Part shown: piece after piece, positions 1-64,000 of the stretch
Layout: the number at the start of each line of letters is the position of its first letter
Numbering within the stretch: position 1 is the first letter of the stretch
Made by a program: the position numbers and the translations under genes
The notes under the pieces: model-generated
What the model was told of the DNA's origin: nothing
What the model saw: only the letters and a program-made list of their open reading frames with translations
Databases searched by the model: none
DNA from: a virus
Lineage: Duplodnaviria > Heunggongvirae > Uroviricota > Caudoviricetes
Virus record (IMG/VR): IMGVR_UViG_3300031718_000177
Length of the DNA: 64,000 nucleotides
Direction: 5' to 3' (one strand)

Positions 1-446
1 AGGATCATATGTAATAATTCTTCTTCTTTCTTTGACGATTTGTCGTATTCGGCTAACACCCTAACTTTATTTTTACCACATATTGTTTCATCTATTCTAT
101 TTCTGCTATCTTTGTGCTTTGTAAAACCTACCTTTACAATATAGTTATCATTAATCAAACCATCTGGGAATAGGTGATGAACATACACGCGTGGATCTAT
201 TTTTGTTGCAACGTTTTTTGAATGTGAAAACTTGATTTTGTGTTCTGTACATTTAGATTTAATTTGGCCGACGTGTTCTCTAGGAACAATTTTTGTTATA
301 TTGCCGGTGCTAGGATGAATACATTCATCGACAAGATACCATAATTTATATGTATTGAGAACGGTTTTGATGCGGTTATAACGGTTCTTGCCCCAAACTT
401 GCTCGCATATGTCTGTTAGTAATGTGCCATCGTCAAAATTAATCAT
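1..446 (-). CDS. hypothetical protein, partial (C-terminus runs off the window start)
   Basis: Hand translation of the minus strand from ATG at 444-446: MINFDDGTLLTDICEQVWGKNRYNRIKTVL..., open to position 1; lies directly downstream of the RNA ligase gene on the same strand. Confidence 0.45.
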   Translation of the reverse strand, partial: MINFDDGTLLTDICEQVWGKNRYNRIKTVLNTYKLWYLVDECIHPSTGNITKIVPREHVGQIKSKCTEHKIKFSHSKNVATKIDPRVYVHHLFPDGLINDNYIVKVGFTKHKDSRNRIDETICGKNKVRVLAEYDKSSKKEEELLHMI

Positions 447-555
447 CTGAGACCCTTTCTTGCTAGGTATCAGACGAGAGTATAACAGGATTTTTGCTGG
501 AAAGCAACGGCACTCAGCGACGAAGGCAACGGCAACTGTTTTTCGGGTGAGTGTA

Positions 556-1218
556 TTACATAAGTTCTTCTAATTCTTCCCAATCTTTTTCATTTAAGTG
601 TTTCTTGGCTTCTGTTTTCCATGCGGCAGTTTTGACTTTTGCCATGAAGAGTTTATGCTTACCGCCATCAAACTTTGCGACTATGCCTTCGGGTATTGGT
701 TGTTTAATAGCGAACTTGCTTTGTAAGTTGATTGTATTGTCGATAACGCTTTGGATAAACGGCTCGTTGAATATCCCAACATAAACCTCTTGTGCGGTAT
801 GATAAAGATGACCAAACGTATCCATAAATTGTTTAGGCGGCATTAGCCCTTGCTTGTAAGGAACGCAATCAAAAATTACGAGATTTTTAGGGTCTTCCGA
901 ATCTGGGTAATGATGTCCAGAAAAGGATTTTTGGCCATACCATTCTCCGAAGAAGACTATCTGTTTCATACAGCGTAAGTACTTGTCCTTACGTATCACT
1001 TGCTCTAAACCATCAGCAAGCAGTTCGTGAAATAAGGGAATCACGCTACCAAAGTGTTTACTTGAAGAATCAAAAAGATTCTTGCGAGTTCCGAACATAC
1101 AGAAGCCACGCTTACGATCAAATAGGATACGGATATTGCTCCCATCTAATTTCAGTTGGGCTCGGCAATGCTGGTGCGGAGCACCACTTGGCCCTGGAAT
1201 ACTTGGATATTGACGCAC
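556..1218 (-). CDS. RNA ligase, Rnl2-like nucleotidyltransferase domain (ATP-dependent)
   Basis: Motif I KLDGSN (KxDGxN), motif III FFGEWYG, motif IV EGIVAKFD and motif V KHKLFMAKVK, in the canonical order of covalent nucleotidyltransferases. The N after the motif I Gly favours RNA over DNA ligase. Confidence 0.7.
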   Translation of the reverse strand: MRQYPSIPGPSGAPHQHCRAQLKLDGSNIRILFDRKRGFCMFGTRKNLFDSSSKHFGSVIPLFHELLADGLEQVIRKDKYLRCMKQIVFFGEWYGQKSFSGHHYPDSEDPKNLVIFDCVPYKQGLMPPKQFMDTFGHLYHTAQEVYVGIFNEPFIQSVIDNTINLQSKFAIKQPIPEGIVAKFDGGKHKLFMAKVKTAAWKTEAKKHLNEKDWEELEELM

Positions 1219-1282
1219 AGATTTTCCTCCATCATTATCTTACGACAAGAGAAGGCGATTTTCAAGGGGGATTTAGAAAACA

Positions 1283-1320
1283 AAACCCCGCTACCAACTT
1301 TCGCTGATAACGGGGTTTTT
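1283..1320. terminator. rho-independent terminator-like hairpin with flanking A/T runs
   Basis: aaaaCCCCGctaccaactttcgctgataaCGGGGttttt; sits between the minus-strand gene ending at 1566 and the ligase gene. Confidence 0.45.
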
Positions 1321-1565
1321 AGTACACCTTAATGAATCACTGACCCCGACGAGTCCGATTCGTCTTTCGCTTCGTGGACTTGGCGTTCGCTTGTCGCGTA
1401 TTCCAAGCCTTTTTCCCGAAGCCCGAGATTTGTTTCTCGGTATAGTTTTCACGAATTGTCTTCCACGCACGCTTCGCAGATTCACTGGACATGACACAAA
1501 TCCTTTCACAAAAAGAAACCGACGTTCCATCATATCACACAGTACAGCTAATTTCAACTGGCTCT

Positions 1566-1928
1566 TTATCGTTCATTTTCCCAATTATCGTTGTAATAGA
1601 GTTTCCCATCAACCCCTTGCACCATAATCACAGTTTTTATAGGGAACCAGTTCTGGATTTCTGGTTTCTTTTTGACTAACTCAACAATATCTTTCCAATC
1701 CGTAGAGTCCGTTTCAATATAGGAGGTACATCTAAGTCCGTTCTTATTGACGAACATTACACGATATAGTTTTTTGGTGCTTTCGTTGTGCATACGCTTT
1801 CGTTCCCTTTCTTTTCGCTGCCTTTTCATAATTCGCAATAGTAAATCTGTTGGATTATTCCTTTGTAAAAGTTCTGCGTCAAGTTCATCTAGCGACTTGT
1901 AAAGCTGAATCGCCTTGATTAAGTTCAT
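1566..1928 (-). CDS. hypothetical protein
   Basis: 120-aa ORF in the minus-strand gene chain; basic Arg/Lys-rich segment. Confidence 0.45.
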   Translation of the reverse strand: MNLIKAIQLYKSLDELDAELLQRNNPTDLLLRIMKRQRKERERKRMHNESTKKLYRVMFVNKNGLRCTSYIETDSTDWKDIVELVKKKPEIQNWFPIKTVIMVQGVDGKLYYNDNWENER

Positions 1929-2631
1929 TCTGCACCCACTCTTCCCAATCCCTTTGCCATTGTTGCATATCTAGGCCATATGCTTCTTTAATTGCCTTCG
2001 TCCAACTTCGATTTTTACCCATTTCGATGAATGATACAAATACCTTCGGGCCGTTGCGTTGGAGGAGGTATTCCACCGCTAATGATGATTGACTGTAGAA
2101 TCTTTCATTTACTTCATTGTTATTTGTATAATCAGCTTGCATCAAAGTACGCAACCGAGGGCATAATTCTACATGTGGATAATGCTTGTGGAAGCGATCC
2201 CGTTCCTCGGCTACCTCATTGAGTTCCATATGGATAGCACAGCCCTCATCTAGCCATCGGGGTGTAACACCAAAACGGTCAGCGAATAATAGATGATTGA
2301 CTTCGTGAGGTATAATATGATCGAGAATGAAATCTAACTTTGCGTCTGAACTAAGTTTACCATCTATGATTAGATTCATGTTTCTGAGCGGACGATCCCT
2401 ATATGTTACTTTAGCACCATTTGCATCTCCAAACCATATTTGGCATTTGGTTCGCCAATTAGGCAAGGAATGCCCAAACCAATAAATAGCTTGGGAAGTT
2501 CGGCATGCTTCCGCTCTCTCAACAATCCGTGTCGCGTATGCTTTATCACGAATATCAAAAGAGAAGTTAGGCGATTCAGCAGCGAATAGATTAGTTGGGA
2601 TTAGGATTATTAGGAGGGGAAGAAGACGCAT
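1885..2631 (-). CDS. secreted zinc metallopeptidase (HExxH)
   Basis: N-terminal signal peptide MRLLPLLIILIPTNLFAAE; HEVNH zinc-binding motif followed by a downstream LDEG. Confidence 0.6.
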   Translation of the reverse strand: MRLLPLLIILIPTNLFAAESPNFSFDIRDKAYATRIVERAEACRTSQAIYWFGHSLPNWRTKCQIWFGDANGAKVTYRDRPLRNMNLIIDGKLSSDAKLDFILDHIIPHEVNHLLFADRFGVTPRWLDEGCAIHMELNEVAEERDRFHKHYPHVELCPRLRTLMQADYTNNNEVNERFYSQSSLAVEYLLQRNGPKVFVSFIEMGKNRSWTKAIKEAYGLDMQQWQRDWEEWVQNELNQGDSALQVAR

Positions 2632-2749
2632 GTTGAATCACCAATGAACATTTATAGATATACATCCCCCGCATAGGAAAAACGTGAGTACACCTAGAAT
2701 TGCGACACCGACAAGTATCTCTGACCAGTGATAACTACCAGAAGTGCCT

Positions 2750-3331
2750 TTATCCAATAGGTTTAGCAGTAGAAGAATTGTTGCTACTGTTAGGAAGATC
2801 GGGATTTTCCACCACATCTTTTTTCACATCTTTCCTACACAAAAGATGTCCTTTGGCTTCAAGTTTAGCGAAACTCTCTGTGAAGACACGCTTAAAGAGG
2901 TTGATTGACCATCTGCACGTAGCCATCTCGTCCTTGTGTAAGGCGTGTCCGACTTCATGTAAGTACACCAGTACAGAAAATCTCCCGTCGCTCTCACGCT
3001 CTAAAATTATCACATTTCCTGTTGGAAAGTAGCAGCTTCCAGTAGCGAACTTATCTACAAAGACAAGCTGGGGTTCTTCTATACGATAGATTGCCGATAA
3101 CTCAGCGTTTAGCTGCCGAAACTTCTCTTGCTGATTTCCTTCCCACGGTTTACTTTTCTTAAACTTCTTTAGAACTGCTAACGTATCTTCCCTAAATCTA
3201 AGGTTATCATCGATAACCTCGGCTACCGTTTGGGGATACGGGTTTTTCTCTTGTAATTTACGTTGTTTTCGCTTTAACAACTTGCCTAAGATGTAATCTT
3301 CAATTCTCTCTTCAATCTTATTCATGTTCAT
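2750..3331 (-). CDS. putative zinc metallopeptidase (HExxH)
   Basis: VLVYLHEVGHALH motif; no signal peptide. Confidence 0.5.
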   Translation of the reverse strand: MNMNKIEERIEDYILGKLLKRKQRKLQEKNPYPQTVAEVIDDNLRFREDTLAVLKKFKKSKPWEGNQQEKFRQLNAELSAIYRIEEPQLVFVDKFATGSCYFPTGNVIILERESDGRFSVLVYLHEVGHALHKDEMATCRWSINLFKRVFTESFAKLEAKGHLLCRKDVKKDVVENPDLPNSSNNSSTAKPIG

Positions 3332-3620
3332 AGTGCCTTCATCATACCATTTCCGTAAGAAAAGTCAATCCCCCTATTAGCCGCGATTCTGTTCTATCTT
3401 GCGATAGCTGCCGTCATTTCTCTCATGTTTTTCAACATGGTGGGGTCTTTACGACTTTACCACTGCACCTACCAGCTTCACTGTGCAACTCACACACTCA
3501 GCTATTTGGCTTGCACGCTTCGCAGTTCAAACGAGTTTTAACTCTCCTACGAGGGGTTGTGTGTCGCGAACTTTCCCTCTATGGCTTACGCCACAGCGAC
3601 AGCACCGGAGGATTGACTTT

Positions 3621-4586
3621 TCACTCCTTCAACTCAAACCTTGTTTTCACTCTTTCTGGCGGCACAATATTGTACTGTAATTCCCAAGGATATATTAACT
3701 CTAAATCAACGTCCTGTAACATCGGAAACGGTTGTTGGAACGGTACATCTCGGTTGATTTTCACTTTATCCAGATTCACTATTGTTGAGATATAACCAGT
3801 CCCCACAGGAACCATTCTGGTTATCTCAGAAATATATCCATCTAGGAAGCAATACTGTTTCATCCTAGAGCGTATTTCGTTGCTAAATAACAAGGTAGCT
3901 GTTGTATCCCACATATATTGGCCGTATGGCACTTCTAACATTCTTTCCCACGATTTCCCATTAAATCCATAAATGCCAGTAAAGTAATAATGGAAAATAT
4001 AGTTCTCTTCAATCTTATGCCCGTTTTGAATTATAGATTTAAGCGGACCATAAACAGGAACTAACTTCGTCAAAACTATTTGCTTCTCCCATTCAGCACG
4101 TCTTTTATTATATGCTATTTGAGCTTCTTCCTGTTTTTTTCTAACTATGATATTGAAATAAACATTACCAGTCCTCTCTGGCGGCTTCCATCCTTCAACT
4201 AGTCCTTCGGAGTAAAGAGATACAGAAGGGTCAGTGTGCGCTACGTCTATCATAACTCTAAGTGTTAAAAGCGGGAAGCTCGTTGTCAGAAACGCACGGT
4301 CATCAAACGATTCCCAATGATTATAGGTCTTCAACTTAAATGCCGGGAACTTCTTTACACCGGCGGTATTCTCTGAACTTTGTGGCACATATATGATGTT
4401 ATAATAGTCATGTAAGGAGTTGGATAGCAGTGCTAAATCCGTTGCCCCATACTTCTCCCATTTCCTTTCCAATTCCGCTTGTAGCATTTTTGAATTGGGG
4501 CTATCATCAATCGCTATATAAATAGTTTTCTTATTATCTGCCAGTGCGGGAGTTGTCAATAAAAGAAATAGCAGGATCGCTTTCAC
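3621..4586 (-). CDS. secreted protein, paralog A of a two-member family
   Basis: Signal peptide MKAILLFLLLTTPALA; shares blocks (RAFLTTSFPLLTL / KRAFSNTTFPLLTV, C-terminal P-rich W-E-x-QYN) with the ORF at 5604..6455. Confidence 0.6.
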   Translation of the reverse strand: MKAILLFLLLTTPALADNKKTIYIAIDDSPNSKMLQAELERKWEKYGATDLALLSNSLHDYYNIIYVPQSSENTAGVKKFPAFKLKTYNHWESFDDRAFLTTSFPLLTLRVMIDVAHTDPSVSLYSEGLVEGWKPPERTGNVYFNIIVRKKQEEAQIAYNKRRAEWEKQIVLTKLVPVYGPLKSIIQNGHKIEENYIFHYYFTGIYGFNGKSWERMLEVPYGQYMWDTTATLLFSNEIRSRMKQYCFLDGYISEITRMVPVGTGYISTIVNLDKVKINRDVPFQQPFPMLQDVDLELIYPWELQYNIVPPERVKTRFELKE

Positions 4587-4587
4587 A

Positions 4588-5619
4588 TCACTTGTGTTCT
4601 TTCATCACGCTATCGAAGAAATCAACTAACCAGTTCTTTTCGGGCATTTTATCCGTTTCATATAAAGGTCGCCACTCGGGCCAAAGTACATCTTCTAGGT
4701 TGTTCAAGTGGAGCAGCTTAGGATTGCTTTTCAGATCAGCGATGCCAAAACCTGACCTTTTGATAAAGGCACCAACTTCGCCAGTCGTTGTCGTGCCATA
4801 ATATTGATAGCCACCATAAGCATAAGCTGTGCCAGGATAATTCGCACTTGGTTTTGGTTCTTCGAGTTTATCGGCAAGTGATTTACCATCTGCATATCGC
4901 TTGAAGAAATAACACAAGCCCAAACTGTGCATAAGATTTGTCTTTAAGTTACTTATGTCTCCGGTTTGATAAACATAATTTGCCAATATGCTAAAACTAT
5001 GTCCGCTATTTCTGACGTAACCAGAAAATACATAATGTAGGGCTTGGAAGAAATGTATTTTGGGATTTTTCTCCAATAACTTAACAATCAACCAAGGTAT
5101 TTGGGGTGTGCTATCGGCAAAACGATAACAACACAAAGCGGCATAGACACAATGTCTGCTTGCTCCTTTACCGTGAATAGTACAGTAGTTCCCTCCGTCT
5201 TTGGATTCAGCCGTGGTGCTTAACGGCATTAGGCCATGTTCTTTACAAAGTTCTACCCATCTGAGAAACTCAGTCGATGGAAGCACGCTCTTTAATGGTT
5301 GCTGCGGGGGTTCTACTTGCCAACCACCCATACCGTTCTGGATAAATTGCCCCTTACTATCCTTCATGTATATCGGTACTGAATTAGGGCGGCAGTTATA
5401 GATATAATCATTAAGTTTTCTGGTATAAGTTACATTTCCAAAGCACGCCGCATTTACCATTTCCGTTACTAAGGGTGGGTCATCATATGAAGTAAGTTTC
5501 ATCGATACATAATCGGTTGCAGGGGCAGCAAAGGGGATGGAGATATCGTACCAGTGGTTAGTCATCTTAATCTTTCGTAATTTGGTTAAGAACTTATACA
5601 ACACTATTCTTCTATACAA
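4588..5619 (-). CDS. hypothetical protein, aromatic-rich, flanked by the two secreted paralogs
   Basis: 343-aa ORF; no signal peptide; W/Y/F-rich composition compatible with an alpha/alpha-toroid enzyme. No family assigned. Confidence 0.55.
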   Translation of the reverse strand: MYRRIVLYKFLTKLRKIKMTNHWYDISIPFAAPATDYVSMKLTSYDDPPLVTEMVNAACFGNVTYTRKLNDYIYNCRPNSVPIYMKDSKGQFIQNGMGGWQVEPPQQPLKSVLPSTEFLRWVELCKEHGLMPLSTTAESKDGGNYCTIHGKGASRHCVYAALCCYRFADSTPQIPWLIVKLLEKNPKIHFFQALHYVFSGYVRNSGHSFSILANYVYQTGDISNLKTNLMHSLGLCYFFKRYADGKSLADKLEEPKPSANYPGTAYAYGGYQYYGTTTTGEVGAFIKRSGFGIADLKSNPKLLHLNNLEDVLWPEWRPLYETDKMPEKNWLVDFFDSVMKEHK

Positions 5620-6455
5620 TCGGATGGAAAATAATTATACTGAGGTTCCCAAGGCGGTAAAGGTTGCCTGTAAACCTTGGGGAAAGGGGCTGGGGGTATG
5701 TTGATGTCGGGTACTTTTAATTCATCGCTATTTTCATAACTCCCAAAGCCAATCAATCTTACTACTTTACCATAAACCACATGGTATTCAAGTGATTTAT
5801 CTTTCATGTACACCTTGGATGTTCTTGCGTCAATAGGTTCGCCACTGTAAACACAGTGCCATCTATTATCCTTGAAACAGTAAATAGCAGTAATTCCTTT
5901 AATCCATAGATATTGCTCGAACTTATACACTTTACGTAATCTCAAGTTTGTATCTTTAGCGAATTGGAAAAGATCACCGGTATATTTCTCCATTACTGCT
6001 GTCTGCTCTTCATCATATTGTTCGTTAATAAGGTCAATTTGCTTTAGGTCAAGATAGTATTTTACAGTTAGCAAAGGGAAAGTAGTGTTTGAGAACGCTC
6101 TTTTGTCCAGAACAATCCATTCGGAACGACGGCTATATTTAATTGCTGGACCAGGGAGCGTTACATCAGTTATATAATGTAGATTAGCCCGCCGTTTAAT
6201 CTCAGCAGAGACCGCATTATAGTGAAGCAAAGTTGGTTCGTTATCTTTATTTCTGAATGGTGTATTCAACCAATTTCTGGTTAGTTCATTCTTTAAGAAC
6301 TTTGCTTCGTTACTGTTATCTAGCCCTATGAACAGGTCTATCTTCTTTTCGCGTTCCTTCTTAGTAAGGCGTGGACGCAACGGAAAGATAGGACCAATTG
6401 CTTGTGTTTGGCTAGTGAGTAACAAAAAGACAAACATAGAAACAATAAACTTCAT
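5604..6455 (-). CDS. secreted protein, paralog B of the two-member family
   Basis: Signal peptide MKFIVSMFVFLLLTSQTQA; paralogous to 3621..4586. Confidence 0.6.
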   Translation of the reverse strand: MKFIVSMFVFLLLTSQTQAIGPIFPLRPRLTKKEREKKIDLFIGLDNSNEAKFLKNELTRNWLNTPFRNKDNEPTLLHYNAVSAEIKRRANLHYITDVTLPGPAIKYSRRSEWIVLDKRAFSNTTFPLLTVKYYLDLKQIDLINEQYDEEQTAVMEKYTGDLFQFAKDTNLRLRKVYKFEQYLWIKGITAIYCFKDNRWHCVYSGEPIDARTSKVYMKDKSLEYHVVYGKVVRLIGFGSYENSDELKVPDINIPPAPFPKVYRQPLPPWEPQYNYFPSDCIEE

Positions 6456-6469
6456 GTAGTAGATATGTT

Positions 6470-6560
6470 AAATGCTCAAAAAAGCTAGACACTCTCATTT
6501 CGGCCCTGCCTACCCCCATTTTATGGAGAAGGTCGCGAGTTATGTCTAGCTTGTTTCGAG
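6470..6560 (-). terminator. large stem-loop followed by a U-tract downstream of the acidic-protein gene
   Basis: GCTAGACA...(about 55 nt)...TGTCTAGC stem, then TTTTTTGAGCATTT on the minus strand. Confidence 0.4.
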
Positions 6561-6570
6561 CACTTCTTGA

Positions 6571-6774
6571 TTAGTCGTCTTCGTCTTCGTCCTCTTCGTC
6601 GTCGTCGTCGAGGTCTTCTTCTTCGTCGTCGTCGAGGTCGTCTTCGTCCTCGTCGTCGAAGTCGTCTTCGCCCTCAGCGTCATCCTCTTCTTCATCGAAG
6701 AGAGGGTGATCGAATTGCTGCGTTACAACATCGTCATCGTCATAAACATCGGAACCGTGACCAAAGCCGTTCAT
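6571..6774 (-). CDS. small extremely acidic protein (poly-Asp/Glu)
   Basis: 67 aa, about 60% D/E (…DEEEDDAEGEDDFDDEDEDDLDDDEEEDLDDDDEEDEDEDD). Own promoter and terminator. The plus-strand Arg-rich ORF 6567..6851 is its mirror image. Confidence 0.55.
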   Translation of the reverse strand: MNGFGHGSDVYDDDDVVTQQFDHPLFDEEEDDAEGEDDFDDEDEDDLDDDEEEDLDDDDEEDEDEDD

Positions 6775-6812
6775 TGGAACCTACTCCGCAAAAGGGGAAA
6801 AGGGAAAAGGTG

Positions 6813-6841
6813 AATCTACCACTGTTTGCCAGACTTGTCAA
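6813..6841 (-). promoter_or_regulatory. sigma70-like promoter (TTGACA-17-TAGATT) for the acidic-protein gene
   Basis: Minus-strand read: TTGACAagtctggcaaacagtggTAGATT, about 35 nt upstream of the ATG; GGAG-type RBS follows. Confidence 0.5.
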
Positions 6842-7404
6842 GTCTCTCTGAAAGCAATCTGTTTATCTTGTCTGCGTCTTTTTCTGAATAACTTTCTCAT
6901 TTTATCCTTGTCGAAATCGCCGTGTGCCATCTTGAGGAAATGTCTAATCTTCATTAGTCCTACTTCCGTCTTAAACTCTGCTTCTCTCGCAGCAACAATC
7001 GTGTTATGTGTTGATATTTGACTGGCAAGCTCGAAAGCCCAAGGACACTTCTGATAAAAGTTATTAGCAACCTTTATCGCCTCCTTCTCCATTTGGCGTC
7101 GCATATACCATTCAACCTTCTCATCGTCTATATACCGTTTGCCATAACGGTGGATAACAAAAGATAAGTCAAAGCCATCGGGATAATTCAACGACTCGAA
7201 GGTGCCGTCTTCCGTCAGTACAGCAACGAGTACGAATTCCATTTCTTTGCCATTCCAATGCGCAGCCTCCTCACACGGACTTATACGACATGCTTCTGCA
7301 TTTATGGGAATAACATTCAAGTTACCGTTGATATATTTGCCGGTATAACCTACGTTATAAATTGGAAACTCCAATTCTTCCCGTAAAAGCCTTGGACGTT
7401 TCAA
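6838..7404 (-). CDS. hypothetical protein
   Basis: 188-aa ORF in the minus chain. Confidence 0.5.
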   Translation of the reverse strand: MKRPRLLREELEFPIYNVGYTGKYINGNLNVIPINAEACRISPCEEAAHWNGKEMEFVLVAVLTEDGTFESLNYPDGFDLSFVIHRYGKRYIDDEKVEWYMRRQMEKEAIKVANNFYQKCPWAFELASQISTHNTIVAAREAEFKTEVGLMKIRHFLKMAHGDFDKDKMRKLFRKRRRQDKQIAFRET

Positions 7405-7567
7405 GAGACTATCCTCATCTTGCTTTCAAGCGTTTTTCCCACAAGGAAAGTATTGTCCGATAAACATGCATATTAGGTTGATAACTTTTGAAGAATCGTT
7501 CATCCTCATTGAAATAGATTTTCGATAAAGCCCCTGCAACTGCGGGAGAACGGGAATAGCCCATATT

Positions 7568-7870
7568 TCAATGAATCATCAAAATGTCTATCTCAAATTG
7601 GAGACGTTCAACGAACTCTAAGATAGAAGCAGCGTCACTTTCATCGAATAGACGGACATCTTTATCAACTCGTCCTTCGTCCTTGCATTCCTGTAAATAT
7701 TTTTCAGTGTCATAATCACCAAATGTGAGTTGAAGAAGCCCTATCAGTTTATTATCTGCGTGGATTTTAGGTCGGTCTTCTTCCTCTGTTACTATGGAGA
7801 TACACGCCCAAGGTTTATCGGTATGATAAACCTCTGCATTGGCTCTGCTTAGTGTGATGATTTCTTGCAT
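7568..7870 (-). CDS. hypothetical protein
   Basis: 100-aa ORF. Confidence 0.45.
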   Translation of the reverse strand: MQEIITLSRANAEVYHTDKPWACISIVTEEEDRPKIHADNKLIGLLQLTFGDYDTEKYLQECKDEGRVDKDVRLFDESDAASILEFVERLQFEIDILMIH

Positions 7871-7897
7871 TTTCTATTCTTTGGGCATATATAAGGT

Positions 7898-8107
7898 ATG
7901 AACACCGTATTACTAATCTGTGCCATCATAAGTGCTACGTTTGCTGGGGCATTTTTCTATCGTGCTTATCTTGAAATGCAAGCCCAAAAGGAAAAGAAGG
8001 GCTTTTTAATGCTTGCAGTTGGTGGTTTACTAATCTTCTTTCTTCCCGGTATATTCTTTCTGCTTTTGGTTGGTGCCATTATATTGATGATGATGCACGT
8101 CCTTTAA
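7898..8107 (+). CDS. small membrane protein (2 TM)
   Basis: 69-aa hydrophobic ORF in a gap between minus-strand genes. Confidence 0.3.
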   Translation: MNTVLLICAIISATFAGAFFYRAYLEMQAQKEKKGFLMLAVGGLLIFFLPGIFFLLLVGAIILMMMHVL

Positions 8108-8493
8108 TCGTGGAAAACAAGTTTCTTCATAAGGAAAATCGGAACAGTTGCCACGGTTGCCATGATGGCATAAAGTATACGCACTACACTTATGATCGGA
8201 CTTGATAGATAAAGTAAGACGATACCGCAAGCGTCGAGCTTGTTTACTTCCATGTATTCTCTTGTATTTTTGGATGTCCAACGGTCAGCTATCATCTTAA
8301 AATCATCCCTGCCGTTATAGACGGAGTTCAAGAAGTTTAACGTACTTCTCTTACCCATAGTAAAAAGTAAGGTGATATAACCAACGAGAAACCACCACCC
8401 AGGACTAAGAGATGAAAGCTGATTGTATAGTTGTTGCGGACTGGTGCTATAATGAAGCACTTGGCCAACTATTTGTTGGATTTGGTCTTGCAT
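8104..8493 (-). CDS. membrane protein
   Basis: 129-aa ORF with hydrophobic segments. Confidence 0.45.
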   Translation of the reverse strand: MQDQIQQIVGQVLHYSTSPQQLYNQLSSLSPGWWFLVGYITLLFTMGKRSTLNFLNSVYNGRDDFKMIADRWTSKNTREYMEVNKLDACGIVLLYLSSPIISVVRILYAIMATVATVPIFLMKKLVFHD

Positions 8494-9086
8494 TTTTTCT
8501 CATCTTTCTCAGGCGTGAACTTCGCCGAGGGCAATAGTACAGGAAAATGCTGCTTCAGAATGGGATTCAACTTCTTTATAGTTCTTGCTTTTTCTTCTCG
8601 CAATTCCTTGGTTCTGTCTCTACAATCCTCTATCTTTCGATCTATATCGGATAAGATATTGTTAAGATAGATCGTTTCGGCCAGGACGAAATGTTCTCTG
8701 TTTCTCCGGTAGAAAGATAACAAGACAGGATACAGGGACTTGCGGAAGTTCTCTTCTAATTTGGGTGATAAGTTAGATGATAAAGAGCCGTCTTCTTCTA
8801 ATGGGACGACTTGTCTTTTTGATATTTTCCCGCTAAAAGTAAAGGATACCTTATAAAGTGTCTTTGATTTTTTGTAAGTAAGTAAGGTGGAAAGACAAGA
8901 GACATTAAAGGTATTACCGCTAGTAGGAGTAATGTGTATAGTACCAGAAATTGCTTGAAAAGCAATATTTGTCTTGAAAGATGGAAAATCCATCTTTCGC
9001 AATGGACTTGTGCTGTACATCACTTTGTCCACAAAGATACCCACCAGCTTCCTACTCTGATGATAAGCGGCAGAGCAACACAACAA
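8469..9086 (-). CDS. hypothetical protein
   Basis: 205-aa ORF; true start may be an internal Met. Confidence 0.45.
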   Translation of the reverse strand: MLCCSAAYHQSRKLVGIFVDKVMYSTSPLRKMDFPSFKTNIAFQAISGTIHITPTSGNTFNVSCLSTLLTYKKSKTLYKVSFTFSGKISKRQVVPLEEDGSLSSNLSPKLEENFRKSLYPVLLSFYRRNREHFVLAETIYLNNILSDIDRKIEDCRDRTKELREEKARTIKKLNPILKQHFPVLLPSAKFTPEKDEKKCKTKSNK

Positions 9087-9422
9087 GCCAGAAACGCATA
9101 AACCATCCAGCTATATCTTTTCCAATGACCAGACGTGAAATAATTCTTACCGTTATGAAATGGCTTATCCAACGCCTGTAAATTGTTCCTCTCTTTAAGT
9201 AAAGAGAACAAATGGTCTGTGTCCATATGCATATTTATGAACTAATCTAAAGTTTTTGGGTCGATGCATAGGACGACGAGCAGGTACGTTTTGCCAATTC
9301 TGGATATTTCAGAACAATAATCGTCCGCAATCTGTTTAGACGTGATAAAGCCCTGCGGAAAGCGATATAACCGGCCTGATCTTTACGGTTTTTTCGATAA
9401 TGTGCCTCTAATCTATTAACTT

Positions 9423-9716
9423 TCAGGGTAAGATAAGCAATTTGTGCCGATAGAGAGTATCACACCAACTTCTCCTTACCGTATTACTTGGCAGCCAACT
9501 TTGTCGATATCTTTTGGCTCCTAAATCAAACCACTTTTGATATTGTTCAGAATCGTCAAAGCGTGGGCACATAAACTTTGCACCATGCTGCATCTCAATG
9601 AATAGTTGTGGTTGTGAGTCATCATTACGATAATAGATATCTTCGTTTTCAGTTTGTCCAACGAGTTTCCATACATTAGGATCGAGGCAACTGCTAAACT
9701 TTGGTTGGAGTTTCAT
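9423..9716 (-). CDS. hypothetical protein
   Basis: 97-aa ORF; 4-nt overlap with the upstream gene. Confidence 0.45.
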   Translation of the reverse strand: MKLQPKFSSCLDPNVWKLVGQTENEDIYYRNDDSQPQLFIEMQHGAKFMCPRFDDSEQYQKWFDLGAKRYRQSWLPSNTVRRSWCDTLYRHKLLILP

Positions 9717-11314
9717 TCGCCCATCTCGCGGAGTTTCTCAAACTCGGCCCGTGCTGGCTCGTAATTATCGGGTTTGTATTCCAACGTTTTTCGATCGAAT
9801 TCGAACTTCGACCAGGAACCCGCTTTCGTATAAAAACTAAATAGCGAAAAACCTTCTTTCAACCGGCGGTTGATTCTATCGTAGAATTCGTCTGTGAGAT
9901 ATTCTGTTTTGGATGTCCTAATTTCATTGTCAAAAGAATCGTTATGATAACACGCTATTAACATATAAGGAATGACCTGGCTCGTGCCGACCACCACGCC
10001 TGGACGACCGGGATAGGAGAGGCCATCGTTTCTTGCAAGTACTACAGTGTATTTATTCTTTCTCTCAACTCTTAGGATTTGATCTACTTTCATATGAAAG
10101 AAAGCGGCAATTTCTGCACTTCGGTAGCCATTCCTTGGAAAGTGAGTTGGAGACATTTTATTCTGATAACGGGTCGGCCCAACAATTTGTTCGTCAGTCA
10201 GAACAGTATCATTATTCTTCTTTCTCTCCTTGGTAAAATCTCTTTTAATAAAATCTGTGAATATAGTGAATATCGTAGCATTACTTTCATGTATAGGGAA
10301 GAGTTCAAATAACGAACGTGTTTCTAATTTTTCTAATCCTTCCTTAATTTTAAGTGCCTCAGCCGCAGAGCATTCTCTCTGCACATAAGTTTTAAGTTCA
10401 GTGCTCGTTGCGTCCATATATTCTATAGCAAACAACATATATGGCAACCAGTTGTTAGATTTTTGTAATGCCGCCAACATTAAACCGTAACTACCTATAC
10501 GTTCGTAATCTATGGACTTAGTTATAAAATTAGATGGAAATCTGGCAGTAAATTGTCTAACTTCATCATCAACGCTGATTTCAGTTATCTCCTCAATTTT
10601 CCTCTTTGAGAAGAGAAAATCTGCTAATGCTACCTGGACGTTAACGGTATCGTACGGAATGATTCCAGATAAAGAAAGTCCGTTATTTAAGCTCTGTATA
10701 ATATGAGAAGTTTGCTCTCGGGTACAATAAGCAATATCGCTATTATAATAATAAGGCCCATGCTTGTTCCATCGAACCAATTTATGTGTAAGCGGCTGCG
10801 AGCTTGGACCCTGTGTATTTTTAAGTTCTATCAACATAATAAACCGGTCGGCCTTTAGCTCTACTACTAGTACCTCATCTGGTCCAATGATACCGGAAGG
10901 AATCTCTTTTAATAGTTCATCGGTAGGTAGCGTTATTGTATCTCTTAATTTTATCTTGCCGTTTGCGTTCGCGTGCTGCTGCTCGTTTTGCTCGCCGTCT
11001 CTCGGGTTTACTTTTCCTATTTCCTTTTTTTTTTCTGCAATTATCCTTTCTTTTCTGCTCTTACAACATTTCGTACAAACGCAAGTATCGGGTTTACCGG
11101 TACAGCTTTCTTCCTTAGCTTTTTGTCTTTCTTCATATCGTTGTAAGTCGATTTCTATCGCTTTCGCATGAGCCGCCAACCTGTCTTCAATAGTAAAGAT
11201 AGAATAAGCGTAATCAGGGAGGTCCATCTTTTTATACTTCTTACCTATCTCACGAAGTTTTGTACAAACATCTGTTATCCCGGATAGAAGTTGTCTATTA
11301 TAATCTTGTGTCAT
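9713..11314 (-). CDS. hypothetical protein with a possible PD-(D/E)xK nuclease-like core
   Basis: 533-aa ORF; the segment GIIGPDEVLVVELKADRFIMLIELK carries a PD…(E)xK pattern. The nuclease assignment is tentative. Confidence 0.55.
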   Translation of the reverse strand: MTQDYNRQLLSGITDVCTKLREIGKKYKKMDLPDYAYSIFTIEDRLAAHAKAIEIDLQRYEERQKAKEESCTGKPDTCVCTKCCKSRKERIIAEKKKEIGKVNPRDGEQNEQQHANANGKIKLRDTITLPTDELLKEIPSGIIGPDEVLVVELKADRFIMLIELKNTQGPSSQPLTHKLVRWNKHGPYYYNSDIAYCTREQTSHIIQSLNNGLSLSGIIPYDTVNVQVALADFLFSKRKIEEITEISVDDEVRQFTARFPSNFITKSIDYERIGSYGLMLAALQKSNNWLPYMLFAIEYMDATSTELKTYVQRECSAAEALKIKEGLEKLETRSLFELFPIHESNATIFTIFTDFIKRDFTKERKKNNDTVLTDEQIVGPTRYQNKMSPTHFPRNGYRSAEIAAFFHMKVDQILRVERKNKYTVVLARNDGLSYPGRPGVVVGTSQVIPYMLIACYHNDSFDNEIRTSKTEYLTDEFYDRINRRLKEGFSLFSFYTKAGSWSKFEFDRKTLEYKPDNYEPARAEFEKLREMGE

Positions 11315-11329
11315 TGGTTATTCCGTATT

Positions 11330-11719
11330 CTACGATCTTTCATAATCGCCACCATGTGTTTTGGATATCAGAATTGAAAATATTTGCCCATTATAGTTGA
11401 TTGCCATTACCTCGGATACAGAAAAGGCGAGAGAATCAACACGATAACTGCCAGAGACAGGAACTTTTTTTACTTTAACCGGGTCACGAAAAAAGTTATC
11501 CTTTATTTCCATTGTGTTAAATAAACCGGGTTCTTTTGATTCCTTGCTATAATATCTGTTAAAAGCATCCCACGATGTTTCTTTCTGTGGTTCTCGCTTT
11601 TGTTCTTGTTGTAAGATACCTTCTACCGGAGGGGATTTACCAGCCGGTAATACAAAAACCTCTGTGCCCAGTAATAAATCTAATATCTGTTGAAAGAGCT
11701 TAACTACCTTGGCATCCAT
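11330..11719 (-). CDS. hypothetical protein
   Basis: 129-aa ORF directly downstream of tilS. Confidence 0.45.
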   Translation of the reverse strand: MDAKVVKLFQQILDLLLGTEVFVLPAGKSPPVEGILQQEQKREPQKETSWDAFNRYYSKESKEPGLFNTMEIKDNFFRDPVKVKKVPVSGSYRVDSLAFSVSEVMAINYNGQIFSILISKTHGGDYERS

Positions 11720-12760
11720 CTATGTCATCTTTTGGAATGTCACTATATCGCTATTACGTCGTGTTACCTGGACGTTACCAGGAAACGTGGCGGAACCACC
11801 ATCTCTAAAGAGATGATACATTTTTTGCCAATGTTCGCAAGTGAGTTTTCCAATCTCCCACTCCACTCCTTGCCAAAACTTAATCAGCACTTCTTTAGCA
11901 AGATAGGGATGTTGAGCCATAATGGGACCGGTGGGAAGTCTGTAGCTACCGTCCTTATATTGGTCTAGTTTTTTATCAAACATACGGTGGAGCACTTTTG
12001 ATACTTCTTTATCAATGAAATCCCTTACGTCCTCTGCTTGATTACCTAAGTTGGTTAAAGCTGATTTAACTTGAACGTTGTAATTACTTAATAGAGGCAA
12101 TAGCTCTTTTCTAATACGATTACGGGCATAATCCATTGAATCGTTGCTGGAATCGGTTCTAAAAGATTGTCCTTTAGATTCCAGATAAGATAACACTTCT
12201 TCTCGCGTACAGTTAAGCATCGGTCTAATGAGTTTAACATCATCATTTAACCAACGGATAGCTGGCATACCGGCAAGCCCTTTAACGCCAGTGCCGCGAA
12301 TAATACGAAATAAAATTGTTTCTGCTTGGTCATCTGCGGTATGAGCTACGGCTACATAGTCGCATTCGTGAATATCTGCCTCTTTCTCAAATGTTTTATA
12401 TCGGATATATCTCGCAGCTTCCTCGATACCATTACCGCGTTTTTCTGCTAATGCTTTAACATCGCAATCGACGATAACGCAACTTATTTTAAGATTGCTA
12501 CATAAATCTCCAACAAACCGGGCATCTTCATCTGATTCTTTGCCCCGTAGTTGATGATTGATATGGCAAGCGATTGGAGCAAGGCTATATTCGTCCCGTA
12601 GTTCATTTAAGGTAAGCAGCAAGGATACGCTATCGGCACCGCCAGATACGCCAACTAGGATTCTGCCGCCTGCAACTTCTGGCTGCATCGCATGCGGATC
12701 GCCTTCAATTTTATTCTCTTTCAAGAACTTATAAATCGGAAACAGCGTGTTCATGGTCAT
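11720..12760 (-). CDS. tilS: tRNA(Ile)-lysidine synthetase
   Basis: PP-loop ILVGVSGGADSVSLL (SGGxDS) and HINHQLRG block typical of TilS; 346 aa. Confidence 0.85.
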   Translation of the reverse strand: MTMNTLFPIYKFLKENKIEGDPHAMQPEVAGGRILVGVSGGADSVSLLLTLNELRDEYSLAPIACHINHQLRGKESDEDARFVGDLCSNLKISCVIVDCDVKALAEKRGNGIEEAARYIRYKTFEKEADIHECDYVAVAHTADDQAETILFRIIRGTGVKGLAGMPAIRWLNDDVKLIRPMLNCTREEVLSYLESKGQSFRTDSSNDSMDYARNRIRKELLPLLSNYNVQVKSALTNLGNQAEDVRDFIDKEVSKVLHRMFDKKLDQYKDGSYRLPTGPIMAQHPYLAKEVLIKFWQGVEWEIGKLTCEHWQKMYHLFRDGGSATFPGNVQVTRRNSDIVTFQKMT

Positions 12761-13407
12761 GCTACCCTCTTGACTAATCTGACCCTGCGGGCAACATAGT
12801 TTTCGTTCTTGAAAATACTATGTGTAAAATCTTGACAAGCGATATATCCGATCTTATATCCTATCCTCGGATGCTTCCTGTAACTACTCCAGTCGCCATT
12901 ACACATAGTATATAATCTCCAAAATGTTTCATAACTATCCGACTTTGATGTTGGACACGGAGCATGATTAATCAGTACAGGATCGTCTGCTTCGCACAAA
13001 TACGCTTCGATATTGTCCGCAATAGCAGCTTCTCCTGCCGCATGAGCTATTGCGTTGATTTTACCCTTGAATAGAAAGATACGACCGAAGTTAGGAGTAG
13101 TCCATTTACCTAGATTATATTCCAAATCCCAATAAGGGTCATCTTGTAAATCATATAAAGACCGAAGCCGATTGCCTTCTCTGCGCACAAGTTTATAGTA
13201 CAACTCATGGTCTAAAACATTACTGTTTATGCCTTCTTCTTCCCAGCCGAGATAATTAAATGACCTTGCGGGGTCTTCGCTTTCTTTTAAGGAATCTAGG
13301 AGGATGTGTAGTGCTTGCTTGTACGTATCGGCTACAATGCCTACTCTAGGCTTTTTTATCTGCCTGCGGTCATAAGTCGCACAATCGTACTCAAAGAAGT
13401 GGAGCAT
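12757..13407 (-). CDS. hypothetical protein, translationally coupled to tilS
   Basis: 216-aa ORF; ATGA overlap with the tilS start. Confidence 0.5.
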   Translation of the reverse strand: MLHFFEYDCATYDRRQIKKPRVGIVADTYKQALHILLDSLKESEDPARSFNYLGWEEEGINSNVLDHELYYKLVRREGNRLRSLYDLQDDPYWDLEYNLGKWTTPNFGRIFLFKGKINAIAHAAGEAAIADNIEAYLCEADDPVLINHAPCPTSKSDSYETFWRLYTMCNGDWSSYRKHPRIGYKIGYIACQDFTHSIFKNENYVARRVRLVKRVA

Positions 13408-13410
13408 GGC

Positions 13411-14226
13411 TTATGTAAATAAAAAGCCTTCTTTGGGGCAAACCTTACACTTCTTGATTTCCACTCCGTCTGTTGGAATGTCAAATGCTTCCCAGCATTT
13501 GATAACTTCCTTTGCTTCATCCAGAGTTTCTACAATTGCAATTCCACTATTGAATTGTAAGATACCATCATCTTTTACAAGAGCGTAACCATCAAGTTCC
13601 CCGAAGGATTCAGCGATAAAGGCGTTGAACTTATTTAGGAACGGCATCACTTTTGCTATCTCGTATTTAAGATTAGCTCCCATGTGAAACTTGGTATCTT
13701 CTGTCGGTTTGATTAACAGATACTCGCCACCAAGATAGTTGATAAACTCACTCACTTGAAATAAAGAATCAGAAAGATTCTTGGGACTTCTTGTTTGTAC
13801 ATCGGCACTAATAAATCCTTTCAAGCTTTCGGCGATGTGAGTGATAACAGATATGGGGTGGGGGCTCTCCCGTTCAAGATCAGACGTTCTATCCTGTGAT
13901 GGATATGTAGCGTCCACCTTCTCAAACTCATCTTTATGATGACTCAACTTACAAAATAGTCCGATTTGTATCATATCTTCGGCAGAGAACTCCTGATTTT
14001 GCCGCAGAGCGTTTACAAAGATTTCTCTTATATTGCTCACTTCTTCACAACAAGCAGGAAGCAAGCTACCTTCTGCATTTATAAGCTCAAACCATGTTTG
14101 CGGTTCAAATGGTATATGAACAGATTGCACTTGAATAACGCCATCGGAGTAATCAAATGTGCGTACATCACGCATATTGATTCCCAAATCAGCAAGAACA
14201 CCAACTAATTCTTCTTTATTTGGCAT
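13411..14226 (-). CDS. hypothetical protein
   Basis: 271-aa ORF upstream in the same operon-like run. Confidence 0.5.
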   Translation of the reverse strand: MPNKEELVGVLADLGINMRDVRTFDYSDGVIQVQSVHIPFEPQTWFELINAEGSLLPACCEEVSNIREIFVNALRQNQEFSAEDMIQIGLFCKLSHHKDEFEKVDATYPSQDRTSDLERESPHPISVITHIAESLKGFISADVQTRSPKNLSDSLFQVSEFINYLGGEYLLIKPTEDTKFHMGANLKYEIAKVMPFLNKFNAFIAESFGELDGYALVKDDGILQFNSGIAIVETLDEAKEVIKCWEAFDIPTDGVEIKKCKVCPKEGFLFT

Positions 14227-14514
14227 CTAGTAACCCCTTCCTGAAGTGTCTTGGTTGACGAAATTGTCAGGAACTTCGTCTTTCTTCAGTTTCTTGAACA
14301 GCAATTTTTTATATCCTTGTAATGCTGCAATCTCCTTGCGTGCTTCAGCAAGGTCTTTCACAAGTTTTGTATTTTCTTCTTGCTTCCTTTTTAATCTACT
14401 CTGGGCAAGTACAACTTTACCTTCGGTAAGCCGCAACTTTGCCTGTAGAGATTCCGTATCCAATAGTTCATCTATTGAAATACCGGCATCTGAGAGAGCA
14501 CGAATTACTTTCAT
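14227..14514 (-). CDS. coiled-coil protein
   Basis: 95 aa, heptad-like charged repeats. Confidence 0.45.
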   Translation of the reverse strand: MKVIRALSDAGISIDELLDTESLQAKLRLTEGKVVLAQSRLKRKQEENTKLVKDLAEARKEIAALQGYKKLLFKKLKKDEVPDNFVNQDTSGRGY

Positions 14515-16103
14515 TATACATGTTTACTAACTAGTGCAACATCCCTTAGAGGAAGACGGTGGTAAGCCGGAGCACCTGTTCTAGCGTAATAAATGCCGGG
14601 CTCGACTTCATCGATTCTCGAAACTACTACTGTATCGCCCTTGGATAAAAGAGTAGAGTTTTCTGGTTTCCAAGCACCCACAGTATTCTTCAACACCTTA
14701 ACTGTATCGCCGGGCTCAATGACTGGTTTCTTAGCACCTTTACTAACAAGTTCAACGTCGGTTAGAGGAAGCCAATTTTTACCAGTAGAAATATCGTACC
14801 AAATAGCATCTCTACTGCCCCAACCTGATTTGCCAAGACTTTTGACTACTACCGTAGGCCGCGAGCAGTTCTGCGCAGTCGCGCAGTGAAGCTCACGCGG
14901 CGAATTGCTTTCCAGTAACCTGGCGGCTAGAAAGCCGATCAAAACAGCTAGAGCACCTGCGATAATGTATGCAGTATCACCAGGTTTAAGCCGTTGTCGA
15001 AACGATATCAAAGCGCCCACATCATTCTTCAACACCTTAACTGTATCACCGGGCTCAATAACTGGTTTAACAGCTTTGCTAACAAGTTCAACGTCTGTTA
15101 GTGGCAAATAACATTCTGGGAGACCCGGATGAAGCGAATCGTACCATATACAATTTGGACCTGATTTCGTATAATACGCTTGACCGTCCGTTCTTTTAAC
15201 TATCACGGTGTCTCCGGGTTTAAGATGTTGATTTGTATCGTTTCGCCAAGCACTTACGTTATTTCTCAACACTCTAACGGTATCGCCGGGTTCAATGACT
15301 GGTTTTTCTGATTGCTTAACGGCTTTGCTAACAAGTTCAACGTCTGTTAGTGGAATGTATTGTTCGACATCAGCAGGAATCCTATTGCTATCATAGTGGA
15401 TTCTATCACCCGAAACTCTCTTGACCAGAATAGTATCGCCAGGAACACAGTTGCGACCATTTGGACTATTTGCGTCTTCCCAAGTATCTTTACATGTCCA
15501 AGCACTTACAATATTCCTCAGCACCCTAACGGTATCGCCAACTTCAATGACTGGTTTGACACCTTTGCTAACTAATTCAACGTCCTTTAAGAGAATGTAT
15601 TGTTCGACACCAGCAGGACTCCTATTGCTAGCGTAATAGATTTTATCAACCGAAACTCTCTTGACTAGAATAGTATCGTCAGGAACACAGTTGCGACCAT
15701 TTGGACTATTTGCGTCTTTCCAAGTATCTTTACATGTCCAAGCATTTACAGTATTTCTAAGTACTTTAACAGTATCACCGGGTTCGATGATTGGTTTATC
15801 TAGTTGTTTAGCGGCTAATTTCTGTAATCGCTCAACCTCAGTGTTAAGACGCTTAATCTCTCCATCTCTCTGTTGCACGACCGTTTTAAGTTCTTCATAA
15901 CGCTTTTTATCTATTTCAGCGTTATACTTCATATCTTGAACAAGTTGTGTAAGTTGCACTTTTTCTCGATAAACTTCTAAGTAAAGATTTGGGTCTATGG
16001 GCGGTTGTAGTGCGGCTAGACCCTCGGTAATATCTCGGTCAACTGACCTATCAATGATGGAAATAGGCAGTCCAATAATCGCTCTACCTAATTGCTTGAA
16101 CAT
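14514..16103 (-). CDS. leader-bearing repeat protein (6 tandem ~45-aa PGDTV(K/R)VL barrel-like repeats, one TM helix)
   Basis: N-terminus MFKQLGRAIIGLPI (leader family); coiled coil; repeats of ...IEPGDTVKVLRN...LTDVELVSK; hydrophobic segment TAYIIAGALAVLIGFLAARLL. Confidence 0.65.
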   Translation of the reverse strand: MFKQLGRAIIGLPISIIDRSVDRDITEGLAALQPPIDPNLYLEVYREKVQLTQLVQDMKYNAEIDKKRYEELKTVVQQRDGEIKRLNTEVERLQKLAAKQLDKPIIEPGDTVKVLRNTVNAWTCKDTWKDANSPNGRNCVPDDTILVKRVSVDKIYYASNRSPAGVEQYILLKDVELVSKGVKPVIEVGDTVRVLRNIVSAWTCKDTWEDANSPNGRNCVPGDTILVKRVSGDRIHYDSNRIPADVEQYIPLTDVELVSKAVKQSEKPVIEPGDTVRVLRNNVSAWRNDTNQHLKPGDTVIVKRTDGQAYYTKSGPNCIWYDSLHPGLPECYLPLTDVELVSKAVKPVIEPGDTVKVLKNDVGALISFRQRLKPGDTAYIIAGALAVLIGFLAARLLESNSPRELHCATAQNCSRPTVVVKSLGKSGWGSRDAIWYDISTGKNWLPLTDVELVSKGAKKPVIEPGDTVKVLKNTVGAWKPENSTLLSKGDTVVVSRIDEVEPGIYYARTGAPAYHRLPLRDVALVSKHV

Positions 16104-16106
16104 TGT

Positions 16107-16322
16107 TCATTCTTTCTTTTGGAAATCAGGATAACCGAGATGTTTCAACAGCATGACAAAAGCGGGGATAAACAACAACATACCGACTGCCCAATAAACG
16201 TTATGGCTTTGGAATAGTCGGTATATGCATGGAGCTACAAAGAGGAGCCAAGCAAGAAGCGTATATGGGGCTAAAGAGAACCATATATGCTTAAACCAAG
16301 CCCAATAATTTTGGAAAAACAT
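16107..16322 (-). CDS. small membrane protein
   Basis: 71 aa, two hydrophobic helices. Confidence 0.45.
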   Translation of the reverse strand: MFFQNYWAWFKHIWFSLAPYTLLAWLLFVAPCIYRLFQSHNVYWAVGMLLFIPAFVMLLKHLGYPDFQKKE

Positions 16323-16324
16323 TA

Positions 16325-16504
16325 TTACTTGCCGGGACAGTGCTTACACTTACAATTCGGGCAATGGCAGTTATGGTCTTTACAAGTACACCCTTTGCCT
16401 TCCGCACAATGACAACCTGCTTTGGAATCAACAGGACTCTCGCAACCCACACAAGAAAAACCAACAAACAACGCACAGCATACCAAACCGATCAAACTTT
16501 TCAT
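16325..16504 (-). CDS. Cys/His-rich secreted miniprotein (59 aa), below the ORF-track threshold
   Basis: Hand translation: MKSLIGLVCCALFVGFSCVGCESPVDSKAGCHCAEGKGCTCKDHNCHCPNCKCKHCPGK. Signal-peptide-like N-terminus, then about 14 Cys and 4 His in 35 residues. Its stop lies 2 nt from the next gene's ATG. Confidence 0.5.
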   Translation of the reverse strand: MKSLIGLVCCALFVGFSCVGCESPVDSKAGCHCAEGKGCTCKDHNCHCPNCKCKHCPGK

Positions 16505-16622
16505 TGAAACACCTTTCTTTGAGAAAAAACTGACTGCCTATTATATAGGCATCTCCTTTAATAATTGCCCGCTTCCGAGTTGAACGGAAATCGCGAGGGT
16601 CAGAACCTCGTGTGTTAGCCAA

Positions 16623-16946
16623 TTACACCAACGGGCCACCATCATCCTCAAACCGCATAAGTTCGAGATTTTCCATATACCAATCAATCTTACTTTGTAT
16701 ATTAAAATAACAACTTAATAGATTATGTACACCTTTCCACGACTTTTGTTCTCTAATAGCAAATACCAACATATGGCTCGCGTCAATACCTATGATGTGC
16801 ATATGAAAAAACTTACCTATCTTCAGGTTCCGTTCTATGTAAATCTCAGCATCTTCTATTTCCTTGACGCGATATAACTTCCAAGATACATTCTTGTGAT
16901 AAACTCCCTTGTCATATTCGATTAAGGTAAGGCTAGATGCCGCCAT
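16623..16946 (-). CDS. hypothetical protein
   Basis: 107-aa ORF. Confidence 0.45.
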   Translation of the reverse strand: MAASSLTLIEYDKGVYHKNVSWKLYRVKEIEDAEIYIERNLKIGKFFHMHIIGIDASHMLVFAIREQKSWKGVHNLLSCYFNIQSKIDWYMENLELMRFEDDGGPLV

Positions 16947-17088
16947 CTTTGCTCATTTTTACCTCGATACATACCAAAAGACAACTATCATAATACACAC
17001 AGCCGCAGCTATGATTGAATAGCCAAAGATTTTGTCTCTATCGTGCATGATGATGCTACCCTCATTCTACGACAAAATCACTCCAATT

Positions 17089-17724
17089 TCAAGTCGCTGG
17101 GTGCGGATTTTGCTTTTTAAGTTCATCTAGCAGTTTGTCTTGTATCTCGCCGGTAAACTGCTTCTTTGCGTTTGATGCATCAATATTTAATTCTGAGTAA
17201 ATAACATCTAGAACTTCAAGTAAAGTATATTCTCTAGTTCCCTTAAACTTCGTAGTGGCATCAATCAACAATGAACTCTCTTTATCCAAGAGAACTTCCT
17301 TAGCTAGTAAGTTCCCAATAGAAATACCATCTAACGGGTAATCTATCTTATTACCATCAGTTCCCATAAAATTGATAGAACTCTCAAGCCAACTTCTGCC
17401 ATCATAAGCATTATGCTCAAAGTAAGAGCGAATGATAAGTTTATTGATATGCTCAGCACCAACATCAAGTTTATATTGATGAAACGCCTTCGCATCGCAC
17501 GATGTATAATCCGATATGAATTGAGTTAAGCCGTAATTCTCAACTATCTCGAATATGTCCCCAAGCGTAGTGCTTTGCTCTATTTCGCAAAATAATCTGA
17601 GTTTGCTTGTTACATTACTTTTACCGACAGGGATAAGTTTAATTTGCTTGTCTATCGGGTCGAACTCAAGCAATCCTCGCTTACTGAATATAATACAATG
17701 ATTAGTGAAGATGTTATCTGTCAT
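17089..17724 (-). CDS. hypothetical protein
   Basis: 211-aa ORF; ATGA overlap with the upstream gene. Confidence 0.5.
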   Translation of the reverse strand: MTDNIFTNHCIIFSKRGLLEFDPIDKQIKLIPVGKSNVTSKLRLFCEIEQSTTLGDIFEIVENYGLTQFISDYTSCDAKAFHQYKLDVGAEHINKLIIRSYFEHNAYDGRSWLESSINFMGTDGNKIDYPLDGISIGNLLAKEVLLDKESSLLIDATTKFKGTREYTLLEVLDVIYSELNIDASNAKKQFTGEIQDKLLDELKKQNPHPAT

Positions 17725-18314
17725 GGTCTTCTCAACGGATTTCCGCCTCTATAATAATACTCAATCAAATCATCCAAATCATCCAAAACTGTTGCGGCAC
17801 AATCTATTTCTTTGGCGCAAGACGGTTTAAGTACTGTTTTGCCACTAAGAAAATCCTTAAATATATCTCTGAGACGCCGCCTTCTAAAGTACTTAGATTG
17901 CTTTATAAGCTTATCTATATTCTTGGTATGACCGTAGCTAATGCCATCCTTTAGACAAGCGGTAAACATCGCTCGTCTAAACTTATTACATCGCCAGAAA
18001 TATGCCGGTTTGATACGAATGGCTTTTTGAGCATTCTTCTTTTTATTACTTACTATTATAGTAAACTTGGTTTTGTGTTTTAGGCGTAATTTATTCTCTA
18101 TGAAACGGATATACCGGATTATATTATCTACTTCCCGCGAGCGATTAGGTTTATAGCCAAAGGATTTAGTGTCTTTATCAAAGACATAATCGTGGGCGAA
18201 CTCTCTGCAATCGTCACAGTCGAAGTAATAACCGTCATCTTCCGCCCCTGGTAATTCTTCCATCTTGAAGAAACCAGATGCTTCTATTATTCCAATTCTT
18301 ACAATTCGTTTCAT
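17721..18314 (-). CDS. hypothetical protein (basic, Cys-containing)
   Basis: 197-aa ORF. Confidence 0.5.
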   Translation of the reverse strand: MKRIVRIGIIEASGFFKMEELPGAEDDGYYFDCDDCREFAHDYVFDKDTKSFGYKPNRSREVDNIIRYIRFIENKLRLKHKTKFTIIVSNKKKNAQKAIRIKPAYFWRCNKFRRAMFTACLKDGISYGHTKNIDKLIKQSKYFRRRRLRDIFKDFLSGKTVLKPSCAKEIDCAATVLDDLDDLIEYYYRGGNPLRRP

Positions 18315-18559
18315 TAGTTTGTATTCTTCGCTATAATCATTTGTTCGGCAAATTCGTCTACATCTAATTCAGCTTCTCTTTCTATGTATCGTCCTTCGCC
18401 TTCGCCATCTTCCTCGAAGATATGAATTCTATTACACTTAAAATTACGATATCTTCCTTTTGCTTCATCTCTCTTTTGTGCAGAAGAATAGCATCCTAAA
18501 TAACTGATGCTATAATCATCATATGAACCCCTCTCGAACTCTAAATGGTAAAGTTTCAT
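18314..18559 (-). CDS. hypothetical protein
   Basis: 81-aa ORF; coupled overlaps on both sides. Confidence 0.4.
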   Translation of the reverse strand: MKLYHLEFERGSYDDYSISYLGCYSSAQKRDEAKGRYRNFKCNRIHIFEEDGEGEGRYIEREAELDVDEFAEQMIIAKNTN

Positions 18560-19053
18560 TTCTCCCCTTCCTTTGTCTCTTCCTTCTTAACAGTAAGCCA
18601 ATGGTCGAAAGATATAATAAGTTGTTCTAAAGCTTGTAGAACAAAAGCTATCCCTTTTAACTCAAATTGTACCTCTATCTTATTATTGCTGATATTGCGT
18701 ATCATTACAAGAAATGCTCTATCAACAATCTCAGGCAATCCTACTTCCCTCGTCTCTTTGGGTATAGCAATGATAAATTCACGGTGTTCGCCACGTTTAA
18801 CCCACATACCGAGCGGGCCGTCATCTTGGACAGGGACAAACTTTCTTTTGAGGAAATAGTTCCTGGTCATACGCTTACAAGCAAGACTGGTATCTTTTAT
18901 ATGAACACGCTTATGGAGACGTGCCAGCTGTTTACGTTCCTCTATCTTTGTAGCCTCTGTCTCAAGGCTTCCCTTAATAATATCATCGATGGATGGTTGG
19001 ACAGATGGTTCAGGCATAATTAAACGTCCATTGCGGGATTCTTTTTGAGCCAC
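18556..19053 (-). CDS. hypothetical protein (likely true start at the internal Met near 19017, MPEPSVQ…)
   Basis: The ORF-track start lies inside the conserved NPAMDV-coding repeat of the upstream gene; TAAttATG junction. Confidence 0.45.
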   Translation of the reverse strand: MAQKESRNGRLIMPEPSVQPSIDDIIKGSLETEATKIEERKQLARLHKRVHIKDTSLACKRMTRNYFLKRKFVPVQDDGPLGMWVKRGEHREFIIAIPKETREVGLPEIVDRAFLVMIRNISNNKIEVQFELKGIAFVLQALEQLIISFDHWLTVKKEETKEGEK

Positions 19054-19391
19054 ATAGTAAAATCTTTATTTAACGAAACTTCTGTCTTTCTCGATTTGAC
19101 TATCCACCGATAAAACTGCCATCCCTTTTTGGGATTCAATGAGAATATCGCCGAATCATGGCATCGTGAGCAAGTCATTTCAATGGTGTCTCTAGTCTCA
19201 AAATCGGTAATAAATATTATACTACCACCGTTCTTGGGATAGCCAGTAGTTATCTTAAATCTTTCTTTCTTGATAGAATCTTTATCTGATGCCCAGTTGT
19301 GGAAACCCAAACTACAAAGCAGTCCCTCGAAAAACTTGTTCATGTTAAACATCCATTGCGGGGTTTCTGATTGGTGTTTGATAGGAGGCAA
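19020..19391 (-). CDS. hypothetical protein ending in NPAMDV (likely true start MNKFFEG near 19343)
   Basis: C-terminal ...KKNPAMDV*; contains a CxxC...C..H stretch (MTCSRCHD). Confidence 0.45.
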   Translation of the reverse strand: MPPIKHQSETPQWMFNMNKFFEGLLCSLGFHNWASDKDSIKKERFKITTGYPKNGGSIIFITDFETRDTIEMTCSRCHDSAIFSLNPKKGWQFYRWIVKSRKTEVSLNKDFTMWLKKNPAMDV

Positions 19392-19614
19392 TATCGACTT
19401 TCACTTTACTACGCTTGCGGACTTCCGTGATTTTCTTTTTAGGTTTCAATGTTTCAACAGATACGTCGTGTGCCAAAGTAGTATCTAATCCTATCCAACG
19501 CTGCTCTTCCTTGACCTTACGGAATGCTTCTTTTTTACTAGCTGCCTTTACAGTGAAAAAGCCTTTAGCTTTTAGTACGAACGGGACTCTAAATGTTTTA
19601 TACTTAGCCATCAC
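19345..19614 (-). CDS. hypothetical basic protein ending in NPAMDV
   Basis: 89 aa, Lys-rich; C-terminal ...IRNPAMDV* encoded by the same conserved 20-nt element as the next gene. Confidence 0.45.
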   Translation of the reverse strand: MMAKYKTFRVPFVLKAKGFFTVKAASKKEAFRKVKEEQRWIGLDTTLAHDVSVETLKPKKKITEVRKRSKVKVDIASYQTPIRNPAMDV

Positions 19615-20063
19615 TATTCTTTCGCAGCGAACTTCTCAAGAAACATCTTATAACGATCCGGCATGTAGTCAGAAGGTAAGCAATGTTCTGGGGCCAACGG
19701 TTCTGTAAGAATATCGCCAGCAAGCAATCCCTTGATAATCTTCGCATATTCCTTGGCAACTTTCTTACGTTCGGATTCTTTCGTAGCAACACTAAACCTT
19801 GTAACTAATAGATCAAGATTTTCTAGTTGTTCATCGTGCTTACGTTCTTTGACTTTCTCAACAGGGGCTTTCCCGCTAATAAGCCGTTCCAGTTTCTCTC
19901 GTTCTTTTTTAGCACCTACCCCCTTACCTAGTCGGAAGTCCAACGCAGCTAATTGCTGCTTAGGAGTACGTTCGGCTCTATCAAGAGAGCGTTTCTTTGC
20001 TTCCTCAATCCGAACATTTTTGGAACTCATGCTAACCTTTCTATTCGGGCAACTTGTCGCCAA
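19614..20063 (-). CDS. hypothetical protein
   Basis: 149-aa ORF. Confidence 0.5.
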   Translation of the reverse strand: MATSCPNRKVSMSSKNVRIEEAKKRSLDRAERTPKQQLAALDFRLGKGVGAKKEREKLERLISGKAPVEKVKERKHDEQLENLDLLVTRFSVATKESERKKVAKEYAKIIKGLLAGDILTEPLAPEHCLPSDYMPDRYKMFLEKFAAKE

Positions 20064-20391
20064 GAAAAAGCCTTGCTTTGACCCACGGACAATCGTGACT
20101 GTGATGTTTCAGATTACGCCCAGCATATAATCCCTTTCGGGGTGGCATTCCTCCGCACCATACACAACCGCCTTGTTCGTCTTGATTCATCGGGTCAGAT
20201 GGTGCTAATTCTTCTATAAGACCAGAAATATTTTCGACCTTTATATTATCTACGTTTAAACCCATGATAAACTCGGCACGCTCTTCATTCGTCGCTAGGT
20301 TCCACGCTGCTTTCAACATGTCTCGCGGATTACCCACGAGTGTTCCATCAGATAATTTTATATAAGGAGGAGGCCCAAGTGGATTGCTCAT
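20041..20391 (-). CDS. hypothetical protein
   Basis: 116-aa ORF with CVWCGG...HSHDCPW Cys/His motifs. Confidence 0.45.
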   Translation of the reverse strand: MSNPLGPPPYIKLSDGTLVGNPRDMLKAAWNLATNEERAEFIMGLNVDNIKVENISGLIEELAPSDPMNQDEQGGCVWCGGMPPRKGLYAGRNLKHHSHDCPWVKARLFLGDKLPE

Positions 20392-20696
20392 TTCATTTTC
20401 CCGTCCAACATCGGAAGTTTCTTGGTCAAAACAGTATAATCTTTATCTTCGCCTTTGATAATCTCAATTACAACGTCTTCGTGTATAAACTCAATATTCT
20501 TGTGTTGGGGCTCGCCCTTAGTGTTGTAAGTACAGGTGGGTTCGCCAAGCCCGGCTTCCTTACATAACCCTACTATTTCTCTACGTAAATCCCTACTTTC
20601 GTTTGTTAAATCAGTTATACTTTGACCTATTTCTACTATTCTGGTAATCTTACGCAAGATTTCATTATGGAGTTTGACCATTTTTGACTTTACCAA
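20388..20696 (-). CDS. hypothetical protein
   Basis: 102-aa ORF; ATGA overlap. Confidence 0.45.
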   Translation of the reverse strand: MVKSKMVKLHNEILRKITRIVEIGQSITDLTNESRDLRREIVGLCKEAGLGEPTCTYNTKGEPQHKNIEFIHEDVVIEIIKGEDKDYTVLTKKLPMLDGKMK

Positions 20697-20769
20697 GTGA
20701 AATCATTGGAAATGTACGACGATTTAGAAATATCTGATTTCGCTTTACGAACCCTTTCTTTACGACGTG

Positions 20770-21303
20770 CTAGTTCCCAGGCTTCTCTGTTAAAGAATTT
20801 TGAGATGAACATTCTTCACTCCTCATAATCTCCTCAATCGGAATATTGGCAGTTGCTAAAGACAATCCACCGCGTTTATTTTCTAAATAAGCATTCTTTA
20901 ACATAATAAACTCTTCAGTATAACCGAATCTTACGGGGTTAGAGTATTGTTTTGGTTCCTTTGGCAGCCACAATACTAAGTCATCAAACGAAGGGTTATT
21001 TATGTTGTAAGGTTCGCACTCTACATACCATTTCTTGTCGGCTGATGCTTTAACATGTATATCTATATTAAACTCTGCAACAGGATAGTGGAGGGCGAAG
21101 GGTTTATTGGGGATAGCTTCATATGTTATATTTAATACCCTGCCTATCCTATAGTACCATAAACTAAGATAAACATTACCCAAGGTAAGCAATTCATCTA
21201 TCGGTACTGGTGATACTTGTGATTCACAAGATTGTGCTAAATCTTCACTCGGATATGATGTTTTACATATCTCGCAAATATATTGTGTTATGGCTTTAAC
21301 CAT
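20770..21303 (-). CDS. hypothetical protein
   Basis: 177-aa ORF; its start overlaps the upstream stop (TAATG). Confidence 0.5.
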   Translation of the reverse strand: MVKAITQYICEICKTSYPSEDLAQSCESQVSPVPIDELLTLGNVYLSLWYYRIGRVLNITYEAIPNKPFALHYPVAEFNIDIHVKASADKKWYVECEPYNINNPSFDDLVLWLPKEPKQYSNPVRFGYTEEFIMLKNAYLENKRGGLSLATANIPIEEIMRSEECSSQNSLTEKPGN

Positions 21304-21587
21304 TAGATATCAATGTGTCTTACAATCTCTATTTGTGGAACACAACTCGGCTTGGTTAGTGAAATAAACGGAGGTTCATTACTAAAGAATATATGATGAA
21401 TGACTACGCCCATAATCCAGATAGAACCAATAAATAATGTTATAAAACATGTCCACCAGTATTGTGACCCTCCCGCAACTTGAAGGGCAAAAACAACATA
21501 GGCTACACCGGCAGGAGGGATAAGAAATGTAAGAATGCCTGTAAGTAAAGTATTTATAGCGTATTCTGCTATCTTACGTAAAATCAT
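21303..21587 (-). CDS. small membrane protein (3 TM)
   Basis: 94 aa hydrophobic; its 3' end is a 30-nt element duplicated at 21592..21625. Confidence 0.45.
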   Translation of the reverse strand: MILRKIAEYAINTLLTGILTFLIPPAGVAYVVFALQVAGGSQYWWTCFITLFIGSIWIMGVVIHHIFFSNEPPFISLTKPSCVPQIEIVRHIDI

Positions 21588-21610
21588 ATATCAATGTGCC
21601 TGACAATCTC

Positions 21611-21751
21611 TATTTGCGATTCTACCGTGGGGATTTGTGTAAACTTCGCTTTAACAAAATCTATGAACATTATTGTAAGCCCTAGTATGGCAATTGGAAT
21701 AATAGGAAAAAATATACATACAGCAACGGCATTTTCAATGAAAACAGTCAT
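21611..21751 (-). CDS. small membrane protein (46 aa), likely a paralog of 21303..21587, sub-threshold
   Basis: Hand translation MTVFIENAVAVCIFFPIIPIAILGLTIMFIDFVKAKFTQSPTVESQ; ATGA overlap with the upstream gene stop; shares the 3'-junction repeat. Confidence 0.35.
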
Positions 21752-22029
21752 ATACCTTCACCCATCACCATATCCAAAATATTGTCAATGACAATTCCGT
21801 TCCCTTGGCCAACAACCCAACGGCTACCGTCGCCATCTACACTCTCTATTTGGCACTGCATAACAGGCCAAGTGCCGTTAGCTTTCTTACGCTCAATAAC
21901 TGGCTTATCCCAAACTACTTCGGGACTCTCGAAGATTTCTATCACCTTGCCGATTCGGCCAAAGGCATAAACTAAATCACCAACTTTAGCATCTTTCATT
22001 TTGTCTCTCCAATCGAGTCTTCGCCCCAA
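21748..22029 (-). CDS. hypothetical protein
   Basis: 93-aa ORF. Confidence 0.45.
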   Translation of the reverse strand: MGRRLDWRDKMKDAKVGDLVYAFGRIGKVIEIFESPEVVWDKPVIERKKANGTWPVMQCQIESVDGDGSRWVVGQGNGIVIDNILDMVMGEGI

Positions 22030-22328
22030 TCATCTAGTTTATCATCGTCGGTTGCCATAAAGAGATTTATACCAGCACGATGATGAGAGCCATTAGGAGG
22101 ATAGATGATAGTTATAGTTTCGCCATTATCAAAACTTATGCGATATTCTTCGTTTGCTTTCTTAACACCTGCAACCTTATGTCCTACCAGCTTATTATAA
22201 AACGCTACCTGCTTTTGTATTCGTCGTTCCCACCTACGATCCACCTTATCTTCATGCTTCCACATGAAGATGACTGTACCTATTATTAGGACAGCAGGCG
22301 CCCACATAAAGATTGTTGAAAACTTCAT
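21996..22328 (-). CDS. membrane-anchored protein (paralog 1)
   Basis: 110 aa; N-terminal TM; its paralog lies immediately upstream. Confidence 0.5.
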   Translation of the reverse strand: MKFSTIFMWAPAVLIIGTVIFMWKHEDKVDRRWERRIQKQVAFYNKLVGHKVAGVKKANEEYRISFDNGETITIIYPPNGSHHRAGINLFMATDDDKLDDWGEDSIGETK

Positions 22329-22630
22329 TTTGGTGCCTCTTGGTTGGTTAGATTAACCTTTTCCGTAGCGAAAAAAATGTTTACGCCATCACGACGTGAG
22401 ATATTAGGTGGGTAGACAAGTATCATCGTATCACCCGTATCAAAGTCATACGATATTCATGCTACTGACTCAAACTCTGTAACCTTATGCCCAACCAATT
22501 TTTGGAAGATAAAAGTTTGTTTTTGTATTAGTTTCTCCTGTCCGGTTTTTTCTTGTTTCATATAAAGCCATCCGAAGACAGCCATACCTACGAGAATAAC
22601 AATCGTAGTCCACGCAAGAATTGTTCTCAT
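22325..22630 (-). pseudogene. tandem paralog of 21996..22328 interrupted by an in-frame TGA at 22457..22459
   Basis: Hand translation: 57-aa MRTILAWTTIVILVGMAVFGWLYMKQEKTGQEKLIQKQTFIFQKLVGHKVTEFESVA, then TGA, then in frame ISYDFDTGDTMILVYPPNISRRDGVNIFFATEKVNL…; both halves align to the downstream 110-aa paralog. Confidence 0.5.
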
Positions 22631-22637
22631 CTTTTCC

Positions 22638-22871
22638 TCACAACTTAAAATGTTTATTCTCGTAAATCAACCGCTTGCCTTTTTCTGGTCCTTCATCACC
22701 GTCAAGGACTTCAACTCTAATAATGGCTTGATAAGGCATATCTTTACGAGAATAAGGGTTCTCGCTCAACGCTTTAACAGCACTAGCGAAATCCCTGCAT
22801 CTTACTTTAAGATAAGCAGAAACTCTACGACCAGCCCGAGATAAATAGACAATTCTAGTGATGACTTGCAT
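22638..22871 (-). CDS. hypothetical protein
   Basis: 77-aa ORF. Confidence 0.4.
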   Translation of the reverse strand: MQVITRIVYLSRAGRRVSAYLKVRCRDFASAVKALSENPYSRKDMPYQAIIRVEVLDGDEGPEKGKRLIYENKHFKL

Positions 22872-23760
22872 TTCTCTCCTTCATTATCTCGTCATAAGCC
22901 TCTCCAACTTCCTTGAATCTTTGTATCGCCCCAGGACTCTTGTTAAGGTCTGGATGGTGCCTACGGCGAAGTTGTTTGTACCTTTTAGTAAGTTCTTCAG
23001 TTGATATGGTTCTCTTAACATCAAGAACCTTATAGTAATCTTTGGTGAGCAACCGCCACGCAGCCGGACGACTAAAGACATAATACCATCCATGTACAGC
23101 ATTTACAAGGTCATCGTGGGCGAAATCCGTATATCCATCAAGAAACCTCTCAAACGCCTGTCTCGTATCCCTCAGATAAGACATTGACAGACATTCCTCA
23201 AAGTTATCGTATCTCACTGAATACGATAATCCTACTCTCAGTAGGATGGTAAATAGCGATATACGAAACCGACGCTGCGTCCAAAACGGCGATATTCTCA
23301 TTCGTATAACACCGGGAACATCAATAGGATTAAATACTGTTTTTTTAATCTTTAATCTTGTTTCTACTTGGTCAATAAAGTATGCTACCGATTGAAATAA
23401 CTTTCCTGTTTCGATGTCCTTGTTAGTACCTAGTGTGAATAATAATCTTTCTTGTTTTATTTTAGAATTAAACCATGCTTTAAGGAATTGTTCCCGACTT
23501 CTATAAAATGTTTTAGAGTCAATAAGAGTAGCATACGCTCCTTTTAATTTGCCTATATCTGGATTTTTGCTCTTCCATTTAAGATTATTACCAAACTTCG
23601 GATGGGTTATATGCCATGCTTCTTTTGTGAGCGTTATTTTGTAGTTCTTGTAGAGAGTATGGATAAAAACAGCACCATCCTTGATTTCTGCCGAGATAAT
23701 ACCTGGATTGTCCCTAACTCCTGCATTACGTAGTAATTCAGCAGCAACTTCCTTCTCCAT
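22855..23760 (-). CDS. J-domain protein fused to a member of the W-x2-S-x-LRR...TALLK family
   Basis: C-terminal DnaJ J-domain with HPD (DYYKVLDVKRTISTEELTKRYKQLRRRHHPDLNKS…); central RISPFWTQRRFRISLFTILLRVGLSY aligns with three paralogs elsewhere. Confidence 0.7.
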   Translation of the reverse strand: MEKEVAAELLRNAGVRDNPGIISAEIKDGAVFIHTLYKNYKITLTKEAWHITHPKFGNNLKWKSKNPDIGKLKGAYATLIDSKTFYRSREQFLKAWFNSKIKQERLLFTLGTNKDIETGKLFQSVAYFIDQVETRLKIKKTVFNPIDVPGVIRMRISPFWTQRRFRISLFTILLRVGLSYSVRYDNFEECLSMSYLRDTRQAFERFLDGYTDFAHDDLVNAVHGWYYVFSRPAAWRLLTKDYYKVLDVKRTISTEELTKRYKQLRRRHHPDLNKSPGAIQRFKEVGEAYDEIMKERNASHH

Positions 23761-23797
23761 GTTTCATCTCATCACGTTCGATCTCGTCTAGAATGTG

Positions 23798-26700
23798 CTA
23801 TATTCGTCTTTCATATGCTATATTCTCCGTAAGCGAAACTCGAACGTGGTTAGGAGGTAATAACTTGGTAATCTTACCACGACGCATACCGTTAACCAAA
23901 AACTCATCACCCACCTTGAAGCCGCGAAGTTCTTTAGGAACTTCCTCGTCGTAATGTTCAACGTCACTGGCGAAAAACGACAGGCCCGGATTTCCTTCTC
24001 CAAATGACAGTGACCGGACATATAAAACATCTCTTTGCCTATTACCATTAGTAGAAGGTGCTATCTCAGTAATATCTCCGATACAACCTTTACGATTACC
24101 TCGTATAATTCTAACTTTATCACCAACCCCGAATGTTGAAGATTTCTCGTGTTCCAGAAGATCTATATTTACAAAAGCATGGCTTCCACTGCCAAGCATA
24201 ATATCAACCGTTTCTCCACCAATCTTCCAAATCGTTCCGCTTAAAGCACCTTTCGCATAATTTACAAAATCTCCAGCCTTGAACTTGCTGGGCAGTGTCT
24301 CTCCCTCTGCAAGGTTCGTTTCATCAACATGCTGTAAGCGTTCAAGTCCTACTGGTGAATCGTAATCCCAGGATGGATTGCCACGATCCGCAATAAAGCG
24401 TTTCAGGCCGGTAGCAACACCAACCTTGTACTCTAACACACCGTTATTATATGTTCCTTCGCTACCAGAGTAATCAGTGCTGTGAAGCGGGGCATAATGT
24501 CCCTCTCTTTTGATATTGGCTTGACCATTAGTAATTCCTATAATAGTGCCTCGCCATACTGCTACGCCAGGACATGAAGAAAACCTAACTCTATCGCCAA
24601 CCTTGAATGTAGTATAGTTATCGGGAAGTTTGACAAGTTCCTTAAACGGAAAAGGATATCGAGTGTTTGTGATTTCCGTTTCTTGAGCGGCCTGTAGGAC
24701 TGCAATTCTTTCGGCTCCAGCCAGATGCCCAGCATTGTATATGTCGCATATCTTACCGCAGCATGTTCCTTTGTAATCTCTTACCGTGTCTCCGATCTTG
24801 AATTGTTCTTTATGAGGAACAGGCGGTTTCTCTCGCTCTAATTTATCGTAAGGGCAAGGGATATTTACAAGGCTGCCCTCGGTATTTACTTCGATATATG
24901 CCAAATTATCATATGGTCCACTCTTTCCCCTGTTTTCAATACTCCGAAGGATACCCCTGTATGTCTTACCGTTTGACGTATATTGCACCCTTTCGCCAAT
25001 GGCCGGTCGGAAGATAGGTAATGTCTTTGTCTTTTCTGGTTGTTTCGTTAGAAAATCAACCTCAATATAGTCACTAGGGGCAGAATGCTCATACTCGTGA
25101 GGGCCAAAATACGCCATCGCAGTACTGTAAGCCATCTTTCCAAAAGAAAGAATAGGACGATATTCTTTATGGCAAGCACTTTTAGCCATATCGCCAATAT
25201 GGAAAGTGATGTTGTGTTTATTGGTGGCAACTACAAGTTTGTCTACATTGTCTGGCTTCGGTTGTTTCTCTAAAATATCAATGTCGCTTCGATATTCCCG
25301 AAAATTGCCTATTTGTTGATCACCTTCGGTTCTAATAGCAATTATTTGTTCGCCAATATGCTCAAAACGCTTGATGGGGAGCCAACCAGGATAGTCAGAT
25401 TTCGCACGAACCATATCACCAACAGTGAAGGTAATGCCACGTTCATTGATAGCAGTTGTAAGTTTATCTTCGTTGTCTGGTTGTTTCTCAACCAACTTTG
25501 TAATATCAGTATTTTCGTGAACTACGTTATCCGCCAACCAATAACCATCTCCTTTTATTCCAACCTCGTTTCTTCCATCAGGGAGTAGAGTTTCTACTGT
25601 AAAACCATAACCCATTTCTTTACCATTAAAGTGCCTCACTCTATCACCGACCTTGAATACTTGTCCATATTTATTAGGTTTAGTAGTAGTTGGCTTTTCC
25701 TCTTTCACTGCATTGTTAGCCAAGCAAGATATGGTTTTGCCGGTGAGAGGTTCGGTAGGGTGAGTTTCATAATGAAATATAACTATCGCACCCTTCGAAC
25801 CGCGTCCAAATCCTTTAATCTCTTGATAACCAGCCATCATTGATAAATCGCGACGAGCCATATCACCAATGCGGAAATGGACACCTTGCTTGTTTATGAC
25901 TTCTGTAATTTTTTCGTTCGGATCATATTTAACTGTCTCTCCGGTCTCGAATGCAGACCAGCCGTCATTCGCCGGAATAACTGGTTTGGGCAACTCTTCG
26001 TGCTTGGAATAATCGCCTACCCGAGTTATATTAACATCTCCAGTTAGGCCATCTCGAATGTCCGCAGCAGTCAAATACTCTGTAAAGCCATCTCTATCTG
26101 GTTTGGGTTCAGGAGGAGGATATTGGGCGAACTTTGACGGGACATTATTTTGCTTTACAACAAATGCTTGTAGTTTTTCGTATTCAGTTTTCCAGTAATC
26201 ACGGTCTTTCGTCAATATTCCATATTCTCTTTTCCAGGTGATATCACGCTTCTTAAAAAGATCAAGTTCCATTCTGTCAAGTTCCATCTTCGCTGCTTCA
26301 TACGATAATCCTTCTGTATGTTGATGTTGAACATCAGCCACCGCTTTATTTGTCGCTTGTATAACCTTATTGGTTTCATTGAACTTCTCTAGTATAGCGA
26401 AGGAATACCAAGATGATACAGGGCAAAGGCCGCGACAAAGTGCCACTTTTTTTCCAAATCGCTCCGCTATTTCTTTGATTTCCATTTTATTAACTTCAGT
26501 ATGCTCCTCGCCCTTGAAGACAACATAATTGCCAACTTGGAATTCACTGGTTTCACTTTCGTCAAGGGCAAGAAGCTGTTTTTTAAGATGATCGTCTATT
26601 ACTATCTTATTACCATCGACAACAACATGATCCCCGACCTTGAAAAGAGGCGTAGGTTTGGCGTGTTGTAAATAACGAACATTGTAAAATCCACTCAAAC

Positions 26701-27484
26701 CACTTAATTTAGCTCCTGTATCAGAGCCCCACTTATTTGGAGTCAATGATTCTATCTTGTGGGTCTCAGTGGGATCGTGGCCATTGTAGGATAAACGTTC
26801 ATTCCTAACCGTAACTTCGTCCCCAACCTTGAATTCACTACCATCAGACGTAGCGACATTGTTATACGAAACGACACCAACCTCAACCGGCTGGAACTTA
26901 TTCCGTAATTCATCTCCTAGAAGATTAGCACACCTTTTACTATGAAAACGGACGGCCTGCCGATAATCAGAATGCCATGTTGAATCTTTCGTCCAGTAGA
27001 ATACTCCGTCCGCAATCTGTCCTTTTTCATTACGTCGTATAATCCAATCTTGAGGACAATTCGCACCGTTAGACTCTTTGGACTTCTCTAAATTATTAGT
27101 ATGTACGTTCCACTCTATCCCGTTATCATCAACGCAATACGCTACATTACCCATCGGATTAAAACTCTTGATAGTTACATTTATTGGTTCTGAATGGACA
27201 GAACGTAGCCAATCGTGAGTGTGTCTGAAGTGAGCAACAACTTTATCCCCAACCTTGAATGGTTCATAAACATCATACTTCGGATTGGGGTCTAAGCCCA
27301 CTTCCTTACACCTACTATTTATCTGCTCCACAAAGTCAGCAAAGCCGATAGGGTCAGATGGCAGAGCCTTACCACAGGTATAGGGATATACAAAAGACAT
27401 TGGTTTAAGGGACATATCGACCTTGCCGTGTTCAACTTTCCTAATTGGCAATCCAGCAATCGCTTTGACTAGGTTTCTAAACAT
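23798..27484 (-). CDS. giant leader-bearing repeat protein (1228 aa) with 13 or more F-[KR]-[VI]-G-D-x-V SH3/KOW-like repeats
   Basis: N-terminus MFRNLVKAIAGLPI; repeats FKVGDKVVAHF, FKVGDEVTVRN, FKVGDHVVVDG, FRIGDMARRD, FKVGDRVRHF, FTVGDMVRAK, FKIGDTVRDY, FKVGDRVRFS, FKAGDFVNYA, FGVGDKVRII, FKVGDEFLVNG. Confidence 0.7.
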   Translation of the reverse strand: MFRNLVKAIAGLPIRKVEHGKVDMSLKPMSFVYPYTCGKALPSDPIGFADFVEQINSRCKEVGLDPNPKYDVYEPFKVGDKVVAHFRHTHDWLRSVHSEPINVTIKSFNPMGNVAYCVDDNGIEWNVHTNNLEKSKESNGANCPQDWIIRRNEKGQIADGVFYWTKDSTWHSDYRQAVRFHSKRCANLLGDELRNKFQPVEVGVVSYNNVATSDGSEFKVGDEVTVRNERLSYNGHDPTETHKIESLTPNKWGSDTGAKLSGLSGFYNVRYLQHAKPTPLFKVGDHVVVDGNKIVIDDHLKKQLLALDESETSEFQVGNYVVFKGEEHTEVNKMEIKEIAERFGKKVALCRGLCPVSSWYSFAILEKFNETNKVIQATNKAVADVQHQHTEGLSYEAAKMELDRMELDLFKKRDITWKREYGILTKDRDYWKTEYEKLQAFVVKQNNVPSKFAQYPPPEPKPDRDGFTEYLTAADIRDGLTGDVNITRVGDYSKHEELPKPVIPANDGWSAFETGETVKYDPNEKITEVINKQGVHFRIGDMARRDLSMMAGYQEIKGFGRGSKGAIVIFHYETHPTEPLTGKTISCLANNAVKEEKPTTTKPNKYGQVFKVGDRVRHFNGKEMGYGFTVETLLPDGRNEVGIKGDGYWLADNVVHENTDITKLVEKQPDNEDKLTTAINERGITFTVGDMVRAKSDYPGWLPIKRFEHIGEQIIAIRTEGDQQIGNFREYRSDIDILEKQPKPDNVDKLVVATNKHNITFHIGDMAKSACHKEYRPILSFGKMAYSTAMAYFGPHEYEHSAPSDYIEVDFLTKQPEKTKTLPIFRPAIGERVQYTSNGKTYRGILRSIENRGKSGPYDNLAYIEVNTEGSLVNIPCPYDKLEREKPPVPHKEQFKIGDTVRDYKGTCCGKICDIYNAGHLAGAERIAVLQAAQETEITNTRYPFPFKELVKLPDNYTTFKVGDRVRFSSCPGVAVWRGTIIGITNGQANIKREGHYAPLHSTDYSGSEGTYNNGVLEYKVGVATGLKRFIADRGNPSWDYDSPVGLERLQHVDETNLAEGETLPSKFKAGDFVNYAKGALSGTIWKIGGETVDIMLGSGSHAFVNIDLLEHEKSSTFGVGDKVRIIRGNRKGCIGDITEIAPSTNGNRQRDVLYVRSLSFGEGNPGLSFFASDVEHYDEEVPKELRGFKVGDEFLVNGMRRGKITKLLPPNHVRVSLTENIAYERRI

Positions 27485-27487
27485 TGA

Positions 27488-28147
27488 CTAGTCCTCAAAA
27501 AGATGCACAGACGAATCGTGAATCCGAATACCACGCTTAGATAACTTATAGAGAAACCATTGATAATCAGGATGGTCTAGATTGATAGAAATATCCCTCT
27601 TACAACTCCGACAATGATAATTGCGGTCGTAATTTATCATGCGACGAATCTTGATATGAGTAAGTTTAATGTATTTGCCACAATCGCAATAATAGATATA
27701 TTTCGGTAATTTCTCTCGTCGCTTACGTTCTACCGGAATACTATGGCATCTTTTAGCGTTTGGATAGCCCATCATAAGCATATTGTACCGCCATAAATCT
27801 CCGTGATGCCTATACGATCTTGTAGTTTCGTCTGTAACTATATGAGCGACTTCATGGAAGGTAGTTTCTCGTCTTTGTTCCTGTGTCGCTCGTTCCCAAA
27901 GAGGAATACTCAAAGTGATGATACCATGCTTTAATTCGTAGTTATAATTGGCTAAGCCAGCCGTAGACGTAAGACGATTACTCCACAGTACAGTTAGTTT
28001 CCCAAGAAGGTCGGGCTTGCCCACCATGTCACAGGCGGTTCTAAGCCACGATACTACGTCCTTAAAGAATGGGGTATCATACATAGCCAAGACCACCTGG
28101 GTCGCCATGATAAACTTCAAGAATAGTATATTCGTCAGATGCCTCAT
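27488..28147 (-). CDS. SprT-like zinc metallopeptidase with C-terminal zinc ribbon
   Basis: TTFHEVAHIV HExxH core plus YYCDCGKY…YHCRSCKR zinc ribbon; start may be an internal Met (around 28084..28108). Confidence 0.6.
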   Translation of the reverse strand: MRHLTNILFLKFIMATQVVLAMYDTPFFKDVVSWLRTACDMVGKPDLLGKLTVLWSNRLTSTAGLANYNYELKHGIITLSIPLWERATQEQRRETTFHEVAHIVTDETTRSYRHHGDLWRYNMLMMGYPNAKRCHSIPVERKRREKLPKYIYYCDCGKYIKLTHIKIRRMINYDRNYHCRSCKRDISINLDHPDYQWFLYKLSKRGIRIHDSSVHLFED

Positions 28148-28307
28148 GGAAACGTGGATTTTTAATCCACCTGTCTAGGAAATCATCTGCTGCCTTACGG
28201 TCTATGCTTCTAAATAATTCACGAAATAACTTTTGATCATTTAACTTACTGATACGTTCAATTCTAAAAACTATGAATCTTTTTTGTATCTTTCCCATGT
28301 GAATTAT

Positions 28308-28667
28308 CTACTCCAACAACTCGGTGACAGTGTAATCAAGATAATATCTGTCTCCATTATCGCTAACATCATAAGCCCGTCTAAGTAAGAACTTACGTGT
28401 TTGACCATCCCGACGAGTTTCGCTAGGCAATGTAAACATTACCCACCCGTTTCCAAGATATTTAACATCGGCAGCATTAGGAGGCAATGTTCTTTTCGCT
28501 TCCAATTCCAGTTTCTCTTCTCCCTTGACGACGTTGTAACTGTTGTTAAATGGTGTATCTGGCAGAGAATTGGTTTTATCGGTATAACGCAATAATAAGC
28601 TCAGGCCAAAAGGAAGCACGATGACTCCAACTAAGATTGTAATCCATAACCACATGCGATTTGACAT
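28308..28667 (-). CDS. membrane-anchored protein
   Basis: 119 aa, N-terminal TM. Confidence 0.45.
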   Translation of the reverse strand: MSNRMWLWITILVGVIVLPFGLSLLLRYTDKTNSLPDTPFNNSYNVVKGEEKLELEAKRTLPPNAADVKYLGNGWVMFTLPSETRRDGQTRKFLLRRAYDVSDNGDRYYLDYTVTELLE

Positions 28668-28668
28668 T

Positions 28669-29226
28669 TTACACGTCCTTAGCCGACTTTGGCAACCACA
28701 CGCAAGGGATTTTGGTCATGCCCAGTGCTACATAATGATGTAAGCGGTTCCAGCCGTCGCTAAATAATCCCCACTCTCTGATAGTGTGAGTGGAGTTTAA
28801 GATAACTGGCCACGGATTCTCTGACCCATAAGTTGATTTCGAGTTCCTACGATATACAATATCAATCTTTTGATAATGACGCATCAAAGCGGCGAAAGTG
28901 GGGCAATCTTCCTTGAAACTCTCATTCTCATAATAATCAAAAAGAGTATGTAATAGAACTAGAGTAGGAATAATGACTAAGCCAAATCTACGGTTCCCGT
29001 ATGTTTTAGAATAAAAGGATAAAGAGGAAACCGCCGGTTCTTCTTGGATACTGTAGGTTTCCCACGACCCAAGTTCTGTCATATATCGAGCAACAGCATA
29101 TTGGGCGGCTGGTATTAAGCTAGAAATTGGATAAATATTCCCCTTGTATTTGTCTATGAGGGGCTTTAATATTTCAAGATTACATCGGGGATAATCACGT
29201 TCCGTTAGCGAAATCCGTCTTCTCAC
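28669..29226 (-). CDS. hypothetical protein
   Basis: 185-aa ORF. Confidence 0.5.
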   Translation of the reverse strand: MRRRISLTERDYPRCNLEILKPLIDKYKGNIYPISSLIPAAQYAVARYMTELGSWETYSIQEEPAVSSLSFYSKTYGNRRFGLVIIPTLVLLHTLFDYYENESFKEDCPTFAALMRHYQKIDIVYRRNSKSTYGSENPWPVILNSTHTIREWGLFSDGWNRLHHYVALGMTKIPCVWLPKSAKDV

Positions 29227-29241
29227 AGGAATTATCCTATT

Positions 29242-29610
29242 TCATTCCTCTTCGTCGAAGATTTTGATATCAGGGTCGGTTTTAAGATATTCTCTACATG
29301 CTACCACGAGTTCTGGATTTGATTCCATTATCTCGATGCTTTTTTCCGTTACTCCAAACTTATTGTAAATCGTCCCGACATAAGCCACACAAGACAACCT
29401 GAAGTCTTCTATATTTTCCCATTTGATATATTTTTCTATTGTTTTCATAAATGGAGACGGACTATCAACTTTTATCTTTAGACGCTCGCCCGTCCAATCA
29501 GTAACTTCATTTAGATATTTCCGCACTAAGAGACGTATTGTTTCCTTAAAATACGATGTTTGTGTTATATCAATACCCAAGTCGGCTAAGTCCATTTCAC
29601 TCATTCTCAT
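29242..29610 (-). CDS. hypothetical protein
   Basis: 122-aa ORF. Confidence 0.45.
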   Translation of the reverse strand: MRMSEMDLADLGIDITQTSYFKETIRLLVRKYLNEVTDWTGERLKIKVDSPSPFMKTIEKYIKWENIEDFRLSCVAYVGTIYNKFGVTEKSIEIMESNPELVVACREYLKTDPDIKIFDEEE

Positions 29611-29613
29611 CTT

Positions 29614-30303
29614 TCAATCCTTTGGCGTCTCTCTTTCTGCTTGTTCCCAAAACTCTTTATCTCTACCGAAGGGCTTACCATTGGCTTCCCAAATGTAATA
29701 CGCTTTTTCTCTTATCTTCGGTATTAAGGGATTAACAAGGCGATCCCAGTTTAGTTTATACTGCATATGCCATTGCCAACTGTATTTAGTGGTAAAAAGT
29801 GCATGTCCTGTTTTGAGTGGCGGATCGTTGTTGAGTTCAGTACAGCCGCCAAGGAACTTGTGCAGAGCCGGAACGGAAGCTGAAAAGTATATCGAAGCTC
29901 CGCACGCTGTATCAAAATCACCAACAGGATGATACAATCCAGCTTTCAATAAAGCAGTATATACTGACCTACGTAATAGTGAAGAACGCCACCAAGCGGG
30001 TACATCTATCGCTATCATGTATGTCTGTTTACCACTCGTTCCTAAAAGGTGAGCTACATTGAACACACTCCTATTTCTAAGTCCAAGTCGCTCTTCTGCT
30101 TCCCTAACGAGTCTTACAGAACTATCTGGATTAGCCGAAGCGTATCCTAAAAATATTCTTTTTTCTGCGCCATCCCATATGCTAAGGAAGCCCTCGCGAC
30201 AAAGGCTATAGGCACCGTGATAATCAACAACTCGCTTATATAGTCCCCCATGTTGAGCCAAATTACTGTCTATAAATGGAACCTCTATATCAATAGCATT
30301 CAT
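29614..30303 (-). CDS. member of the W-x2-S-x-LRR...TALLK paralog family
   Basis: IDVPAWWRSSLLRRSVYTALLKAGLYH; the upstream LVREAEERLGLRNRSVF block aligns with 49032..49607 and 32792..33358. Confidence 0.55.
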   Translation of the reverse strand: MNAIDIEVPFIDSNLAQHGGLYKRVVDYHGAYSLCREGFLSIWDGAEKRIFLGYASANPDSSVRLVREAEERLGLRNRSVFNVAHLLGTSGKQTYMIAIDVPAWWRSSLLRRSVYTALLKAGLYHPVGDFDTACGASIYFSASVPALHKFLGGCTELNNDPPLKTGHALFTTKYSWQWHMQYKLNWDRLVNPLIPKIREKAYYIWEANGKPFGRDKEFWEQAERETPKD

Positions 30304-30313
30304 ACCTTACCCT

Positions 30314-30610
30314 TTATAAGATTTCTTTCTGAAACGCGTTACATAGTATGGCGAAAACTGTGTATCCAAGCGATATTGCGAATGTGTATTGCCAAGGCCA
30401 CGCAAACATCAACCATATTGCTAAGCCAACAGTAGCCATACCCATCAATGTTTGTAAGAACAAGTAGCACAATCCAAATAGTATCACGCCACCTTCACCA
30501 CACCACATCAGAACTAACGGGATGCCGCATGCAAGCCAATTCCAGCCGTATCCAATAGTGTAGAATACATCAAGTAAGCCGGTATCGTCCCACCTTTCCT
30601 TATACTGCAT
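30314..30610 (-). CDS. small membrane protein
   Basis: 98 aa, multi-TM, Trp-rich. Confidence 0.45.
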   Translation of the reverse strand: MQYKERWDDTGLLDVFYTIGYGWNWLACGIPLVLMWCGEGGVILFGLCYLFLQTLMGMATVGLAIWLMFAWPWQYTFAISLGYTVFAILCNAFQKEIL

Positions 30611-30666
30611 GGTTTTCTATTCTACCGTCTTATTTCGGGTTAGCAAGTTTCACGCCGCTAATGAGT

Positions 30667-30969
30667 TTACATCCACTTCGGAAGTTTATCCCATACCCAT
30701 AACGCTCTAACTAAAACAATAAAGGAGAGTACTATCGCTGCGATTAACCTCGCATGCAGCGTACAAAATGGATTCATACATATAAGCATAGGAATTGAAA
30801 TTATAATCATTGCCACAATGAATCGCCACGGGTCTTGCAACTTGGCATACGCCCTAAAGAATGAGTTAAACATTGAAACCAACCTCCTGAAAAAGTAACT
30901 AACTTTTCTTTTTCGGATCATCCAACGGTTTCTTGTTCGGTGGACACTTTTTCCTTTGCCCAGAATCAA
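30667..30969 (-). CDS. small membrane protein
   Basis: 100 aa, 2 TM. Confidence 0.45.
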   Translation of the reverse strand: MILGKGKSVHRTRNRWMIRKRKVSYFFRRLVSMFNSFFRAYAKLQDPWRFIVAMIIISIPMLICMNPFCTLHARLIAAIVLSFIVLVRALWVWDKLPKWM

Positions 30970-31051
30970 TCACTTCTGTTATCGCTTTATATCGACCTTT
31001 ATTGCTTTTATCCCTTAAAGATTTCCTAATACTACTACGGTCTAACATCGT

Positions 31052-31465
31052 TTAACCTATCACCACTTTAGAAAGAAGATGGAAAGCACCGCCTACCACC
31101 TTTAGTGGTGTCTTGAGTCCCAAAGTATATACGACATATAGCGGGGTAAATAGGAGAGCAACACCATTTGCAATCGTCTCAAACTTATCTCCCTTCATCG
31201 TTTTTCTAATGTTTTCAAGAGATTCTTTATCAGTCATATACCGCACTACCCCATCAGGAGAAACATTCTTACCTGTGAGAACAGAGTTCATCCGAACGAG
31301 GAATTGCCGCCCGAACACTATAATTGACATCACGTAGGCAACCGCCCAAGCCGTATGACTATGAACCAATTGACTAACCGTGATATCTTGGTGTAAAGCA
31401 TTCTGAACAAACTGTTGCAAATGTTGGATATCCATTGCTTTCTTCCTTTGACAAAAAGAGAACAA
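31052..31465 (-). CDS. membrane protein
   Basis: 137 aa. Confidence 0.45.
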   Translation of the reverse strand: MFSFCQRKKAMDIQHLQQFVQNALHQDITVSQLVHSHTAWAVAYVMSIIVFGRQFLVRMNSVLTGKNVSPDGVVRYMTDKESLENIRKTMKGDKFETIANGVALLFTPLYVVYTLGLKTPLKVVGGAFHLLSKVVIG

Positions 31466-31477
31466 ACTCCTGACCGT

Positions 31478-32518
31478 TTACTCGGCAACTTTCTTTTCTG
31501 GTTTCGCCAGATGATGACGTGGAACATTATTTCCATCCAACTTTACACTGGCATCGTTTAATATCAAGGGCAAACCATTACCGCTACCGCCGATAACAAT
31601 GATTTTCGCATTCGGAGAGTCGGCTAACAGTGTAGTGGCTTCAATGCCCTTCCACAATAGCAACTTGTCGCTAATGCCTTCCATAACAATCTTCTGGAAC
31701 TTCTGAATGCCGTTGGCTTCAATAACCTTACGGTCAGCTTCAAGAGATTCTTTCTTCAAGCGGAAAGTCATCGCTTGAGCCTCTTGATCGGCACTAACTT
31801 TCTTTTCGATCGCTATCTTTACAGTATCGGGAACATCTACTTTACCAATTAGGACTTCTGGCACAGAGATAACTTCAGTCGGAGCATCCTTATATCGCTC
31901 GACAATCTTTCTAACTTCCGCGTCTATATTCTTCTTGATGGTTTCTGCTAATTCTCCACGTTTGCCGCCAGTGGTAACATCACTCGAATAACATTCATGG
32001 TCGGTATATTTCGCAACAGCATCGGTTACAGCACTGCGAGCGGCCGGACGCACTAGTTTATCAATATACTCGCTGCCGAAGTTCTCATAAACCCACGGAG
32101 CAGAAGATTCTACGAGCCGATAGGGAATGCTAATTTCAAGATGCATTTGCATACCGTTGCTACTCATAGCAATAACGGAATCATTCCCTGGCTTTGCTCC
32201 CTCATTATCGTTCGGACTCATACGATAGTTGTCGGTTCTCACGGACATTTCATCCACAAAACAAAGCGGGTTGATTAAGTGCAATCCAGCGTGCAATGGC
32301 TCGTGATAGACATGCCCAAACAGCACTTGAACAGCCGTGTTACCGGCTTTAACAGTTACAATGCCTGATAAGAGACACAATAAGAATCCGAAACCAGCAG
32401 CACCTACCGCATACTTCCTGAGTGGAACAGCCCCTTTTGCACCTTGCGGAGCAAGGAAACGAATCGCAGCATATGCGAAAGCCGCACAACAAAGAACGAA
32501 AAAGCCGAGCCAAAACAT
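31478..32518 (-). CDS. SPFH/band-7 (prohibitin/HflKC-like) membrane protein
   Basis: N-terminal TM, then an SPFH core with a coiled-coil tail (AQAMTFRLKKESLEADRKVIEANGIQKF…; …NAKIIVIGGSG). Confidence 0.65.
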   Translation of the reverse strand: MFWLGFFVLCCAAFAYAAIRFLAPQGAKGAVPLRKYAVGAAGFGFLLCLLSGIVTVKAGNTAVQVLFGHVYHEPLHAGLHLINPLCFVDEMSVRTDNYRMSPNDNEGAKPGNDSVIAMSSNGMQMHLEISIPYRLVESSAPWVYENFGSEYIDKLVRPAARSAVTDAVAKYTDHECYSSDVTTGGKRGELAETIKKNIDAEVRKIVERYKDAPTEVISVPEVLIGKVDVPDTVKIAIEKKVSADQEAQAMTFRLKKESLEADRKVIEANGIQKFQKIVMEGISDKLLLWKGIEATTLLADSPNAKIIVIGGSGNGLPLILNDASVKLDGNNVPRHHLAKPEKKVAE

Positions 32519-32536
32519 TGCTTACCCTTTCGGAAA

Positions 32537-32725
32537 CTACTTGCCTTTCAACGGGAAAAACAAAGCACGGATGACGCCAGCAATACCGCCCCACAAGCAA
32601 GCACCTTGCCAGCCATTACCACTAATACCTACGCCCATCGCGTACCCTATGCTTGCCGCACTGATTACGAAGATTGCCGACGCAAAAAGGTATCTCGCCA
32701 TTGTTCTCACCTTTTGAGCGACCAA
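32537..32725 (-). CDS. small Gly-rich membrane protein upstream of the SPFH gene
   Basis: 62 aa, GxxxG-rich TM. Confidence 0.4.
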   Translation of the reverse strand: MVAQKVRTMARYLFASAIFVISAASIGYAMGVGISGNGWQGACLWGGIAGVIRALFFPLKGK

Positions 32726-32791
32726 ACCACTTCAAGAGCGTCTGAGTGTTGCGATAGTACAGCCCAAAACTAAGTGTTCCCTCATAAATCT

Positions 32792-33358
32792 TTAACCAAC
32801 CTTTGCACCGTTCGGCTTCCTTAGCTGTTTCCAAGTGTCTTGATAATGAAATGTATCGACCCAACCGTACCAAACATTCGAGCAAATCGTATAACCTTGT
32901 AGGAATCTATTAAATGCCTTGTTTGTATTCCCCCCGCCGATATAAGGCAAACCAATTATCTTCTTGTTCTTATAATACCTGCCGCCTTTAATAATAGCAG
33001 ACAAAAGGCTCATTCGTAACGGCGATCTTCGCCAAAACGGAGATACTTTTATTATCATAATGTTGTTATAGCCATAATAATAGTGCGTGTAAGTCGATTT
33101 CTCTTTAAGTTTGAGTCTCCTCTCGCAATAGATTAGTAATCTCTTTATATTGCAAGACATCGCATAAGAGCAAGACCATCCTATTCTAGCTTTGGAAGCA
33201 TAGGAAGCAGCAAACCCCTCTCGGCAGCCACCCATACTAGTAAAACGTCTTCCATCATAATTCCAAAATGAGTCGCCATAAACACCAGCACAAGCTATAT
33301 TCTTTATTCGCAGTGACTTTCGTTTAATCTTCCGCTTTGTTGGCTTTCGCTTTTTCAC
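32792..33358 (-). CDS. member of the W-x2-S-x-LRR...TALLK paralog family
   Basis: VSPFWRRSPLRMSLLSAIIKGGRYY; LLIYCERRLKLKEKSTY block; very basic N-terminus. Confidence 0.55.
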   Translation of the reverse strand: MKKRKPTKRKIKRKSLRIKNIACAGVYGDSFWNYDGRRFTSMGGCREGFAASYASKARIGWSCSYAMSCNIKRLLIYCERRLKLKEKSTYTHYYYGYNNIMIIKVSPFWRRSPLRMSLLSAIIKGGRYYKNKKIIGLPYIGGGNTNKAFNRFLQGYTICSNVWYGWVDTFHYQDTWKQLRKPNGAKVG

Positions 33359-33426
33359 GGCAATTCACAAATCTCTACCAAGAAACAAAAGCAAAAGAGC
33401 AAATAACGGAGCGGCCTGCATCCAAG

Positions 33427-34197
33427 TCATTTACTTACAACCTCACCATACGAACGAACCTTATGTGCCATCCATAAATCAACCCTAGTAAGTAATGCTT
33501 CTGCTCTTTCTAAGGAAAACTTATTCGCTTCATCCCGCACACCGGATTCAGAACCAATCCAGATATTCGCAGGTGGATCATTATCTTCTTTAACCATTTC
33601 AAGACGATCAACCATCATATCAAGATAATCTACAATATTTTCGGCTCTTAATCCGCCAGCATATCCTGTAAGTACGCCCTTGAAAGGTGGTAGCCACTCA
33701 GTTGGAACACCATGACCACCAGACGCATCATATAAGGGAAACACACAACCAAAGTCGTGAAACCATCCTAGAACATATTTAAGTTTTACATAATCGCCAG
33801 CAAAGATAAACGGTGTAAGACAATTCCTGAATTGAGCTAACCTTGTAAATAAATCACGATCAAGTAAAGATTTACCAAGTCGCTTTTTAGTCATATTAAG
33901 TTGATAACGATTGAATAGGAGCGAGTACGGCTCTTGTAGTATCGTACAACTTCTCATTGATTTCTCGTCTTTTACGATATCCGCTACATATTTGCCACAA
34001 AGGTGAGCACAAAGGTTTAAGTTTAGACCTTCAAGCGACCGAACCCATTTAAGAGTCGGAAAACGGTCTACGCCTTCTTTTTTCGGTGAAAGTAGGATAC
34101 CCCATTCAATAAACTTAAACCTCTCTGATAACGCAAGCATTTGCTTTGGGTCTACGGCATCATCTGCCCCATCAATACTGACGTATTTTATGAACAC
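33427..34197 (-). CDS. TIM-barrel protein resembling phosphoribosylanthranilate isomerase (TrpF-like)
   Basis: N-terminal GADDAVD…FIEWGILLSPK and C-terminal LYDASGGHGVPTEW…LTGYAGGLRAENIV blocks match the TrpF pattern (GAD…SPR; GGsG…W…AGGL..EN). Confidence 0.45.
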   Translation of the reverse strand: MFIKYVSIDGADDAVDPKQMLALSERFKFIEWGILLSPKKEGVDRFPTLKWVRSLEGLNLNLCAHLCGKYVADIVKDEKSMRSCTILQEPYSLLFNRYQLNMTKKRLGKSLLDRDLFTRLAQFRNCLTPFIFAGDYVKLKYVLGWFHDFGCVFPLYDASGGHGVPTEWLPPFKGVLTGYAGGLRAENIVDYLDMMVDRLEMVKEDNDPPANIWIGSESGVRDEANKFSLERAEALLTRVDLWMAHKVRSYGEVVSK

Positions 34198-34676
34198 TTC
34201 TTTTTTCTTTCTTTGCTATGTAATCGACGATGACAGTTGGCACATAATATATCACACTTACTAATTTCGGACATGATGACATCTTTCGAGTATTCGCCGG
34301 AAATTAAATACATTATACCATACTTCTTCTTGGACGGCTCTCTGTGGTGAAAATCAAGTACAACCGGATCGTATTCGTAGCAATTTTTACACCCTCTCGC
34401 AGCCTTATAGTTGGCTATCTCTTCCATAGTTCTTTGATAGCGAATTTTTTTATTCCTGGCCTTAACATCCTTAAAATCTGGATTGTTTTCACGATATTTT
34501 CGATTTCTTTTCAATATAGCCGTCGAGTTTTCCGCATAATATTTTTTAGACCGTTCGCTAATTTTACTTCTATTTTTGTAATAGTAATCAATTTGACTTT
34601 TACGAATTTTCTTCTTGTTTTTTCGATAATATTCGGCTTTTTGCCGGCGATTCTTATTTGTATATTTTCTGCTCAT
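34188..34676 (-). CDS. HNH endonuclease (free-standing)
   Basis: VLDFHHREPSKK…CDILCANCHRRLH HNH core; Lys/Arg-rich N-terminus. Confidence 0.7.
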   Translation of the reverse strand: MSRKYTNKNRRQKAEYYRKNKKKIRKSQIDYYYKNRSKISERSKKYYAENSTAILKRNRKYRENNPDFKDVKARNKKIRYQRTMEEIANYKAARGCKNCYEYDPVVLDFHHREPSKKKYGIMYLISGEYSKDVIMSEISKCDILCANCHRRLHSKERKKKCS

Positions 34677-34741
34677 GTATTAAATGAGTAAAGAAAGCAA
34701 AATTTCCCACAACAAAGGGGTTATCCGCATTAAATAAATAT

Positions 34742-35188
34742 TTAAGCTGCATTTTTAATCTCTGAATGAAACATGAGTTTACCAACTAAAGCGACCGGGT
34801 AATATACCGTGCTGATACCAAGGCGAAAGACGGATATTACTGGGCTGAACAAAGCTGTAATTCCCAACATAAATACGGACCCATGAAACATAAGTTTGTG
34901 TTTGATCGCACATCCAATCATCTGCTTTACATTATTCTCGGTAAGCGGTACATCATGGAGCACATCCTCACTCCACTCCTTCATATAACAAGCTCCGACT
35001 GCTCTGCGTAAATCGGTATTATCGGCCCACAACTTCGTCAAAACCTTAACAGTAGATGATTTGCCCATAGTTATTAATAAAACACCGTAAAGTGCGATGT
35101 ATGTCCAATACGAATGTAGTGCCGTGTCTACACTAATCTGTGAATGTGCTAGGCGGTCGAGGTTGATTAAAAAGTCGTTGATGTTCAC
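34742..35188 (-). CDS. membrane protein
   Basis: 148 aa. Confidence 0.45.
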   Translation of the reverse strand: MNINDFLINLDRLAHSQISVDTALHSYWTYIALYGVLLITMGKSSTVKVLTKLWADNTDLRRAVGACYMKEWSEDVLHDVPLTENNVKQMIGCAIKHKLMFHGSVFMLGITALFSPVISVFRLGISTVYYPVALVGKLMFHSEIKNAA

Positions 35189-35511
35189 TGTTTTTCCTTT
35201 TGTAAAGCACTCTCAGTAAATGTATCTTCATGGACAACGCCAAGATTGTCGGCATACTGGACGGTATATTCATACTCGTCGGCATAATGATGAATGTTCC
35301 CAACCACGCCCTTCTTGTTGTTTACTTTAATAATCACGGTATCTCCCCTTGAAAACTTAGATGGCGGCAAGGAATCACCCTCACTACCACATCCAAGAGC
35401 AATGAATACAATACTACTTAACAACAGACGTGAGAAACTCATTATCGGCTTCCTCTTTTGGTTGAAGAGAGACGACACGTTTATCATACGCCACTTGGGA
35501 CGAAACTTCAA
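35185..35511 (-). CDS. probable lipoprotein with a small beta-barrel (GDTVIIKV) domain
   Basis: Signal/lipobox-like FIALGCGSEG; likely starts at the internal MSFSRLLL. Confidence 0.45.
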   Translation of the reverse strand: MKFRPKWRMINVSSLFNQKRKPIMSFSRLLLSSIVFIALGCGSEGDSLPPSKFSRGDTVIIKVNNKKGVVGNIHHYADEYEYTVQYADNLGVVHEDTFTESALQKEKQ

Positions 35512-36196
35512 CTTGAAATTGGAATTGTAGTTCGAGCCATTCGTGAATCCAGTAAAGTAGCAACTTTTTAGTCCTTGAAAATCGTGTTCGCCCGCTAAAA
35601 GGCCGCCAATCTCGCTTTTCTACAATCCAACATCCGGTCTTTCTTAGATTCCACATATTGATGGCGTTATTCTTTTTGGCTTCTTTAATGATGTCCTTAT
35701 CTTCTACCCAATATTGTCTTATATAATATTTGGCTATGCCGTGAGCCGTATCTATATGCACTATAATTCCGCTATCTTCTACCCTAAGTATATCATCCTT
35801 CTTAGTAAGGAAAATTATCTTTTCAGTACGAACCCATTTATCTCGTGTATGCCAAAGAAAATCACGAAACTTATGTTGCATGAAGTACCAATCATTTAGT
35901 TCGACTGTTGTGCGGATACCAGTTTCATCTAAATCTAGTTTGCCATCATCATCATAAGTTTTCGTTATGCTTCCGACTTTGTGAATACCAAAAAGAACCG
36001 CTCTTTCGCCATAAAAAGCTGGTGCTGCATTCTCTGCTGGCGGATTCTTAACAGTAAACGGATACAGTACGAATATCTTTCTACCCGGAGAAGCAAATCC
36101 TAAGAAGAATAAAGGTTTAGGAAGAGTACGTCGCCAAGAGCAAGAGTGTATGCTATAAACGCAGTAGTAGGGGTTGGGGTTGAGATTGAGGGGCAT
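35414..36196 (-). CDS. hypothetical protein
   Basis: 260-aa ORF. Confidence 0.5.
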   Translation of the reverse strand: MPLNLNPNPYYCVYSIHSCSWRRTLPKPLFFLGFASPGRKIFVLYPFTVKNPPAENAAPAFYGERAVLFGIHKVGSITKTYDDDGKLDLDETGIRTTVELNDWYFMQHKFRDFLWHTRDKWVRTEKIIFLTKKDDILRVEDSGIIVHIDTAHGIAKYYIRQYWVEDKDIIKEAKKNNAINMWNLRKTGCWIVEKRDWRPFSGRTRFSRTKKLLLYWIHEWLELQFQFQVEVSSQVAYDKRVVSLQPKEEADNEFLTSVVK

Positions 36197-36399
36197 TTGG
36201 CACGCGAGTTACAACTCCAACGGGGTTTTGTTTCTCCTAAAAGTGGCCCCCCGGTGAATCGGACACCGCTCAGCGGCTTATACTGGTGGTTTAACCAAAG
36301 AGACCGCTGCATCGCCACAATGCTTGGGGGCCAAAACTATCAAACAATAATACCATAAGACTTGATCCATCTCCTCACTGCGTTCGAATATTTCTGTTT

Positions 36400-36690
36400 T
36401 CACCCTTTCCCTTCTCCCAACATCCTCCCTACCTCTCCTGCTTCTTCTGCTAATGTTTTACTACCATCGGGGTTTCTTGGATAAGGTCTATACACTCCCT
36501 TACCCCTTGTTGTCCACGCTTGGCGTATGCTATATGTAGCTTTTGAGGTTGTATCTCTTTCACATAATCGCATAATACAGTCGCACGCATCGTCAGATGA
36601 ATCGCAATCTTCGACTACGACGTTCTTTTCAACATCAACGACCTGATATACCATTCGCATCGGTCTAACTCCGTTCGCATTCACACTCAT
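36400..36690 (-). CDS. hypothetical protein
   Basis: 96-aa ORF. Confidence 0.4.
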   Translation of the reverse strand: MSVNANGVRPMRMVYQVVDVEKNVVVEDCDSSDDACDCIMRLCERDTTSKATYSIRQAWTTRGKGVYRPYPRNPDGSKTLAEEAGEVGRMLGEGKG

Positions 36691-36917
36691 CGTTTATCCT
36701 TTCTTCTGCTAAGTAAGATTCCAAGGCAATCTCAACTTGCCTATCACTTTCTCCTGTGAAAATCAACTCCTGGCACGATAAACACTTTGTAAGCGGCAGG
36801 TCTTCAACCACAAGGTCAATTATTCTGCCTTGTGCTTTCACCTTTATAGGATAACTGGCGATAGTTGTTTCTTCTAACTTCTTACTCGAACAAGACGGGC
36901 AACGACTTACGAAATGT

Positions 36918-38861
36918 TTAATTTGCGATCCTTTCTTTAGCTTTAGCTGCGTGAGCTAAAAGGTTCTCTGCAACTGCTTCCCCGCTACCATATTCCTCGC
37001 CATCTTCATCGTCCAAAAGATAGTGATAACATCCGTCACTATAAACTCCCGCACATTTAGACACGGTAAAGACACCTTTTTCTTGGAGAGATAACGCCCC
37101 TTCATGTAAAGGAGATTTCATCATTAAGACCCGACTGCCCCTCATATACTTGGGCGGCTCAGTAGGCATACTTTTCATCTGCATCAAATATTTTTCTTCT
37201 ATTCTCTTCTTCGAAACCTCTCCATTTTCTTCACCTTTGTATGCCACAGTATACCAGGGTAAGTTTACAGCATCATAAAAATAATCAAGCACACAACCAA
37301 CTGGCACTACTATGTCTGCTGGAGTAGTCACGCTCCATATAGGGTTGTAAACGTAGCTACCTATCTTGAACTTAGGTTCGGACTTTACAAAAGTTTCAGG
37401 TCGGGACTTATGCTCATGTTCATCATCTATCGTTTCTTCGGCCCCCGGCTTACCTTTATTGACCCACTCGGCAAAATCTTCGTGTGATTTAGTTACTTCC
37501 TTTGGCTTCGTATCAGACAAAAGATATTCCGCAATACCAGTGTATACAGGACGATTGTTTACATTCACAAGATCATAATAAAAATCGCCATTTTCAACAT
37601 ATGATTTTGATACTTTTCCAAATCCCACTACTGGATATCGCTTAGAAGGAAGAATATAAACTCTCTCACCAACTTGGAACTTCATCCTTCTACCAGTAGT
37701 TAAATAATCCGTTAAATAATCCGCACTAAAAAGCCAATCTTCCGCAAATTGGGCTCCCTTAGAAAGCAATCGACCCTTAACATCCCTAACTTTATAGTAG
37801 TAATCTCCCTCTATGTCCCCACCGCCTATACCTATATATTCTCTTTCTGCCACTAGGCCAACATTAGATTCGTCTTTATCAAGTTGAGAAGCATGAACGC
37901 ATACTCTATCTCCGATCTTAAACTTGGGCTCCCCCATCAAGGTAAGATTATCTTCTCGGACGGAACTTGGGAGTAATCGGCCATCATCATCTTTAACTGT
38001 ATAATAATTCTTCCCATCATTATGATGTCCTTTTACAACTATTCCAAATTGGGATTCAGGATATCCTGCCGTTGGACTAACCATAACTCTATCGCCTACC
38101 TTAAACTTGAACTCATCTTCCGCTTCACTGGTAATAATGGATGGCCGAGGAATATGCACAAGTTCATGTAACTTAAAGTTTAAGCCACCAATAATATCAG
38201 AAAGCTCACTCGCATCACGAGTATGAGCAACAGCATTCACAAGGTTCGCGATACCTTGACTACGTTTTGCTTCTTCATATTTCCTATATGCTCCGGTCAA
38301 GTCCGAAAGAAGAAGATTGATATCATTTTCTGACCAAGTATTACATACCTGCATTACAAAACGACCAAGGGCAATCGTAACTGCTCGTCGTTTGTTGTAA
38401 TTCTCTTTGTAGAGACATCTTATTGTAAAAGTATAGGCTTTACCATGATGCTCGTAGGAATAGTCCTTCTTAGCTTCAACTGGATTCTCTTTGTAAGTTT
38501 GAGGAACAGTTAGAATAACTTGAAACTTGCCACCCTTAGGCAGAATACCATTAGGGTTCATCGCCGATAGGTTTCGATAATCCTTGCGACGATTATGCCG
38601 AACTGAGACGCCCCAACCACTCATAAAGAGAGTATCAAGGTTGAGAACTTCGCGAATCCTCTCGCTATACTTGTAGTAATTAGCACTGCGAGCGTTCTGC
38701 CAAAGCGAATTATCCCGCCTCAACGATTTAAGCGTATGTTTCGCTAGTTCAATACGTCCGCGTTCATATGGGCTACAATTCGTTGGGTCTTGTTCAGCCA
38801 ATTCACGCAACGTTGTCAAAGTTTCAACGCTATTTGTCATCGTTCTTTTCCTTCGGTTCAT
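36918..38861 (-). CDS. large protein with four (F/K)K(V/I)GDRV SH3/KOW-like repeats
   Basis: 647 aa; FKFKVGDRVMVSP, PKFKIGDRVCVHAS, MKFQVGERVYILPS, PKFKIGSYVYNP. Confidence 0.6.
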   Translation of the reverse strand: MNRRKRTMTNSVETLTTLRELAEQDPTNCSPYERGRIELAKHTLKSLRRDNSLWQNARSANYYKYSERIREVLNLDTLFMSGWGVSVRHNRRKDYRNLSAMNPNGILPKGGKFQVILTVPQTYKENPVEAKKDYSYEHHGKAYTFTIRCLYKENYNKRRAVTIALGRFVMQVCNTWSENDINLLLSDLTGAYRKYEEAKRSQGIANLVNAVAHTRDASELSDIIGGLNFKLHELVHIPRPSIITSEAEDEFKFKVGDRVMVSPTAGYPESQFGIVVKGHHNDGKNYYTVKDDDGRLLPSSVREDNLTLMGEPKFKIGDRVCVHASQLDKDESNVGLVAEREYIGIGGGDIEGDYYYKVRDVKGRLLSKGAQFAEDWLFSADYLTDYLTTGRRMKFQVGERVYILPSKRYPVVGFGKVSKSYVENGDFYYDLVNVNNRPVYTGIAEYLLSDTKPKEVTKSHEDFAEWVNKGKPGAEETIDDEHEHKSRPETFVKSEPKFKIGSYVYNPIWSVTTPADIVVPVGCVLDYFYDAVNLPWYTVAYKGEENGEVSKKRIEEKYLMQMKSMPTEPPKYMRGSRVLMMKSPLHEGALSLQEKGVFTVSKCAGVYSDGCYHYLLDDEDGEEYGSGEAVAENLLAHAAKAKERIAN

Positions 38862-39129
38862 TGTGATTTGGGTTTAACCAATAGTTGGTGTAAATGTCAA
38901 TAGCTGCCGCTACTACGATCGTTAGAACTCCGCCCACTATAACTTCTGTTGATTGAAGTACAGCACCGGCAGCAAGCATGATTGCCCCAATTAAGACAAT
39001 GATAACTGCCGCTCCAAACATCTTATCTTGATTAGTCATGTTAATCGTGAAAAGGGTTAGATAAGTCTGCATTTTCCTTGCAAGGGACGTGAATCGGTTC
39101 CACATACGCTTGCAGCATATCCTCATCAA
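38830..39129 (-). CDS. membrane protein
   Basis: 99 aa, 2 TM. Confidence 0.4.
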   Translation of the reverse strand: MMRICCKRMWNRFTSLARKMQTYLTLFTINMTNQDKMFGAAVIIVLIGAIMLAAGAVLQSTEVIVGGVLTIVVAAAIDIYTNYWLNPNHNEPKEKNDDK

Positions 39130-39310
39130 AATCGGGGAGCGAAACTGTCGCGGTCATACCGGAGCCAGGAGGATTGTTACTATGAGGGTTGGGACATTCC
39201 TCAACATCCAATTTTATTAAGATTGGAGGATACCCCTTGATAGCAATCTCAATATCACGAATATAGGGCAACTCAGTGACTACTTGGCGGCGACGTGTTT
39301 CTTTTGCCAT
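39041..39310 (-). CDS. hypothetical protein
   Basis: 89-aa ORF overlapping the previous one; one of the two is probably shorter than called. Confidence 0.3.
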   Translation of the reverse strand: MAKETRRRQVVTELPYIRDIEIAIKGYPPILIKLDVEECPNPHSNNPPGSGMTATVSLPDFDEDMLQAYVEPIHVPCKENADLSNPFHD

Positions 39311-39488
39311 TGCTCATTCTTCCGGTGCTTGATGGTTCTCGGGCCAACCTCTTAGAAGTACGGAAACATAGAAAAATGCAGTCTTAACCAGTAGGACAAG
39401 GACACTCACGATAATGAGGAAAAAGACGCCTTGACCCAGGGGTTCCCACTTAGAGATGATATCCCAAAAGTGTTCCATTGTTTAATCC

Positions 39489-40175
39489 TCAATCTTTTTC
39501 GATTCTGCGAAATGCTTCGGCCAGCATAGTGAACTTATCTAAGTGTGTTTCAATGTACAACCTGCTGGCACTGTGAAAATCGTGGTCGTTATCACCATAT
39601 CGTGCCAAAACTGAGTGGTCAAGCGTCTCAGTACAGTGATACAAATCGTGGCCTTGGAAATGGCCGAGGAACGTACAGTTTGGGCAGACGTGCTTAAATC
39701 TAGGCTGTTCTTTACTCATGTTTTTTCCTTCTGGGTCAATACTTTTTAACGCATCGTCCGTAGGATCAACTTGTAAACTATATATTAAATAAGACGTTAG
39801 ATTTTCAATATTCTCAAGATACATGTCGATAGCCGAATAGACATTACGTTCTACTTGCTTTAACTGTGCTTCAATGGTTCCTTTATACTTCTCCCACTTA
39901 TCCAACGCCTCGTCTGGCGTTTTATGACAAGGGGCCTTTACAAATGCTTCCTTTAACTTATACTTATTTGCTTCCCATCCCATACGGGTTAAATAATATG
40001 GGTAACTCTTTTTACTCCCCTTTGGTGCCGGTAACTTAGTTCCCGGTTCTAACTGACAAATCCAATTATCCGGTACTTCCTCCGATTCTATTGGAGTGAC
40101 TCTATGGGTGTTTATTTCCAGAGTCATGTTTCCATGACTAGCATAAAACAATATAGCGTCTTTAGGGAGTAGCAT
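39489..40175 (-). CDS. hypothetical protein
   Basis: 228-aa ORF. Confidence 0.5.
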   Translation of the reverse strand: MLLPKDAILFYASHGNMTLEINTHRVTPIESEEVPDNWICQLEPGTKLPAPKGSKKSYPYYLTRMGWEANKYKLKEAFVKAPCHKTPDEALDKWEKYKGTIEAQLKQVERNVYSAIDMYLENIENLTSYLIYSLQVDPTDDALKSIDPEGKNMSKEQPRFKHVCPNCTFLGHFQGHDLYHCTETLDHSVLARYGDNDHDFHSASRLYIETHLDKFTMLAEAFRRIEKD

Positions 40176-40176
40176 G

Positions 40177-40377
40177 TTATTCGTGTTGCAAAAAGTCCCA
40201 CATGCGACTTATCAATCCGGGTTTGGCACTAACTCTTTTTTTCTTTTGCTTCTTGATTTGCTTGGATCGCTTCTTCTCGAAGTTAAGCGAATCTTCCAAG
40301 TCAGGCGGAAAATCACTTAACTTGACTTTGCCGCTCTGCCAGCTTGGCTCGAAATCTGTGTATTTGCTTTCTTTCAT
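40177..40377 (-). CDS. small basic protein
   Basis: 66 aa. Confidence 0.35.
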   Translation of the reverse strand: MKESKYTDFEPSWQSGKVKLSDFPPDLEDSLNFEKKRSKQIKKQKKKRVSAKPGLISRMWDFLQHE

Positions 40378-40734
40378 TTAGTCATTCCCAATTCTTGCTT
40401 CACTCTCAATATAAGGAACTAATTGTTCTCTGCTGATGTGCGGCGTCACTGCTTTGTGTCGCATGGTTTGTAATTGCTGAAGTAAATCAGCTACGACCAA
40501 TTTGATGTGTGTTGGCTGTTTGTTAAATACTCTATGTGTATTGCCCAAAAGGTCTTTCAATGAATCCGCTTCCTCTTCGGTAAACTTCTTATCTGCCAAA
40601 GCGATATCAACCAGTCCCAGCATTTGAGCATGAAGTTCTTCGGAGAAATTAAGCATATCTCCCACTGGGTCTGCTTCCTTGATAAAATCATTCTGTCTGG
40701 CTTCTTCTAAGGCGTTAGCTACTCGGTTTGACAT
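40378..40734 (-). CDS. hypothetical protein
   Basis: 118 aa. Confidence 0.45.
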   Translation of the reverse strand: MSNRVANALEEARQNDFIKEADPVGDMLNFSEELHAQMLGLVDIALADKKFTEEEADSLKDLLGNTHRVFNKQPTHIKLVVADLLQQLQTMRHKAVTPHISREQLVPYIESEARIGND

Positions 40735-40978
40735 CTTTACCGTCTTTCTGTTTCTCGTTCAGGTAATCTTTGAGAGATTGAGTATAACCGCTTTTGCCAA
40801 TGAAGTTAAGTAAAATCCTTACCTGGTGACTGCGAGACCAACCGTTCTTAACGATGGCTTCACCGAAGACGACAGAAGCATCGAGAGAATCTTGTTTGGT
40901 CATCAATTTCTTTCTAAGTACAGCAAGAGCAAGGCTTGAAACGTCACCATAGACAACACGATACAGTAAGACACCCAT
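40715..40978 (-). CDS. hypothetical protein
   Basis: 87 aa. Confidence 0.4.
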   Translation of the reverse strand: MGVLLYRVVYGDVSSLALAVLRKKLMTKQDSLDASVVFGEAIVKNGWSRSHQVRILLNFIGKSGYTQSLKDYLNEKQKDGKDVKPSS

Positions 40979-41283
40979 TTTTTACAATATTCGTTGATGA
41001 TAATCATGGCTATTATTGCCAGTACAGTTCCCACTGCCTTAAACAATAGAAAACTGTGTACATCGTAATTTGATATAAACCAACGCCCTACTGGGTTTTG
41101 CTCAAAGTCCAATATAATACTACCAGTGCGAATTACTAGATAGCCATCATAAACAGAAACCCCTCCGATAAAAAGGAGGCATAAAAACAAACATACCCTA
41201 TTCACTACTCCATAAGATAGTGAAGTAAAAATGAAAATAATCCCATCCCCTCGACAAGGTAAACCGGCGGCACACCATTGCAC
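40903..41283 (-). CDS. membrane protein
   Basis: 126 aa multi-TM. Confidence 0.4.
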   Translation of the reverse strand: MQWCAAGLPCRGDGIIFIFTSLSYGVVNRVCLFLCLLFIGGVSVYDGYLVIRTGSIILDFEQNPVGRWFISNYDVHSFLLFKAVGTVLAIIAMIIINEYCKKWVSYCIVLSMVTFQALLLLYLERN

Positions 41284-41412
41284 CTTGAAGATAGGATTAT
41301 ATTCGTTTGGAAGCTAAGGCACGACCAGGATTTCGGAAGTTGCTTCCTACCTACTAGCAATTCGTTGCCTTGCGGGCAATAGGGTTGCCAGTATAACCCT
41401 ACCGGTGTTTCC

Positions 41413-41934
41413 TTATGGTTTAGGTGGAACAATAGCTGGGCCGTGGCTACCCGGCTTAACGGGCTCGCCTTGTTTACCGGAATGAGGCCCAGGAGTAGGT
41501 ACTGGTTTGCTTGTCATTGCCTTCTCCATTTCCTTCGTTTGTTCTAATGCTTTCAATCTTTTTAATGCTGCTTCTCGCGAATCTTCTTCGCCACTTGTTA
41601 TCGGTGGCAAAGGTATAGGTATAGGCGTTGGATGTGGAGTCGGATGAGGATGTGGTGGCTCAGGTCTCGGTGATGGTTCGGGTTCTTTTTCTGATATAGT
41701 TCCTACTGCATCGCATTCTAAACAACACAATAACTCGGGGTTAGTTTCAGCCAATCGAAGCATTTTTTTCAAGAGTTTCGCACTACCATATTCTCCGGTA
41801 ACTTCATCGGCAGCCAACGCGCCTGTTAGCTTTCCATCCTTTTTATGCCATACTTCACAAACAACACCAGCATCGTCATCGTCTAGGGTAGCAATCTTAC
41901 TTTCTTCACCACAGCTAGAGCAAATCCAAGTCAT
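41413..41934 (-). CDS. hypothetical protein with Pro-rich linker and N-terminal Cys cluster
   Basis: 173 aa; CSSCGEE…CCLECD; PEPSPRPEPPHPHPTPHPTPIPIPLPP linker. Confidence 0.5.
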   Translation of the reverse strand: MTWICSSCGEESKIATLDDDDAGVVCEVWHKKDGKLTGALAADEVTGEYGSAKLLKKMLRLAETNPELLCCLECDAVGTISEKEPEPSPRPEPPHPHPTPHPTPIPIPLPPITSGEEDSREAALKRLKALEQTKEMEKAMTSKPVPTPGPHSGKQGEPVKPGSHGPAIVPPKP

Positions 41935-42174
41935 GTATAACTCCTAAAACCACGATTTAAAAAAGCCCTTGAAGAAATTAGGATAACGCTGTGAAATCAC
42001 AGCCGCAACTAGAAAACCAACCATCAAACCAATGATGAACATCCACATGATTTACTTCTTTACATTAGGACAATCGGGTAATACGTCTTTCTTTTCTGTT
42101 ATATTGGGACATTTAGGAGCCAATTCTGCGTTTAGTGCTATATAATCTTTCCTCCGAACTCCAACCAAAGCAAT

Positions 42175-43582
42175 TCACAAATGAACTGCCCTTACCCCAT
42201 CGGATTGAGTAAGTAGAAACCAAAAGTCGTTTGTTCCATTAGTAAAACTCCGTAGTTCTACTAGCGAATCTCTGTTGAGAACTTTCTTCGGCCTCTTATT
42301 GAGTAGGTTCCATTGCGACCAACTATGCTTTGCTCTTTCTCCACTGCGGAGTAGCGAAGCAATTTTGGATGGCACCTTCTCATTATACCCTTGTCCTCTC
42401 CTGCCTACAACCTGCGCTGCACAAGAATGAACGCTCCTGCCAAGCGGGATAGCATACTTTAACTTCGCAATTACACTCGTATAAGCAGGATTAGTTTCTT
42501 TAACTAATACGCCGTTCTTGACCGCACAGGATTTTAAGTAAGTAATAAACTTCCTATAAGTAATCAAACTAACTTTTCTGTTTATTCGCTTGTTATAACC
42601 AAATTGTTTTTTACCTAAGTCAATATTTTCAATAACTATATTTGCTTTATTTTCTTTTGCCTGCTTTACAACTGCTCTAGCTATTTGTATTATCTTTTCT
42701 TTAACTTGATTACTTTTAAGTTCTGAATTATATTTGTAGTCAGTATAACTTTCAGGATTGCCATCTGCTTTTAACAGGCAGGTATTAAACATATTATAGT
42801 TTATATCTACGCCGACCGCTCTTAATTGACTTGGACACTCGTTATTAAACTTAAAACTTACTTGTACATACAGTTGCCGTTTTCTCTCTGGAATATCTGA
42901 TAAGTTAGCGGTTTTCCCTCACTAATTGCTTGAATTAAGTATTGATATATCTCTTTTTTATGTGTAAAATCAACATTAAGAATAAGTTTATTTTGCTCAA
43001 ATGAGTAAGGTAAAGTAAGTACTAATTTAGTTAAAGTTTGTAATTGGCAAAGTTGATTACCGAAACTCTCATCTTTACTGCCTACTAAATAGATAAAGTT
43101 ATTCCTTTTACGCCGCCACTCACTTAACCACTCCTTATGACTTTTATGTTGCCACTGCTTCTTATAGTATTGATACCCGCTCCAAGTCGCTTTTGCTATT
43201 CCTTTATTAAGTTTGGCGTTATTTAATCTTTGCTTTGTCCTGTTAAGTTTGTTATTAAGATGATAAATATTAAACTGGCTTTTACACTTCTTTAACTTTT
43301 GTTCTATTTCTGCTACTTTTGCTTCAATATACTTAACTTTATTTATATTAGCCGAAAGTATTGACTACCTTTAACATCTATATGGATAGCATTAAGTAAT
43401 CTTGCGTGGATATGATAATCTTTAAGTAATTGTTTCTTTAATTGAGAGGAATAAGTATTGTTATCAGTTAAGATATTAAACAATTTTCTTGATAAAGTTT
43501 GCTGTAAAGTGCCGTATTTGACAAGTAAATCCTGATTAGGATTGTAAATCTTTGACTCAACTGTTAAAACTATTGTTTTCAC
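42175..43582 (-). pseudogene. decayed IS200/IS605-family tnpB (three frame-shifted fragments)
   Basis: N-terminal fragment 43343..43582; C-terminal RuvC-like fragment 42175..42792 (IVIENIDL, NPAYTS, HSCAAQVVGRRG). The middle lies in a third frame with no start codon. Confidence 0.6.
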
Positions 43583-43637
43583 TGTTCTTTATTATAACAA
43601 TTTTGTCCTTAAAAGCAATAGGAATATTCTTAATTTT

Positions 43638-43859
43638 TCATTTTCTACTCCCCGCTATACAAATAAAACACTTCCTCGGTACTTTACGGGCAACACTTTC
43701 GTCTGCAAACTCTAAATCCACGGTGTCATCACCATTATCTTTGATAATCTTGGCTATTCTTTCTTCGCCCATTCTAAAACATTCAGTAAATGATATTACC
43801 GAACTATTCGGATTAGCGGATATCAACTTTAACTCCATCGCTTTTGTAAAACGAATCAT
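43638..43859 (-). CDS. hypothetical protein
   Basis: 73 aa. Confidence 0.35.
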   Translation of the reverse strand: MIRFTKAMELKLISANPNSSVISFTECFRMGEERIAKIIKDNGDDTVDLEFADESVARKVPRKCFICIAGSRK

Positions 43860-44440
43860 ACGAGTGGCTTCGGCATGAACCGTTTTAGGAAGTCCCGAAA
43901 CGGCGTGTCTGTTACGTAAGTTTGCAATCTTTCCTCGAAAGGGGGTGGCGATGGTATGCCCCTACCTCCTCCCCACCCATTGAGAGGAACTTTAGTATCT
44001 TTACCGCTTGAATACAAAAGTCCTTTCTCCCGGTCGTAGTCAGATTCTAAATTAGCTAAAATTGGTAACTTAGAATCTATCCCTGTGTTATACCCTAACC
44101 TGGGAGCAGTAGCACCTCTTGATGCTTTTTCAGAAGCACGAGCTTTCATACTATCGTTGAACGCTTTAGCTTCTTTAATCTCGTTCTGCCATTGTTCCAG
44201 TCCTTGATTTTCAGAAAAAACACCATTGGCAGCGTCATCAATTTGTAGGTCTACGCCACAACTTACATGCTCTGAAAGTAAACTTGGATATTTAGCACAT
44301 TGAATATTACTATCGTTAAGATATTTATTCAATATCTCTATGCTGGGAGCCTCTACCCACTTCATTAAATCAGAGTTTAATTTTAATGAAGCGGGAGCCA
44401 TGTCGAACCACCCATCCAAAAATAGCTCATAGACAGCCAT
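43856..44440 (-). CDS. hypothetical protein
   Basis: 194 aa. Confidence 0.5.
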   Translation of the reverse strand: MAVYELFLDGWFDMAPASLKLNSDLMKWVEAPSIEILNKYLNDSNIQCAKYPSLLSEHVSCGVDLQIDDAANGVFSENQGLEQWQNEIKEAKAFNDSMKARASEKASRGATAPRLGYNTGIDSKLPILANLESDYDREKGLLYSSGKDTKVPLNGWGGGRGIPSPPPFEERLQTYVTDTPFRDFLKRFMPKPLV

Positions 44441-44516
44441 CTTTTCCTCCGCTATCTATGGTAACAAAAGTTTCGGCAGTGCCAAGAGCATCTTTGATGT
44501 GTTCTTCGATAGCCAT

Positions 44517-44903
44517 TTAAAACCAACCAGCAAACGAACCAATCGCTCGGACCAAACAGTAAAGAAGAGGGACAACAAATAAAACTAAAACTACCAAAAT
44601 GAGCTTATCTGTAAGATCAAACTCATTTCCCCTTTGAGGTGGATGTAAGTCGTAATCGCCATGAAAATCAACACACCACTTTTGTTTGCGTCTCTTAAAA
44701 AGAACATTTAACGTCATAGTTCCGTTAGAAATCTTTGCCGAAGGATGACCATTCATCGGAAAACATAAGGATTGTATTACAAACTTATTTTGCCCTTGAA
44801 GTTTGATTGAAGATTCCAGTGAGGGTATATAAACGGCATCGCCTTTTTTGAGGCTTCTCGCCGGTCTTATAGGATTTAATTGATGAAGCACTAATTCGGT
44901 CAT
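44517..44903 (-). CDS. membrane-anchored protein
   Basis: 128 aa, C-terminal TM. Confidence 0.45.
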   Translation of the reverse strand: MTELVLHQLNPIRPARSLKKGDAVYIPSLESSIKLQGQNKFVIQSLCFPMNGHPSAKISNGTMTLNVLFKRRKQKWCVDFHGDYDLHPPQRGNEFDLTDKLILVVLVLFVVPLLYCLVRAIGSFAGWF

Positions 44904-45307
44904 TTAGCGTCTAATCTTTCAGTCCTACGCAATATGTTTAACATAGAATATAACAGCACTGGCTATGAGCAGTGTCGTAAAACATAAACCTATAAAGAAA
45001 TAAGTGCTACCCTCATCTGGTTCCATAACTTATATAGGGTTATTATAATAACAAACAAGGGGGCAGCTTTCGCTAAAACCCCCTTGCGGGAAGCTATTCG
45101 CCACCCTAGTCTTTGATTGGCTCAAAAACCGAAAACCACTACGTTTGGGTGATCCGCAGCGTATCAGCGATATAGTTATCCGCGAAACATCTGTTTGTCA
45201 GACGGATGTTAATGTAAGCAAGTTCCTCTGGGGACACCGTGAGGCACTAACCCCTTCGTAGCCAACTTACAATGCAGACAACAGCAACACCGCCAAGCTA
45301 AACGTTT

Positions 45308-45334
45308 AATGCCTGTTCCGGGCATTGGTTTTTA
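45308..45334 (+). terminator. rho-independent terminator-like hairpin
   Basis: AATGCCtgttccGGGCATTggttttt. Confidence 0.4.
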
Positions 45335-45627
45335 GAGTACCACAACTCGGATGACGTTACGACACATCAACACTCCATTCGCGAAATGCCGATGCAATCA
45401 GTTAAACGTCCCAAAACTTTAATCTTTAACCGAGTCGGTGTGATGGTCGCGGCTGTGCTTTTGCACGGACGAGAAGAATTGCCAGCCTGTGAGAAAAGCA
45501 GCGACCAAGCATGCGATCATGTACACCCACATTCGCCACCGTTATCCTCTGGATTTACAGTAACCGAAAGTGTCTTTACATAGTCCTTCGGCATATCTTT
45601 TTTAATTGTTTCGTTGACTTTCATTTT

Positions 45628-46236
45628 TTATTCCATATGCAAAGTGAAGTAGTACTTATTACTGTGCTCCCTAATCATATTATCGTGTTTAAGATGATTT
45701 AGGGTTTCGCGAATGTGACCGTCTTCTACCATGTTGTCGTATTTTTGTTTTACTCGCTTACATATTGTTTCGTATGAAACACCTGGATTATGCGTCAAAA
45801 AGTTACAAATAAAGTAGTTAAGAGAAATCCCTATTTCTTCAATTTCCTCATCAATTTCATCTTCCTTACAATCTAAGCACAATTTTAACTTACTTATATC
45901 CAATTGGAAGTTTTCGCAGCAACTACGGCATATCTGTATCGGCCCGCCACAACTATCACATTCTAGTCCCTGATAGCTACCATACTTTTTGTCAAAACAT
46001 ACGCGACACGGAATACCAATATCCTTAGCCCATAGTTCGCGGTTTAACGCTCGGTGTTCCTTAACAGTCCATTTCGCAGGTAAATCTAATGCGAACACAT
46101 AGTCATCGCGTTCTAGACCGGGAGGATCAACTTTATGGATAGATGGCTCTAGACCATGACTTCTGCATATCTCAATTGTACGACTATAAGCCCCGCAATT
46201 GCAATCAGGGCCGCACACGTCAAACTTTTTCCGCAT
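45628..46236 (-). CDS. Cys-rich (multi zinc-finger) protein beginning MRKKFD
   Basis: 202 aa; several CxxC pairs; shares a 45-nt 5' repeat with 46496..46711. Confidence 0.5.
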   Translation of the reverse strand: MRKKFDVCGPDCNCGAYSRTIEICRSHGLEPSIHKVDPPGLERDDYVFALDLPAKWTVKEHRALNRELWAKDIGIPCRVCFDKKYGSYQGLECDSCGGPIQICRSCCENFQLDISKLKLCLDCKEDEIDEEIEEIGISLNYFICNFLTHNPGVSYETICKRVKQKYDNMVEDGHIRETLNHLKHDNMIREHSNKYYFTLHME

Positions 46237-46283
46237 TTGCGCAGTATACCATATTTGGATTCAGAAATCAATGGTCGGAATGC

Positions 46284-46499
46284 CTACCTGATACCGAACA
46301 ACGCACGTTGTTGCCGAGATATCTCTTCGTTACGTTTTCGGTTACGTTCTCTTTGTTCCGCACGCCTATCAGCATCTCTAAGTGCTTCTGCCAATTCGTG
46401 TCCGCTTAACCCTTCATTTCTTAAACTGTTTATAAAATCTATCCTATCGGCAAGTGCCTCAAGTTGGCTAGCTTCTTCATCAGTAATTTCTCTGCTCAT
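46284..46499 (-). CDS. hypothetical protein
   Basis: 71 aa, charged helical. Confidence 0.4.
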   Translation of the reverse strand: MSREITDEEASQLEALADRIDFINSLRNEGLSGHELAEALRDADRRAEQRERNRKRNEEISRQQRALFGIR

Positions 46500-46711
46500 C
46501 GTTCAATCCTTCTTCTCGCGTTATCTGAATTGTAAAGATGCCATTGACGTTCTAGCCATTCTTTATACTTTTCATCTTCATAAACTTTATGTAGCGTATT
46601 ATATCGCCGTTCTGGGCTGGTAGCAATCAATTCATCCTCAAACTTAGCTAAATCATTGGCATTTGGTCTGGTCATTTTGTTTTTATCCGCACAGTCAAAC
46701 TTTTTCCGCAT
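46496..46711 (-). CDS. hypothetical protein beginning MRKKFD
   Basis: 71 aa; same 5' repeat as 45628..46236. Confidence 0.4.
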   Translation of the reverse strand: MRKKFDCADKNKMTRPNANDLAKFEDELIATSPERRYNTLHKVYEDEKYKEWLERQWHLYNSDNARRRIER

Positions 46712-47012
46712 TTGCGCAGTATACCATATTTATGTGGGGCTCGGAAGAGCGAATCTGGCCCAAGTCATCTGTTTTAATAAAAAAGCTATGTTTAGGTATA
46801 AGAGTATCCATACGGAATGCAGTGATGTATTCGCGAACCCATATGTTAACGCGATAACACGCTTCTTTTATCTTGGTAACGGATACTCTTTGTAAAGTAT
46901 CGGGGCGACCCAAGAGTTGTAATACCTGTGTTTTAACAAGGTCTTGGATTTCCTCCTCGGTTTTCTGAACTGGCACCGCGATAACCTCTGATGATAACTT
47001 TGGATTTTCCAT
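46695..47012 (-). CDS. hypothetical protein
   Basis: 105 aa. Confidence 0.4.
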   Translation of the reverse strand: MENPKLSSEVIAVPVQKTEEEIQDLVKTQVLQLLGRPDTLQRVSVTKIKEACYRVNIWVREYITAFRMDTLIPKHSFFIKTDDLGQIRSSEPHINMVYCANAEKV

Positions 47013-47278
47013 TTTATCCCTTTAAAAATCTAAAAGCTCACAGACAACCCAAAATAAACAAAAAAGTCCTACCAGAACTATAATGATAGGAAACAGCATA
47101 ACGATAAGCGGTAGTAACGCAACGAATAAGGCGATTAAAATTACTCCGACGATAAGACAGCTACAGCCGTCCTTCATTAAGTCACCAAGAGTAAAAGCAC
47201 AATCCCGCCAATGCCCAACAAAATAAAGAATACAACCACTCCGACAGTTGAGTTTTCGTCACGCAGTCCATTCATGGT

Positions 47279-48547
47279 TTACCAATCATGATTTTTCTTG
47301 ATTTTCTGATACTTTTTCTTGAAGGAGAGCAATTCTAACGGTTTGTTCTCAAGTTGGCAAGCCATGTCAAACGGCTCCTCAGCATAAATCATCTCAATAG
47401 TTGATGGTTCTGACAAACTCAGACTCTCCCGCCGAGCAGTGCAGATAGCCATCGCTTGAGGCACGGATCGTTCGTGGAATACGACGAGACATTCGGTAAC
47501 AACATCCCAAAACTTATCATTAAGCTCTTCTTGCATAACTTCACTTTTAGAAGTGTATAATTCTGAGGCGATATTGTCTAAGTGCTCAATGACAGTTAAA
47601 TAGTCCATATTGTAAAACTCAATTCCGGGCGCTCTCTTAACCGCCAACGCATTTGCCGTTTTTGTATCACAATGCATTTCGTAGAAATACCGAACCCAAT
47701 ATTTAAGGCACTCAATCGTATATTCAATTTCGTTCTTCACACCATAATCAATACACTTTTCTGCCCATGCTTTAACTTCTTCCTCGGAAGTGCCGTGTAA
47801 TTTACAAGGACAATCGCCAGTGCAAGATACACGAGGGAAACCAAGTTCAAGCGTATAAGGTGCGAGCGGGACATAATAGGGACTATTGACGCCGCGATTG
47901 GAGTTGTTTTCTGATTTAGCAGGAAACTTATAGCCGCATACGGAGCAAATATGTGATCTACTCCCTAGAATTGAATTACATTTAATACATCGCTTACGTC
48001 CGCGACCTTCTTCCTCATAAGTAGGAACATCATTAGCTTTTTTAGTAAAGTCCTCATTACCACAGAGGCATCGCAAAGCGCAAGCCGGAATATACTGGCC
48101 GCAATTTGAGCAATATTTACGTCCCTTACCACTTTCCTCATAAGTGGTCATCGGCTTATGTTCTGGCTTGGCCGCTTTGATGAATTCAGTTGAGGAGCAG
48201 ATACATTGAGAATGGCGTGCGCCAATGAATTTTTTACATTTAGCACATTGCTTCTTACCTTGACCACCTTCGTCAAAGGTTTTAATTATATGTTCCCCTT
48301 CGGGAACTACTGCTCTCTTAACGAATTCTGTGGACTGGCAAATCGGACAGAGACCTACGCGGGCACCTATAAAGGTAGTTCTGCCTTTCTGTAAACAACC
48401 GGCACATTGCTTTCTACCTCTACCGCCTTCGGTATAAGTAGTAGTATTGACAAGACCACAAGCCATCTCAATCAATTCTTCTTCGGTTGGCATCTTAACT
48501 CCTTGCTGTCTCGTTTTTCGATCCATCCAGGTCCAAAAAAGTCCCAT
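47279..48547 (-). CDS. protein with four tandem zinc-ribbon repeats plus a C-terminal domain (start probably the internal MPTEEEL near 48493)
   Basis: Four copies of T-x-[YD]-[ET]-E-x-G-x-G-[RK]-[KR]-x-C-x-x-C…C-x-[IV]-C (TTYTEGGRGRKQCAGC…CPIC, KTFDEGGQGKKQCAKC…CIC, TTYEESGKGRKYCSNC…CLC, PTYEEEGRGRKRCIKC…CSVC). Confidence 0.6.
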   Translation of the reverse strand: MGLFWTWMDRKTRQQGVKMPTEEELIEMACGLVNTTTYTEGGRGRKQCAGCLQKGRTTFIGARVGLCPICQSTEFVKRAVVPEGEHIIKTFDEGGQGKKQCAKCKKFIGARHSQCICSSTEFIKAAKPEHKPMTTYEESGKGRKYCSNCGQYIPACALRCLCGNEDFTKKANDVPTYEEEGRGRKRCIKCNSILGSRSHICSVCGYKFPAKSENNSNRGVNSPYYVPLAPYTLELGFPRVSCTGDCPCKLHGTSEEEVKAWAEKCIDYGVKNEIEYTIECLKYWVRYFYEMHCDTKTANALAVKRAPGIEFYNMDYLTVIEHLDNIASELYTSKSEVMQEELNDKFWDVVTECLVVFHERSVPQAMAICTARRESLSLSEPSTIEMIYAEEPFDMACQLENKPLELLSFKKKYQKIKKNHDW

Positions 48548-48735
48548 GTATAACCCATCTCATAATCGTCCCATTGTACCCGAAAGCTCCTGAGTTCGAT
48601 TTTGACGACCTTCCCAAAAATGCCATGATAGCAAGCCGTATATCCCGGTTCAGGCCAGATTCGCTTAATACGGCAATCTTCAACAGTGTCGCCAACTACA
48701 AGTGGGAGCATCTTAACTTTCCTTTGGTTAACCAA
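48472..48735 (-). CDS. hypothetical protein (start probably the internal MLPLVVGDT)
   Basis: Repeat-borne RBS AAGGAAAGTTAAGATG. Confidence 0.4.
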   Translation of the reverse strand: MVNQRKVKMLPLVVGDTVEDCRIKRIWPEPGYTACYHGIFGKVVKIELRSFRVQWDDYEMGYTWDFFGPGWIEKRDSKELRCQPKKN

Positions 48736-49030
48736 ACTTGATTGTAATCACATGGGTATAATGATAGTCATTTGATACTTCTTTTTGATTTTCTGTGATA
48801 TTTACTACGTTTTCTGTCTTGAAAACTACCATTGCCCCGTCGCTAGAATCGCCATCGGATATAGCCACATAGTACAAACTTTCATCATCAAGGTCTTTTC
48901 TTAATTCTCCATCCAGAACGAGGGCACAACAACAATCGGGATGTCCGTCAATCCGAATACGAACCCTATTGCCCACGTATCCTGCTGGCGTAAGCAAATC
49001 TAATTGTTTGCGGGCTTCTTCAGTTGGCAT
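48728..49030 (-). CDS. hypothetical protein beginning MPTEE
   Basis: 100 aa; same RBS-containing repeat. Confidence 0.45.
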   Translation of the reverse strand: MPTEEARKQLDLLTPAGYVGNRVRIRIDGHPDCCCALVLDGELRKDLDDESLYYVAISDGDSSDGAMVVFKTENVVNITENQKEVSNDYHYTHVITIKFG

Positions 49031-49031
49031 C

Positions 49032-49607
49032 TTAACTTTCCTTTGGTTCGTACAAGGTTCCCCAACGCTCTTTCTGTCCCTGCATATAACACTTCCAATT
49101 AGCGCGACTGGTGAATGTTAGCGTAGAAGCTGTTTTACCAGATAAAAACATTTCTAGGGCAGGATACGATCCCCAAAAATAACCAGCTTTACACGCATAC
49201 CTGAAAGGCAATCTTGTATGCTGGTAGCCACTTTTCAACAAGGCAGTAAATACACCCTTCCGCAGCATTGATTGCATCCAGAAATCGGCTACATGGATAC
49301 TCAGTACAGTTATAGGTTTGTGTATACCGCACTTCAATTTCACCAATAAGAAGGTAGTTTTGTCTTTAAGGTTTAGTTTCTTTTCTGCGTGAACAATAAG
49401 ACGAATAACTCTTTGTGGATTTTTCCCCCCGTAGGTAAAATATATATCGGGGTTATCAAAGTGACTATGAAATGTTTCTCTACAATGGAAGATAAATAAC
49501 GAGTTTTCAAGCGAAGTACAAAACCGTCCCCACTTTCGTATGTCGGCCGCCATATATGCTACGTTCTTTTCGGTGATTTCTAGTTTGGAGAAGGGAGACC
49601 ACATCAC
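49032..49607 (-). CDS. member of the W-x2-S-x-LRR...TALLK paralog family
   Basis: IHVADFWMQSMLRKGVFTALLKSGYQH; RLIVHAEKKLNLKDKTTF block. Confidence 0.55.
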   Translation of the reverse strand: MMWSPFSKLEITEKNVAYMAADIRKWGRFCTSLENSLFIFHCRETFHSHFDNPDIYFTYGGKNPQRVIRLIVHAEKKLNLKDKTTFLLVKLKCGIHKPITVLSIHVADFWMQSMLRKGVFTALLKSGYQHTRLPFRYACKAGYFWGSYPALEMFLSGKTASTLTFTSRANWKCYMQGQKERWGTLYEPKES

Positions 49608-49918
49608 AAGACTTTCTTTACTGGCAATTCCATCTTTATTTGATGTTCATGGCGACGATCTAGCAAATCAATTTGGCTATCGGCAGCTTCTAACCGATAC
49701 AATGTTGCTTTACCCATAGGTTCGTGTCCTAACTTAAACTTAATGTTTTTGCCGAAATTATAAGGTTCAACTAAATCTTCGTCGGTCCAAGTTTTTCCTG
49801 TAGCAAGATGATAACGACCCATAATTTCTGCAACATGCAGGTATTTTGTAATCCAACTGCCGGCACGCAATATCGTTAAAGATGGATTCGGAGAACCGTG
49901 ATAATACGTTCGTATCAT
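49604..49918 (-). CDS. hypothetical protein
   Basis: 104 aa. Confidence 0.45.
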   Translation of the reverse strand: MIRTYYHGSPNPSLTILRAGSWITKYLHVAEIMGRYHLATGKTWTDEDLVEPYNFGKNIKFKLGHEPMGKATLYRLEAADSQIDLLDRRHEHQIKMELPVKKVL

Positions 49919-49920
49919 TT

Positions 49921-51012
49921 TTAAGCCGCGTCAAGTTCTTTCTCTTTAGTACAGTGTTGGGCTTTGTAAATTGCTCCCTCGGGCAACAAAGTAATCCCCT
50001 TGGGGGTCAATTTGATCCAATTCTGTCCCATCCCAATCAAACCCGGAATAATTTCATCCACTACTTCTATATAAGACCTGCCACTCATACACACCAGACG
50101 TTCAATACCCGTATATTCACCCTCGTTCAACGCCCCGATAACCTCACGGGTACTTCTGTCAATACCCAAAGAATCTATGCCTTTATTTACAACAATACGA
50201 GCGACAGCTTCTTCCCAACTAGAGCCGGCATAATTCTTTTCGTGCTTGAAGGACTTAATAAAACCAATAGCCAATCGGGGAACATTTTTACCATATTTAG
50301 CAGCACAAGCGGCTACTGGCCTGGGAACCTTTGGGAACCTAGCCAAGAGTATATCTACGACTTCATTCTTAGAATAGGGACGAAGTTCAATTACCTCAAA
50401 TCTATCACGAAATGGTTTGGGCAACTGATGCCAATCAGTCGTAGATACAATCCAACAGATTTGTCTACAATCCAATGTCCATTGACCTTGTTTGGTCAAA
50501 ATAGAATCATCGGGTTCGGTGGCTTTTAGAAGTTCTGCCATGATACCGTTCGGCACTTTGCGGGTTTTGCCTACGTATTTGTGAACTTCATCAACAAAAA
50601 TAGTACAAGGTGGAACGAGGCATTTATCATCTTCTTCATACAACGGAGTTTCGTATTTATCCATTGCGTCAGCGATAGCGTCATAGATTTGCTGAATGTC
50701 GCTAATTCTGCCGAGTTCAATGAAAGGCAAAACAACTGTTTGAGCAAACTTTCTGGCAAGGGTGGTTTTACCAAAACCAGCAGGGCCAACCAGAGCGATA
50801 TTGGTTTTTTCGCCATGACCAGCAGAATAATCTACTACGGCGTGATTACTATTACGCCAAGCACAGAAAGCGATTGCAGACAATATACGTAGTGCTTCTT
50901 CGTTGCCTATGAAAGAACTTAGCGGACATTCTTTATTAGACCTAGCTAGAATTGCCCGGATTTCTTGGTCTGTCGGCTTGTGGTCGGCATCAAAGAGAAC
51001 TTCCGTGTACAT
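49921..51012 (-). CDS. RuvB-like AAA+ ATPase
   Basis: Walker A ALVGPAGFGKTTLA, Walker B TIFVDEVH, C-terminal RuvB-type winged helix (…IEVVDEIIPGLIGMGQNWIKLTPKGI…). Confidence 0.6.
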   Translation of the reverse strand: MYTEVLFDADHKPTDQEIRAILARSNKECPLSSFIGNEEALRILSAIAFCAWRNSNHAVVDYSAGHGEKTNIALVGPAGFGKTTLARKFAQTVVLPFIELGRISDIQQIYDAIADAMDKYETPLYEEDDKCLVPPCTIFVDEVHKYVGKTRKVPNGIMAELLKATEPDDSILTKQGQWTLDCRQICWIVSTTDWHQLPKPFRDRFEVIELRPYSKNEVVDILLARFPKVPRPVAACAAKYGKNVPRLAIGFIKSFKHEKNYAGSSWEEAVARIVVNKGIDSLGIDRSTREVIGALNEGEYTGIERLVCMSGRSYIEVVDEIIPGLIGMGQNWIKLTPKGITLLPEGAIYKAQHCTKEKELDAA

Positions 51013-51223
51013 TTGTTGTTGCTTTCTTGTTTGCTTTTTGCCGCGCTAGTTCTTCAAGGTAATATTTACCTCCAATTCGCCATAATGGATCGCTCTGTGT
51101 CCATTCTTCATCTAACCGAACAGGTACTTGACCTAGCGCTTTATAATGACGCCACAAAAGACTTAACTGTTTCCGTGAAAACTTTGACCAGTCGGTGTCA
51201 TCAATCGTAGTAATTCGGGTCAT
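50990..51223 (-). CDS. hypothetical protein
   Basis: 77 aa. Confidence 0.35.
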   Translation of the reverse strand: MTRITTIDDTDWSKFSRKQLSLLWRHYKALGQVPVRLDEEWTQSDPLWRIGGKYYLEELARQKANKKATTNVHGSSL

Positions 51224-51491
51224 CCATTTTACCTTTCATATCATATTGTAGAGAAGATACATCGTTATGGAGATTCGTGAGGTACATTTCCACATAATGC
51301 TTCCAGCCGTTATTGCGTATTTCGTCAATCTTGACTTTAAGTTCTGCTTGTCTTTCTTCCTTCCGTTTCTTAGTTGCGAATAACATACAACTGCGGTCTA
51401 ACAGCGTGTAGGAGTTTTCCCACGCTTGCTCTTCCGTAAGACCGCCGTTTTTTACTCTCTCAAAATAGTTTAGAATCTCGAATTCGTTCAT
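51201..51491 (-). CDS. hypothetical protein
   Basis: 96 aa. Confidence 0.4.
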   Translation of the reverse strand: MNEFEILNYFERVKNGGLTEEQAWENSYTLLDRSCMLFATKKRKEERQAELKVKIDEIRNNGWKHYVEMYLTNLHNDVSSLQYDMKGKMDDPNYYD

Positions 51492-51748
51492 TTCTCAAAC
51501 TTCTTTCTAAGTTTCTCGTATTGTTCACGGTCTGTTTGATTTTCCTTTTCTTTCTTCTCATTGCGCATTGCGTTAAGGTCTAATTTCTTTCGCCCAGCAA
51601 TAGCGAATATCGTCGCCTTATCTATACCTTGTTCATCTTGCCTTCGCCTCTTCCGTCGTATCTATCTCTTTTGGCAACATTACAAACTTCTGACCACAAG
51701 CAATACTATAATCACAGCCGCCACCTTGACAGTACAGGACAGCGAATC

Positions 51749-52108
51749 TCATTTTGATTCTCCACAAGCTGGACAAGTCTTACCGTCTTCTGATTCCCAT
51801 TCGTGTTTGCAGGCGGTACAACGCCAAAGTCCTATTTGTTTGCCCTGTGTAATATCGTAAACATTTGCATCCGTTTTACATAAAGGACAGGAACAATCGG
51901 CATATACCGGAGGGTCAATCTCGGGGTTGTCCTTGACTCTCCATTCCAAGCCACACCGAACACACTTTAGATCATGCTCGTGTGAACAGAATTGCCCGAT
52001 ATGCTCATGTCCAAACCAAAACAAACGGGGAATAGCTGTCTCTGGCAGTTGTCCGCTTTCAACTAGCGTTGCCATCTTGCTTAATTCGTCAGCGAACTCT
52101 TGCCGCAT
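51749..52108 (-). CDS. zinc-ribbon protein
   Basis: 119 aa; CVRCG…CSCPLC…CTAC…CPAC. Confidence 0.45.
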   Translation of the reverse strand: MRQEFADELSKMATLVESGQLPETAIPRLFWFGHEHIGQFCSHEHDLKCVRCGLEWRVKDNPEIDPPVYADCSCPLCKTDANVYDITQGKQIGLWRCTACKHEWESEDGKTCPACGESK

Positions 52109-52114
52109 TATTTG

Positions 52115-53014
52115 CTACCCCGCCTCTCTCTCGATATTCATATTGTGATAAGCTCTCTGTATCTTTTCGTGTATTCGTACCATTATATCGTGTGCAGTTT
52201 GAGAAGTTACGGGCTTACCTGTTTTGGGGTTCATTATATCACGAGCGATTCTGGATTTCAAGCCCCAATCATTACCGAAACTTGAAGTCATAACCGCTTC
52301 TAAAACTTGTTTTTCTACCGGGCTAAGGTCTGCGCTATCAACTGCCTTTTGCCAATCCGGATTAAACTTATGATTATCCTCGTATACGCCCTCATTGATG
52401 TCGTCATCATCACGACTTAACTGTGAACGCGAGATAACCTTACACCTTGCCCGCGTTAATTTACGATAATCATTTTGAGTTACATTATGACGAACACAAG
52501 CTTCATCAAAGGTAATGGGCTCAGGAAGACCAGAACGATAATCCTCTAAGGTTTGCAGCAATTCTTGGATACGACGGGAAGCAATATTTTGGTGAGCACG
52601 CTGACAATCGATAATATGATTTTTAATAGAACAACTCACGAAGGTACTGCATTTACTCTTAGTCGGGTCTGTATATCCATAGATACCTTTAAGCAAGCCG
52701 TTGATGGCTTCTTCTTGTACATCAAATAGACAATTCAGATAGCGGTATCTACGAGCAAACCTCTTAGCTAAACGGCAGTAATGTGCCATAAGCTGAGGCA
52801 CAACTTCGGATAGCATAATATTTACCAAAGATTGTTCATTGGTAGTTAAAGTAATGTTTAATTCGCCAGAAAAGAACTTAACTCTAAACGTATTATACTC
52901 TAAGTTAAGTCCTTCGGCTTTTGTTCGGAGCATTTTATTACAAGAAATAGCAACTTTTAAGAGTCTTTTACGAATAGATTGATTTAATGTGATGGGAGAG
53001 ATTCCACAAATCAA
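52115..53014 (-). CDS. sigma-70 family sigma factor
   Basis: Region 2 match (LFDVQEEAINGLLKGIYGYTDP…KCSTFVSCSIKNHI versus DLIQEGNIGLMKAVEKFDP…KFSTYATWWIR); region 4-like LSPVEKQVLEAV…VTSQTAHDIMVRIHEKI. Confidence 0.55.
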   Translation of the reverse strand: MICGISPITLNQSIRKRLLKVAISCNKMLRTKAEGLNLEYNTFRVKFFSGELNITLTTNEQSLVNIMLSEVVPQLMAHYCRLAKRFARRYRYLNCLFDVQEEAINGLLKGIYGYTDPTKSKCSTFVSCSIKNHIIDCQRAHQNIASRRIQELLQTLEDYRSGLPEPITFDEACVRHNVTQNDYRKLTRARCKVISRSQLSRDDDDINEGVYEDNHKFNPDWQKAVDSADLSPVEKQVLEAVMTSSFGNDWGLKSRIARDIMNPKTGKPVTSQTAHDIMVRIHEKIQRAYHNMNIEREAG

Positions 53015-53091
53015 GGGTCTAACTCCATTTACGAGATTTGGGCGACTGAAACAGTACAGAGACAGATGGAGGTGAACGGGGGTATAGGTCG

Positions 53092-53487
53092 TTAATGTCT
53101 GCGATAATAGCCGTTCGCTAAGAACAATTTTTGGCTAACGTGAAGTATATCAGATTGCGTTAGATTTTCAACCAGAGCATCGGGGAAAAACTTATTCTCG
53201 GTAACTCCGCACCTCCCGACATCTCTATTTATCCGAAAACGGTCTCCTTCTTGAGCCATTATTCCGATTTCAGGATGAAAAGAAAGAATAATCTTAAATG
53301 ATGGACTCGGATAACCCCCGAAAAACCCCGACCAAATCCGCACAATAGGATAAAGTACAAAATCGTTATCGTTATTTAACTCGTCAGGTAGTGGTTCGCC
53401 AATCGCATTATAGTGCTGCCGCAAAATACTTAACTGTGCGAAAGAGAACATGAGTGATATAGTACAGGAAGAAGAGAGGAGGGGCAA
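53092..53487 (-). CDS. hypothetical protein
   Basis: 131 aa. Confidence 0.45.
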   Translation of the reverse strand: MPLLSSSCTISLMFSFAQLSILRQHYNAIGEPLPDELNNDNDFVLYPIVRIWSGFFGGYPSPSFKIILSFHPEIGIMAQEGDRFRINRDVGRCGVTENKFFPDALVENLTQSDILHVSQKLFLANGYYRRH

Positions 53488-53499
53488 GGGATTTTAATA

Positions 53500-53910
53500 C
53501 TAACCGGATAAACTCTGAACCATCTGGAGCGACATGCGGAGCGAATCATTTAGCTGCAAGACAATTAACTGAACTTGATTGTAAAGATCACTTATGGAAT
53601 AATTGTCTCTTCCAAAGAATTGCTGCAAACCATTCCTATCCACTTCTAAAGTATAGGTTGACATTATGCCGGTTCCTAGCGGAGTGTTCTTAATTACGTA
53701 CTTCCAAGTAACAGGTGAACCGGTAATTGGTTGCGAAATATTACCAGGAGTTCCTGGCGTTGTACCTACTGCTTGTGTTGCTGTTGCCGTAAAAGTAATA
53801 CCATCACCTAATGATGTCCAGTTAAGTTTACCAGATGTAGTGGCTTGAATTAACTCTCCCACAAGGTTTGTTGCATACGAATTTTGGAGATCCAAAAGGG
53901 TTGTGGACAT
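53500..53910 (-). CDS. hypothetical protein (Thr/Gly-rich)
   Basis: 136 aa; first gene of the long minus-strand block. Confidence 0.45.
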   Translation of the reverse strand: MSTTLLDLQNSYATNLVGELIQATTSGKLNWTSLGDGITFTATATQAVGTTPGTPGNISQPITGSPVTWKYVIKNTPLGTGIMSTYTLEVDRNGLQQFFGRDNYSISDLYNQVQLIVLQLNDSLRMSLQMVQSLSG

Positions 53911-54127
53911 GTAAGTATATATCTATACTAACTTTAATTTTCTTCTCGGCTTAGGAACAAAATTACCCTAATCACAATCAGGAAAGTTTAAGTAACACCC
54001 TTGTCCTCCTGTAAATCCCGCACTATCAGTTCCCTTATTTTCTCGCTAACCGTCTTGTATTCCTTTTTACACTTTTTTTCCAATTTCTCAAAAAGAGAGG
54101 GTTGTATCACAACCGAAATTAACCGTG

Positions 54128-54156
54128 TTGTCAGTTCTTTCTTCATATACTATAAT
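54128..54156 (+). promoter_or_regulatory. sigma70-like promoter TTGTCA-17-TATAAT for the plus-strand module
   Basis: ttgtcagttctttcttcatatacTATAAT in the divergent intergenic region. Confidence 0.5.
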
Positions 54157-54190
54157 ATAGTATCTCAAAACGAAAATTAAGAAAAAATTA

Positions 54191-54427
54191 TTGAAAATCT
54201 TCCTCCTCTTGCCATTTTCCCTGGCGTGTGGTAGAGTGAGAGGTACGAATATGAAGGGAAAATCGTCTGCGAATTACGTTTGCTCCAAATGCAATAAACC
54301 ATTCACTTATGACGGACAGACCGATAATTTTATCATTTATGATGCAAAAGATGATAAAGTCCTAATCCTATGCAGGAGTTGTAGTAAAGTAGCACGATCA
54401 CGATTGAAAATAAGGAAAATAAAATGA
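54191..54427 (+). CDS. small zinc-ribbon protein (likely starts at the internal MKGKSS)
   Basis: CSKCN…CRSC. Confidence 0.4.
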   Translation: MKIFLLLPFSLACGRVRGTNMKGKSSANYVCSKCNKPFTYDGQTDNFIIYDAKDDKVLILCRSCSKVARSRLKIRKIK

Positions 54428-54642
54428 AAACCCCTAAGGAAAAGTTTGATGGAGTAATTATATTTAACATATGCGTAGGGAATGCCTCACTAGATGCCGC
54501 TATGGAATATATTGAAAAAAGGAAAAAAGCAAACGATTTCAATAGGTGGCCAGATAATTATGACCGTTTGTGGCTACCCACATGGAACGATAATAAGGAC
54601 AGCATACAGTTAATGCCCTTTAATCAATTAGGAAACAAATAA
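54424..54642 (+). CDS. hypothetical protein
   Basis: 72 aa; ATGA coupling. Confidence 0.4.
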   Translation: MKTPKEKFDGVIIFNICVGNASLDAAMEYIEKRKKANDFNRWPDNYDRLWLPTWNDNKDSIQLMPFNQLGNK

Positions 54643-55352
54643 TGTCGCAACGAGTAGCTACCAGAAATGGTAATAAAAACCTGTTATTAGTATGTCCACA
54701 TGGGTTTGATGATACCAATACGGATATCATAACCGAAGAGTTAGCATCTTCGCTTGATTGCTTCTCTCTCATCAATTACGGATGGGAAAGGACGCGAAAG
54801 CCGGATGATGTTAAAGGGTGGGCCGATTGTAATAACAGCAAACACGTTATGGATAAAAATTCGGTTGTGTTCGCCGAATTCGGCAAACCGTTCATACAAA
54901 TGCGGGCAAAGATATACAAGTTTAACAAGTCATTTTACACTCTTTATATTCACGGTTGTGGCAGCCGTGTTAGAAAAGTCACTAAAGACCCCGATTTGGG
55001 TATGATTATCGGTTTCGGACAAGGTACTACTCCGTCACTAACTTGTGAAAAATGGATGGCCGAGGTATTAGCAATTCATGCTACTGCGAACAATATCAAA
55101 ACATACTTGGGCAAAGCCGATGGCGATTATGCAGCATGGCTACAAAACAATATGTGCCAATATTATCGCAAGAAACGACCTGAACCGCTTATTCACAGTA
55201 TGCAGTTAGAAATCGTGAGTGCTTTGCGTAAAGACAGTAATTGTAAAGCGACAGCTACGCTGCTAGCTAAAGCCATTGACGAATTACTTAAATTAGATAT
55301 CAAAGGTGGAGACCCGAATGCAGGGAAGCAGTTGAATATACCGGAGTGTTAG
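54642..55352 (+). CDS. putative amidohydrolase (N-formylglutamate amidohydrolase-like)
   Basis: N-terminal LLLVCPHGFDD resembles the FGase-family HxG motif; family assignment is weak. Confidence 0.4.
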   Translation: MSQRVATRNGNKNLLLVCPHGFDDTNTDIITEELASSLDCFSLINYGWERTRKPDDVKGWADCNNSKHVMDKNSVVFAEFGKPFIQMRAKIYKFNKSFYTLYIHGCGSRVRKVTKDPDLGMIIGFGQGTTPSLTCEKWMAEVLAIHATANNIKTYLGKADGDYAAWLQNNMCQYYRKKRPEPLIHSMQLEIVSALRKDSNCKATATLLAKAIDELLKLDIKGGDPNAGKQLNIPEC

Positions 55353-55649
55353 ATGTGTCAAAACGGTAAGTGCGATTATCCCGCTCAATTTCACATAACT
55401 TCTGATAGTCCTTACATCTGGGTTGAAAAAGATTTAAGGGGCACAAACACATCTCTCAAGAAGTTGCTTGCTGATATGTCTGACGAACAAAGAAAGGCCA
55501 TTTCACATCAATTTCATAAGCAAAGAGGAGGGACAGTAAAGATAAGTGATGTTACTGAATTATATGTATGTCCAGAAAGTTTCCAGAAAGTTGTAAAGAT
55601 AAATGGCCTTAAGTTATATGTGCAAGCAGAAAGCTTCCAACAATGCTAG
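55353..55649 (+). CDS. hypothetical protein
   Basis: 98 aa. Confidence 0.4.
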   Translation: MCQNGKCDYPAQFHITSDSPYIWVEKDLRGTNTSLKKLLADMSDEQRKAISHQFHKQRGGTVKISDVTELYVCPESFQKVVKINGLKLYVQAESFQQC

Positions 55650-56287
55650 TCATTATATTCGGTCGTCCAGGTGCCGGCAAAGGTACTCACGGAAAAACCT
55701 TAGCCAAAGCTTTTGGCATACCATATATTGGAACTGGCGATATTCTAAGACAAAGAGCAGCATGCGACCTTAAAATTGGCAACTTAATGGAAGAATATGC
55801 GGCCAAAGGCCACTTATTGCCCGATGAAATCCTGAATCCAATTGTATTAGATTGTTTATCAAAACATAAGGATAAAGGGGCTATCATCGATGGCTACCCA
55901 CGCAACGAGACACAAGCCCGTTTCTTATTAGGATATCATACAAGTAATGAAATAAGAATCGATTGGATATTGAACTTTGTTGTATCCGAACTAGTAGCCA
56001 TTAAACGTCTTATGAAGCGAGGCAGAAGTGATGATTCTGATATTTCCGTTATCCGAGATAGAATGGAAGTTTATGAAAAGGAAACCTTGCCTGCTCTGTG
56101 CTTACTAGAACAACATTTACTAGTTAGTACGGTAGACGGCGAAGGAAGTATTGAAGAAGTGAAAGAAAAAATCATCTTGGCTTGGGAGGACTACTCGCGG
56201 AAGGTCTTACGAGCATATTACGACAAATTTATCGATCAAGAATTAAGAAGTAAAAAATACATCTTGCAACGTAATATGGAAACATAA
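55643..56287 (+). CDS. adk: adenylate kinase
   Basis: P-loop IIFGRPGAGKGT, NMP-binding region, IIDGYPRNETQA, LID-like RGRSDDS…RDRMEVY. Confidence 0.8.
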   Translation: MLVIIFGRPGAGKGTHGKTLAKAFGIPYIGTGDILRQRAACDLKIGNLMEEYAAKGHLLPDEILNPIVLDCLSKHKDKGAIIDGYPRNETQARFLLGYHTSNEIRIDWILNFVVSELVAIKRLMKRGRSDDSDISVIRDRMEVYEKETLPALCLLEQHLLVSTVDGEGSIEEVKEKIILAWEDYSRKVLRAYYDKFIDQELRSKKYILQRNMET

Positions 56288-56560
56288 ATGAACCAATGGG
56301 AAGAGTTGAAGCGTATTAAGAGCAAGGTAGGGATTTTATTCATCACGGAGGATTTCGGTCGGACAAACTATTGGCTTATAGAGAGTATTCAATTCAGGGA
56401 GAATTGGGGCGGGGGCTTCGCGGTTAAACTGGATAGTATTACAAATCCAGTCTTCGATAAGGGAGAAGTAGCAATAACTTATTTTAACAAATACTACAAA
56501 GAAGTTCCGAAGAATGAAGTGCCAAAAGAGTTGCAACAATATGATAGGAGATTCCAATGA
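56288..56560 (+). CDS. hypothetical protein
   Basis: 90 aa. Confidence 0.4.
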   Translation: MNQWEELKRIKSKVGILFITEDFGRTNYWLIESIQFRENWGGGFAVKLDSITNPVFDKGEVAITYFNKYYKEVPKNEVPKELQQYDRRFQ

Positions 56561-56775
56561 ATGTCTGGCAAATTCAAGGGCAAATACGTGCAGTTAAAAA
56601 AGAAGCATTAAAGAAATATAAGGGGAAGAAATTAGACGAAAAAGCATGCAAGAAATTGGTTAAGGATATTATTGAAGCAGTAAATCAAATCTGTCGCGTA
56701 GATATAATAGTTTCCAAAGAATGGATCGTTGAAGATATTATCATAGACACAGGGATGGGGATGATGCCGGTGTGA
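56557..56775 (+). CDS. hypothetical protein
   Basis: 72 aa. Confidence 0.4.
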   Translation: MNVWQIQGQIRAVKKEALKKYKGKKLDEKACKKLVKDIIEAVNQICRVDIIVSKEWIVEDIIIDTGMGMMPV

Positions 56776-57179
56776 TTTCCATAGCTAACCGAATTATACC
56801 AACGATAAATCTTAAAGAAGAAGATAGTGCCTATAAGATCATATATGCTATCATTCCCTGGCCTGATAAAAGTATAACCTATTATTTAAGTTATGGAGAT
56901 TGGCCGTTACTACGAAACACTGGCGGCGGGATCTGTCATAGCGAGATACTCCGAAAGTACGATAAGACTAGCTATTTTACTAATGTAGTCAATAGCGAAA
57001 AAGATTCTGCCGGAATATGTATAGGTGCTCTCGTTAAGCTTGTATTGATTAAGAACCCCCAAAATATACCGATGGTACTGGCTTTTCTAACACAAGTCCC
57101 ATATGATAGCAGTAAGTTTTTAATCAATACATTTACGAATAAACCAAGTATTCTTTATCCACCATCGAACGGACGGTAA
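56772..57179 (+). CDS. hypothetical protein
   Basis: 135 aa. Confidence 0.45.
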   Translation: MISIANRIIPTINLKEEDSAYKIIYAIIPWPDKSITYYLSYGDWPLLRNTGGGICHSEILRKYDKTSYFTNVVNSEKDSAGICIGALVKLVLIKNPQNIPMVLAFLTQVPYDSSKFLINTFTNKPSILYPPSNGR

Positions 57180-57249
57180 CTTGAGGTGAGCACCCCAATC
57201 GTATGCTGAAAATGACGAAAACCGACGAATTGCGGTTATGATTGGGGAA

Positions 57250-57891
57250 TCATCTAATCAATTTATCCAATGCTTTACTGGCTCTGTCGCCATATGTAAT
57301 ATTCGTAGGTTTTCTATTGATTTTCCAATCGTCGCCGATAGAAATGTATTCATTATTGTTTGTAGTTTTCCGAGCGACGGCGGCGTTCTCATCATTAGCT
57401 ATCGCTAACAACCAAACCTTCTTCTGAACTTCTAATAAATCGTGGTGACTTTGCTCGGACAATCTATCTACTGCCGCTTTCAAGTTATTATATGCCCTTT
57501 CAGAGTCAAACTTCTCTGATTTGTTATTATCTACTTCTCTGCTGGCGACTGGATTAGTTTGGTCACTTGTACTGCCGTGAATCAAACTACCAAATTTGTC
57601 GGGAAACATCCACGCAAAAATACATATTAAAATTAGAATTAGCACTACAATTCCAAGACCAACCGTTAATAAATTGGATTTATGTGACGGTCCATTTGGT
57701 TCACCTACATCTTCTCGCAATTTATTTTCCCAATCATCAGTTGTTACTACGATTGGTTTGCTTACAGTTGGTTGACTTGCCACTTTAAGTTGCTCAAGTC
57801 GTTTACGAGCAACTGCTTTTTCTACTTCTAGACGTAATTGTTCTCGGTTCATACTATATCTATACCTTGTAGAGCGGTTTTCAACGACCAA
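57250..57891 (-). CDS. membrane-anchored protein
   Basis: 213 aa; TM near residue 80. Confidence 0.5.
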   Translation of the reverse strand: MVVENRSTRYRYSMNREQLRLEVEKAVARKRLEQLKVASQPTVSKPIVVTTDDWENKLREDVGEPNGPSHKSNLLTVGLGIVVLILILICIFAWMFPDKFGSLIHGSTSDQTNPVASREVDNNKSEKFDSERAYNNLKAAVDRLSEQSHHDLLEVQKKVWLLAIANDENAAVARKTTNNNEYISIGDDWKINRKPTNITYGDRASKALDKLIR

Positions 57892-59380
57892 GTTTACTCT
57901 GGAGGAAATTGGTGAACTTCAATAGTTCTTTGCCAACCGAGGCTAATTTCCACGCTCGGTAATTATCCTTATCATATTGATTATGTTTTTCTTCGTCTGG
58001 GTTGTAATGTTGCTCTACCGCTTGACGCCAAACTTGAAGATTTTGTTGTATGAGTTTCATCGCTGCTTGTGGTAAGTTGGCCATCACCTCCTTTTCGGAT
58101 ATCTCGCCTTTGCCGTATAAGCCAAAGAAATTACCCATATAGTTTGCAGCCGATGTTGATGTGTTTCTAGGTTCTTTCAGTATAAAATTACACCAAAATG
58201 CGGCATCTTCCCGATATCTCGATGCGGCGTGATAACCTAAGTTAATCATAAACGTGCCTTGTGGATAAACTTTTACGTAGTCGGCAGTTTCGCCTTGAAC
58301 CTTGGGGGCTTTACCGAAACCCAATAATGTACAAATCTGCTGAATAAGCATCTGTGTATATCGGCCTCTATCTTGTCTAAAATTGTTCGGGTTAGCAAGA
58401 TAAGTGTGAATATTTGATATCATCCTTTCTAAATTGCTATCTAGAGTTTCTTCATCATCGAGTGGAATTTCAAAGTTTTCAGTATGGTAATCATGCCCGT
58501 GTTGCAGTGAGAGAAAGATTTGACCTCTTAAAGAGTGTCTTAATATATTTTTCTCGTGCGGCTCGGATGGTTCTTCGTAATTCAACGACAAAGTTCCGGA
58601 CATTCCATTTATTTCACCTCTTGCGGTCATACGAACTCTGTTTCTGTAGGAACTATCCCTTGCCATACTAGTACGATGGTCTTGAAAGATAGCTTCGCCT
58701 AATTTGTTCAGCATTCGTGTTGCTAGATTTTTATAGATATTTACCGGACTAACTTGGAACTTTTCAAGCTGCGTAAATGCCATTGGATTTAATATAACCA
58801 CCTGGGATGGTTCGTTGCTGTGGATTATAGAATCTCCGTCATCGATAAGAGCATCAAAGCCACCTGCCTTCTTAAAGAGTTTGTTCCAAGTTATGTTTTT
58901 TTGCCAATTATGATAACGACCACTGGGGGCATATTTTTCATATTGGGCATTTACGGCTTTATCCATAGTTTGCCAGAGGAAATGACCTGCTTTTGCAACT
59001 ATACCAGGGCGCTGGTGGGTAGCATGTTGACGATATTCACCAATTCCCATCTTATCAATTAAGTTATCGGCCTCTGTGTGGGTCAATTTGGATAGGTTTA
59101 GAACTTTGGCATTGTCTTTAAGTTTCAGGATGAATGTATAGGGCATCCCGAAGAAATGACTATTTCTATTAAATGTCTTATTCAGCACATAGGATTTTGG
59201 AAATGTAAAGATACCTACTGGGTCCGTATGAGTAGGATTAGGGTTGATGCCTACCTTATCGACATTACTAAAATGCACCAATACATCATCAGGTTGGTTC
59301 CGTAAATAGTCGAATAGTTTAGGTAAATAGTCAGATACAGCCTCCAAAATATTCTGTTCTAGCCAATTCTTAAATTGCAT
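57881..59380 (-). CDS. hypothetical protein
   Basis: 499-aa ORF, no recognised motifs. Confidence 0.55.
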   Translation of the reverse strand: MQFKNWLEQNILEAVSDYLPKLFDYLRNQPDDVLVHFSNVDKVGINPNPTHTDPVGIFTFPKSYVLNKTFNRNSHFFGMPYTFILKLKDNAKVLNLSKLTHTEADNLIDKMGIGEYRQHATHQRPGIVAKAGHFLWQTMDKAVNAQYEKYAPSGRYHNWQKNITWNKLFKKAGGFDALIDDGDSIIHSNEPSQVVILNPMAFTQLEKFQVSPVNIYKNLATRMLNKLGEAIFQDHRTSMARDSSYRNRVRMTARGEINGMSGTLSLNYEEPSEPHEKNILRHSLRGQIFLSLQHGHDYHTENFEIPLDDEETLDSNLERMISNIHTYLANPNNFRQDRGRYTQMLIQQICTLLGFGKAPKVQGETADYVKVYPQGTFMINLGYHAASRYREDAAFWCNFILKEPRNTSTSAANYMGNFFGLYGKGEISEKEVMANLPQAAMKLIQQNLQVWRQAVEQHYNPDEEKHNQYDKDNYRAWKLASVGKELLKFTNFLQSKLGR

Positions 59381-60277
59381 AAATATATATATAGTATGAA
59401 AATTATTATCGCTCTTATGCTTCTATTCTGTGCTTCTACTGCCCTGGCTCAGGATATAAAGCTTGAAGGAAAAGGGTCCGTTGGACATATCTCAGGATAT
59501 GCAGGGGCATCAAAATGGAATATTAGAATGCTTGTACTACGGCACTGCCCAGATGAGAACGGTGTTAGTGATGCCGCATTAGCGATGCAAGCCGCTAATT
59601 TAGGAGCCTCCAAGGGATTACACATTAAAGACCTTGGCGATTTTCGCGTGAATAGCGAGGGACTAACGGGTACCGAAGCCAAATTCGCATGGAACGAGCA
59701 AAAATATACTGGGGAAAGCCTCAAAGAGTTTATTGGTCGAGAGATGAAAGTTGATGCTAGGCCGGGCGATACATTTATTGTATATACCATCGGACATGGC
59801 GGAGAAGATGGCGGTATGGCAACATTAGGACAAAGAAGCGACTTTATGAATATTGTTGCTTCATTAAGCGAAGAGCAAAAACAGAGAACATTATGGTGGC
59901 AAATGAGTTGTCATGCGGCTGCATGTCTGCCGCCTATTTCGTCGCTGCCTGAAAAAGGACAAAAGTTATTCACCATGATTGCTAGTTCTACTGCCGAAAA
60001 TCTCAGTTATTTCGGCGTTGAGGGCGAAATCCTACAACAATTATTTGTTGCCTTAGCAGAAAATAGTCCATCTATAAATCCAAATAGAGGCAATACTATC
60101 ACTGCCGATGATTTGCGTGGGTTTCTTCTTTCAATAAATAGCGGAATAGATAAACTAGTTTTCGCCAGAAGTGGCGATACGGTAATATTTGGCGTTGGCG
60201 GATTCCCTCATGTACCTATTGTAGACGAGAATAATCCTCAAGGCACTTATCCTGATGACTACGTAACAGTGCCGTGA
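59375..60277 (+). CDS. secreted caspase-like (clan CD) cysteine peptidase (likely start at 59396, MKIIIALMLL…)
   Basis: Signal peptide MKIIIALMLLFCASTALA; His in TFIVYTIGHGG and Cys in TLWWQMSCHAAA, spaced as in clan CD peptidases. Confidence 0.55.
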   Translation: MHKYIYSMKIIIALMLLFCASTALAQDIKLEGKGSVGHISGYAGASKWNIRMLVLRHCPDENGVSDAALAMQAANLGASKGLHIKDLGDFRVNSEGLTGTEAKFAWNEQKYTGESLKEFIGREMKVDARPGDTFIVYTIGHGGEDGGMATLGQRSDFMNIVASLSEEQKQRTLWWQMSCHAAACLPPISSLPEKGQKLFTMIASSTAENLSYFGVEGEILQQLFVALAENSPSINPNRGNTITADDLRGFLLSINSGIDKLVFARSGDTVIFGVGGFPHVPIVDENNPQGTYPDDYVTVP

Positions 60278-60290
60278 CTTACTAATATTT

Positions 60291-60602
60291 CTATTGTAGA
60301 AAATCGTCTTTACCGTGATATTCTGGTTCGGGATGACGAGGTACGAAGTGGGTTTCCCACCACGGTCTATTATCCTCTTTAACTGGTGGTTGAGTTACAT
60401 GAGGATTACTTGCTTGAACCAGAGATTCAATTCTTCGTAGTAAAGTCAAGATTTCGCTACTAGATGAATCTAGTTTCTGTTCTAGCTGTACGATTCTTGC
60501 TTCAAGTTTTACAACTGGATTTGGACGATAGCCCGTTGGTTCAGGAGTAATCTTCTCTCCTACACTCAACCATAAAATCGCTTTTGTGATATTCCGTAGC
60601 AT
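60291..60602 (-). CDS. short leader-bearing protein
   Basis: N-terminus MLRNITKAILWLSVGEKITPEP (leader family); 103 aa. Confidence 0.5.
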   Translation of the reverse strand: MLRNITKAILWLSVGEKITPEPTGYRPNPVVKLEARIVQLEQKLDSSSSEILTLLRRIESLVQASNPHVTQPPVKEDNRPWWETHFVPRHPEPEYHGKDDFLQ

Positions 60603-60688
60603 TTTTTACAATCCTTGATAATGCGGACAATTACATGATCCCCGGATCCCACGACTTCGGAGCAAACACGCTAACAGAGGCAACGGCT

Positions 60689-62194
60689 TTAATTCTTGTT
60701 TGTCGCCAATAACTTTGGGTAATAGATAATATCATAATTGATTCCAGGTAGTAGATGTTGTTTCTGGTATTCGGCGTTAGCTACAAGTAGGTCCGAAACA
60801 ATTTTATCGGCTGCGACCTTAGTTAAAAAACTTGCTTGCTTTATCTCAGAACCCCAACTGTTACCATTTATGTAATAGCTTTTGTTTGACGTATTCTTGA
60901 TTATATACCTCTGTTCATCTTGTTTATCAGCTTTATAGGGCGTCAAGCAATGCGTAGGACATATTAATGTTTCTTTCCCAATCAACTTAGCGAAGTGTAT
61001 GTCTATTTTAAGAACAATATATGGTACATCTGGATATTCGGCGAAGGCAAGGAACTGCTTAGAGACACGCACTTTATCATTTGGCTTAATTGTGAAAGAA
61101 CTCGGAGTTGTGTTGTTTGGCGTGTGAAAATAACCACTCGGTTTAGTATTCGGCTTCCGTTCTTTTGAGTAAATTGTATCGCCTTTATCGACGTAATATT
61201 TATCTTTCTCATTCAGAACTTTAACCAATTCGTCAGCTTCCTTTGCGGTAATTTCAACAGCATCTTCTATCTTCCCGCTCCATCTATAAGGATATCCTAT
61301 GGAGGGCTCAATACAATAATAAGGGTAGTTAAGGTGCGACGATTTAACAACCCACTCTTTTTTGTCTTTCTTCATATCTATAGGGATGCCGCCATGCTTT
61401 CTTGCATTTTCCTTTGCTTCTTCTTCGGTTAGGTATGTCGCATTATCCAAATTGCCCCAAGGCCAAGCATGCTCACTGCTGCTGCCTCCATAAGTAGGAA
61501 AACCAAAATAAACGGGAGTGCCCTTAAAGTTCCATGTAATAACCCAGTTCTTTTCCACCTCCGGTTTATCAAGAGGCTTACCATTCACATCAACCGTGTT
61601 CGGAGTAACCATATCTACTCTAATTGAAATAATTGTGTTGTAAGTTCCCCAAGTAGCATAATAACGTCCTATTTCCTTTTTTGCCTCTTCCTTAGTGTAA
61701 AAAGAAGCATGTTGGAAATCATTTCGCCATTCACCGGAGCCATATGAGGCAGGAGACTTAGAATAGTAATACTTCTTATGCCCAACATGACTCGTGTGTT
61801 GGATAACCCAGATTTTGTCATTTTTGATTTCTATGGCATGGCCGCCGTGCTTTCTTGCTTCTTCCTTTGCTTCTTCTTCGGTTAAATATGTCGCATTATC
61901 CAAATCAGTCCAAGCGTAGCTAGTACCACCATTAAAACGAAGATAAATCTTGTCGCTCTCATAACCGTTATTATATTCAACAACCCAATTCTTTTCTTTG
62001 TTAAAAGTTCCATCGCCCATCACTGATTCGTACTGCTCTTGTGTAAGAGGAGGTATTTGAGAACTCCAACCATATGCACTGCCGTAGCCAACGGGGTTAG
62101 GAACATCTCTTACATAGCCGGGTGGTAAGCAATGTTCTACTGGTTCAGCGTCAATTTTCTGCCCTAGAACTGCTCTGACGATGTTTTTCAGCAT
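60689..62194 (-). CDS. leader-bearing protein with duplicated NLDNATYLTEEEAKE-ARKHGG modules
   Basis: N-terminus MLKNIVRAVLGQKI; two near-identical about 40-aa repeats plus two degenerate copies (ASFYTKEEAKKEI, ASFLTKVAADKIV). Confidence 0.65.
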   Translation of the reverse strand: MLKNIVRAVLGQKIDAEPVEHCLPPGYVRDVPNPVGYGSAYGWSSQIPPLTQEQYESVMGDGTFNKEKNWVVEYNNGYESDKIYLRFNGGTSYAWTDLDNATYLTEEEAKEEARKHGGHAIEIKNDKIWVIQHTSHVGHKKYYYSKSPASYGSGEWRNDFQHASFYTKEEAKKEIGRYYATWGTYNTIISIRVDMVTPNTVDVNGKPLDKPEVEKNWVITWNFKGTPVYFGFPTYGGSSSEHAWPWGNLDNATYLTEEEAKENARKHGGIPIDMKKDKKEWVVKSSHLNYPYYCIEPSIGYPYRWSGKIEDAVEITAKEADELVKVLNEKDKYYVDKGDTIYSKERKPNTKPSGYFHTPNNTTPSSFTIKPNDKVRVSKQFLAFAEYPDVPYIVLKIDIHFAKLIGKETLICPTHCLTPYKADKQDEQRYIIKNTSNKSYYINGNSWGSEIKQASFLTKVAADKIVSDLLVANAEYQKQHLLPGINYDIIYYPKLLATNKN

Positions 62195-62217
62195 TTTTGC
62201 GAAACTCCTGTCCCGTC

Positions 62218-62246
62218 AGCATATCAGGATTGGGATTTGATGTCAA
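62218..62246 (-). promoter_or_regulatory. sigma70-like promoter TTGACA-17-TATGCT upstream of 60689..62194, inside the tnpB 3' flank
   Basis: Minus-strand read TTGACAtcaaatcccaatcctgaTATGCT, about 25 nt before the ATG. Confidence 0.4.
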
Positions 62247-62259
62247 GTTTTTCAAGGAA

Positions 62260-63480
62260 CTAAAATGATGGTGACAATAATTTCTCAGTTCTACGACGAC
62301 CACTGCCACAAACGGCTGTAACCTTATCGTCTCCATGAGCGTTAATTCGGACGTGTCCCGTCCTATTTTTCCCTAAGTTTTCAATTAAACTTTGGCGATT
62401 AAAAGCAAAATCTTTAATGTTATTTGCGGCTAATACATCCCTATCATGTGTCCTACCGCATTCGCATGTCCATTCTCTTTCGTTAAGTTTAAGGTTACTG
62501 TTGATTTTGCCACAACTACACATTTTACTGCTCGGCTCAAATCTACCAATTTGTAAAATATTGCTTCCATACCACTCACCCTTGTATTGAAGCATCCTTA
62601 CGAAATTGCTCCAACCAGCCGAGGATATTGAATATGCTAAATTGTGATTCTGCAACATTTCCTTTACACTTAAATCTTCAAGACAAATAGATTGGTTCTC
62701 TCGTATTAGTCTTGTTGATAACTTTTGTAAGAAGTCATTTCTTTGATTTGCTACTTTTTCGTGAAGTAAAGCTAACTTCAATCTTGCTTTCTCTCTGCGA
62801 TTGCTGCCTTTTACTTTTCTATCTTTCCATCGTGAAAATAGTTTCAATTTATCTGCGGATTTCTCTAAGTATTTAGGATTTTCTACTCTCTCGCCAGTGG
62901 ACAGAGTAATAAAATGTCTCAGTCCCAAGTCAATTCCGATTGCTTTCTTTCTATCCGGTTTCCTTTTCTTTTTTGGTTGTTCAGTTGTTTCAACCACTAC
63001 CGAAGCAAAATATTTATTTGTCGGCGTCTTACTTATAGTAACTGTTTTAATCGTCCCGTTAAACTTGCGATGCAATGTTGCTTTAATATTTTTGATTTTT
63101 GGTACAGTAATTGTTTCCTTATCAAAATCTACTTTGTTACTTTGCGGACACTGGAACGACTGGTAACTTGATTTCTTCTTAAACTTTGGGAAACCATTCT
63201 TCTCTCGGAAGAAACGAGTATAAGCGTTGTCCAAGTTTCTTAATGCCATTTGTAGCGACTGGGCATTAACTTCGGTAAGCCATTCTATTTTTTGTTTCAA
63301 TTTAGTTAATTCGCCGTTCAGGTCTATACAAGATAGACCTTTCTTTGTTTCTTTATATGTTTGTATTTTAGTTTCTAGCCCCCAATTGTAAACAAATCTT
63401 GAACAACCAAAATGTTTGCTGAAAAGTGCCTTCTGTTCTTCTGTGGGATAAATCCTATATTTGTACGCTTTCAATATCAT
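62260..63480 (-). CDS. tnpB: IS200/IS605-family TnpB (OrfB), intact
   Basis: RuvC-I IGIDLG, RuvC-II ICLEDLSVKEM, zinc finger CSCGK…CECG, RuvC-III RDVLAANNI; 406 aa. Confidence 0.85.
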   Translation of the reverse strand: MILKAYKYRIYPTEEQKALFSKHFGCSRFVYNWGLETKIQTYKETKKGLSCIDLNGELTKLKQKIEWLTEVNAQSLQMALRNLDNAYTRFFREKNGFPKFKKKSSYQSFQCPQSNKVDFDKETITVPKIKNIKATLHRKFNGTIKTVTISKTPTNKYFASVVVETTEQPKKKRKPDRKKAIGIDLGLRHFITLSTGERVENPKYLEKSADKLKLFSRWKDRKVKGSNRREKARLKLALLHEKVANQRNDFLQKLSTRLIRENQSICLEDLSVKEMLQNHNLAYSISSAGWSNFVRMLQYKGEWYGSNILQIGRFEPSSKMCSCGKINSNLKLNEREWTCECGRTHDRDVLAANNIKDFAFNRQSLIENLGKNRTGHVRINAHGDDKVTAVCGSGRRRTEKLLSPSF

Positions 63481-63575
63481 TACAACTTATATAGTAATAT
63501 AATTTAGAAAAAATCTAATTTTTTCTAAATATTTAGAAAATTTTCCAAAATATACTCCACTAAATATAGAGAGTG

Positions 63576-64000
63576 TATGCGTTATAGGGCTGCAGCTAAT
63601 ATAAGTATCGAGTTTGAGAGCGATGACACTCATATTGCTGCTTCAAATAATTTCAAGAATATAATAGATAAACTTTTTGAGAGCAGCAAAATAGGCGACT
63701 ACAACTCATACTCATCACAAGTCAATTTGTTAAATGTACCGACCAAACGCCACCCAAAGAGAATCGGCGAGTTTACAATTGAGGAAGTTCTTCCGTATAT
63801 TACGGAATATGAGTCCTATAAAACATATACCGTAAATGGACAGAAATACGAAGTACGAATGAATATAGACAAGTACTTTGTGTTTCTCGAACATATCCAT
63901 TGTGCTGCTTGTAACTTAGAAGGAACAAAGATGATGTTGGAATTGAGTACGGAAGACATTCCTCATTTCAACTTGTACGGAGTTGATAATGGTAAGTTAG
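63576..64000 (+). CDS. hypothetical protein, partial (runs off the window end)
   Basis: ORF from ATG at 63576: MRYRAAANISIEFESDD…HCAACNLEGT…; no stop before 64000. Confidence 0.4.

What the first reader, a model, noticed from the sequence alone, without database searches (positions are those of the whole stretch)
16325..16504. Unannotated 59-aa Cys/His-rich secreted miniprotein (metallothionein-like)
This ORF is absent from the six-frame track because it is under 60 aa. By hand translation it reads MKSLIGLVCCALFVGFSCVGCESPVDSKAGCHCAEGKGCTCKDHNCHCPNCKCKHCPGK. It has a hydrophobic signal-like N-terminus followed by a 35-residue region with about 14 Cys and 4 His. It sits in the operon, with its stop 2 nt from the next ATG. 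It could be a metal-binding peptide, a disulfide-knotted toxin or bacteriocin-like peptide, or a zinc-knuckle.
Basis: seen in the sequence. Interest (0 to 1): 0.55.

Follow-up and report, generated by a model that had tools for sequence, protein, structure and literature searches.

The report
Orphan lipoprotein-like, metallothionein-like miniprotein gene
A 59-codon gene candidate on a huge phage-like element encodes a small protein with an export and lipid-anchor signal followed by a cysteine/histidine cluster spaced like a metallothionein metal-binding domain; it has no relatives in any collection searched, so it is probably real and unusual, but its function rests on sequence features alone.

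Summary
The ORF exists as described, on the minus strand (16504→16325). The translation is exact and its stop lies 2 nt before the next ATG. The Cys count was overstated: there are 13 Cys in all, 11 of them plus 4 His in the 42-residue mature part.

I judge it about 80% likely to be a real gene:
- It has the best coding score of the six frames, though the score is only neutral.
- Its synonymous codon use looks like that of real genes.
- It has the purine-rich RBS-like motif seen before other genes here.
- Only 2 of 394 ORFs in the window meet the PROSITE-type lipobox rule, and this is one of them.
- Its Cys density exceeded all 100 shuffles, and no DNA repeat explains it.

Residues 31-56 have the Cys spacing of the vertebrate metallothionein β-domain, apart from one extra residue in one loop, but no metallothionein HMM matches.

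No homologue was found in 5.8 billion protein clusters, 1.84 billion representatives, IMG/VR, JGI metagenomes, GTDB genomes or INPHARED. Conservation therefore cannot be tested. No RiPP maturase, endolysin or metal-resistance domain was detected in the 64 kb.

Best reading, at confidence about 0.4: an exported, probably lipid-anchored, thiolate metal-binding miniprotein. Rivals are a disulfide- or Zn-stabilised exclusion lipoprotein, a chance ORF, a RiPP precursor and a spanin.

The parts
16325..16504 (-). 59-codon ORF (ATG 16504-16502, TAA 16327-16325) encoding the Cys/His-rich miniprotein
   Evidence: Searches give the ORF and its translation. It has the best 3-periodic Markov score of the six frames, -0.87 against -3.7 to -21.9. 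Its synonymous-codon score is 3.04; real genes score 3.6±2.7 and spurious ORFs 0.08±3.5.
16454..16504 (-). Codons 1-17, MKSLIGLVCCALFVGFS: signal peptide with a lipobox (VGFS|C18). A signal peptidase I cut after G-F-S would give the same mature end.
   Evidence: The PS51257-type rule was applied by script and matched only 2 of 394 ORFs of at least 40 aa in the window. The h-region has a mean Kyte-Doolittle value of 2.29. No SignalP or LipoP tool was available.
16328..16453 (-). Codons 18-59, the predicted mature 42-residue domain CVGCESPVDSKAGCHCAEGKGCTCKDHNCHCPNCKCKHCPGK, with 11 Cys, 4 His, 6 Lys and no aromatic residues
   Evidence: Composition. The single-sequence AlphaFold2 model is uninformative, with pLDDT 51.9.
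16337..16414 (-). Nine-Cys, two-His framework C-H-C-x5-C-x-C-x4-C-H-C-x2-C-x-C-x2-C (residues 31-56), spaced like a metallothionein β-domain
   Evidence: The pattern occurs once in the window and in none of 100 shuffles. PDB metallothionein β-domain chains 1dft and 2mhu align to residues 30-56 at non-significant E-values of 1.5-3.5. Pairwise BLASTP to human MT2 gives E=0.009.
16510..16520 (-). Purine-rich RBS-like motif AAAGAAAGGTG, ending 5 nt before the ATG
   Evidence: Similar AAAGG/GAAAGG motifs precede many confident genes here. An SD-like 4-mer lies upstream of 16 of 45 training genes, against 16% of random 20-mers.
16535..16551 (-). Weak hairpin followed by a T-run, lying between the tRNA and the ORF. 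It could be a tRNA 3' or terminator element.
   Evidence: Consensus terminator scan. The fold is not significantly stable, at -11.3 kcal/mol with z=-1.03.
16564..16638 (-). tRNA-Gln(CTG) gene immediately upstream
   Evidence: ARAGORN and Rfam RF00005 at 42 bits.
16107..16322 (-). 71-codon ORF starting 2 nt after the miniprotein stop. It has two predicted transmembrane segments (13-33 and 40-64). It is a possible partner and is also an orphan.
   Evidence: Its coding score is neutral at -1.53. It has no significant family hits.
14514..16103 (-). 529-codon ORF starting 3 nt after the 71-codon ORF. It has a coiled-coil-like N-terminal part, five tandem repeats of about 80 aa (P[VI]IE[PV]GDTV[KR]VL[KR]N ... 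DVELVSK) and one hydrophobic segment at 374-399.
   Evidence: It is a singleton in 5.8 billion protein clusters. It served as the anchor for identifying the source contig.

Best explanation
The ORF is a real, previously uncalled gene of a 292.7-kb, orphan-rich, phage-like element of a bacterial host.

Inferred mechanism:
1. The precursor is exported through Sec.
2. Its leader (residues 1-17) is removed at the lipobox VGFS|C18, and Cys18 is probably diacylglyceryl-modified. The 42-residue mature peptide is thereby tethered to the outer face of the cytoplasmic membrane or to the outer membrane.
3. The tethered domain carries nine cysteines in CxC/CxxC motifs, spaced almost exactly as in the metallothionein β-domain, with four interspersed histidines.
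4. This domain binds soft metal ions (Zn(II), Cu(I) or Cd(II)) as a thiolate/imidazole cluster.
5. It may act together with the translationally coupled two-TM 71-residue protein encoded 2 nt downstream.

Shown here: the ORF, its leader and lipobox pattern, the Cys/His framework, the tight gene spacing, and the lack of homologues.
Inferred only: export, lipidation, metal binding and any partnership.
For: Evidence that the gene is real:
- It has the best coding score of the six frames and real-gene-like synonymous codon use.
- An RBS-like AAAGAAAGGTG lies upstream, as for other genes here.
- Gaps of 2 nt and 3 nt separate it from the next two same-strand ORFs.
- Without the two small ORFs the intergenic gap would be 519 nt, against a median of 37 nt.
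- No RNA family other than the tRNA matches the region.

Evidence for export and a lipid anchor:
- The PS51257-type rule is met at C18, and only 2 of 394 ORFs meet it.
- TilS_N scores 198 bits, above its 93.6-bit cutoff. This points to a bacterial host, which would have an Lgt/Lsp pathway.

Evidence for metal binding:
- The ORF reaches 11 Cys per 42 residues, against 5-9 at most in shuffles, and no DNA repeat explains it.
- The mature part has no aromatic residues and is Lys-rich.
- Seven of the eight Cys-Cys spacings equal those of the vertebrate MT β-domain. The only PDB small-protein matches are MT β-domains.
- The only natural bacterial peptides found with the same C-terminal 7-Cys/1-His spacing lie next to MerR-type metal-responsive regulators in 5 of 5 loci.
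Against: - No homologue exists, so there is no conservation, covariation or dN/dS support.
- The Markov coding score is only neutral at -0.87. That is lower than 98.5% of real-gene windows, and 6.6% of spurious ORFs score as well or better.
- The gene caller used for the source assembly called neither this ORF nor the 71-codon ORF.
- No metallothionein HMM matches.
- An exported Cys-rich peptide would be oxidised to disulfides in a DsbA-containing periplasm, and the host is unknown.
- No metal-resistance, transporter or regulator gene lies in the 64-kb window.
- A hairpin with a T-run separates the ORF from the upstream tRNA, and no clear promoter was found.
- The resemblance to the MerR-linked peptides is circular, because they were retrieved with a pattern derived from this ORF.
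Confidence: 0.4

Rival explanations
1. It is a real exported lipoprotein, but the cysteines serve structure rather than metal storage. After lipidation of C18, ten Cys remain, enough for five disulfides or a small Zn-stabilised knot. These would rigidify a 4-kDa surface or periplasmic domain that masks a host receptor or channel. That would make it a superinfection-exclusion or host-takeover lipoprotein in the manner of T5 Llp or the Cor proteins; this comparison is from my own knowledge and was not tested.
For: - It has a lipobox and is small.
- An even number of Cys remains after C18.
- It lies in an accessory, orphan-rich region of a phage-like element, next to a small two-TM protein.
- No metal-handling genes are nearby.
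Against: - Four CxC motifs with adjacent His are typical of metal-thiolate sites rather than disulfide knots (inference).
- No PHROG family matched, so no known exclusion lipoprotein family was hit.
- The AlphaFold2 model shows no confident compact fold.
Confidence: 0.25
2. It is not a gene. The ORF is a chance open frame in the spacer that follows a tRNA gene, and its Cys richness is a by-product of local TG-rich composition.
For: - The coding score is neutral at -0.87, and the adjacent 71-codon ORF is equally neutral.
- The source gene caller did not call it.
- It has no homologues.
- A clearly spurious alternative-frame ORF in the same window reaches 10 Cys in 42 residues.
- Other gaps of 450-760 nt exist in the window.
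Against: - Independent features coincide: an ATG start with an RBS-like motif, a rule-conforming signal peptide and lipobox (2 of 394 ORFs), and 2-nt coupling to the next ORF.
- Its Cys density exceeds all 100 shuffles, and no DNA repeat explains it.
- It is the best of the six frames and has real-like synonymous codon use.
Confidence: 0.2
3. It is a precursor of a ribosomally made, post-translationally modified peptide that uses a Sec or lipoprotein signal. The model would be bufferins, oxazolins and DAG-RiPPs, whose Cys residues are converted by MNIO enzymes into metal-binding heterocycles.
For: - Sec-signal and lipoprotein-signal RiPP precursors with Cys-rich cores exist and bind copper (PMC11626156; PMC13056109).
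- The peptide contains 'EGKGC', which is reminiscent of the oxazolin EGKCG motif.
Against: - No MNIO/DUF692, DUF2063, radical-SAM, YcaO or lanthipeptide enzyme domain occurs among the 84 ORFs of the 64-kb window.
- None occurs in the precomputed Pfam annotation of the roughly ±10 kb around the ORF.
- There is no DUF2282 or other precursor-family hit.
- The motif order differs.
Confidence: 0.07
4. It is the outer-membrane lipoprotein half of a lysis (spanin) module. The 71-residue two-TM protein would be the holin, and the coiled-coil-containing 529-residue protein would be the inner-membrane partner.
For: - It is a small lipoprotein followed by a two-TM 71-aa protein.
- It is also followed by a protein with a coiled-coil-like N-terminal part.
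Against: - No endolysin or peptidoglycan-hydrolase domain occurs in the window.
- None of the three proteins has a PHROG lysis hit.
- The mature peptide has only 3 Pro in 42 residues and is Cys/His-rich.
- From my own knowledge, known o-spanins are Pro-rich, and their genes follow or are embedded in the i-spanin gene rather than preceding it.
Confidence: 0.05

Closest known systems
Vertebrate metallothionein β-domain (Pfam PF00131; PDB 1dft, 2mhu)
   Same: - It has nine Cys with almost the same spacing: C-x-C-x5-C-x-C-x4-C-x-C-x2-C-x-C-x2-C here, with x3 in place of x4 in MT.
- Both have a 'C.CA.G..CTC' stretch and a 'CKCK.C' stretch.
- Both lack aromatic residues and are Lys-rich.
   Different: - There is no significant sequence or HMM match: PDB E-values are 1.5-3.5, and Pfam gives none even at E≤10.
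- The peptide has four His.
- It carries a cleavable signal peptide and lipobox, whereas metallothioneins are cytosolic.
- It has a single domain only.
- It is encoded by a phage-like element.
Unnamed MerR-linked peptides of about 32 aa in Sphingomonadales-type genomes and soil metagenomes (alignment A4, e.g. MTDKTKTPCACSCARGGCHCNPCACKNCGCN)
   Same: - The C-terminal framework C-x-C-x4-C-H-C-x2-C-x-C-K-x-C is identical.
- hhalign gives probability 88% over residues 39-57.
- Their position beside MerR/CueR/ZntR-like regulators in 5 of 5 loci argues that this framework is used for metal handling in bacteria.
   Different: - They were found with a pattern derived from the target, so the similarity is not independent evidence of homology.
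- They have no signal peptide.
- They are half the length.
- The window contains no MerR neighbour.
Sec- or lipoprotein-signal RiPP metallophores (bufferins, oxazolins, DAG-RiPPs)
   Same: They are small precursors with an N-terminal Sec or lipobox signal and a Cys-bearing core. They act outside the cytoplasm in copper binding (PMC11626156; PMC13056109).
   Different: These families are defined by an adjacent MNIO (DUF692) enzyme and a partner protein. Neither is present in the 64 kb. There is no DUF2282 or BUF-family match.
Membrane-anchored Cys-rich acidic protein of IMG/VR contig UViG_3300033172_000391 (L036 1251..1679)
   Same: - It is encoded on a viral contig.
- It has an N-terminal hydrophobic segment followed by two C-x-C-x-E-G-x-x-C-x-C modules, CHCHEGDDCQC and CTCREGEGCTC. 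These resemble CHCAEGKGCTC of the target.
- Pairwise BLASTP gives E=1e-5 and E=4e-5. The second module was not part of the search pattern.
   Different: - It is 129-142 aa, highly acidic, and has no lipobox.
- The K/R-rich stretch after its TM segment suggests a cytoplasmic rather than an exported domain (inference).
- The first module was selected by the pattern.
- Whether this reflects homology or convergence is unresolved.
Small phage lipoproteins (o-spanins; Llp/Cor exclusion lipoproteins)
   Same: They have a short lipobox-bearing precursor with a mature part of 40-60 residues, and they are phage-encoded.
   Different: - There is no PHROG or Pfam match.
- No lysis cassette or receptor-binding-protein context was recognised.
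- The composition, 26% Cys and 10% His, is unlike these families (own knowledge).

Membership tests
Metallothionein (Pfam Metallothio PF00131 and the other Pfam MT families) | Significant match to a family profile | tested here: not met
   No Pfam hit for the full peptide at E≤0.1 or for the mature peptide at E≤10. Human MT2, used as a positive control, scored E=5.6e-23. PDB MT chains matched only at E=1.5-3.5.
Metallothionein (Pfam Metallothio PF00131 and the other Pfam MT families) | β-domain nine-Cys framework (CxC-x5-CxC-x3-CxC-x2-CxC-x2-C) | tested here: inconclusive
   Seven of eight spacings are identical, and one loop is one residue longer. Such spacing can arise by convergence.
Metallothionein (operational definition) | Low molecular weight, high Cys content, no aromatic residues | tested here: met
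   The mature part has 42 residues, 11 Cys (26%) and no F, W or Y.
Metallothionein (operational definition) | Binds metal ions in thiolate clusters | not testable with these tools
   This requires purified peptide with ICP-MS or native MS.
Bacterial lipoprotein (PROSITE PS51257 rule) | K/R within the first 7 residues; six uncharged residues; [LIVMFWSTAG]2-[LIVMFYSTAGCQ]-[AGS]-C with the Cys at position 15-35 | tested here: met
   K2 is present, VCCALF is uncharged, and V-G-F-S-C18 fits. Only 2 of 394 ORFs of at least 40 aa in the window fit the rule. C21 does not fit, because position -3 is Cys.
Bacterial lipoprotein (PROSITE PS51257 rule) | Lgt/LspA-dependent acylation and cleavage | not testable with these tools
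   This requires globomycin and palmitate-labelling experiments. The host is unknown but probably bacterial, given TilS_N at 198 bits.
Bufferin / oxazolin / DAG-RiPP precursors | Adjacent MNIO (DUF692) enzyme and partner protein | tested here: not met
   Only 13 Pfam families occur among the 84 ORFs of the window, and none is an MNIO, DUF2063, radical-SAM or YcaO family. The precomputed Pfam annotation of the roughly ±10 kb shows only DnaJ and PP-loop.
Bufferin / oxazolin / DAG-RiPP precursors | Precursor family signature (DUF2282, BUF_6/12Cys, EGKCG repeats) | tested here: not met
   There is no Pfam hit. The sequence has EGKGC once and not EGKCG repeats.
o-Spanin (Rz1-like) | Lies within a lysis cassette with an endolysin and an i-spanin | tested here: not met
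   No lysis-related PHROG or Pfam hits were found for the neighbours or anywhere in the window.
MerR-linked ~32-aa Cys-rich peptides (alignment A4; unnamed) | About 32 aa without a signal peptide; gene adjacent to a MerR-family regulator | tested here: not met
   The target has a 17-residue leader, and no MerR domain occurs in the window. The shared Cys/His spacing holds by construction of the search.

The most novel reading that the evidence does not exclude
A huge phage encodes the first lipid-anchored, extracytoplasmic metallothionein. This would be a 42-residue thiolate/imidazole metal trap tethered in the host envelope, possibly working with a co-translated two-TM protein. During infection it would buffer or withhold Zn/Cu at the membrane surface. 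It would have arisen independently of all known metallothionein families.
Probability: 0.3. Interest if true: 0.6.

Novelty: new variant of a known kind. Interest (0 to 1): 0.37.

Why it matters
If the peptide is made and binds metal, it would extend metallothionein-type chemistry to the bacterial envelope. Known bacterial metallothioneins are cytosolic; this is from my own knowledge. It would also extend that chemistry to phage auxiliary genes. That would suggest that large phages manipulate envelope metal availability.

It also illustrates how routine gene calling drops genes of fewer than 60 codons. The source assembly's annotation skips both small ORFs here.

As it stands, it is a single orphan sequence with no comparative support. 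Its present value is as a cheap, well-defined candidate for expression and metal-binding tests.

Tried and rejected
Homologue searches for the peptide, all negative:
- The word-indexed search of 5.8 billion clusters found no candidates.
- Exhaustive phmmer against 1.84 billion representatives gave two hits, both unrelated repeat proteins.
- Exact-sequence lookup found nothing on record.
- Peptide 8-mers found nothing in IMG/VR or in JGI metagenomes.
- tblastn against INPHARED phages found nothing.

Synteny route, no usable relatives:
- The neighbouring 529-aa and 211-aa proteins have no usable relatives.
- The one weak relative, P0004, sits in a different context with no small ORF upstream.
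- blastn of the 4-kb region and tblastn of the 1228-aa protein against phages found nothing.

Cys-framework DNA patterns:
- All 8 IMG/VR hits to the full framework are (TGCCATTGTTGT)n-type simple repeats and were rejected.
- JGI metagenomes gave no hits.
- Eleven of the 13 GTDB genome hits are alternative-frame Arg/Cys junk.

Other tests that led nowhere:
- Family libraries (Pfam, PHROGs, NCBIfam, PADLOC) and PDB gave no significant hit for the peptide or the 71-aa ORF.
- AlphaFold2 without an alignment gave pLDDT 51.9, so no fold search was attempted.
- Rfam showed only the tRNA.
- Host inference failed. The Bacteroidota-type promoter motif is not enriched. TnpB's best plasmid matches are spread over Alistipes, Bacteroides, methanogens and Clostridium at about 48% identity.
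- The terminator-like hairpin is not significantly stable.

Full report
**1. Observation**

The coordinates hold an ORF only on the minus strand. The plus-strand reading is unrelated.

The stop is followed by 2 nt and the ATG of a 71-codon ORF (16107..16322). That ORF ends 3 nt before the ATG of a 529-codon ORF (14514..16103).

The Cys count was overstated. There are 13 Cys, 4 His and 7 Lys overall. Two Cys lie in the leader, and 11 Cys plus 4 His lie in residues 18-59.

**2. Setting**

- Nearly all long ORFs in the window run on the minus strand with short gaps. The median gap is 37 nt.
- The neighbouring 529-aa protein identifies the source as a 292,671-bp contig of ENA assembly ERZ27256860. 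That assembly's gene calls skip both small ORFs and leave a 520-nt hole.
- Only 13 Pfam families occur among the 84 ORFs of at least 80 aa. They include the TilS PP-loop, adenylate kinase, TnpB, SPFH, DnaJ, AAA, SprT, RNA ligase, DUF2934 and Peptidase_MA_2.
- The TilS N-domain scores 198 bits against a cutoff of 93.6, which points to a bacterial host.
- No DNA or protein similarity to deposited phages was found. I therefore call the element 'phage-like'; the resemblance of its tRNA and tRNA-modification content to huge phages is from my own knowledge.
- A tRNA-Gln(CTG) gene lies immediately upstream at 16564-16638. It is followed by a weak hairpin with a T-run whose stability is not significant.

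**3. Is it a gene?**

I trained a 3-periodic second-order Markov model on 45 long ORFs of the window.
- The target frame scores -0.87, the best of the six frames; the others score -3.7 to -21.9.
- Windows from real genes score 7.0±3.7, and embedded spurious ORFs score -6.2±4.2. The target therefore sits between the two, below 98.5% of real windows and above 93% of spurious ORFs.
- Cys is 1.9% of residues in the training genes and 22% here. Composition therefore depresses the score.
- The synonymous-only codon score removes composition. It is 3.04, against 3.6±2.7 for real genes and 0.08±3.5 for spurious ORFs.
- An AAAGAAAGGTG motif ends 5 nt before the ATG and resembles the purine-rich motifs before many genes here. 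SD-like 4-mers occur upstream of 36% of training genes and in 16% of random sites.
- The ORF reaches 11 Cys per 42 stop-free codons, against maxima of 5-9 in 100 shuffles, and no DNA repeat underlies this.
- One caveat applies. An alternative-frame ORF over the start of the SPFH gene reaches 10 Cys.
- The PROSITE-type lipoprotein rule is met by only 2 of 394 ORFs of at least 40 aa, and the target is one of them.

These partly independent features lead me to put the probability of a real gene near 0.8.

**4. What it encodes**

Residues 1-17 (MKSLIGLVCCALFVGFS) form an n-region and an h-region ending in a lipobox, with Cys18 as the lipidation site. A signal peptidase I cut after G-F-S would give the same mature end (the hand rule is the only predictor available).

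The mature 42 residues have 26% Cys, 10% His, 14% Lys and no aromatic residues.

Residues 31-56 carry C-H-C-x5-C-x-C-x4-C-H-C-x2-C-x-C-x2-C. The Cys gaps are 2,6,2,5,2,3,2,3, against 2,6,2,4,2,3,2,3 in the vertebrate MT β-domain. This explains why the only small-protein PDB matches are MT β-domains, at non-significant E-values of 1.5-3.5. Pairwise BLASTP to MT2 gives E=0.009. Pfam's MT models do not match, although the MT2 control does.

AlphaFold2 without an alignment was uninformative, with pLDDT 51.9.

**5. Relatives**

No relatives were found.
- The word-indexed search found nothing.
- The exhaustive search gave two spurious repeat proteins.
- IMG/VR, JGI metagenomes and INPHARED gave nothing.

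Small ORFs are often not called, so I also searched DNA directly with degenerate patterns encoding the Cys/His framework.
- The IMG/VR hits to the full framework were simple repeats.
- JGI metagenomes gave none.
- In GTDB genomes, a shorter pattern gave 13 hits, of which 11 are junk. The other two are peptides of 31-33 aa in Sphingomonadales.
- Those two seeded a family of about ten unnamed peptides of roughly 32 aa.
- In 5 of 5 loci with flanking sequence, that family's gene abuts a MerR/CueR/ZntR-like regulator.
- hhalign gives 88% probability against the target over residues 39-57. This is circular, because the family was retrieved with the target's own pattern. I use it only as an analogy showing that this spacing is used in a metal-regulated bacterial context.
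- A second pattern found a viral membrane-anchored acidic protein (L036) with two CxC-x-EG-xx-CxC modules like the target's CHCAEGKGCTC. The second module was not part of the pattern. Whether this is homology or convergence is unresolved.

**6. Mechanism and rivals**

*Best reading (0.4).* It is an exported, probably lipid-anchored peptide whose nine-Cys/four-His cluster binds soft metals, possibly with the coupled two-TM protein. Export, acylation and metal binding are inferred and not shown.

*Rivals.*
- A disulfide- or Zn-stabilised exclusion or host-interaction lipoprotein (0.25).
- A chance ORF (0.2).
- A RiPP precursor of the Sec/lipobox type (0.07). The comparators come from the literature read. 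The 64 kb contains no MNIO, radical-SAM or YcaO enzyme.
- A spanin or lysis module (0.05). There is no endolysin and no PHROG lysis hit, and the composition is wrong.

No defence-system model matches the neighbourhood.

**7. Novelty and verdict**

The peptide belongs to no described family. Its kind, a metallothionein-like Cys cluster placed behind a lipoprotein signal on a phage-like element, is a new variant of known kinds.

The evidence consists of intrinsic sequence features of one orphan sequence. I found no literature on phage-encoded or envelope-anchored metallothioneins in two of the full-text searches.

I rate interest at 0.37. The candidate is unusual and cheaply testable, but it lacks comparative or functional support.

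Noticed in passing
L018 2178-2231 (-), L022 941-994 (+), L026 1058-1159, L027 2501-2599, L029 2501-2599: A family of unnamed Cys-rich peptides of about 32 aa (consensus ...ACTCSCTKGGC[HR]CNPCTCKNCGC) occurs in Sphingomonadales-type genomes and soil metagenomes. It has no Pfam or NCBIfam model. In 5 of 5 loci it lies next to a MerR/CueR/ZntR-like regulator, usually divergently. It looks like an undescribed MerR-controlled mini-metallothionein.
   Followed up: partly
L036 1251-1679 (+) (IMGVR_UViG_3300033172_000391): A viral 129-142-aa protein has an N-terminal TM segment and two acidic CxC-x-EG-xx-CxC modules (CHCHEGDDCQC and CTCREGEGCTC). It lies next to a 390-aa ORF that I read as alanine-racemase-like by eye only. 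It is the only IMG/VR match to the CxCxEGxGCTC module.
   Followed up: partly
L031, L032, L034, L035, L037 (IMG/VR contigs): Five viral contigs share a conserved ORF of about 73 aa (MERREMG.NRDGWFYTGRLWYEQ...) that ends in a Cys cluster CCHCKEKE[TA]CGCEREDC[SG]C.H.C. It is another small phage protein family with a metallothionein-like tail.
   Followed up: no
window 14514-16103 (-): The 529-aa orphan protein has five tandem repeats of about 80 aa (PVIEPGDTV[KR]VL[KR]N ... DVELVSK). A hydrophobic segment at 374-399 lies within the fourth repeat. It is a singleton in 5.8 billion clusters.
   Followed up: partly
window 16564-16638 (-) and 16623-16946 (-): The tRNA-Gln(CTG) gene overlaps the last 16 nt of the upstream 107-codon ORF. 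An AAGGAG lies directly against a 3-codon mini-ORF (ATG CCT ATA TAA) just after the tRNA.
   Followed up: no
window 11720-12760 (-): A TilS-like tRNA(Ile)-lysidine synthetase is carried by the element. Its N-domain scores 198 bits against a cutoff of 93.6, but it reaches only 110 bits against the full-length equivalog cutoff of 606. It is shortened, at 346 aa.
   Followed up: partly
window 32349-32600 (-): An 83-codon TTG-start ORF with 13 Cys overlaps the 5' end of the SPFH/Band-7 gene in another frame. It is probably spurious. It shows that alternative frames of real genes can be very Cys-rich.
   Followed up: partly
window 62260-63480 (-) and 42175-42792 (-): There is a full-length IS605-type TnpB (406 aa). 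Its best plasmid matches, at about 48% identity, are in Alistipes, Bacteroides, methanogens and Clostridium. A second, truncated TnpB-related ORF (205 aa) is also present.
   Followed up: partly
window ~53900-57200: A block of plus-strand ORFs (54642-57179) interrupts the otherwise minus-strand genome, and the GC skew changes sign there. This may be a module boundary, an inversion or an origin-like switch.
   Followed up: no
L003-L010 (IMG/VR, several giant-virus MAG contigs): Simple (TGCCATTGTTGT)n-type repeats read as CHCC... in one frame. They produce false positives for any Cys/His framework pattern.
   Followed up: yes

Follow-up and report, generated by a model that had tools for sequence, protein, structure and literature searches.

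An in-frame TGA in a tandem paralog of a small phage membrane-protein gene: probable recent gene disruption rather than programmed recoding

The coat/A1 gene of phage Qbeta is a phage gene in which a UGA is followed by an open in-frame continuation, with a leaky readthrough of about 5% (PMC7026636, table 1); there the stop comes at the end of a complete, functional coat protein, and both the stop and the extension are conserved and required for infectivity. The tetranucleotide UGA-A has been reported as the context most prone to misreading by tRNA-Trp and is leaky in E. coli (PMC5289835). Early in-frame stops are also found in prfB (RF2), which is expressed by a +1 frameshift, and in T4 gene 60, which is expressed by bypassing and has a hairpin near the stop, and in-frame TGA codons occur in stop-codon-recoded phages and in selenoprotein genes. 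Two other kinds of event can leave a similar trace. In a frameshift-disrupted tandem paralog, homology to the intact neighbour persists on both sides of the lesion, indels lead to a premature stop and the remnant is left as an intergenic gap. In a pair of compensatory frameshifting mutations (pCFM), two indels whose lengths are not multiples of three lie a few codons apart and enclose a short out-of-frame patch, which has to be free of stops if the protein is to remain functional (sequences with in-frame stops were filtered out in the pCFM study).

The gene described here lies in a stretch of 64,000 nucleotides of phage DNA (hereafter the window), itself part of a 292-kb genome, on the minus strand, which holds every gene in this part of the window. 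Translation of the minus strand from 22630 to 22325 yields 57 codons (MRTILAWTTIVILVGMAVFGWLYMKQEKTGQEKLIQKQTFIFQKLVGHKVTEFESVA), a TGA (22459..22457), a further 43 codons (ISYDFDTGDTMILVYPPNISRRDGVNIFFATEKVNLTNQEAPK) and a terminal TGA (22327..22325), which forms an ATGA together with the start codon (22328..22326) of the next gene. This next gene (21996..22328, minus strand) encodes a protein of 110 aa with a transmembrane helix and a small beta-rich domain, as indicated by the ORF list, BLASTP, protein searches and a structural model. The earlier note on this DNA, made from the sequence alone, had reported a paralog of the 110-aa gene split by a single TGA, and the pattern is real and not due to chance: the frame of 57 aa, TGA and 43 aa is confirmed by translation, the read-through product shows 36% identity to its 110-aa neighbour over 96 aa (E 3e-21), the overlap with the next start codon is present as described, and TGA indeed acts as a true stop elsewhere, e.g. 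at 21750..21748, where it terminates an 83/93-aa gene. Of the two explanations that had been offered, a very recent nonsense mutation or a site of programmed readthrough, the first is right in outline though not in mechanism, and the second finds no positive support. The comparisons presented below suggest a recently disrupted tandem paralog, i.e. ordinary gene decay or truncation rather than programmed recoding, to which we assign a probability of roughly 0.78.

The truncated upstream copy (22457..22630, minus strand), which is present in the ORF list and has been called as the gene P0001 in public assemblies, comprises an N-terminal transmembrane helix (residues 4–22, where the 19-residue Kyte-Doolittle maximum reaches 2.20), a juxtamembrane helix and the conserved KLVGHKV motif, and ends at the premature TGA (22457..22459), which is followed by A. 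A Shine-Dalgarno-like GAGGA (22635..22639, minus strand) is found 4 nt before the ATG at 22630, overlapping the TGA stop of the upstream 77-aa gene. The sequence beyond the stop (22325..22456, minus strand) is a putative relic of the C-terminal domain with 43 open codons, homologous to the intact copies from FDTGDTM on. Its last bases form the ATGA overlap, and the AGAGG (22340..22336) that serves the intact copy downstream as Shine-Dalgarno sequence lies within it as well. The relic has been left uncalled in the public assemblies, which show a gap of 128 nt at this place. A terminator-like hairpin within it (22397..22383) is within chance expectation.

P0001 has been called on three public contigs, namely a contig of 292,671 bp from ENA (ERZ27256860), one of 0.2–1 Mb, and a Logan contig of 30.5 kb (SRR8558719). 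Two of them were compared with the window and found to be identical to it, including the TGA, over 20,174 bases and, for the Logan contig, over 16,942 bases. Two different assemblers therefore agree on the sequence with the TGA, and the contigs appear to represent one phage population, so that their agreement is not an evolutionary replication. It could be argued that the true gene is intact and that the indels described below, together with the TGA, are errors of sequencing or assembly, given that all three contigs apparently come from one sample or population and that exact look-ups of the flanking proteins returned the same three contigs, with no independent strain or strain variant among them. 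We consider such an artefact very unlikely, since the ENA contig (of the MEGAHIT-style k141 type) and the Logan contig are identical over the 16,942 bases, there is no homopolymer run at the site, two separate indels would both have to be errors, and the longest word common to the split gene and its paralog is 8 nt, which is too short for a chimeric join.

Homology to the intact gene is significant on both sides of the lesion. The 57-aa part and the N-terminal part of its intact neighbour are 39% identical (E 4e-10). In tblastn against the six-frame window, the C-terminal half of the intact paralog matches the 43-codon part on its own with E 4e-7, and that of the outside homolog P0004 does so with E 1e-3. 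P0004, a protein of 116 aa, was identified by an exhaustive HMMER search of 1.84 billion representatives with a profile of the two paralogs (E 1.8e-9, full-length match) and is the single true outside homolog, so that the family is known from three sequences: the split copy, the intact paralog and P0004. Three other candidates from the HMMER search, P0003, P0005 and P0006, were rejected as long proteins that are matched in 8–11 separate stretches, P0003 and P0005 being highly repetitive. Of the two copies in the window, P0004 resembles the split one more closely, as illustrated by the pairs KLVGHKVIEF/KLVGHKVTEF and FDTGDTMIFV/FDTGDTMILV. It is encoded on contigs of 570 and 721 bp with a different gene context; synteny with the window was not found, and the gene upstream of P0004 has no counterpart in it.

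All three family members possess one N-terminal hydrophobic segment (Kyte-Doolittle values of 2.05–2.48 over 19 residues), and KLVGHKV, which the truncated copy has kept, is the most conserved motif of the family. Searches of Pfam and PHROG identified no family match for the small membrane protein. The AlphaFold2 model of the intact paralog, which is of low confidence (pLDDT 52), comprises a helix (residues 3–48) and four strands (52–58, 61–66, 71–75 and 88–92). According to this model, the stop of the split copy is predicted to align with the turn between beta strands 1 and 2, i.e. inside the domain and not at a domain boundary.

Closer relatives of the locus were sought extensively. Megablast and blastn searches with the locus and a tblastn search with the read-through product against 50,697 phage records gave no match, and scans of IMG/VR (with the J-domain protein encoded nearby, the family alignment and the 1228-aa neighbour), of the JGI metagenomes and of the GTDB genomes revealed no relatives. 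INPHARED contained no closer relatives of the split gene. A word-indexed search of 5.8 billion proteins returned the window's own two proteins, and across the word-indexed searches only P0004 appeared beside them. The window looks like a part of a very divergent jumbo phage: nearly all of its genes are on one strand, most of them are ORFans, and the gene content includes a clamp-loader-like protein, a TnpB-type transposase, and SprT-like, Band_7 and J-domain proteins.

The origin of the TGA is revealed by the alignment of nucleotides rather than residues. Upstream of the lesion, frame 0 of the split gene fits the homologs (TEFESV versus IEFKRI), and it fits again downstream from FD, where the protein alignments of the C-terminal half begin. 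Between these points lies a patch of 16 nt, CATGAATATCGTATGA (22446..22461, minus strand), delimited by MAFFT DNA alignments and an offset scan; the sequences flanking the lesion are AAATTGGTTGGGCATAAGGTT and TTTGATACGGGTGATACGATGATA. When the split gene is aligned with its intact neighbour, a 2-nt gap falls right before CATGAATATCG and a 1-nt gap right after TATGA, and the three-way alignment with the gene for P0004 introduces gaps of 5 nt and 1 nt at the same places. Frame-breaking indels are thus located at 22462/22461 and 22446/22445, one at each edge of the patch and 16 nt apart; their sizes are −2 and −1 with respect to the paralog (net −3 nt) and −5 and −1 with respect to P0004, and in both cases their sum restores the frame.

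All three genes contain the heptamer GAATATC unchanged, but it is read in two registers: GAA TAT Cgc (E Y R, within EEYRIS) in the intact paralog and GAA TAT Cat (E Y H, within GEYHIK) in P0004, versus tGA ATA TCg in the split gene. In the ancestral frame the patch would read CAT GAA TAT CGT ATG A.., i.e. H E Y R M, which fits the family motif E-Y-[RH]-[IM], and in the actual frame it reads gCA TGA ATA TCG TAT GAc, i.e. A, stop, I, S, Y, D. The TGA is therefore composed of the wobble T of one ancestral codon and the GA of the conserved Glu codon GAA, and the residues around the stop (A-stop-ISYD) represent an out-of-register reading of the nucleotides that specify EEYRIS in the intact paralog and GEYHIK in P0004. 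Shifted by one base, the patch shares 12 of 16 positions with the intact paralog and 11 of 16 with P0004, compared to 2/16 and 3/16, respectively, in the in-frame register and 1–7/16 at the other offsets. When the 36-nt segment of the split gene was shuffled, about 0.5% of the shuffles reached both word matches (at least 8 nt with the intact paralog and at least 7 nt with P0004; P ~0.005).

The stop thus did not arise by substitution in a sense codon. Frame 0 agrees with the homologs before and after the patch, and the patch agrees with them only when shifted by one base; two indels have put five codons one base out of register. The suggestion of a recent nonsense mutation accordingly holds as far as the paralog is disrupted and its C-terminal part is still coding-like, but the DNA alignments and the offset scan point to a pair of indels and not to a single substitution as the mechanism. 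Likewise, the part after the stop does align with the intact paralog, but only from FD onward, and homology across the stop is not in frame. As to the proposed comparison with related genomes, the paralog and P0004, both distant homologs, have no stop at this position and read the nucleotides concerned in another frame. Quasi-palindrome template switching was considered as the origin of the patch and found to be unsupported, as only a 7-nt core matches the opposite arm.

The history of the locus may be reconstructed as follows. A gene for a small single-pass membrane protein would have undergone tandem duplication, and the upstream copy would later have been disrupted. Ribosomes would start at the good Shine-Dalgarno sequence and ATG at 22630 and terminate at 22459..22457, producing a 57-aa membrane-anchored stub in which the transmembrane helix and the KLVGHKV-bearing juxtamembrane helix are followed by the first beta strand. 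The stub is probably still made, because the GAGGA sequence has been kept 4 nt before the ATG. The following 132 nt would be an untranslated relic of the beta-rich domain, too young to have decayed, whose 3' part would be retained because it holds the AGAGG and the start codon from which the intact paralog is translated. Full-length protein would arise only by unprogrammed background leakage at the UGA, and it would lack the conserved E-Y-[RH]-I strand.

The state of the relic bears on the age of the disruption. Its 43 open codons have a probability of about 0.05 by chance, as estimated from base composition, and the other two frames contain 4–6 stops. The dN/dS of the relic with respect to the homologs is 0.15–0.5, as low as in the N-terminal part (~0.2), with dS saturated and close relatives lacking, and several synonymous differences occur in residues identical to those of the homologs. 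Because dS is saturated, the low dN/dS would reflect old history rather than present selection; it shows only that most of the divergence arose under selection, not that the relic is translated today. The disruption is therefore recent when measured against the duplication, and in the relic no additional decay can be seen.

A few observations speak mildly against simple decay. Two compensating indels so close together would be a mild coincidence if they were independent neutral events, of a kind to be met in a small minority of cases. One complex mutation could explain both the pair of indels and the undecayed relic, and past selection to restore the frame could also account for the pair. Or perhaps the gene could be a formerly functional compensated frameshift (compare PMC8935012), which later gained, or always had, the T of the TGA? 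Apart from the intact state of the relic, the shifted patch retains the alternation of hydrophobic and polar residues (I-S-Y-D-F versus Y-R-I-S-F) expected of a beta strand, and the stop stands in the leaky UGA-A context.

The same observations can be read in favour of low-level readthrough maintained by selection, in which UGA-A would be decoded by tRNA-Trp at a few percent and the gene would give the stub and a little of a 101-aa protein, as in Qbeta coat/A1; according to this explanation the compensating second indel would have been kept because the domain behind the stop is still in use. The relic has no stop in its frame, which is that of the stub, and it runs up to the ancestral ATGA overlap, the indels are compensating and close, and a hairpin begins 2 nt past the stop, to which the dN/dS of the relic, the UGA-A context and the strand-like patch may be added. 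We nevertheless regard selected readthrough as unlikely. The stop is conserved in no relative, as the only homologs, the intact paralog and P0004, read the same nucleotides in another frame; the product would lose the conserved E-Y-[RH]-I motif; the stop is predicted to lie inside the domain and not at the end of a complete protein; and dS is saturated, so that the low dN/dS reflects old history. A is also found at position +4 in 5 of 12 other genuine (ordinary) TGA terminators nearby.

The hairpin after the stop (22424..22455, minus strand) consists of an 8-bp stem, UAUCGUAU/AUACGAUG, and a 4-bp inner stem, with a predicted energy of −12.1 kcal/mol (z −1.74, not significant; 11 of 200 shuffles are as stable), and the 91-nt fold at the stop is not more stable than shuffled sequences. 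A stronger hairpin is found at the equivalent place in the gene for P0004, which has no stop there, and none in the intact paralog. The hairpin of the P0004 gene (L003 549–594) is an 11-bp perfect stem in a coding region with −13.7 kcal/mol, z −3.48 and none of 200 shuffles as stable. Thus, neither the A at +4 nor the weak hairpin is specific to the TGA site. A search of Rfam at the stop with E-values up to 10 revealed no element nearby, including SECIS and known recoding motifs. Programmed readthrough as originally envisaged therefore finds no positive support: the stop is absent from the two homologs, there is no Rfam element, and the A at +4 and the hairpin are unspecific. A more specific variant, in which selection has retained the pair of compensating indels and the UGA-A is a tolerated leaky stop that fixes a low ratio of full-length protein to 57-aa stub, seems to us quite improbable; if it were true, the stub with its transmembrane helix and KLVGHKV would modulate the intact neighbour, and the locus would be a readthrough-based dosage device born of a frameshift in a DNA phage.

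Re-initiation after the stop would be another way of using the relic. It contains an internal ORF of 33 codons (MILVYPPN..., 22325..22426, minus strand; ORF list and sequence), which starts 31 nt past the stop, is preceded at a distance of 3 nt by GGTGAT (22435..22430), a 6-nt sequence complementary to the anti-Shine-Dalgarno sequence, and ends in ATGA over the next start. A restart at the ATG at 22426 could thus amount to gene fission with a 33-aa C-terminal peptide, or to a coupling relay to the downstream paralog via the ATGA. However, GGTGAT and the ATG encode the conserved G-D-T-M and are therefore explained by ancestry, a piece of 33 aa devoid of strand 2 would be unlikely to fold, the intact paralog is already provided with an AGAGG Shine-Dalgarno sequence, and there is no comparative support; we judge fission or re-initiation to be highly improbable.

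Frameshifting and bypassing find little in the sequence. The +1 frame at the stop reads EYRMTLIRVIR and closes with a stop after 11 codons, and neither a CUU-U slippery site nor an upstream Shine-Dalgarno-like stimulator of +1 frameshifting can be read at the stop. For bypassing, the take-off (P-site) codon would be GCA, and no GCA landing codon occurs in the approximately 130 nt before the end of the relic. A double programmed frameshift (+1 and then back) was rejected, as slippery sites are absent and the ribosome would have to be recoded twice.

The in-frame TGA by itself, and nothing more, could suggest that TGA is reassigned or specially decoded in this phage, by an alternative code, a phage suppressor tRNA or selenocysteine. 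On the 20 kb surrounding the split gene, 32 genes have been called, and TGA ends more of them (13) than TAA (11) or TAG (8), in many cases within an ATGA overlap. Single stops between two long open stretches, counted over the whole window, are formed by TAA in 32 cases, TGA in 23 and TAG in 21, which is no excess of TGA, and long ORFs lack in-frame TGA: the neighbouring ORF of 1228 aa, which includes Trp residues, runs without a break when read with the standard code. The sole tRNA gene in the 64-kb window is for Gln with the anticodon CTG (16564–16638, minus strand), and no suppressor tRNA was found there. The homologs have E or G, and not Cys, at the position aligned with the stop, unlike what would be expected of a selenoprotein, and no SECIS or other Rfam match was obtained. 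The window therefore uses the standard genetic code, and reassignment of TGA can be regarded as excluded for this region, because TGA is the main terminator, there is no excess of frames split by it, the long ORF is uninterrupted and the only tRNA is Gln-CTG; the probability of any special decoding is in our view very small.

Several other features of the window deserve a mention. The 1228-aa ORF (23798–27484, minus strand) is made up of a short module, recognizable by F-[KR]-[VI]-G-D-x-V, that recurs about a dozen times, and has no Pfam match on record and no relatives in IMG/VR. A tandem direct repeat of 20 nt (23784–23823, 80% identical) spans the 3' end of this ORF (23798) and the gap before the adjacent J-domain gene. 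The latter (22855–23760, minus strand) encodes a protein of 301 aa with the J-domain at its extreme C-terminus only (residues 241–295, Pfam DnaJ, E 1.2e-14); searches of the phage records matched the J-domain alone, and the N-terminal 240 residues had no match in the phage-record and Pfam searches. On the other side of the paralogs, a direct repeat of 34 nt, 88% identical, is found at 21302–21335 and 21583–21616, with a partial third copy at 21838–21852. The repeat corresponds to the 3' ends of adjacent genes for small membrane proteins of 94 and 55 aa, both of which end with QIEIVRHIDI and overlap the next start codon, and which show no obvious similarity outside the repeat; it could be a remnant of a second tandem duplication or a conserved coupling or regulatory element. 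Far from this region, a 406-aa ORF (62260–63480, minus strand) matches the PHROG transposase family phrog_506 with E 1.9e-120, which we take to be of the IS200/IS605 TnpB type, and would be a mobile element or a relative of RNA-guided nucleases in the phage genome.

Returning to the split gene, the disrupted tandem paralog remains the preferred explanation. The ORFan family is novel, but the event itself would be ordinary and matters little beyond annotation, where the 128 nt left uncalled behind the 57-aa gene are best labelled as the remnant of a disrupted paralog and not as a recoding site. The case also calls for caution, as a stop in frame that is flanked by homologous sequence before and after it can mimic a nonsense codon or readthrough until the nucleotide alignment reveals a patch bounded by indels. 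Should readthrough nevertheless be true, the locus would be a rare example in a large DNA phage.

Among the known systems, the closest is the frameshift-disrupted tandem paralog, with which the locus shares the homology to the intact neighbour on both sides, the indels leading to a premature stop and the remnant left as an intergenic gap; it departs from the usual case in that the indels compensate each other, the remnant is back in frame without further decay, and the stub keeps a good ribosome-binding site. These departures resemble a pCFM, with two indels that are not multiples of three a few codons apart and a short out-of-frame patch, but here the TGA (22459..22457) lies inside the shifted segment, which in a functional pair is free of stops, and the protein is not rescued. 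The likeness to Qbeta coat/A1 lies in a phage gene with a UGA and an open in-frame continuation, for which misreading of UGA-A by tRNA-Trp would be the mechanism; in Qbeta the stop ends a complete protein and is conserved with its extension, whereas here it falls in a frame-shifted patch within a predicted domain and neither of the two homologs has it, so that conservation of stop and extension among relatives is not seen. With prfB and T4 gene 60 the locus shares an early in-frame stop and, with gene 60, a hairpin near it; unlike them, it has no CUU-U site, no Shine-Dalgarno-like stimulator, a +1 frame that closes after 11 codons and no GCA landing codon. Finally, the stop-codon-recoded phages and selenoprotein genes have the in-frame TGA in common with it, but here TGA is the main terminator, suppressor tRNA and SECIS are missing from the window, and the TGA is a single case that is explained by the pair of indels.

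What the first reader, a model, noticed from the sequence alone, without database searches (positions are those of the whole stretch)
22855..23760. Four-member paralogous family (W-x2-S-x-LRR-x3-TALLK-x-G core), one copy fused to a DnaJ J-domain
The core RISPFWTQRRFRISLFTILLRVGLSY (22855..23760) aligns with IDVPAWWRSSLLRRSVYTALLKAGLYH (29614..30303), VSPFWRRSPLRMSLLSAIIKGGRYY (32792..33358) and IHVADFWMQSMLRKGVFTALLKSGYQH (49032..49607). A second block, (L/V)x(R/H)xAE(E/K)(R/K)L(G/N/K)L(R/K)x(R/K), precedes it. I cannot assign this family to a known domain. Four copies scattered across about 27 kb is unusual for a phage. The J-domain (HPD present) on one copy implies recruitment of host DnaK/Hsp70 to whatever this domain does. 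The architecture suggests host-takeover or anti-defence factors.
Basis: partly seen in the sequence, partly recalled or inferred. Interest (0 to 1): 0.7.

Follow-up and report, generated by a model that had tools for sequence, protein, structure and literature searches.

The report
Undescribed basic protein family of large phages
The window holds five (not four) diverged copies of a strongly positively charged ~180-residue protein domain found so far only in metagenomic contigs that look like large phages and absent from every annotation library searched; one copy is fused to a DnaK-recruiting J-domain, and its function is unknown but is most likely nucleic-acid-associated.

Summary
All four ORFs exist. 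A fifth paralog lies at 17721-18314 (-), and a sixth lies on the same 292,671-bp contig outside the window. An HMM built only from 147 external sequences recovers exactly these five window ORFs (E 1e-29 to 1e-38; next best 0.79). The J-domain (HPD intact) on copy A and a DUF2934 tail on copy B are confirmed.

The domain is very basic (median net charge +12). It has invariant C-R-[ED], E, W and F positions, occurs as tandem-fused doublets, and sits beside DnaE polymerase in one diverged phage clade.

My best guess (about 0.35) is a dimeric nucleic-acid-binding accessory factor. The anti-defence reading is untested and not favoured.

The parts
17721..18314 (-). Core domain only.
   Evidence: BLASTP against copy D 2.5e-8. 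External-only HMM E 1.1e-29. Identical to P0005 from the exhaustive search.
22855..23760 (-). Copy A: 301 aa, made of a subfamily-specific N-terminal extension, the core domain and a C-terminal J-domain. It is the only one of 153 members with Ser in place of the otherwise invariant Cys (SRE instead of CRE).
   Evidence: HMM E 8.5e-39.
23047..23583 (-). Core domain of copy A (about residues 60-238). It abuts the J-domain with no linker: the family's terminal L-x-K-P motif becomes L-T-K-D, where J-domain helix I begins.
   Evidence: HMM alignment boundaries and the sequence itself.
22873..23046 (-). J-domain of copy A (residues 239-296): helices I-III with an intact HPD motif.
   Evidence: Pfam PF00226 E 1.2e-14, profile positions 1-56 of 63. 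PDB 9dyv_A DnaJ2 E 1.3e-12 with HPD aligned.
29614..30303 (-). Copy B: 229 aa, core domain plus a C-terminal DUF2934.
   Evidence: External HMM E 7.3e-29.
29629..29718 (-). DUF2934 module of copy B (residues 196-225).
   Evidence: Pfam PF11154 E 3.6e-12, 46.2 bits against a cut-off of 22. A standalone 61-aa DUF2934 gene occurs in another family-carrying phage contig, L040.
32792..33358 (-). Copy C: 188 aa, core domain with a Lys/Arg-rich N-terminal tail. It lies 274 bp upstream of an SPFH/Band_7 gene (31478-32518).
   Evidence: External HMM E 3.7e-32.
49032..49607 (-). Copy D: 191 aa, core domain only. This is the protein that was modelled (pLDDT 91.2). It lies downstream of a 104-aa ORF and an AAA+ ATPase (49921-51012).
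   Evidence: External HMM E 4.4e-30.

Best explanation
The five window ORFs, plus a sixth elsewhere on the contig, are old, diverged paralogs of an undescribed domain family of about 180 residues. The family has so far been found only in metagenomic contigs that look like large phages.

I propose that the domain is a basic accessory module that binds nucleic acid, most likely DNA. I propose that it works as a dimer or oligomer within the phage's replication and transcription apparatus, and that the paralogs are specificity variants.

Copy A joins this module directly to a J-domain. On this reading it would recruit host (or phage) DnaK/Hsp70 to whatever complex the module binds. Known parallels are CbpA (J-domain plus DNA binding) and the DnaJ/DnaK remodelling of the lambda O-P-DnaB complex.

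Shown here: the paralogy, the family's size and its restriction to viral contigs, its positive charge, its conserved positions, the fused doublets, the J-domain, and the synteny with DnaE in one clade.

Inferred, not shown: nucleic-acid binding, dimerisation, a role in replication or transcription, and DnaK recruitment.
For: - Charge. The median pI is 9.75, and 88% of 153 members are above pI 8. The conserved domain alone has a median net charge of +12 over 174 columns. Nine basic columns are conserved: 43, 77, 83, 116, 117, 125, 148, 153 and 187. R117, T121 and R125 are spaced i, i+4, i+8 on the best-conserved helix, so they would share one face.
- Fused doublets. Covalently fused two-domain forms recur in P0006, P0007, P0028, L033 and L035. 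This is the usual signature of a domain that works as a dimer.
- DnaE synteny. In six IMG/VR loci the gene sits in a conserved block: AAA+ ATPase, phrog_23621, DnaE-type Pol III alpha (phrog_405, E 1.7e-132), a ~165-aa ORF, the family gene, and then a metallopeptidase and a DHH phosphoesterase in the loci annotated in detail. Gene order is kept although DnaE is only 55-69% identical and the family protein 36-73% identical, apart from one close pair, L009-L011.
- Other DNA and transcription genes nearby. DnaE fragments lie 1.5 and 6.5 kb away in L023. An ATP-dependent DNA ligase lies 1.1 kb away in L003 and an NAD-dependent ligase 2.2 kb away in L014. RNase H is near the gene in L015 and L039. 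Sigma-factor genes lie within 1.4-2.5 kb in L012, L022 and the window. An HTH_17 gene lies immediately upstream in L022.
- Old paralogs. The six copies are not a single recent expansion. Copies A, C and E each have closer relatives in other phages, which fits long-standing subfunctionalisation.
- The J-domain is canonical.
Against: - The six DnaE-syntenic loci are one clade, so they amount to roughly one independent observation.
- DNA-metabolism genes are common in large phages. Finding one within 2.5 kb is therefore not strongly significant, and I did not compute an enrichment statistic.
- Other contexts are heterogeneous. They include amidoligases, Band_7, ClpX/ClpP/Cpn10, CoaE and lysozyme.
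- The invariant C-R-[ED], E75 and W110 look as much like an active or ligand-binding site as like a scaffold.
- Six copies per genome is odd for a dedicated replisome part.
- Positive charge alone also fits ribosome-binding proteins or virion-internal proteins.
Confidence: 0.35

Rival explanations
1. Anti-defence or host-takeover effectors. Each paralog binds and neutralises a different host protein or defence system, and the J-domain copy hands a host target to DnaK for remodelling.
For: - The family has so far been found only in viral contigs, with none in 185,579 cellular species genomes by two motif scans.
- It is multi-copy, with highly diverged paralogs at 23-36% identity, scattered among ORFans in a region of early or accessory-type genes.
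- There is a precedent: the phage RB43 J-protein Rki acts on a host factor through DnaK (PMC3486835).
- L040 has an Acb1 anti-CBASS gene 5 kb away.
Against: - The gene keeps a stable syntenic position in a replication module across a clade whose DnaE is only 55-69% identical.
- The paralogs are old and each has orthologue-like relatives in other phages, so there is no sign of rapid turnover.
- Invariant core residues persist across 153 very diverged members.
- There is no match to a known anti-defence family.
- The J-domain occurs in only 1 of 153 members.
Confidence: 0.2
2. An enzyme. On this view the domain is a minimal or degenerate relative of the carboxylate-amine ligase fold (glutamine synthetase, PafA, Dop, YbdK, Amidoligase_2), or a new Cys-dependent enzyme, that modifies proteins or nucleic acids.
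For: - In L005, 3-4 tandem family copies sit inside an island of Amidoligase_2, COOH-NH2_lig and Peptidase_C26 genes. A third Amidoligase_2 match among the neighbours is probably the ORF 3.6 kb upstream of the family gene in L014. That ORF scored only E 1e-4 in a local search.
- Peptidase_C26/GATase also lies near the gene in L040.
- C42, R43, E/D44, E75 and W110 are 98-100% conserved.
Against: - The domain is about half the size of a ligase catalytic domain.
- Only two acidic columns are conserved, and both lie in predicted helices. Canonical ligases have a cluster of metal-binding Glu residues on beta-strands (the ligase feature is from my own knowledge of the superfamily).
- hhalign of the family profile against the L005 COOH-NH2_lig and Amidoligase_2 proteins gives probability 0.05.
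- No His, no P-loop and no nucleotide-binding Gly-rich motif is conserved.
- The amidoligase association is essentially one locus, L005, plus a weak one.
Confidence: 0.15
3. A proteostasis adaptor. The domain is a protein-binding (client or localisation) module that works with chaperones and proteases, and the J-domain fusion reveals the family's general partner system.
For: - Copy A is a J-domain fusion.
- A full-length DnaJ gene lies 5.4 kb away in L022.
- A ClpX-like AAA+ gene and Cpn10 lie 1.3-2.3 kb upstream in the 511-kb contig, L019/L020.
- ClpP lies 0.4 kb upstream in L040.
- SPFH/Band_7 genes lie near the family gene in three contexts: window copy C at 274 bp, L019/L020 at 2.7 kb, and L040 at 3.9 kb, where the Pfam hit is faint.
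- Large phages are known to carry DnaJ and DnaK genes (PMC12619734).
Against: - Apart from the fusion, the associations are loose (kilobases apart) and each occurs in a minority of loci.
- The strongly conserved positive charge is not typical of client-binding domains.
- The J-fusion is unique, and it sits on the one copy that lacks the conserved Cys.
Confidence: 0.12
4. Virion-internal or DNA-condensing basic proteins, packaged with the genome. The comparison is with the paralogous inner-body and internal head proteins of giant phages.
For: The proteins are very basic. They form a multi-paralog family in very large phage genomes. That paralogous internal head protein families exist in phiKZ-like phages is my own knowledge and was not checked here.
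Against: - No member has a PHROGs or Pfam structural hit.
- The gene lies in a replication module, not a morphogenesis module, in the DnaE clade.
- No structural genes were recognised around any window copy.
Confidence: 0.08

Closest known systems
J-domain proteins with a non-canonical partner domain: E. coli CbpA (J-domain plus DNA binding), DjlA (C-terminal J-domain), phage RB43 Rki (PMC3486835), SV40 large T antigen (J-domain plus origin-binding domain)
   Same: Copy A has a canonical J-domain, with helices I-III and HPD (Pfam 54.6 bits; PDB E 1.3e-12), joined to a different domain that presumably defines the target. Rki is a precedent for a phage-encoded J-protein.
   Different: - The partner domain is unrelated to any known J-protein client or localisation domain.
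- The J-domain is C-terminal and abuts the core without a Gly/Phe linker.
- No zinc-finger or C-terminal substrate-binding domains are present.
- Only 1 of 153 family members examined has the fusion.
Carboxylate-amine ligase fold superfamily (glutamine synthetase, Pup ligase PafA, depupylase Dop, YbdK/GCS2, Pfam Amidoligase_2)
   Different: - The domain is half the size.
- The canonical acidic metal-binding residues are not conserved.
- Profile comparison gives probability 0.05.
- The family is strongly basic.
Pfam DUF2934 (PF11154)
   Same: The C-terminal 30 residues of copy B match above the gathering score. A standalone DUF2934 gene occurs in another family-carrying phage contig, L040.
   Different: DUF2934 is itself uncharacterised: five papers mention it, and the four listed did not appear from their titles and abstracts to be about its function. 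It covers only the tail of one copy, not the family core.
BFVD model A0A6J5LH58 (uncharacterised protein, uncultured Caudovirales phage, 228 aa)
   Same: It is the best viral structural match: Foldseek E 0.014, probability 0.97, TM 0.50/0.44. It may be a very distant relative.
   Different: It is not significant at E 1e-3, has 8% identity, rmsd 7.6 A and no annotation.

Membership tests
J-domain (DnaJ/Hsp40, Pfam PF00226), copy A C-terminus only | Profile match above the curated threshold | tested here: met
   54.6 bits against a cut-off of 27.8, E 1.2e-14, residues 241-295, profile positions 1-56 of 63. 38 PDB J-domains match at E up to 1e-3.
J-domain (DnaJ/Hsp40, Pfam PF00226), copy A C-terminus only | His-Pro-Asp tripeptide between helices II and III | tested here: met
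   The sequence ...RRRHHPDLNKSP... aligns with ...ARQYHPDVNKSP... of Thermus DnaJ2.
J-domain (DnaJ/Hsp40, Pfam PF00226), copy A C-terminus only | Stimulates the ATPase activity of an Hsp70/DnaK partner | not testable with these tools
   This needs biochemistry.
Carboxylate-amine ligase superfamily (GS, PafA, Dop, Amidoligase_2) | Significant structural similarity to the catalytic domain | tested here: inconclusive
   [not shown]
Carboxylate-amine ligase superfamily (GS, PafA, Dop, Amidoligase_2) | Conserved cluster of acidic metal- and ATP-binding residues on the beta-sheet | tested here: not met
   Only two acidic columns (44, 75) are conserved among 153 members, and both lie in predicted helices.
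Carboxylate-amine ligase superfamily (GS, PafA, Dop, Amidoligase_2) | Sequence or profile similarity to family members | tested here: not met
   No Pfam hit in 67 members. hhalign against the L005 COOH-NH2_lig and Amidoligase_2 proteins gives probability 0.05. The comparison was against single sequences only, not against the Pfam profiles.
   [not shown]
   [not shown]
DUF2934 (PF11154), copy B C-terminus only | Profile match above the curated threshold | tested here: met
   46.2 bits against a cut-off of 22, residues 196-225.
The new family itself (operational definition) | A domain of about 180 aa with C-R-[ED]-x-F, then E-x2-L, then [FW]-W-x5-[RK]-[RK]-x-[LF]-F-T-x-L-L-[RK]-x-G, then Y, then A-x3-F-L-x-G-x-T, then G-W-x3-F | tested here: met
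   All five window ORFs score E 1e-29 to 1e-38 against the external-only HMM. Copy A has S for the C.

The most novel reading that the evidence does not exclude
The domain is a new catalytic fold. It could be a drastically minimised offshoot of the glutamine-synthetase/PafA carboxylate-amine ligase architecture, or something unrelated to any known enzyme. It would use the invariant Cys-Arg-Glu/Asp triplet and Glu75 to modify DNA, RNA or proteins, and it would be exclusive to large lytic phages.

On this reading the multiple paralogs are enzymes with different substrates. The J-domain copy, the only member with Cys replaced by Ser, would be a catalytically altered, binding-only version that hands the shared substrate to DnaK.
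Probability: 0.12. Interest if true: 0.8.

Novelty: categorically new. Interest (0 to 1): 0.5.

Why it matters
This is a large protein family: at least 1,138 clusters at 50% identity, 675 of them at E up to 1e-10. It is missing from Pfam, PHROGs, NCBIfam and the PDB. tblastn with three members also found none in the 50,697 deposited phage genomes. It is therefore a sizeable piece of viral dark matter that current annotation pipelines cannot name.

The family is seen only in metagenomic contigs that look like large or huge phages. It is often multi-copy. In one clade it is fixed next to the replicative polymerase.

If it proves to be a DNA- or RNA-binding or replisome-associated factor, it would define a new accessory component of DnaE-type phage replication or transcription. 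If it is an enzyme, it would be a new fold and chemistry.

The J-domain fusion gives a concrete experimental handle (DnaK recruitment). The confident AlphaFold model and the short list of invariant residues make the family directly testable.

'Categorically new' here means new at the level of protein family and possibly fold. It is not a claim of a new biological principle. Undescribed families are common in huge phages, which is why the interest score is moderate.

Tried and rejected
- Pfam, PHROGs and NCBIfam scans of the four ORFs and of 67 family members. Only the J-domain and DUF2934 appendages hit.
- PDB sequence and profile searches found nothing for the core.
- Megablast of 17 kb of the window, and tblastn of three different family members, against 50,697 deposited phages found no match. 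tblastn of the 501-aa neighbour found none either.
- The word-indexed homolog search returned almost only self hits or unnamed hypothetical proteins.
- The first AlphaFold model, built from 5 sequences, was poor (pLDDT 72). It was replaced by a 67-sequence model (pLDDT 91.2).
- AFDB50 Foldseek was not available.
- Sequence relationship to amidoligases. hhalign probability was 0.05, and the amidoligase genes proved essentially confined to L005. I kept this only as a low-probability rival.
- 'An AAA+ ATPase upstream is a conserved partner.' The window AAA+ and the L007 AAA+ are not orthologous (E 0.19). Rejected.
- 'A zincin metallopeptidase downstream is a conserved partner.' The window SprT-like protein and the L007 PhageMetallopep show no similarity. 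Rejected.
- The conserved DnaE-clade neighbours (the ~165-aa and ~200-aa ORFs) have no counterparts in the window.
- No other paralog family in the window travels with the copies.
- The search for related loci with the 67-sequence alignment failed because the alignment was too diverse. It worked with an 11-sequence sub-alignment.
- A literature search for DUF2934, for multi-copy families in huge phages and for the sample accession found nothing informative.

Full report
**1. The observation**

- A: 22855-23760, 301 aa
- B: 29614-30303, 229 aa
- C: 32792-33358, 188 aa
- D: 49032-49607, 191 aa

They align over about 180 residues, with both quoted motif blocks in register. BLASTP within the window's own 689 six-frame ORFs gives B-D 6e-24, A-C 4e-8, B-C 2e-6, C-D 5e-6 and A-D 2.5e-5. 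A and B are linked only transitively.

It scores 2.5e-8 against D. An HMM of the five finds no sixth copy in the window.

The cleanest test uses an HMM built only from 147 family members from other genomes. It picks out exactly these five ORFs at E 8.5e-39 to 7.3e-29, and the next best ORF scores 0.79. By BLAST clustering this is the largest paralog group in the window.

A sixth copy (P0009, 217 aa) lies on the same assembled contig, ena:ERZ27256860:k141_3387926 (292,671 bp). It is about 95 kb outside the window.

**2. The appendages**

Copy A ends in a canonical J-domain. Pfam DnaJ gives E 1.2e-14, 54.6 bits against a cut-off of 27.8. The Thermus DnaJ2 J-domain matches at E 1.3e-12 with HPD aligned.

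The J-domain begins exactly where the family's terminal L-x-K-P motif would be, so there is no linker.

Copy B ends in a DUF2934 module (E 3.6e-12). Another family-carrying phage contig, L040, has a standalone 61-aa DUF2934 gene 3.4 kb from its family gene.

Copy A and its nearest relative P0008 share a subfamily-specific N-terminal extension.

**3. The family**

The word-indexed search returned only self hits. The exhaustive HMMER search of 1.84 billion cluster representatives found 1,138 proteins at E up to 1e-3 and 675 at E up to 1e-10.

Most members are standalone proteins of 180-240 aa. A few are tandem-fused doublets of 390-495 aa: P0006, P0007 and P0028, plus further ones in L033 and L035.

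None of 67 sampled members matches any Pfam, PHROGs or NCBIfam model in the core. PDB profile searches are empty. Sources call the proteins only 'hypothetical protein'.

tblastn with three different members finds nothing in 50,697 deposited phage genomes.

Two motif-based scans of 185,579 bacterial and archaeal species genomes gave no true member. The patterns recognise about 16-20% of known members. They retrieved 8 and 11 loci in IMG/VR; the eight were confirmed by tblastn, and two of the three new contigs in the second scan were confirmed by HMM.

Members sit on contigs of up to 340, 436 and 511 kb. On present evidence the family is virus-restricted and absent, or very rare, in prophages. 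These contigs look like phages by size and gene content, but no capsid or terminase gene was identified here.

**4. Sequence and structure**

Across 153 members, using copy D numbering, conservation is as follows:

| Position | Conservation |
|---|---|
| C42 | 152/153 |
| R43 | 153/153 |
| E/D44 | 152/153 |
| E75 | 150/153 |
| W110 | 153/153 |
| R/K125 | 153/153 |
| F154 | 153/153 |
| R116, T121, Y143, A150, G157, T159, G170-W171 | each above 85% |

The single Cys exception is copy A, the J-domain fusion, which reads SRE.

The proteins are strongly basic. The median pI is 9.75 and the median net charge is +16. The domain columns alone have a median net charge of +12, with nine conserved basic columns.

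With a 67-sequence alignment, AlphaFold2 gives a confident model of copy D: pLDDT 91.2, pTM 0.89. It has a small antiparallel sheet with packed helices, followed by a helical C-terminal half.

Foldseek against viral models gives nothing below E 0.014. AFDB50 was unavailable.

**5. Genomic context**

Six IMG/VR loci share a conserved block. It runs AAA+ ATPase, phrog_23621, DnaE-type Pol III alpha, a ~165-aa ORF, the family gene and a ~200-aa ORF. A phage metallopeptidase and a DHH phosphoesterase follow in the loci annotated in detail.

Apart from one close pair (L009-L011), DnaE is 55-69% identical in this clade and the family protein 36-73% identical. The gene is therefore a stable module component there. 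This clade counts as roughly one independent observation.

Other contexts:
- DnaE fragments lie 1.5 and 6.5 kb away in L023.
- DNA ligases of two different classes lie 1.1 and 2.2 kb away in L003 and L014.
- RNase H is near the gene in L015 and L039.
- Sigma-factor genes lie within 1.4-2.5 kb in L012, L022 and the window.
- An HTH_17 gene lies immediately upstream in L022.
- An island of Amidoligase_2, COOH-NH2_lig and Peptidase_C26 genes surrounds 3-4 tandem family copies in L005.
- Chaperone and protease genes are nearby: ClpX-like and Cpn10 in L019/L020, ClpP in L040, and a full DnaJ in L022.
- SPFH/Band_7 genes are near the family gene in the window (274 bp from copy C), in L019/L020 and, faintly, in L040.

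Candidate conserved partners were tested and rejected. These were the AAA+ ATPase, the metallopeptidase, the clade-specific neighbours and any co-travelling paralog family. I did not compute a formal enrichment, and DNA-metabolism genes are common in large phages.

**6. Evolution of the copies**

The six copies in this genome are not one recent burst. Copies D, B and P0009 form a small clade with P0030, which lies on a second contig (127,770 bp) from the same sample. That contig also carries P0008.

Copy A groups with P0008, P0011 and P0017, none of which has a J-domain. Copies C and E have their nearest relatives in other phages. The neighbour-joining tree is weak at 25-35% identity, but best BLAST hits agree with it.

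Several old subfamilies therefore co-exist in one genome, and the J-domain is a recent, single acquisition.

**7. Interpretation**

The evidence that carries most weight is:
- the conserved positive charge of the domain itself;
- the recurrence of covalently fused doublets;
- the fixed position beside the replicative polymerase in one clade;
- the repeated, though loose, proximity to DNA-metabolism and transcription genes;
- the long-term retention of diverged paralogs.

My best explanation (confidence about 0.35) is a dimeric nucleic-acid-binding accessory factor of phage information processing, with the paralogs as specificity variants. On this reading copy A brings DnaK to the bound complex, in the manner of CbpA or of DnaJ/DnaK acting on the lambda replication complex. 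Those two comparisons rest on my own knowledge of the systems. Nothing here demonstrates binding.

The rivals are:
- an anti-defence or host-takeover effector family (0.2). The synteny and the old paralogy count against it, but it is not excluded;
- a proteostasis adaptor (0.12);
- a packaged basic virion protein (0.08).

**8. Novelty and score**

At the level of protein family, and possibly fold, this is undescribed and lies outside every library I could query. I therefore rate it 'categorically new', with the caveat that unnamed families are the norm in huge phages and the function is unknown.

The family's size, its restriction to viral contigs, its multi-copy habit, the DnaE synteny and the J-domain handle make it a worthwhile target. 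None of these is yet a surprising mechanism. Interest: 0.5.

Noticed in passing
window 23798-27484 (-); also 36918-38861 (-), 14514-16103 (-), 48472-48735 (-): The 1,228-aa ORF immediately upstream of copy A contains at least 11 copies of an F-[KRQ]-[VI]-G-[DN]-x-V motif. It gives weak Pfam hits to SH3-like folds (R67 DHFR_2). The same motif occurs 3 times in the 647-aa ORF (weak DUF1918 hit), and once each in the 529-aa ORF (weak NfeD hit) and in a small 87-aa ORF. This is a second repeat or paralog family in the window, of unknown function.
   Followed up: partly
window 22855-23760 (-), residue 88 of copy A: The J-domain-fused copy is the only one of 153 family members in which the otherwise invariant Cys of the C-R-[ED] motif is replaced, here by Ser. 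If the Cys is functional, the fused copy is the functionally altered one.
   Followed up: partly
window 31478-32518 (-); L019/L020 13645-14847; L040 12667-13725: An SPFH/Band_7 gene lies 274 bp downstream of copy C. Band_7 genes also lie 2.7 kb and 3.9 kb from family members on two unrelated contigs, although the L040 Pfam hit is faint. Small membrane-protein ORFs (30314-31465) lie downstream of the window's Band_7 gene.
   Followed up: partly
window 62260-63480 (-): A TnpB/IS605 OrfB-type protein of 406 aa (HTH_OrfB_IS605, OrfB_IS605 and Cas12f1-like TNB domains). Similar TnpB genes also lie near the family member on the 511-kb contig (L019/L020). I did not look for an omega-RNA.
   Followed up: no
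window 11720-12760 (-), 16564-16638 (-), 556-1218 (-), 55643-56287 (+): Translation and RNA-related auxiliary genes are present: a TilS-like PP-loop ATPase (E 4e-56), tRNA-Gln(CTG), an Rnl2-type RNA ligase, and an adenylate kinase. The kinase was placed at this ORF by its P-loop motif. The same contig outside the window encodes a MetRS-like tRNA synthetase (L017). The sister contig encodes a ribosome recycling factor (L003). This gene content is typical of 'huge phages'.
   Followed up: partly
window 47279-48547 (-): A 422-aa protein contains six CxxC motifs. Its sequence shows a repeated segment, roughly 'T-[YF]-[DE]-E-[GS]-G-[RQK]-G-[RK]-K-x-C-x2-C', which looks like a zinc-ribbon array. It has no significant Pfam or PHROGs hit.
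   Followed up: no
window 52115-53014 (-): A 299-aa protein has a weak Sigma70 region 2 match (E 1.1e-3, below the Pfam threshold). It lies 2.5 kb upstream of copy D and may be a divergent phage sigma factor.
   Followed up: partly
window about 53900-57200: A block of + strand genes (54642-57179) interrupts the otherwise uniform - strand coding. GC skew changes sign over about 54-60 kb. This may be a module boundary or an origin/terminus-like switch.
   Followed up: no
L005 1572-17542 (jgi 3300081887 Ga0672970_0000226): A dense island holds three Amidoligase_2 paralogs, five paralogs of an unannotated ~210-310-aa family, a COOH-NH2_lig gene and a Peptidase_C26 gene. The 3-4 tandem copies of the family studied here are embedded in it. 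It is a possible peptide-ligation or modification system.
   Followed up: partly
L007 4664-7429 and orthologues in L008-L013: In L007 the phage DnaE-type polymerase (922 aa) matches the Pfam DNA_pol3_alpha profile only from profile position 100, starting at residue 84. It therefore appears to lack the N-terminal PHP domain. Two of the neighbouring proteins scanned matched Intein_splicing, probably the longer 1,138- and 1,317-aa versions in L011 and L010. In L023 DnaE is split into PHP-containing and finger-containing ORFs.
   Followed up: no
P0019, P0041, P0082, P0112, P0146, P0150 (family members from other metagenomes): One subfamily carries a conserved extreme C-terminal tail that ends in [LI]-W-x-COOH after a short hydrophobic stretch. 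It resembles the short C-terminal docking peptides used to bind sliding clamps or other hubs. None of the window copies has it.
   Followed up: no
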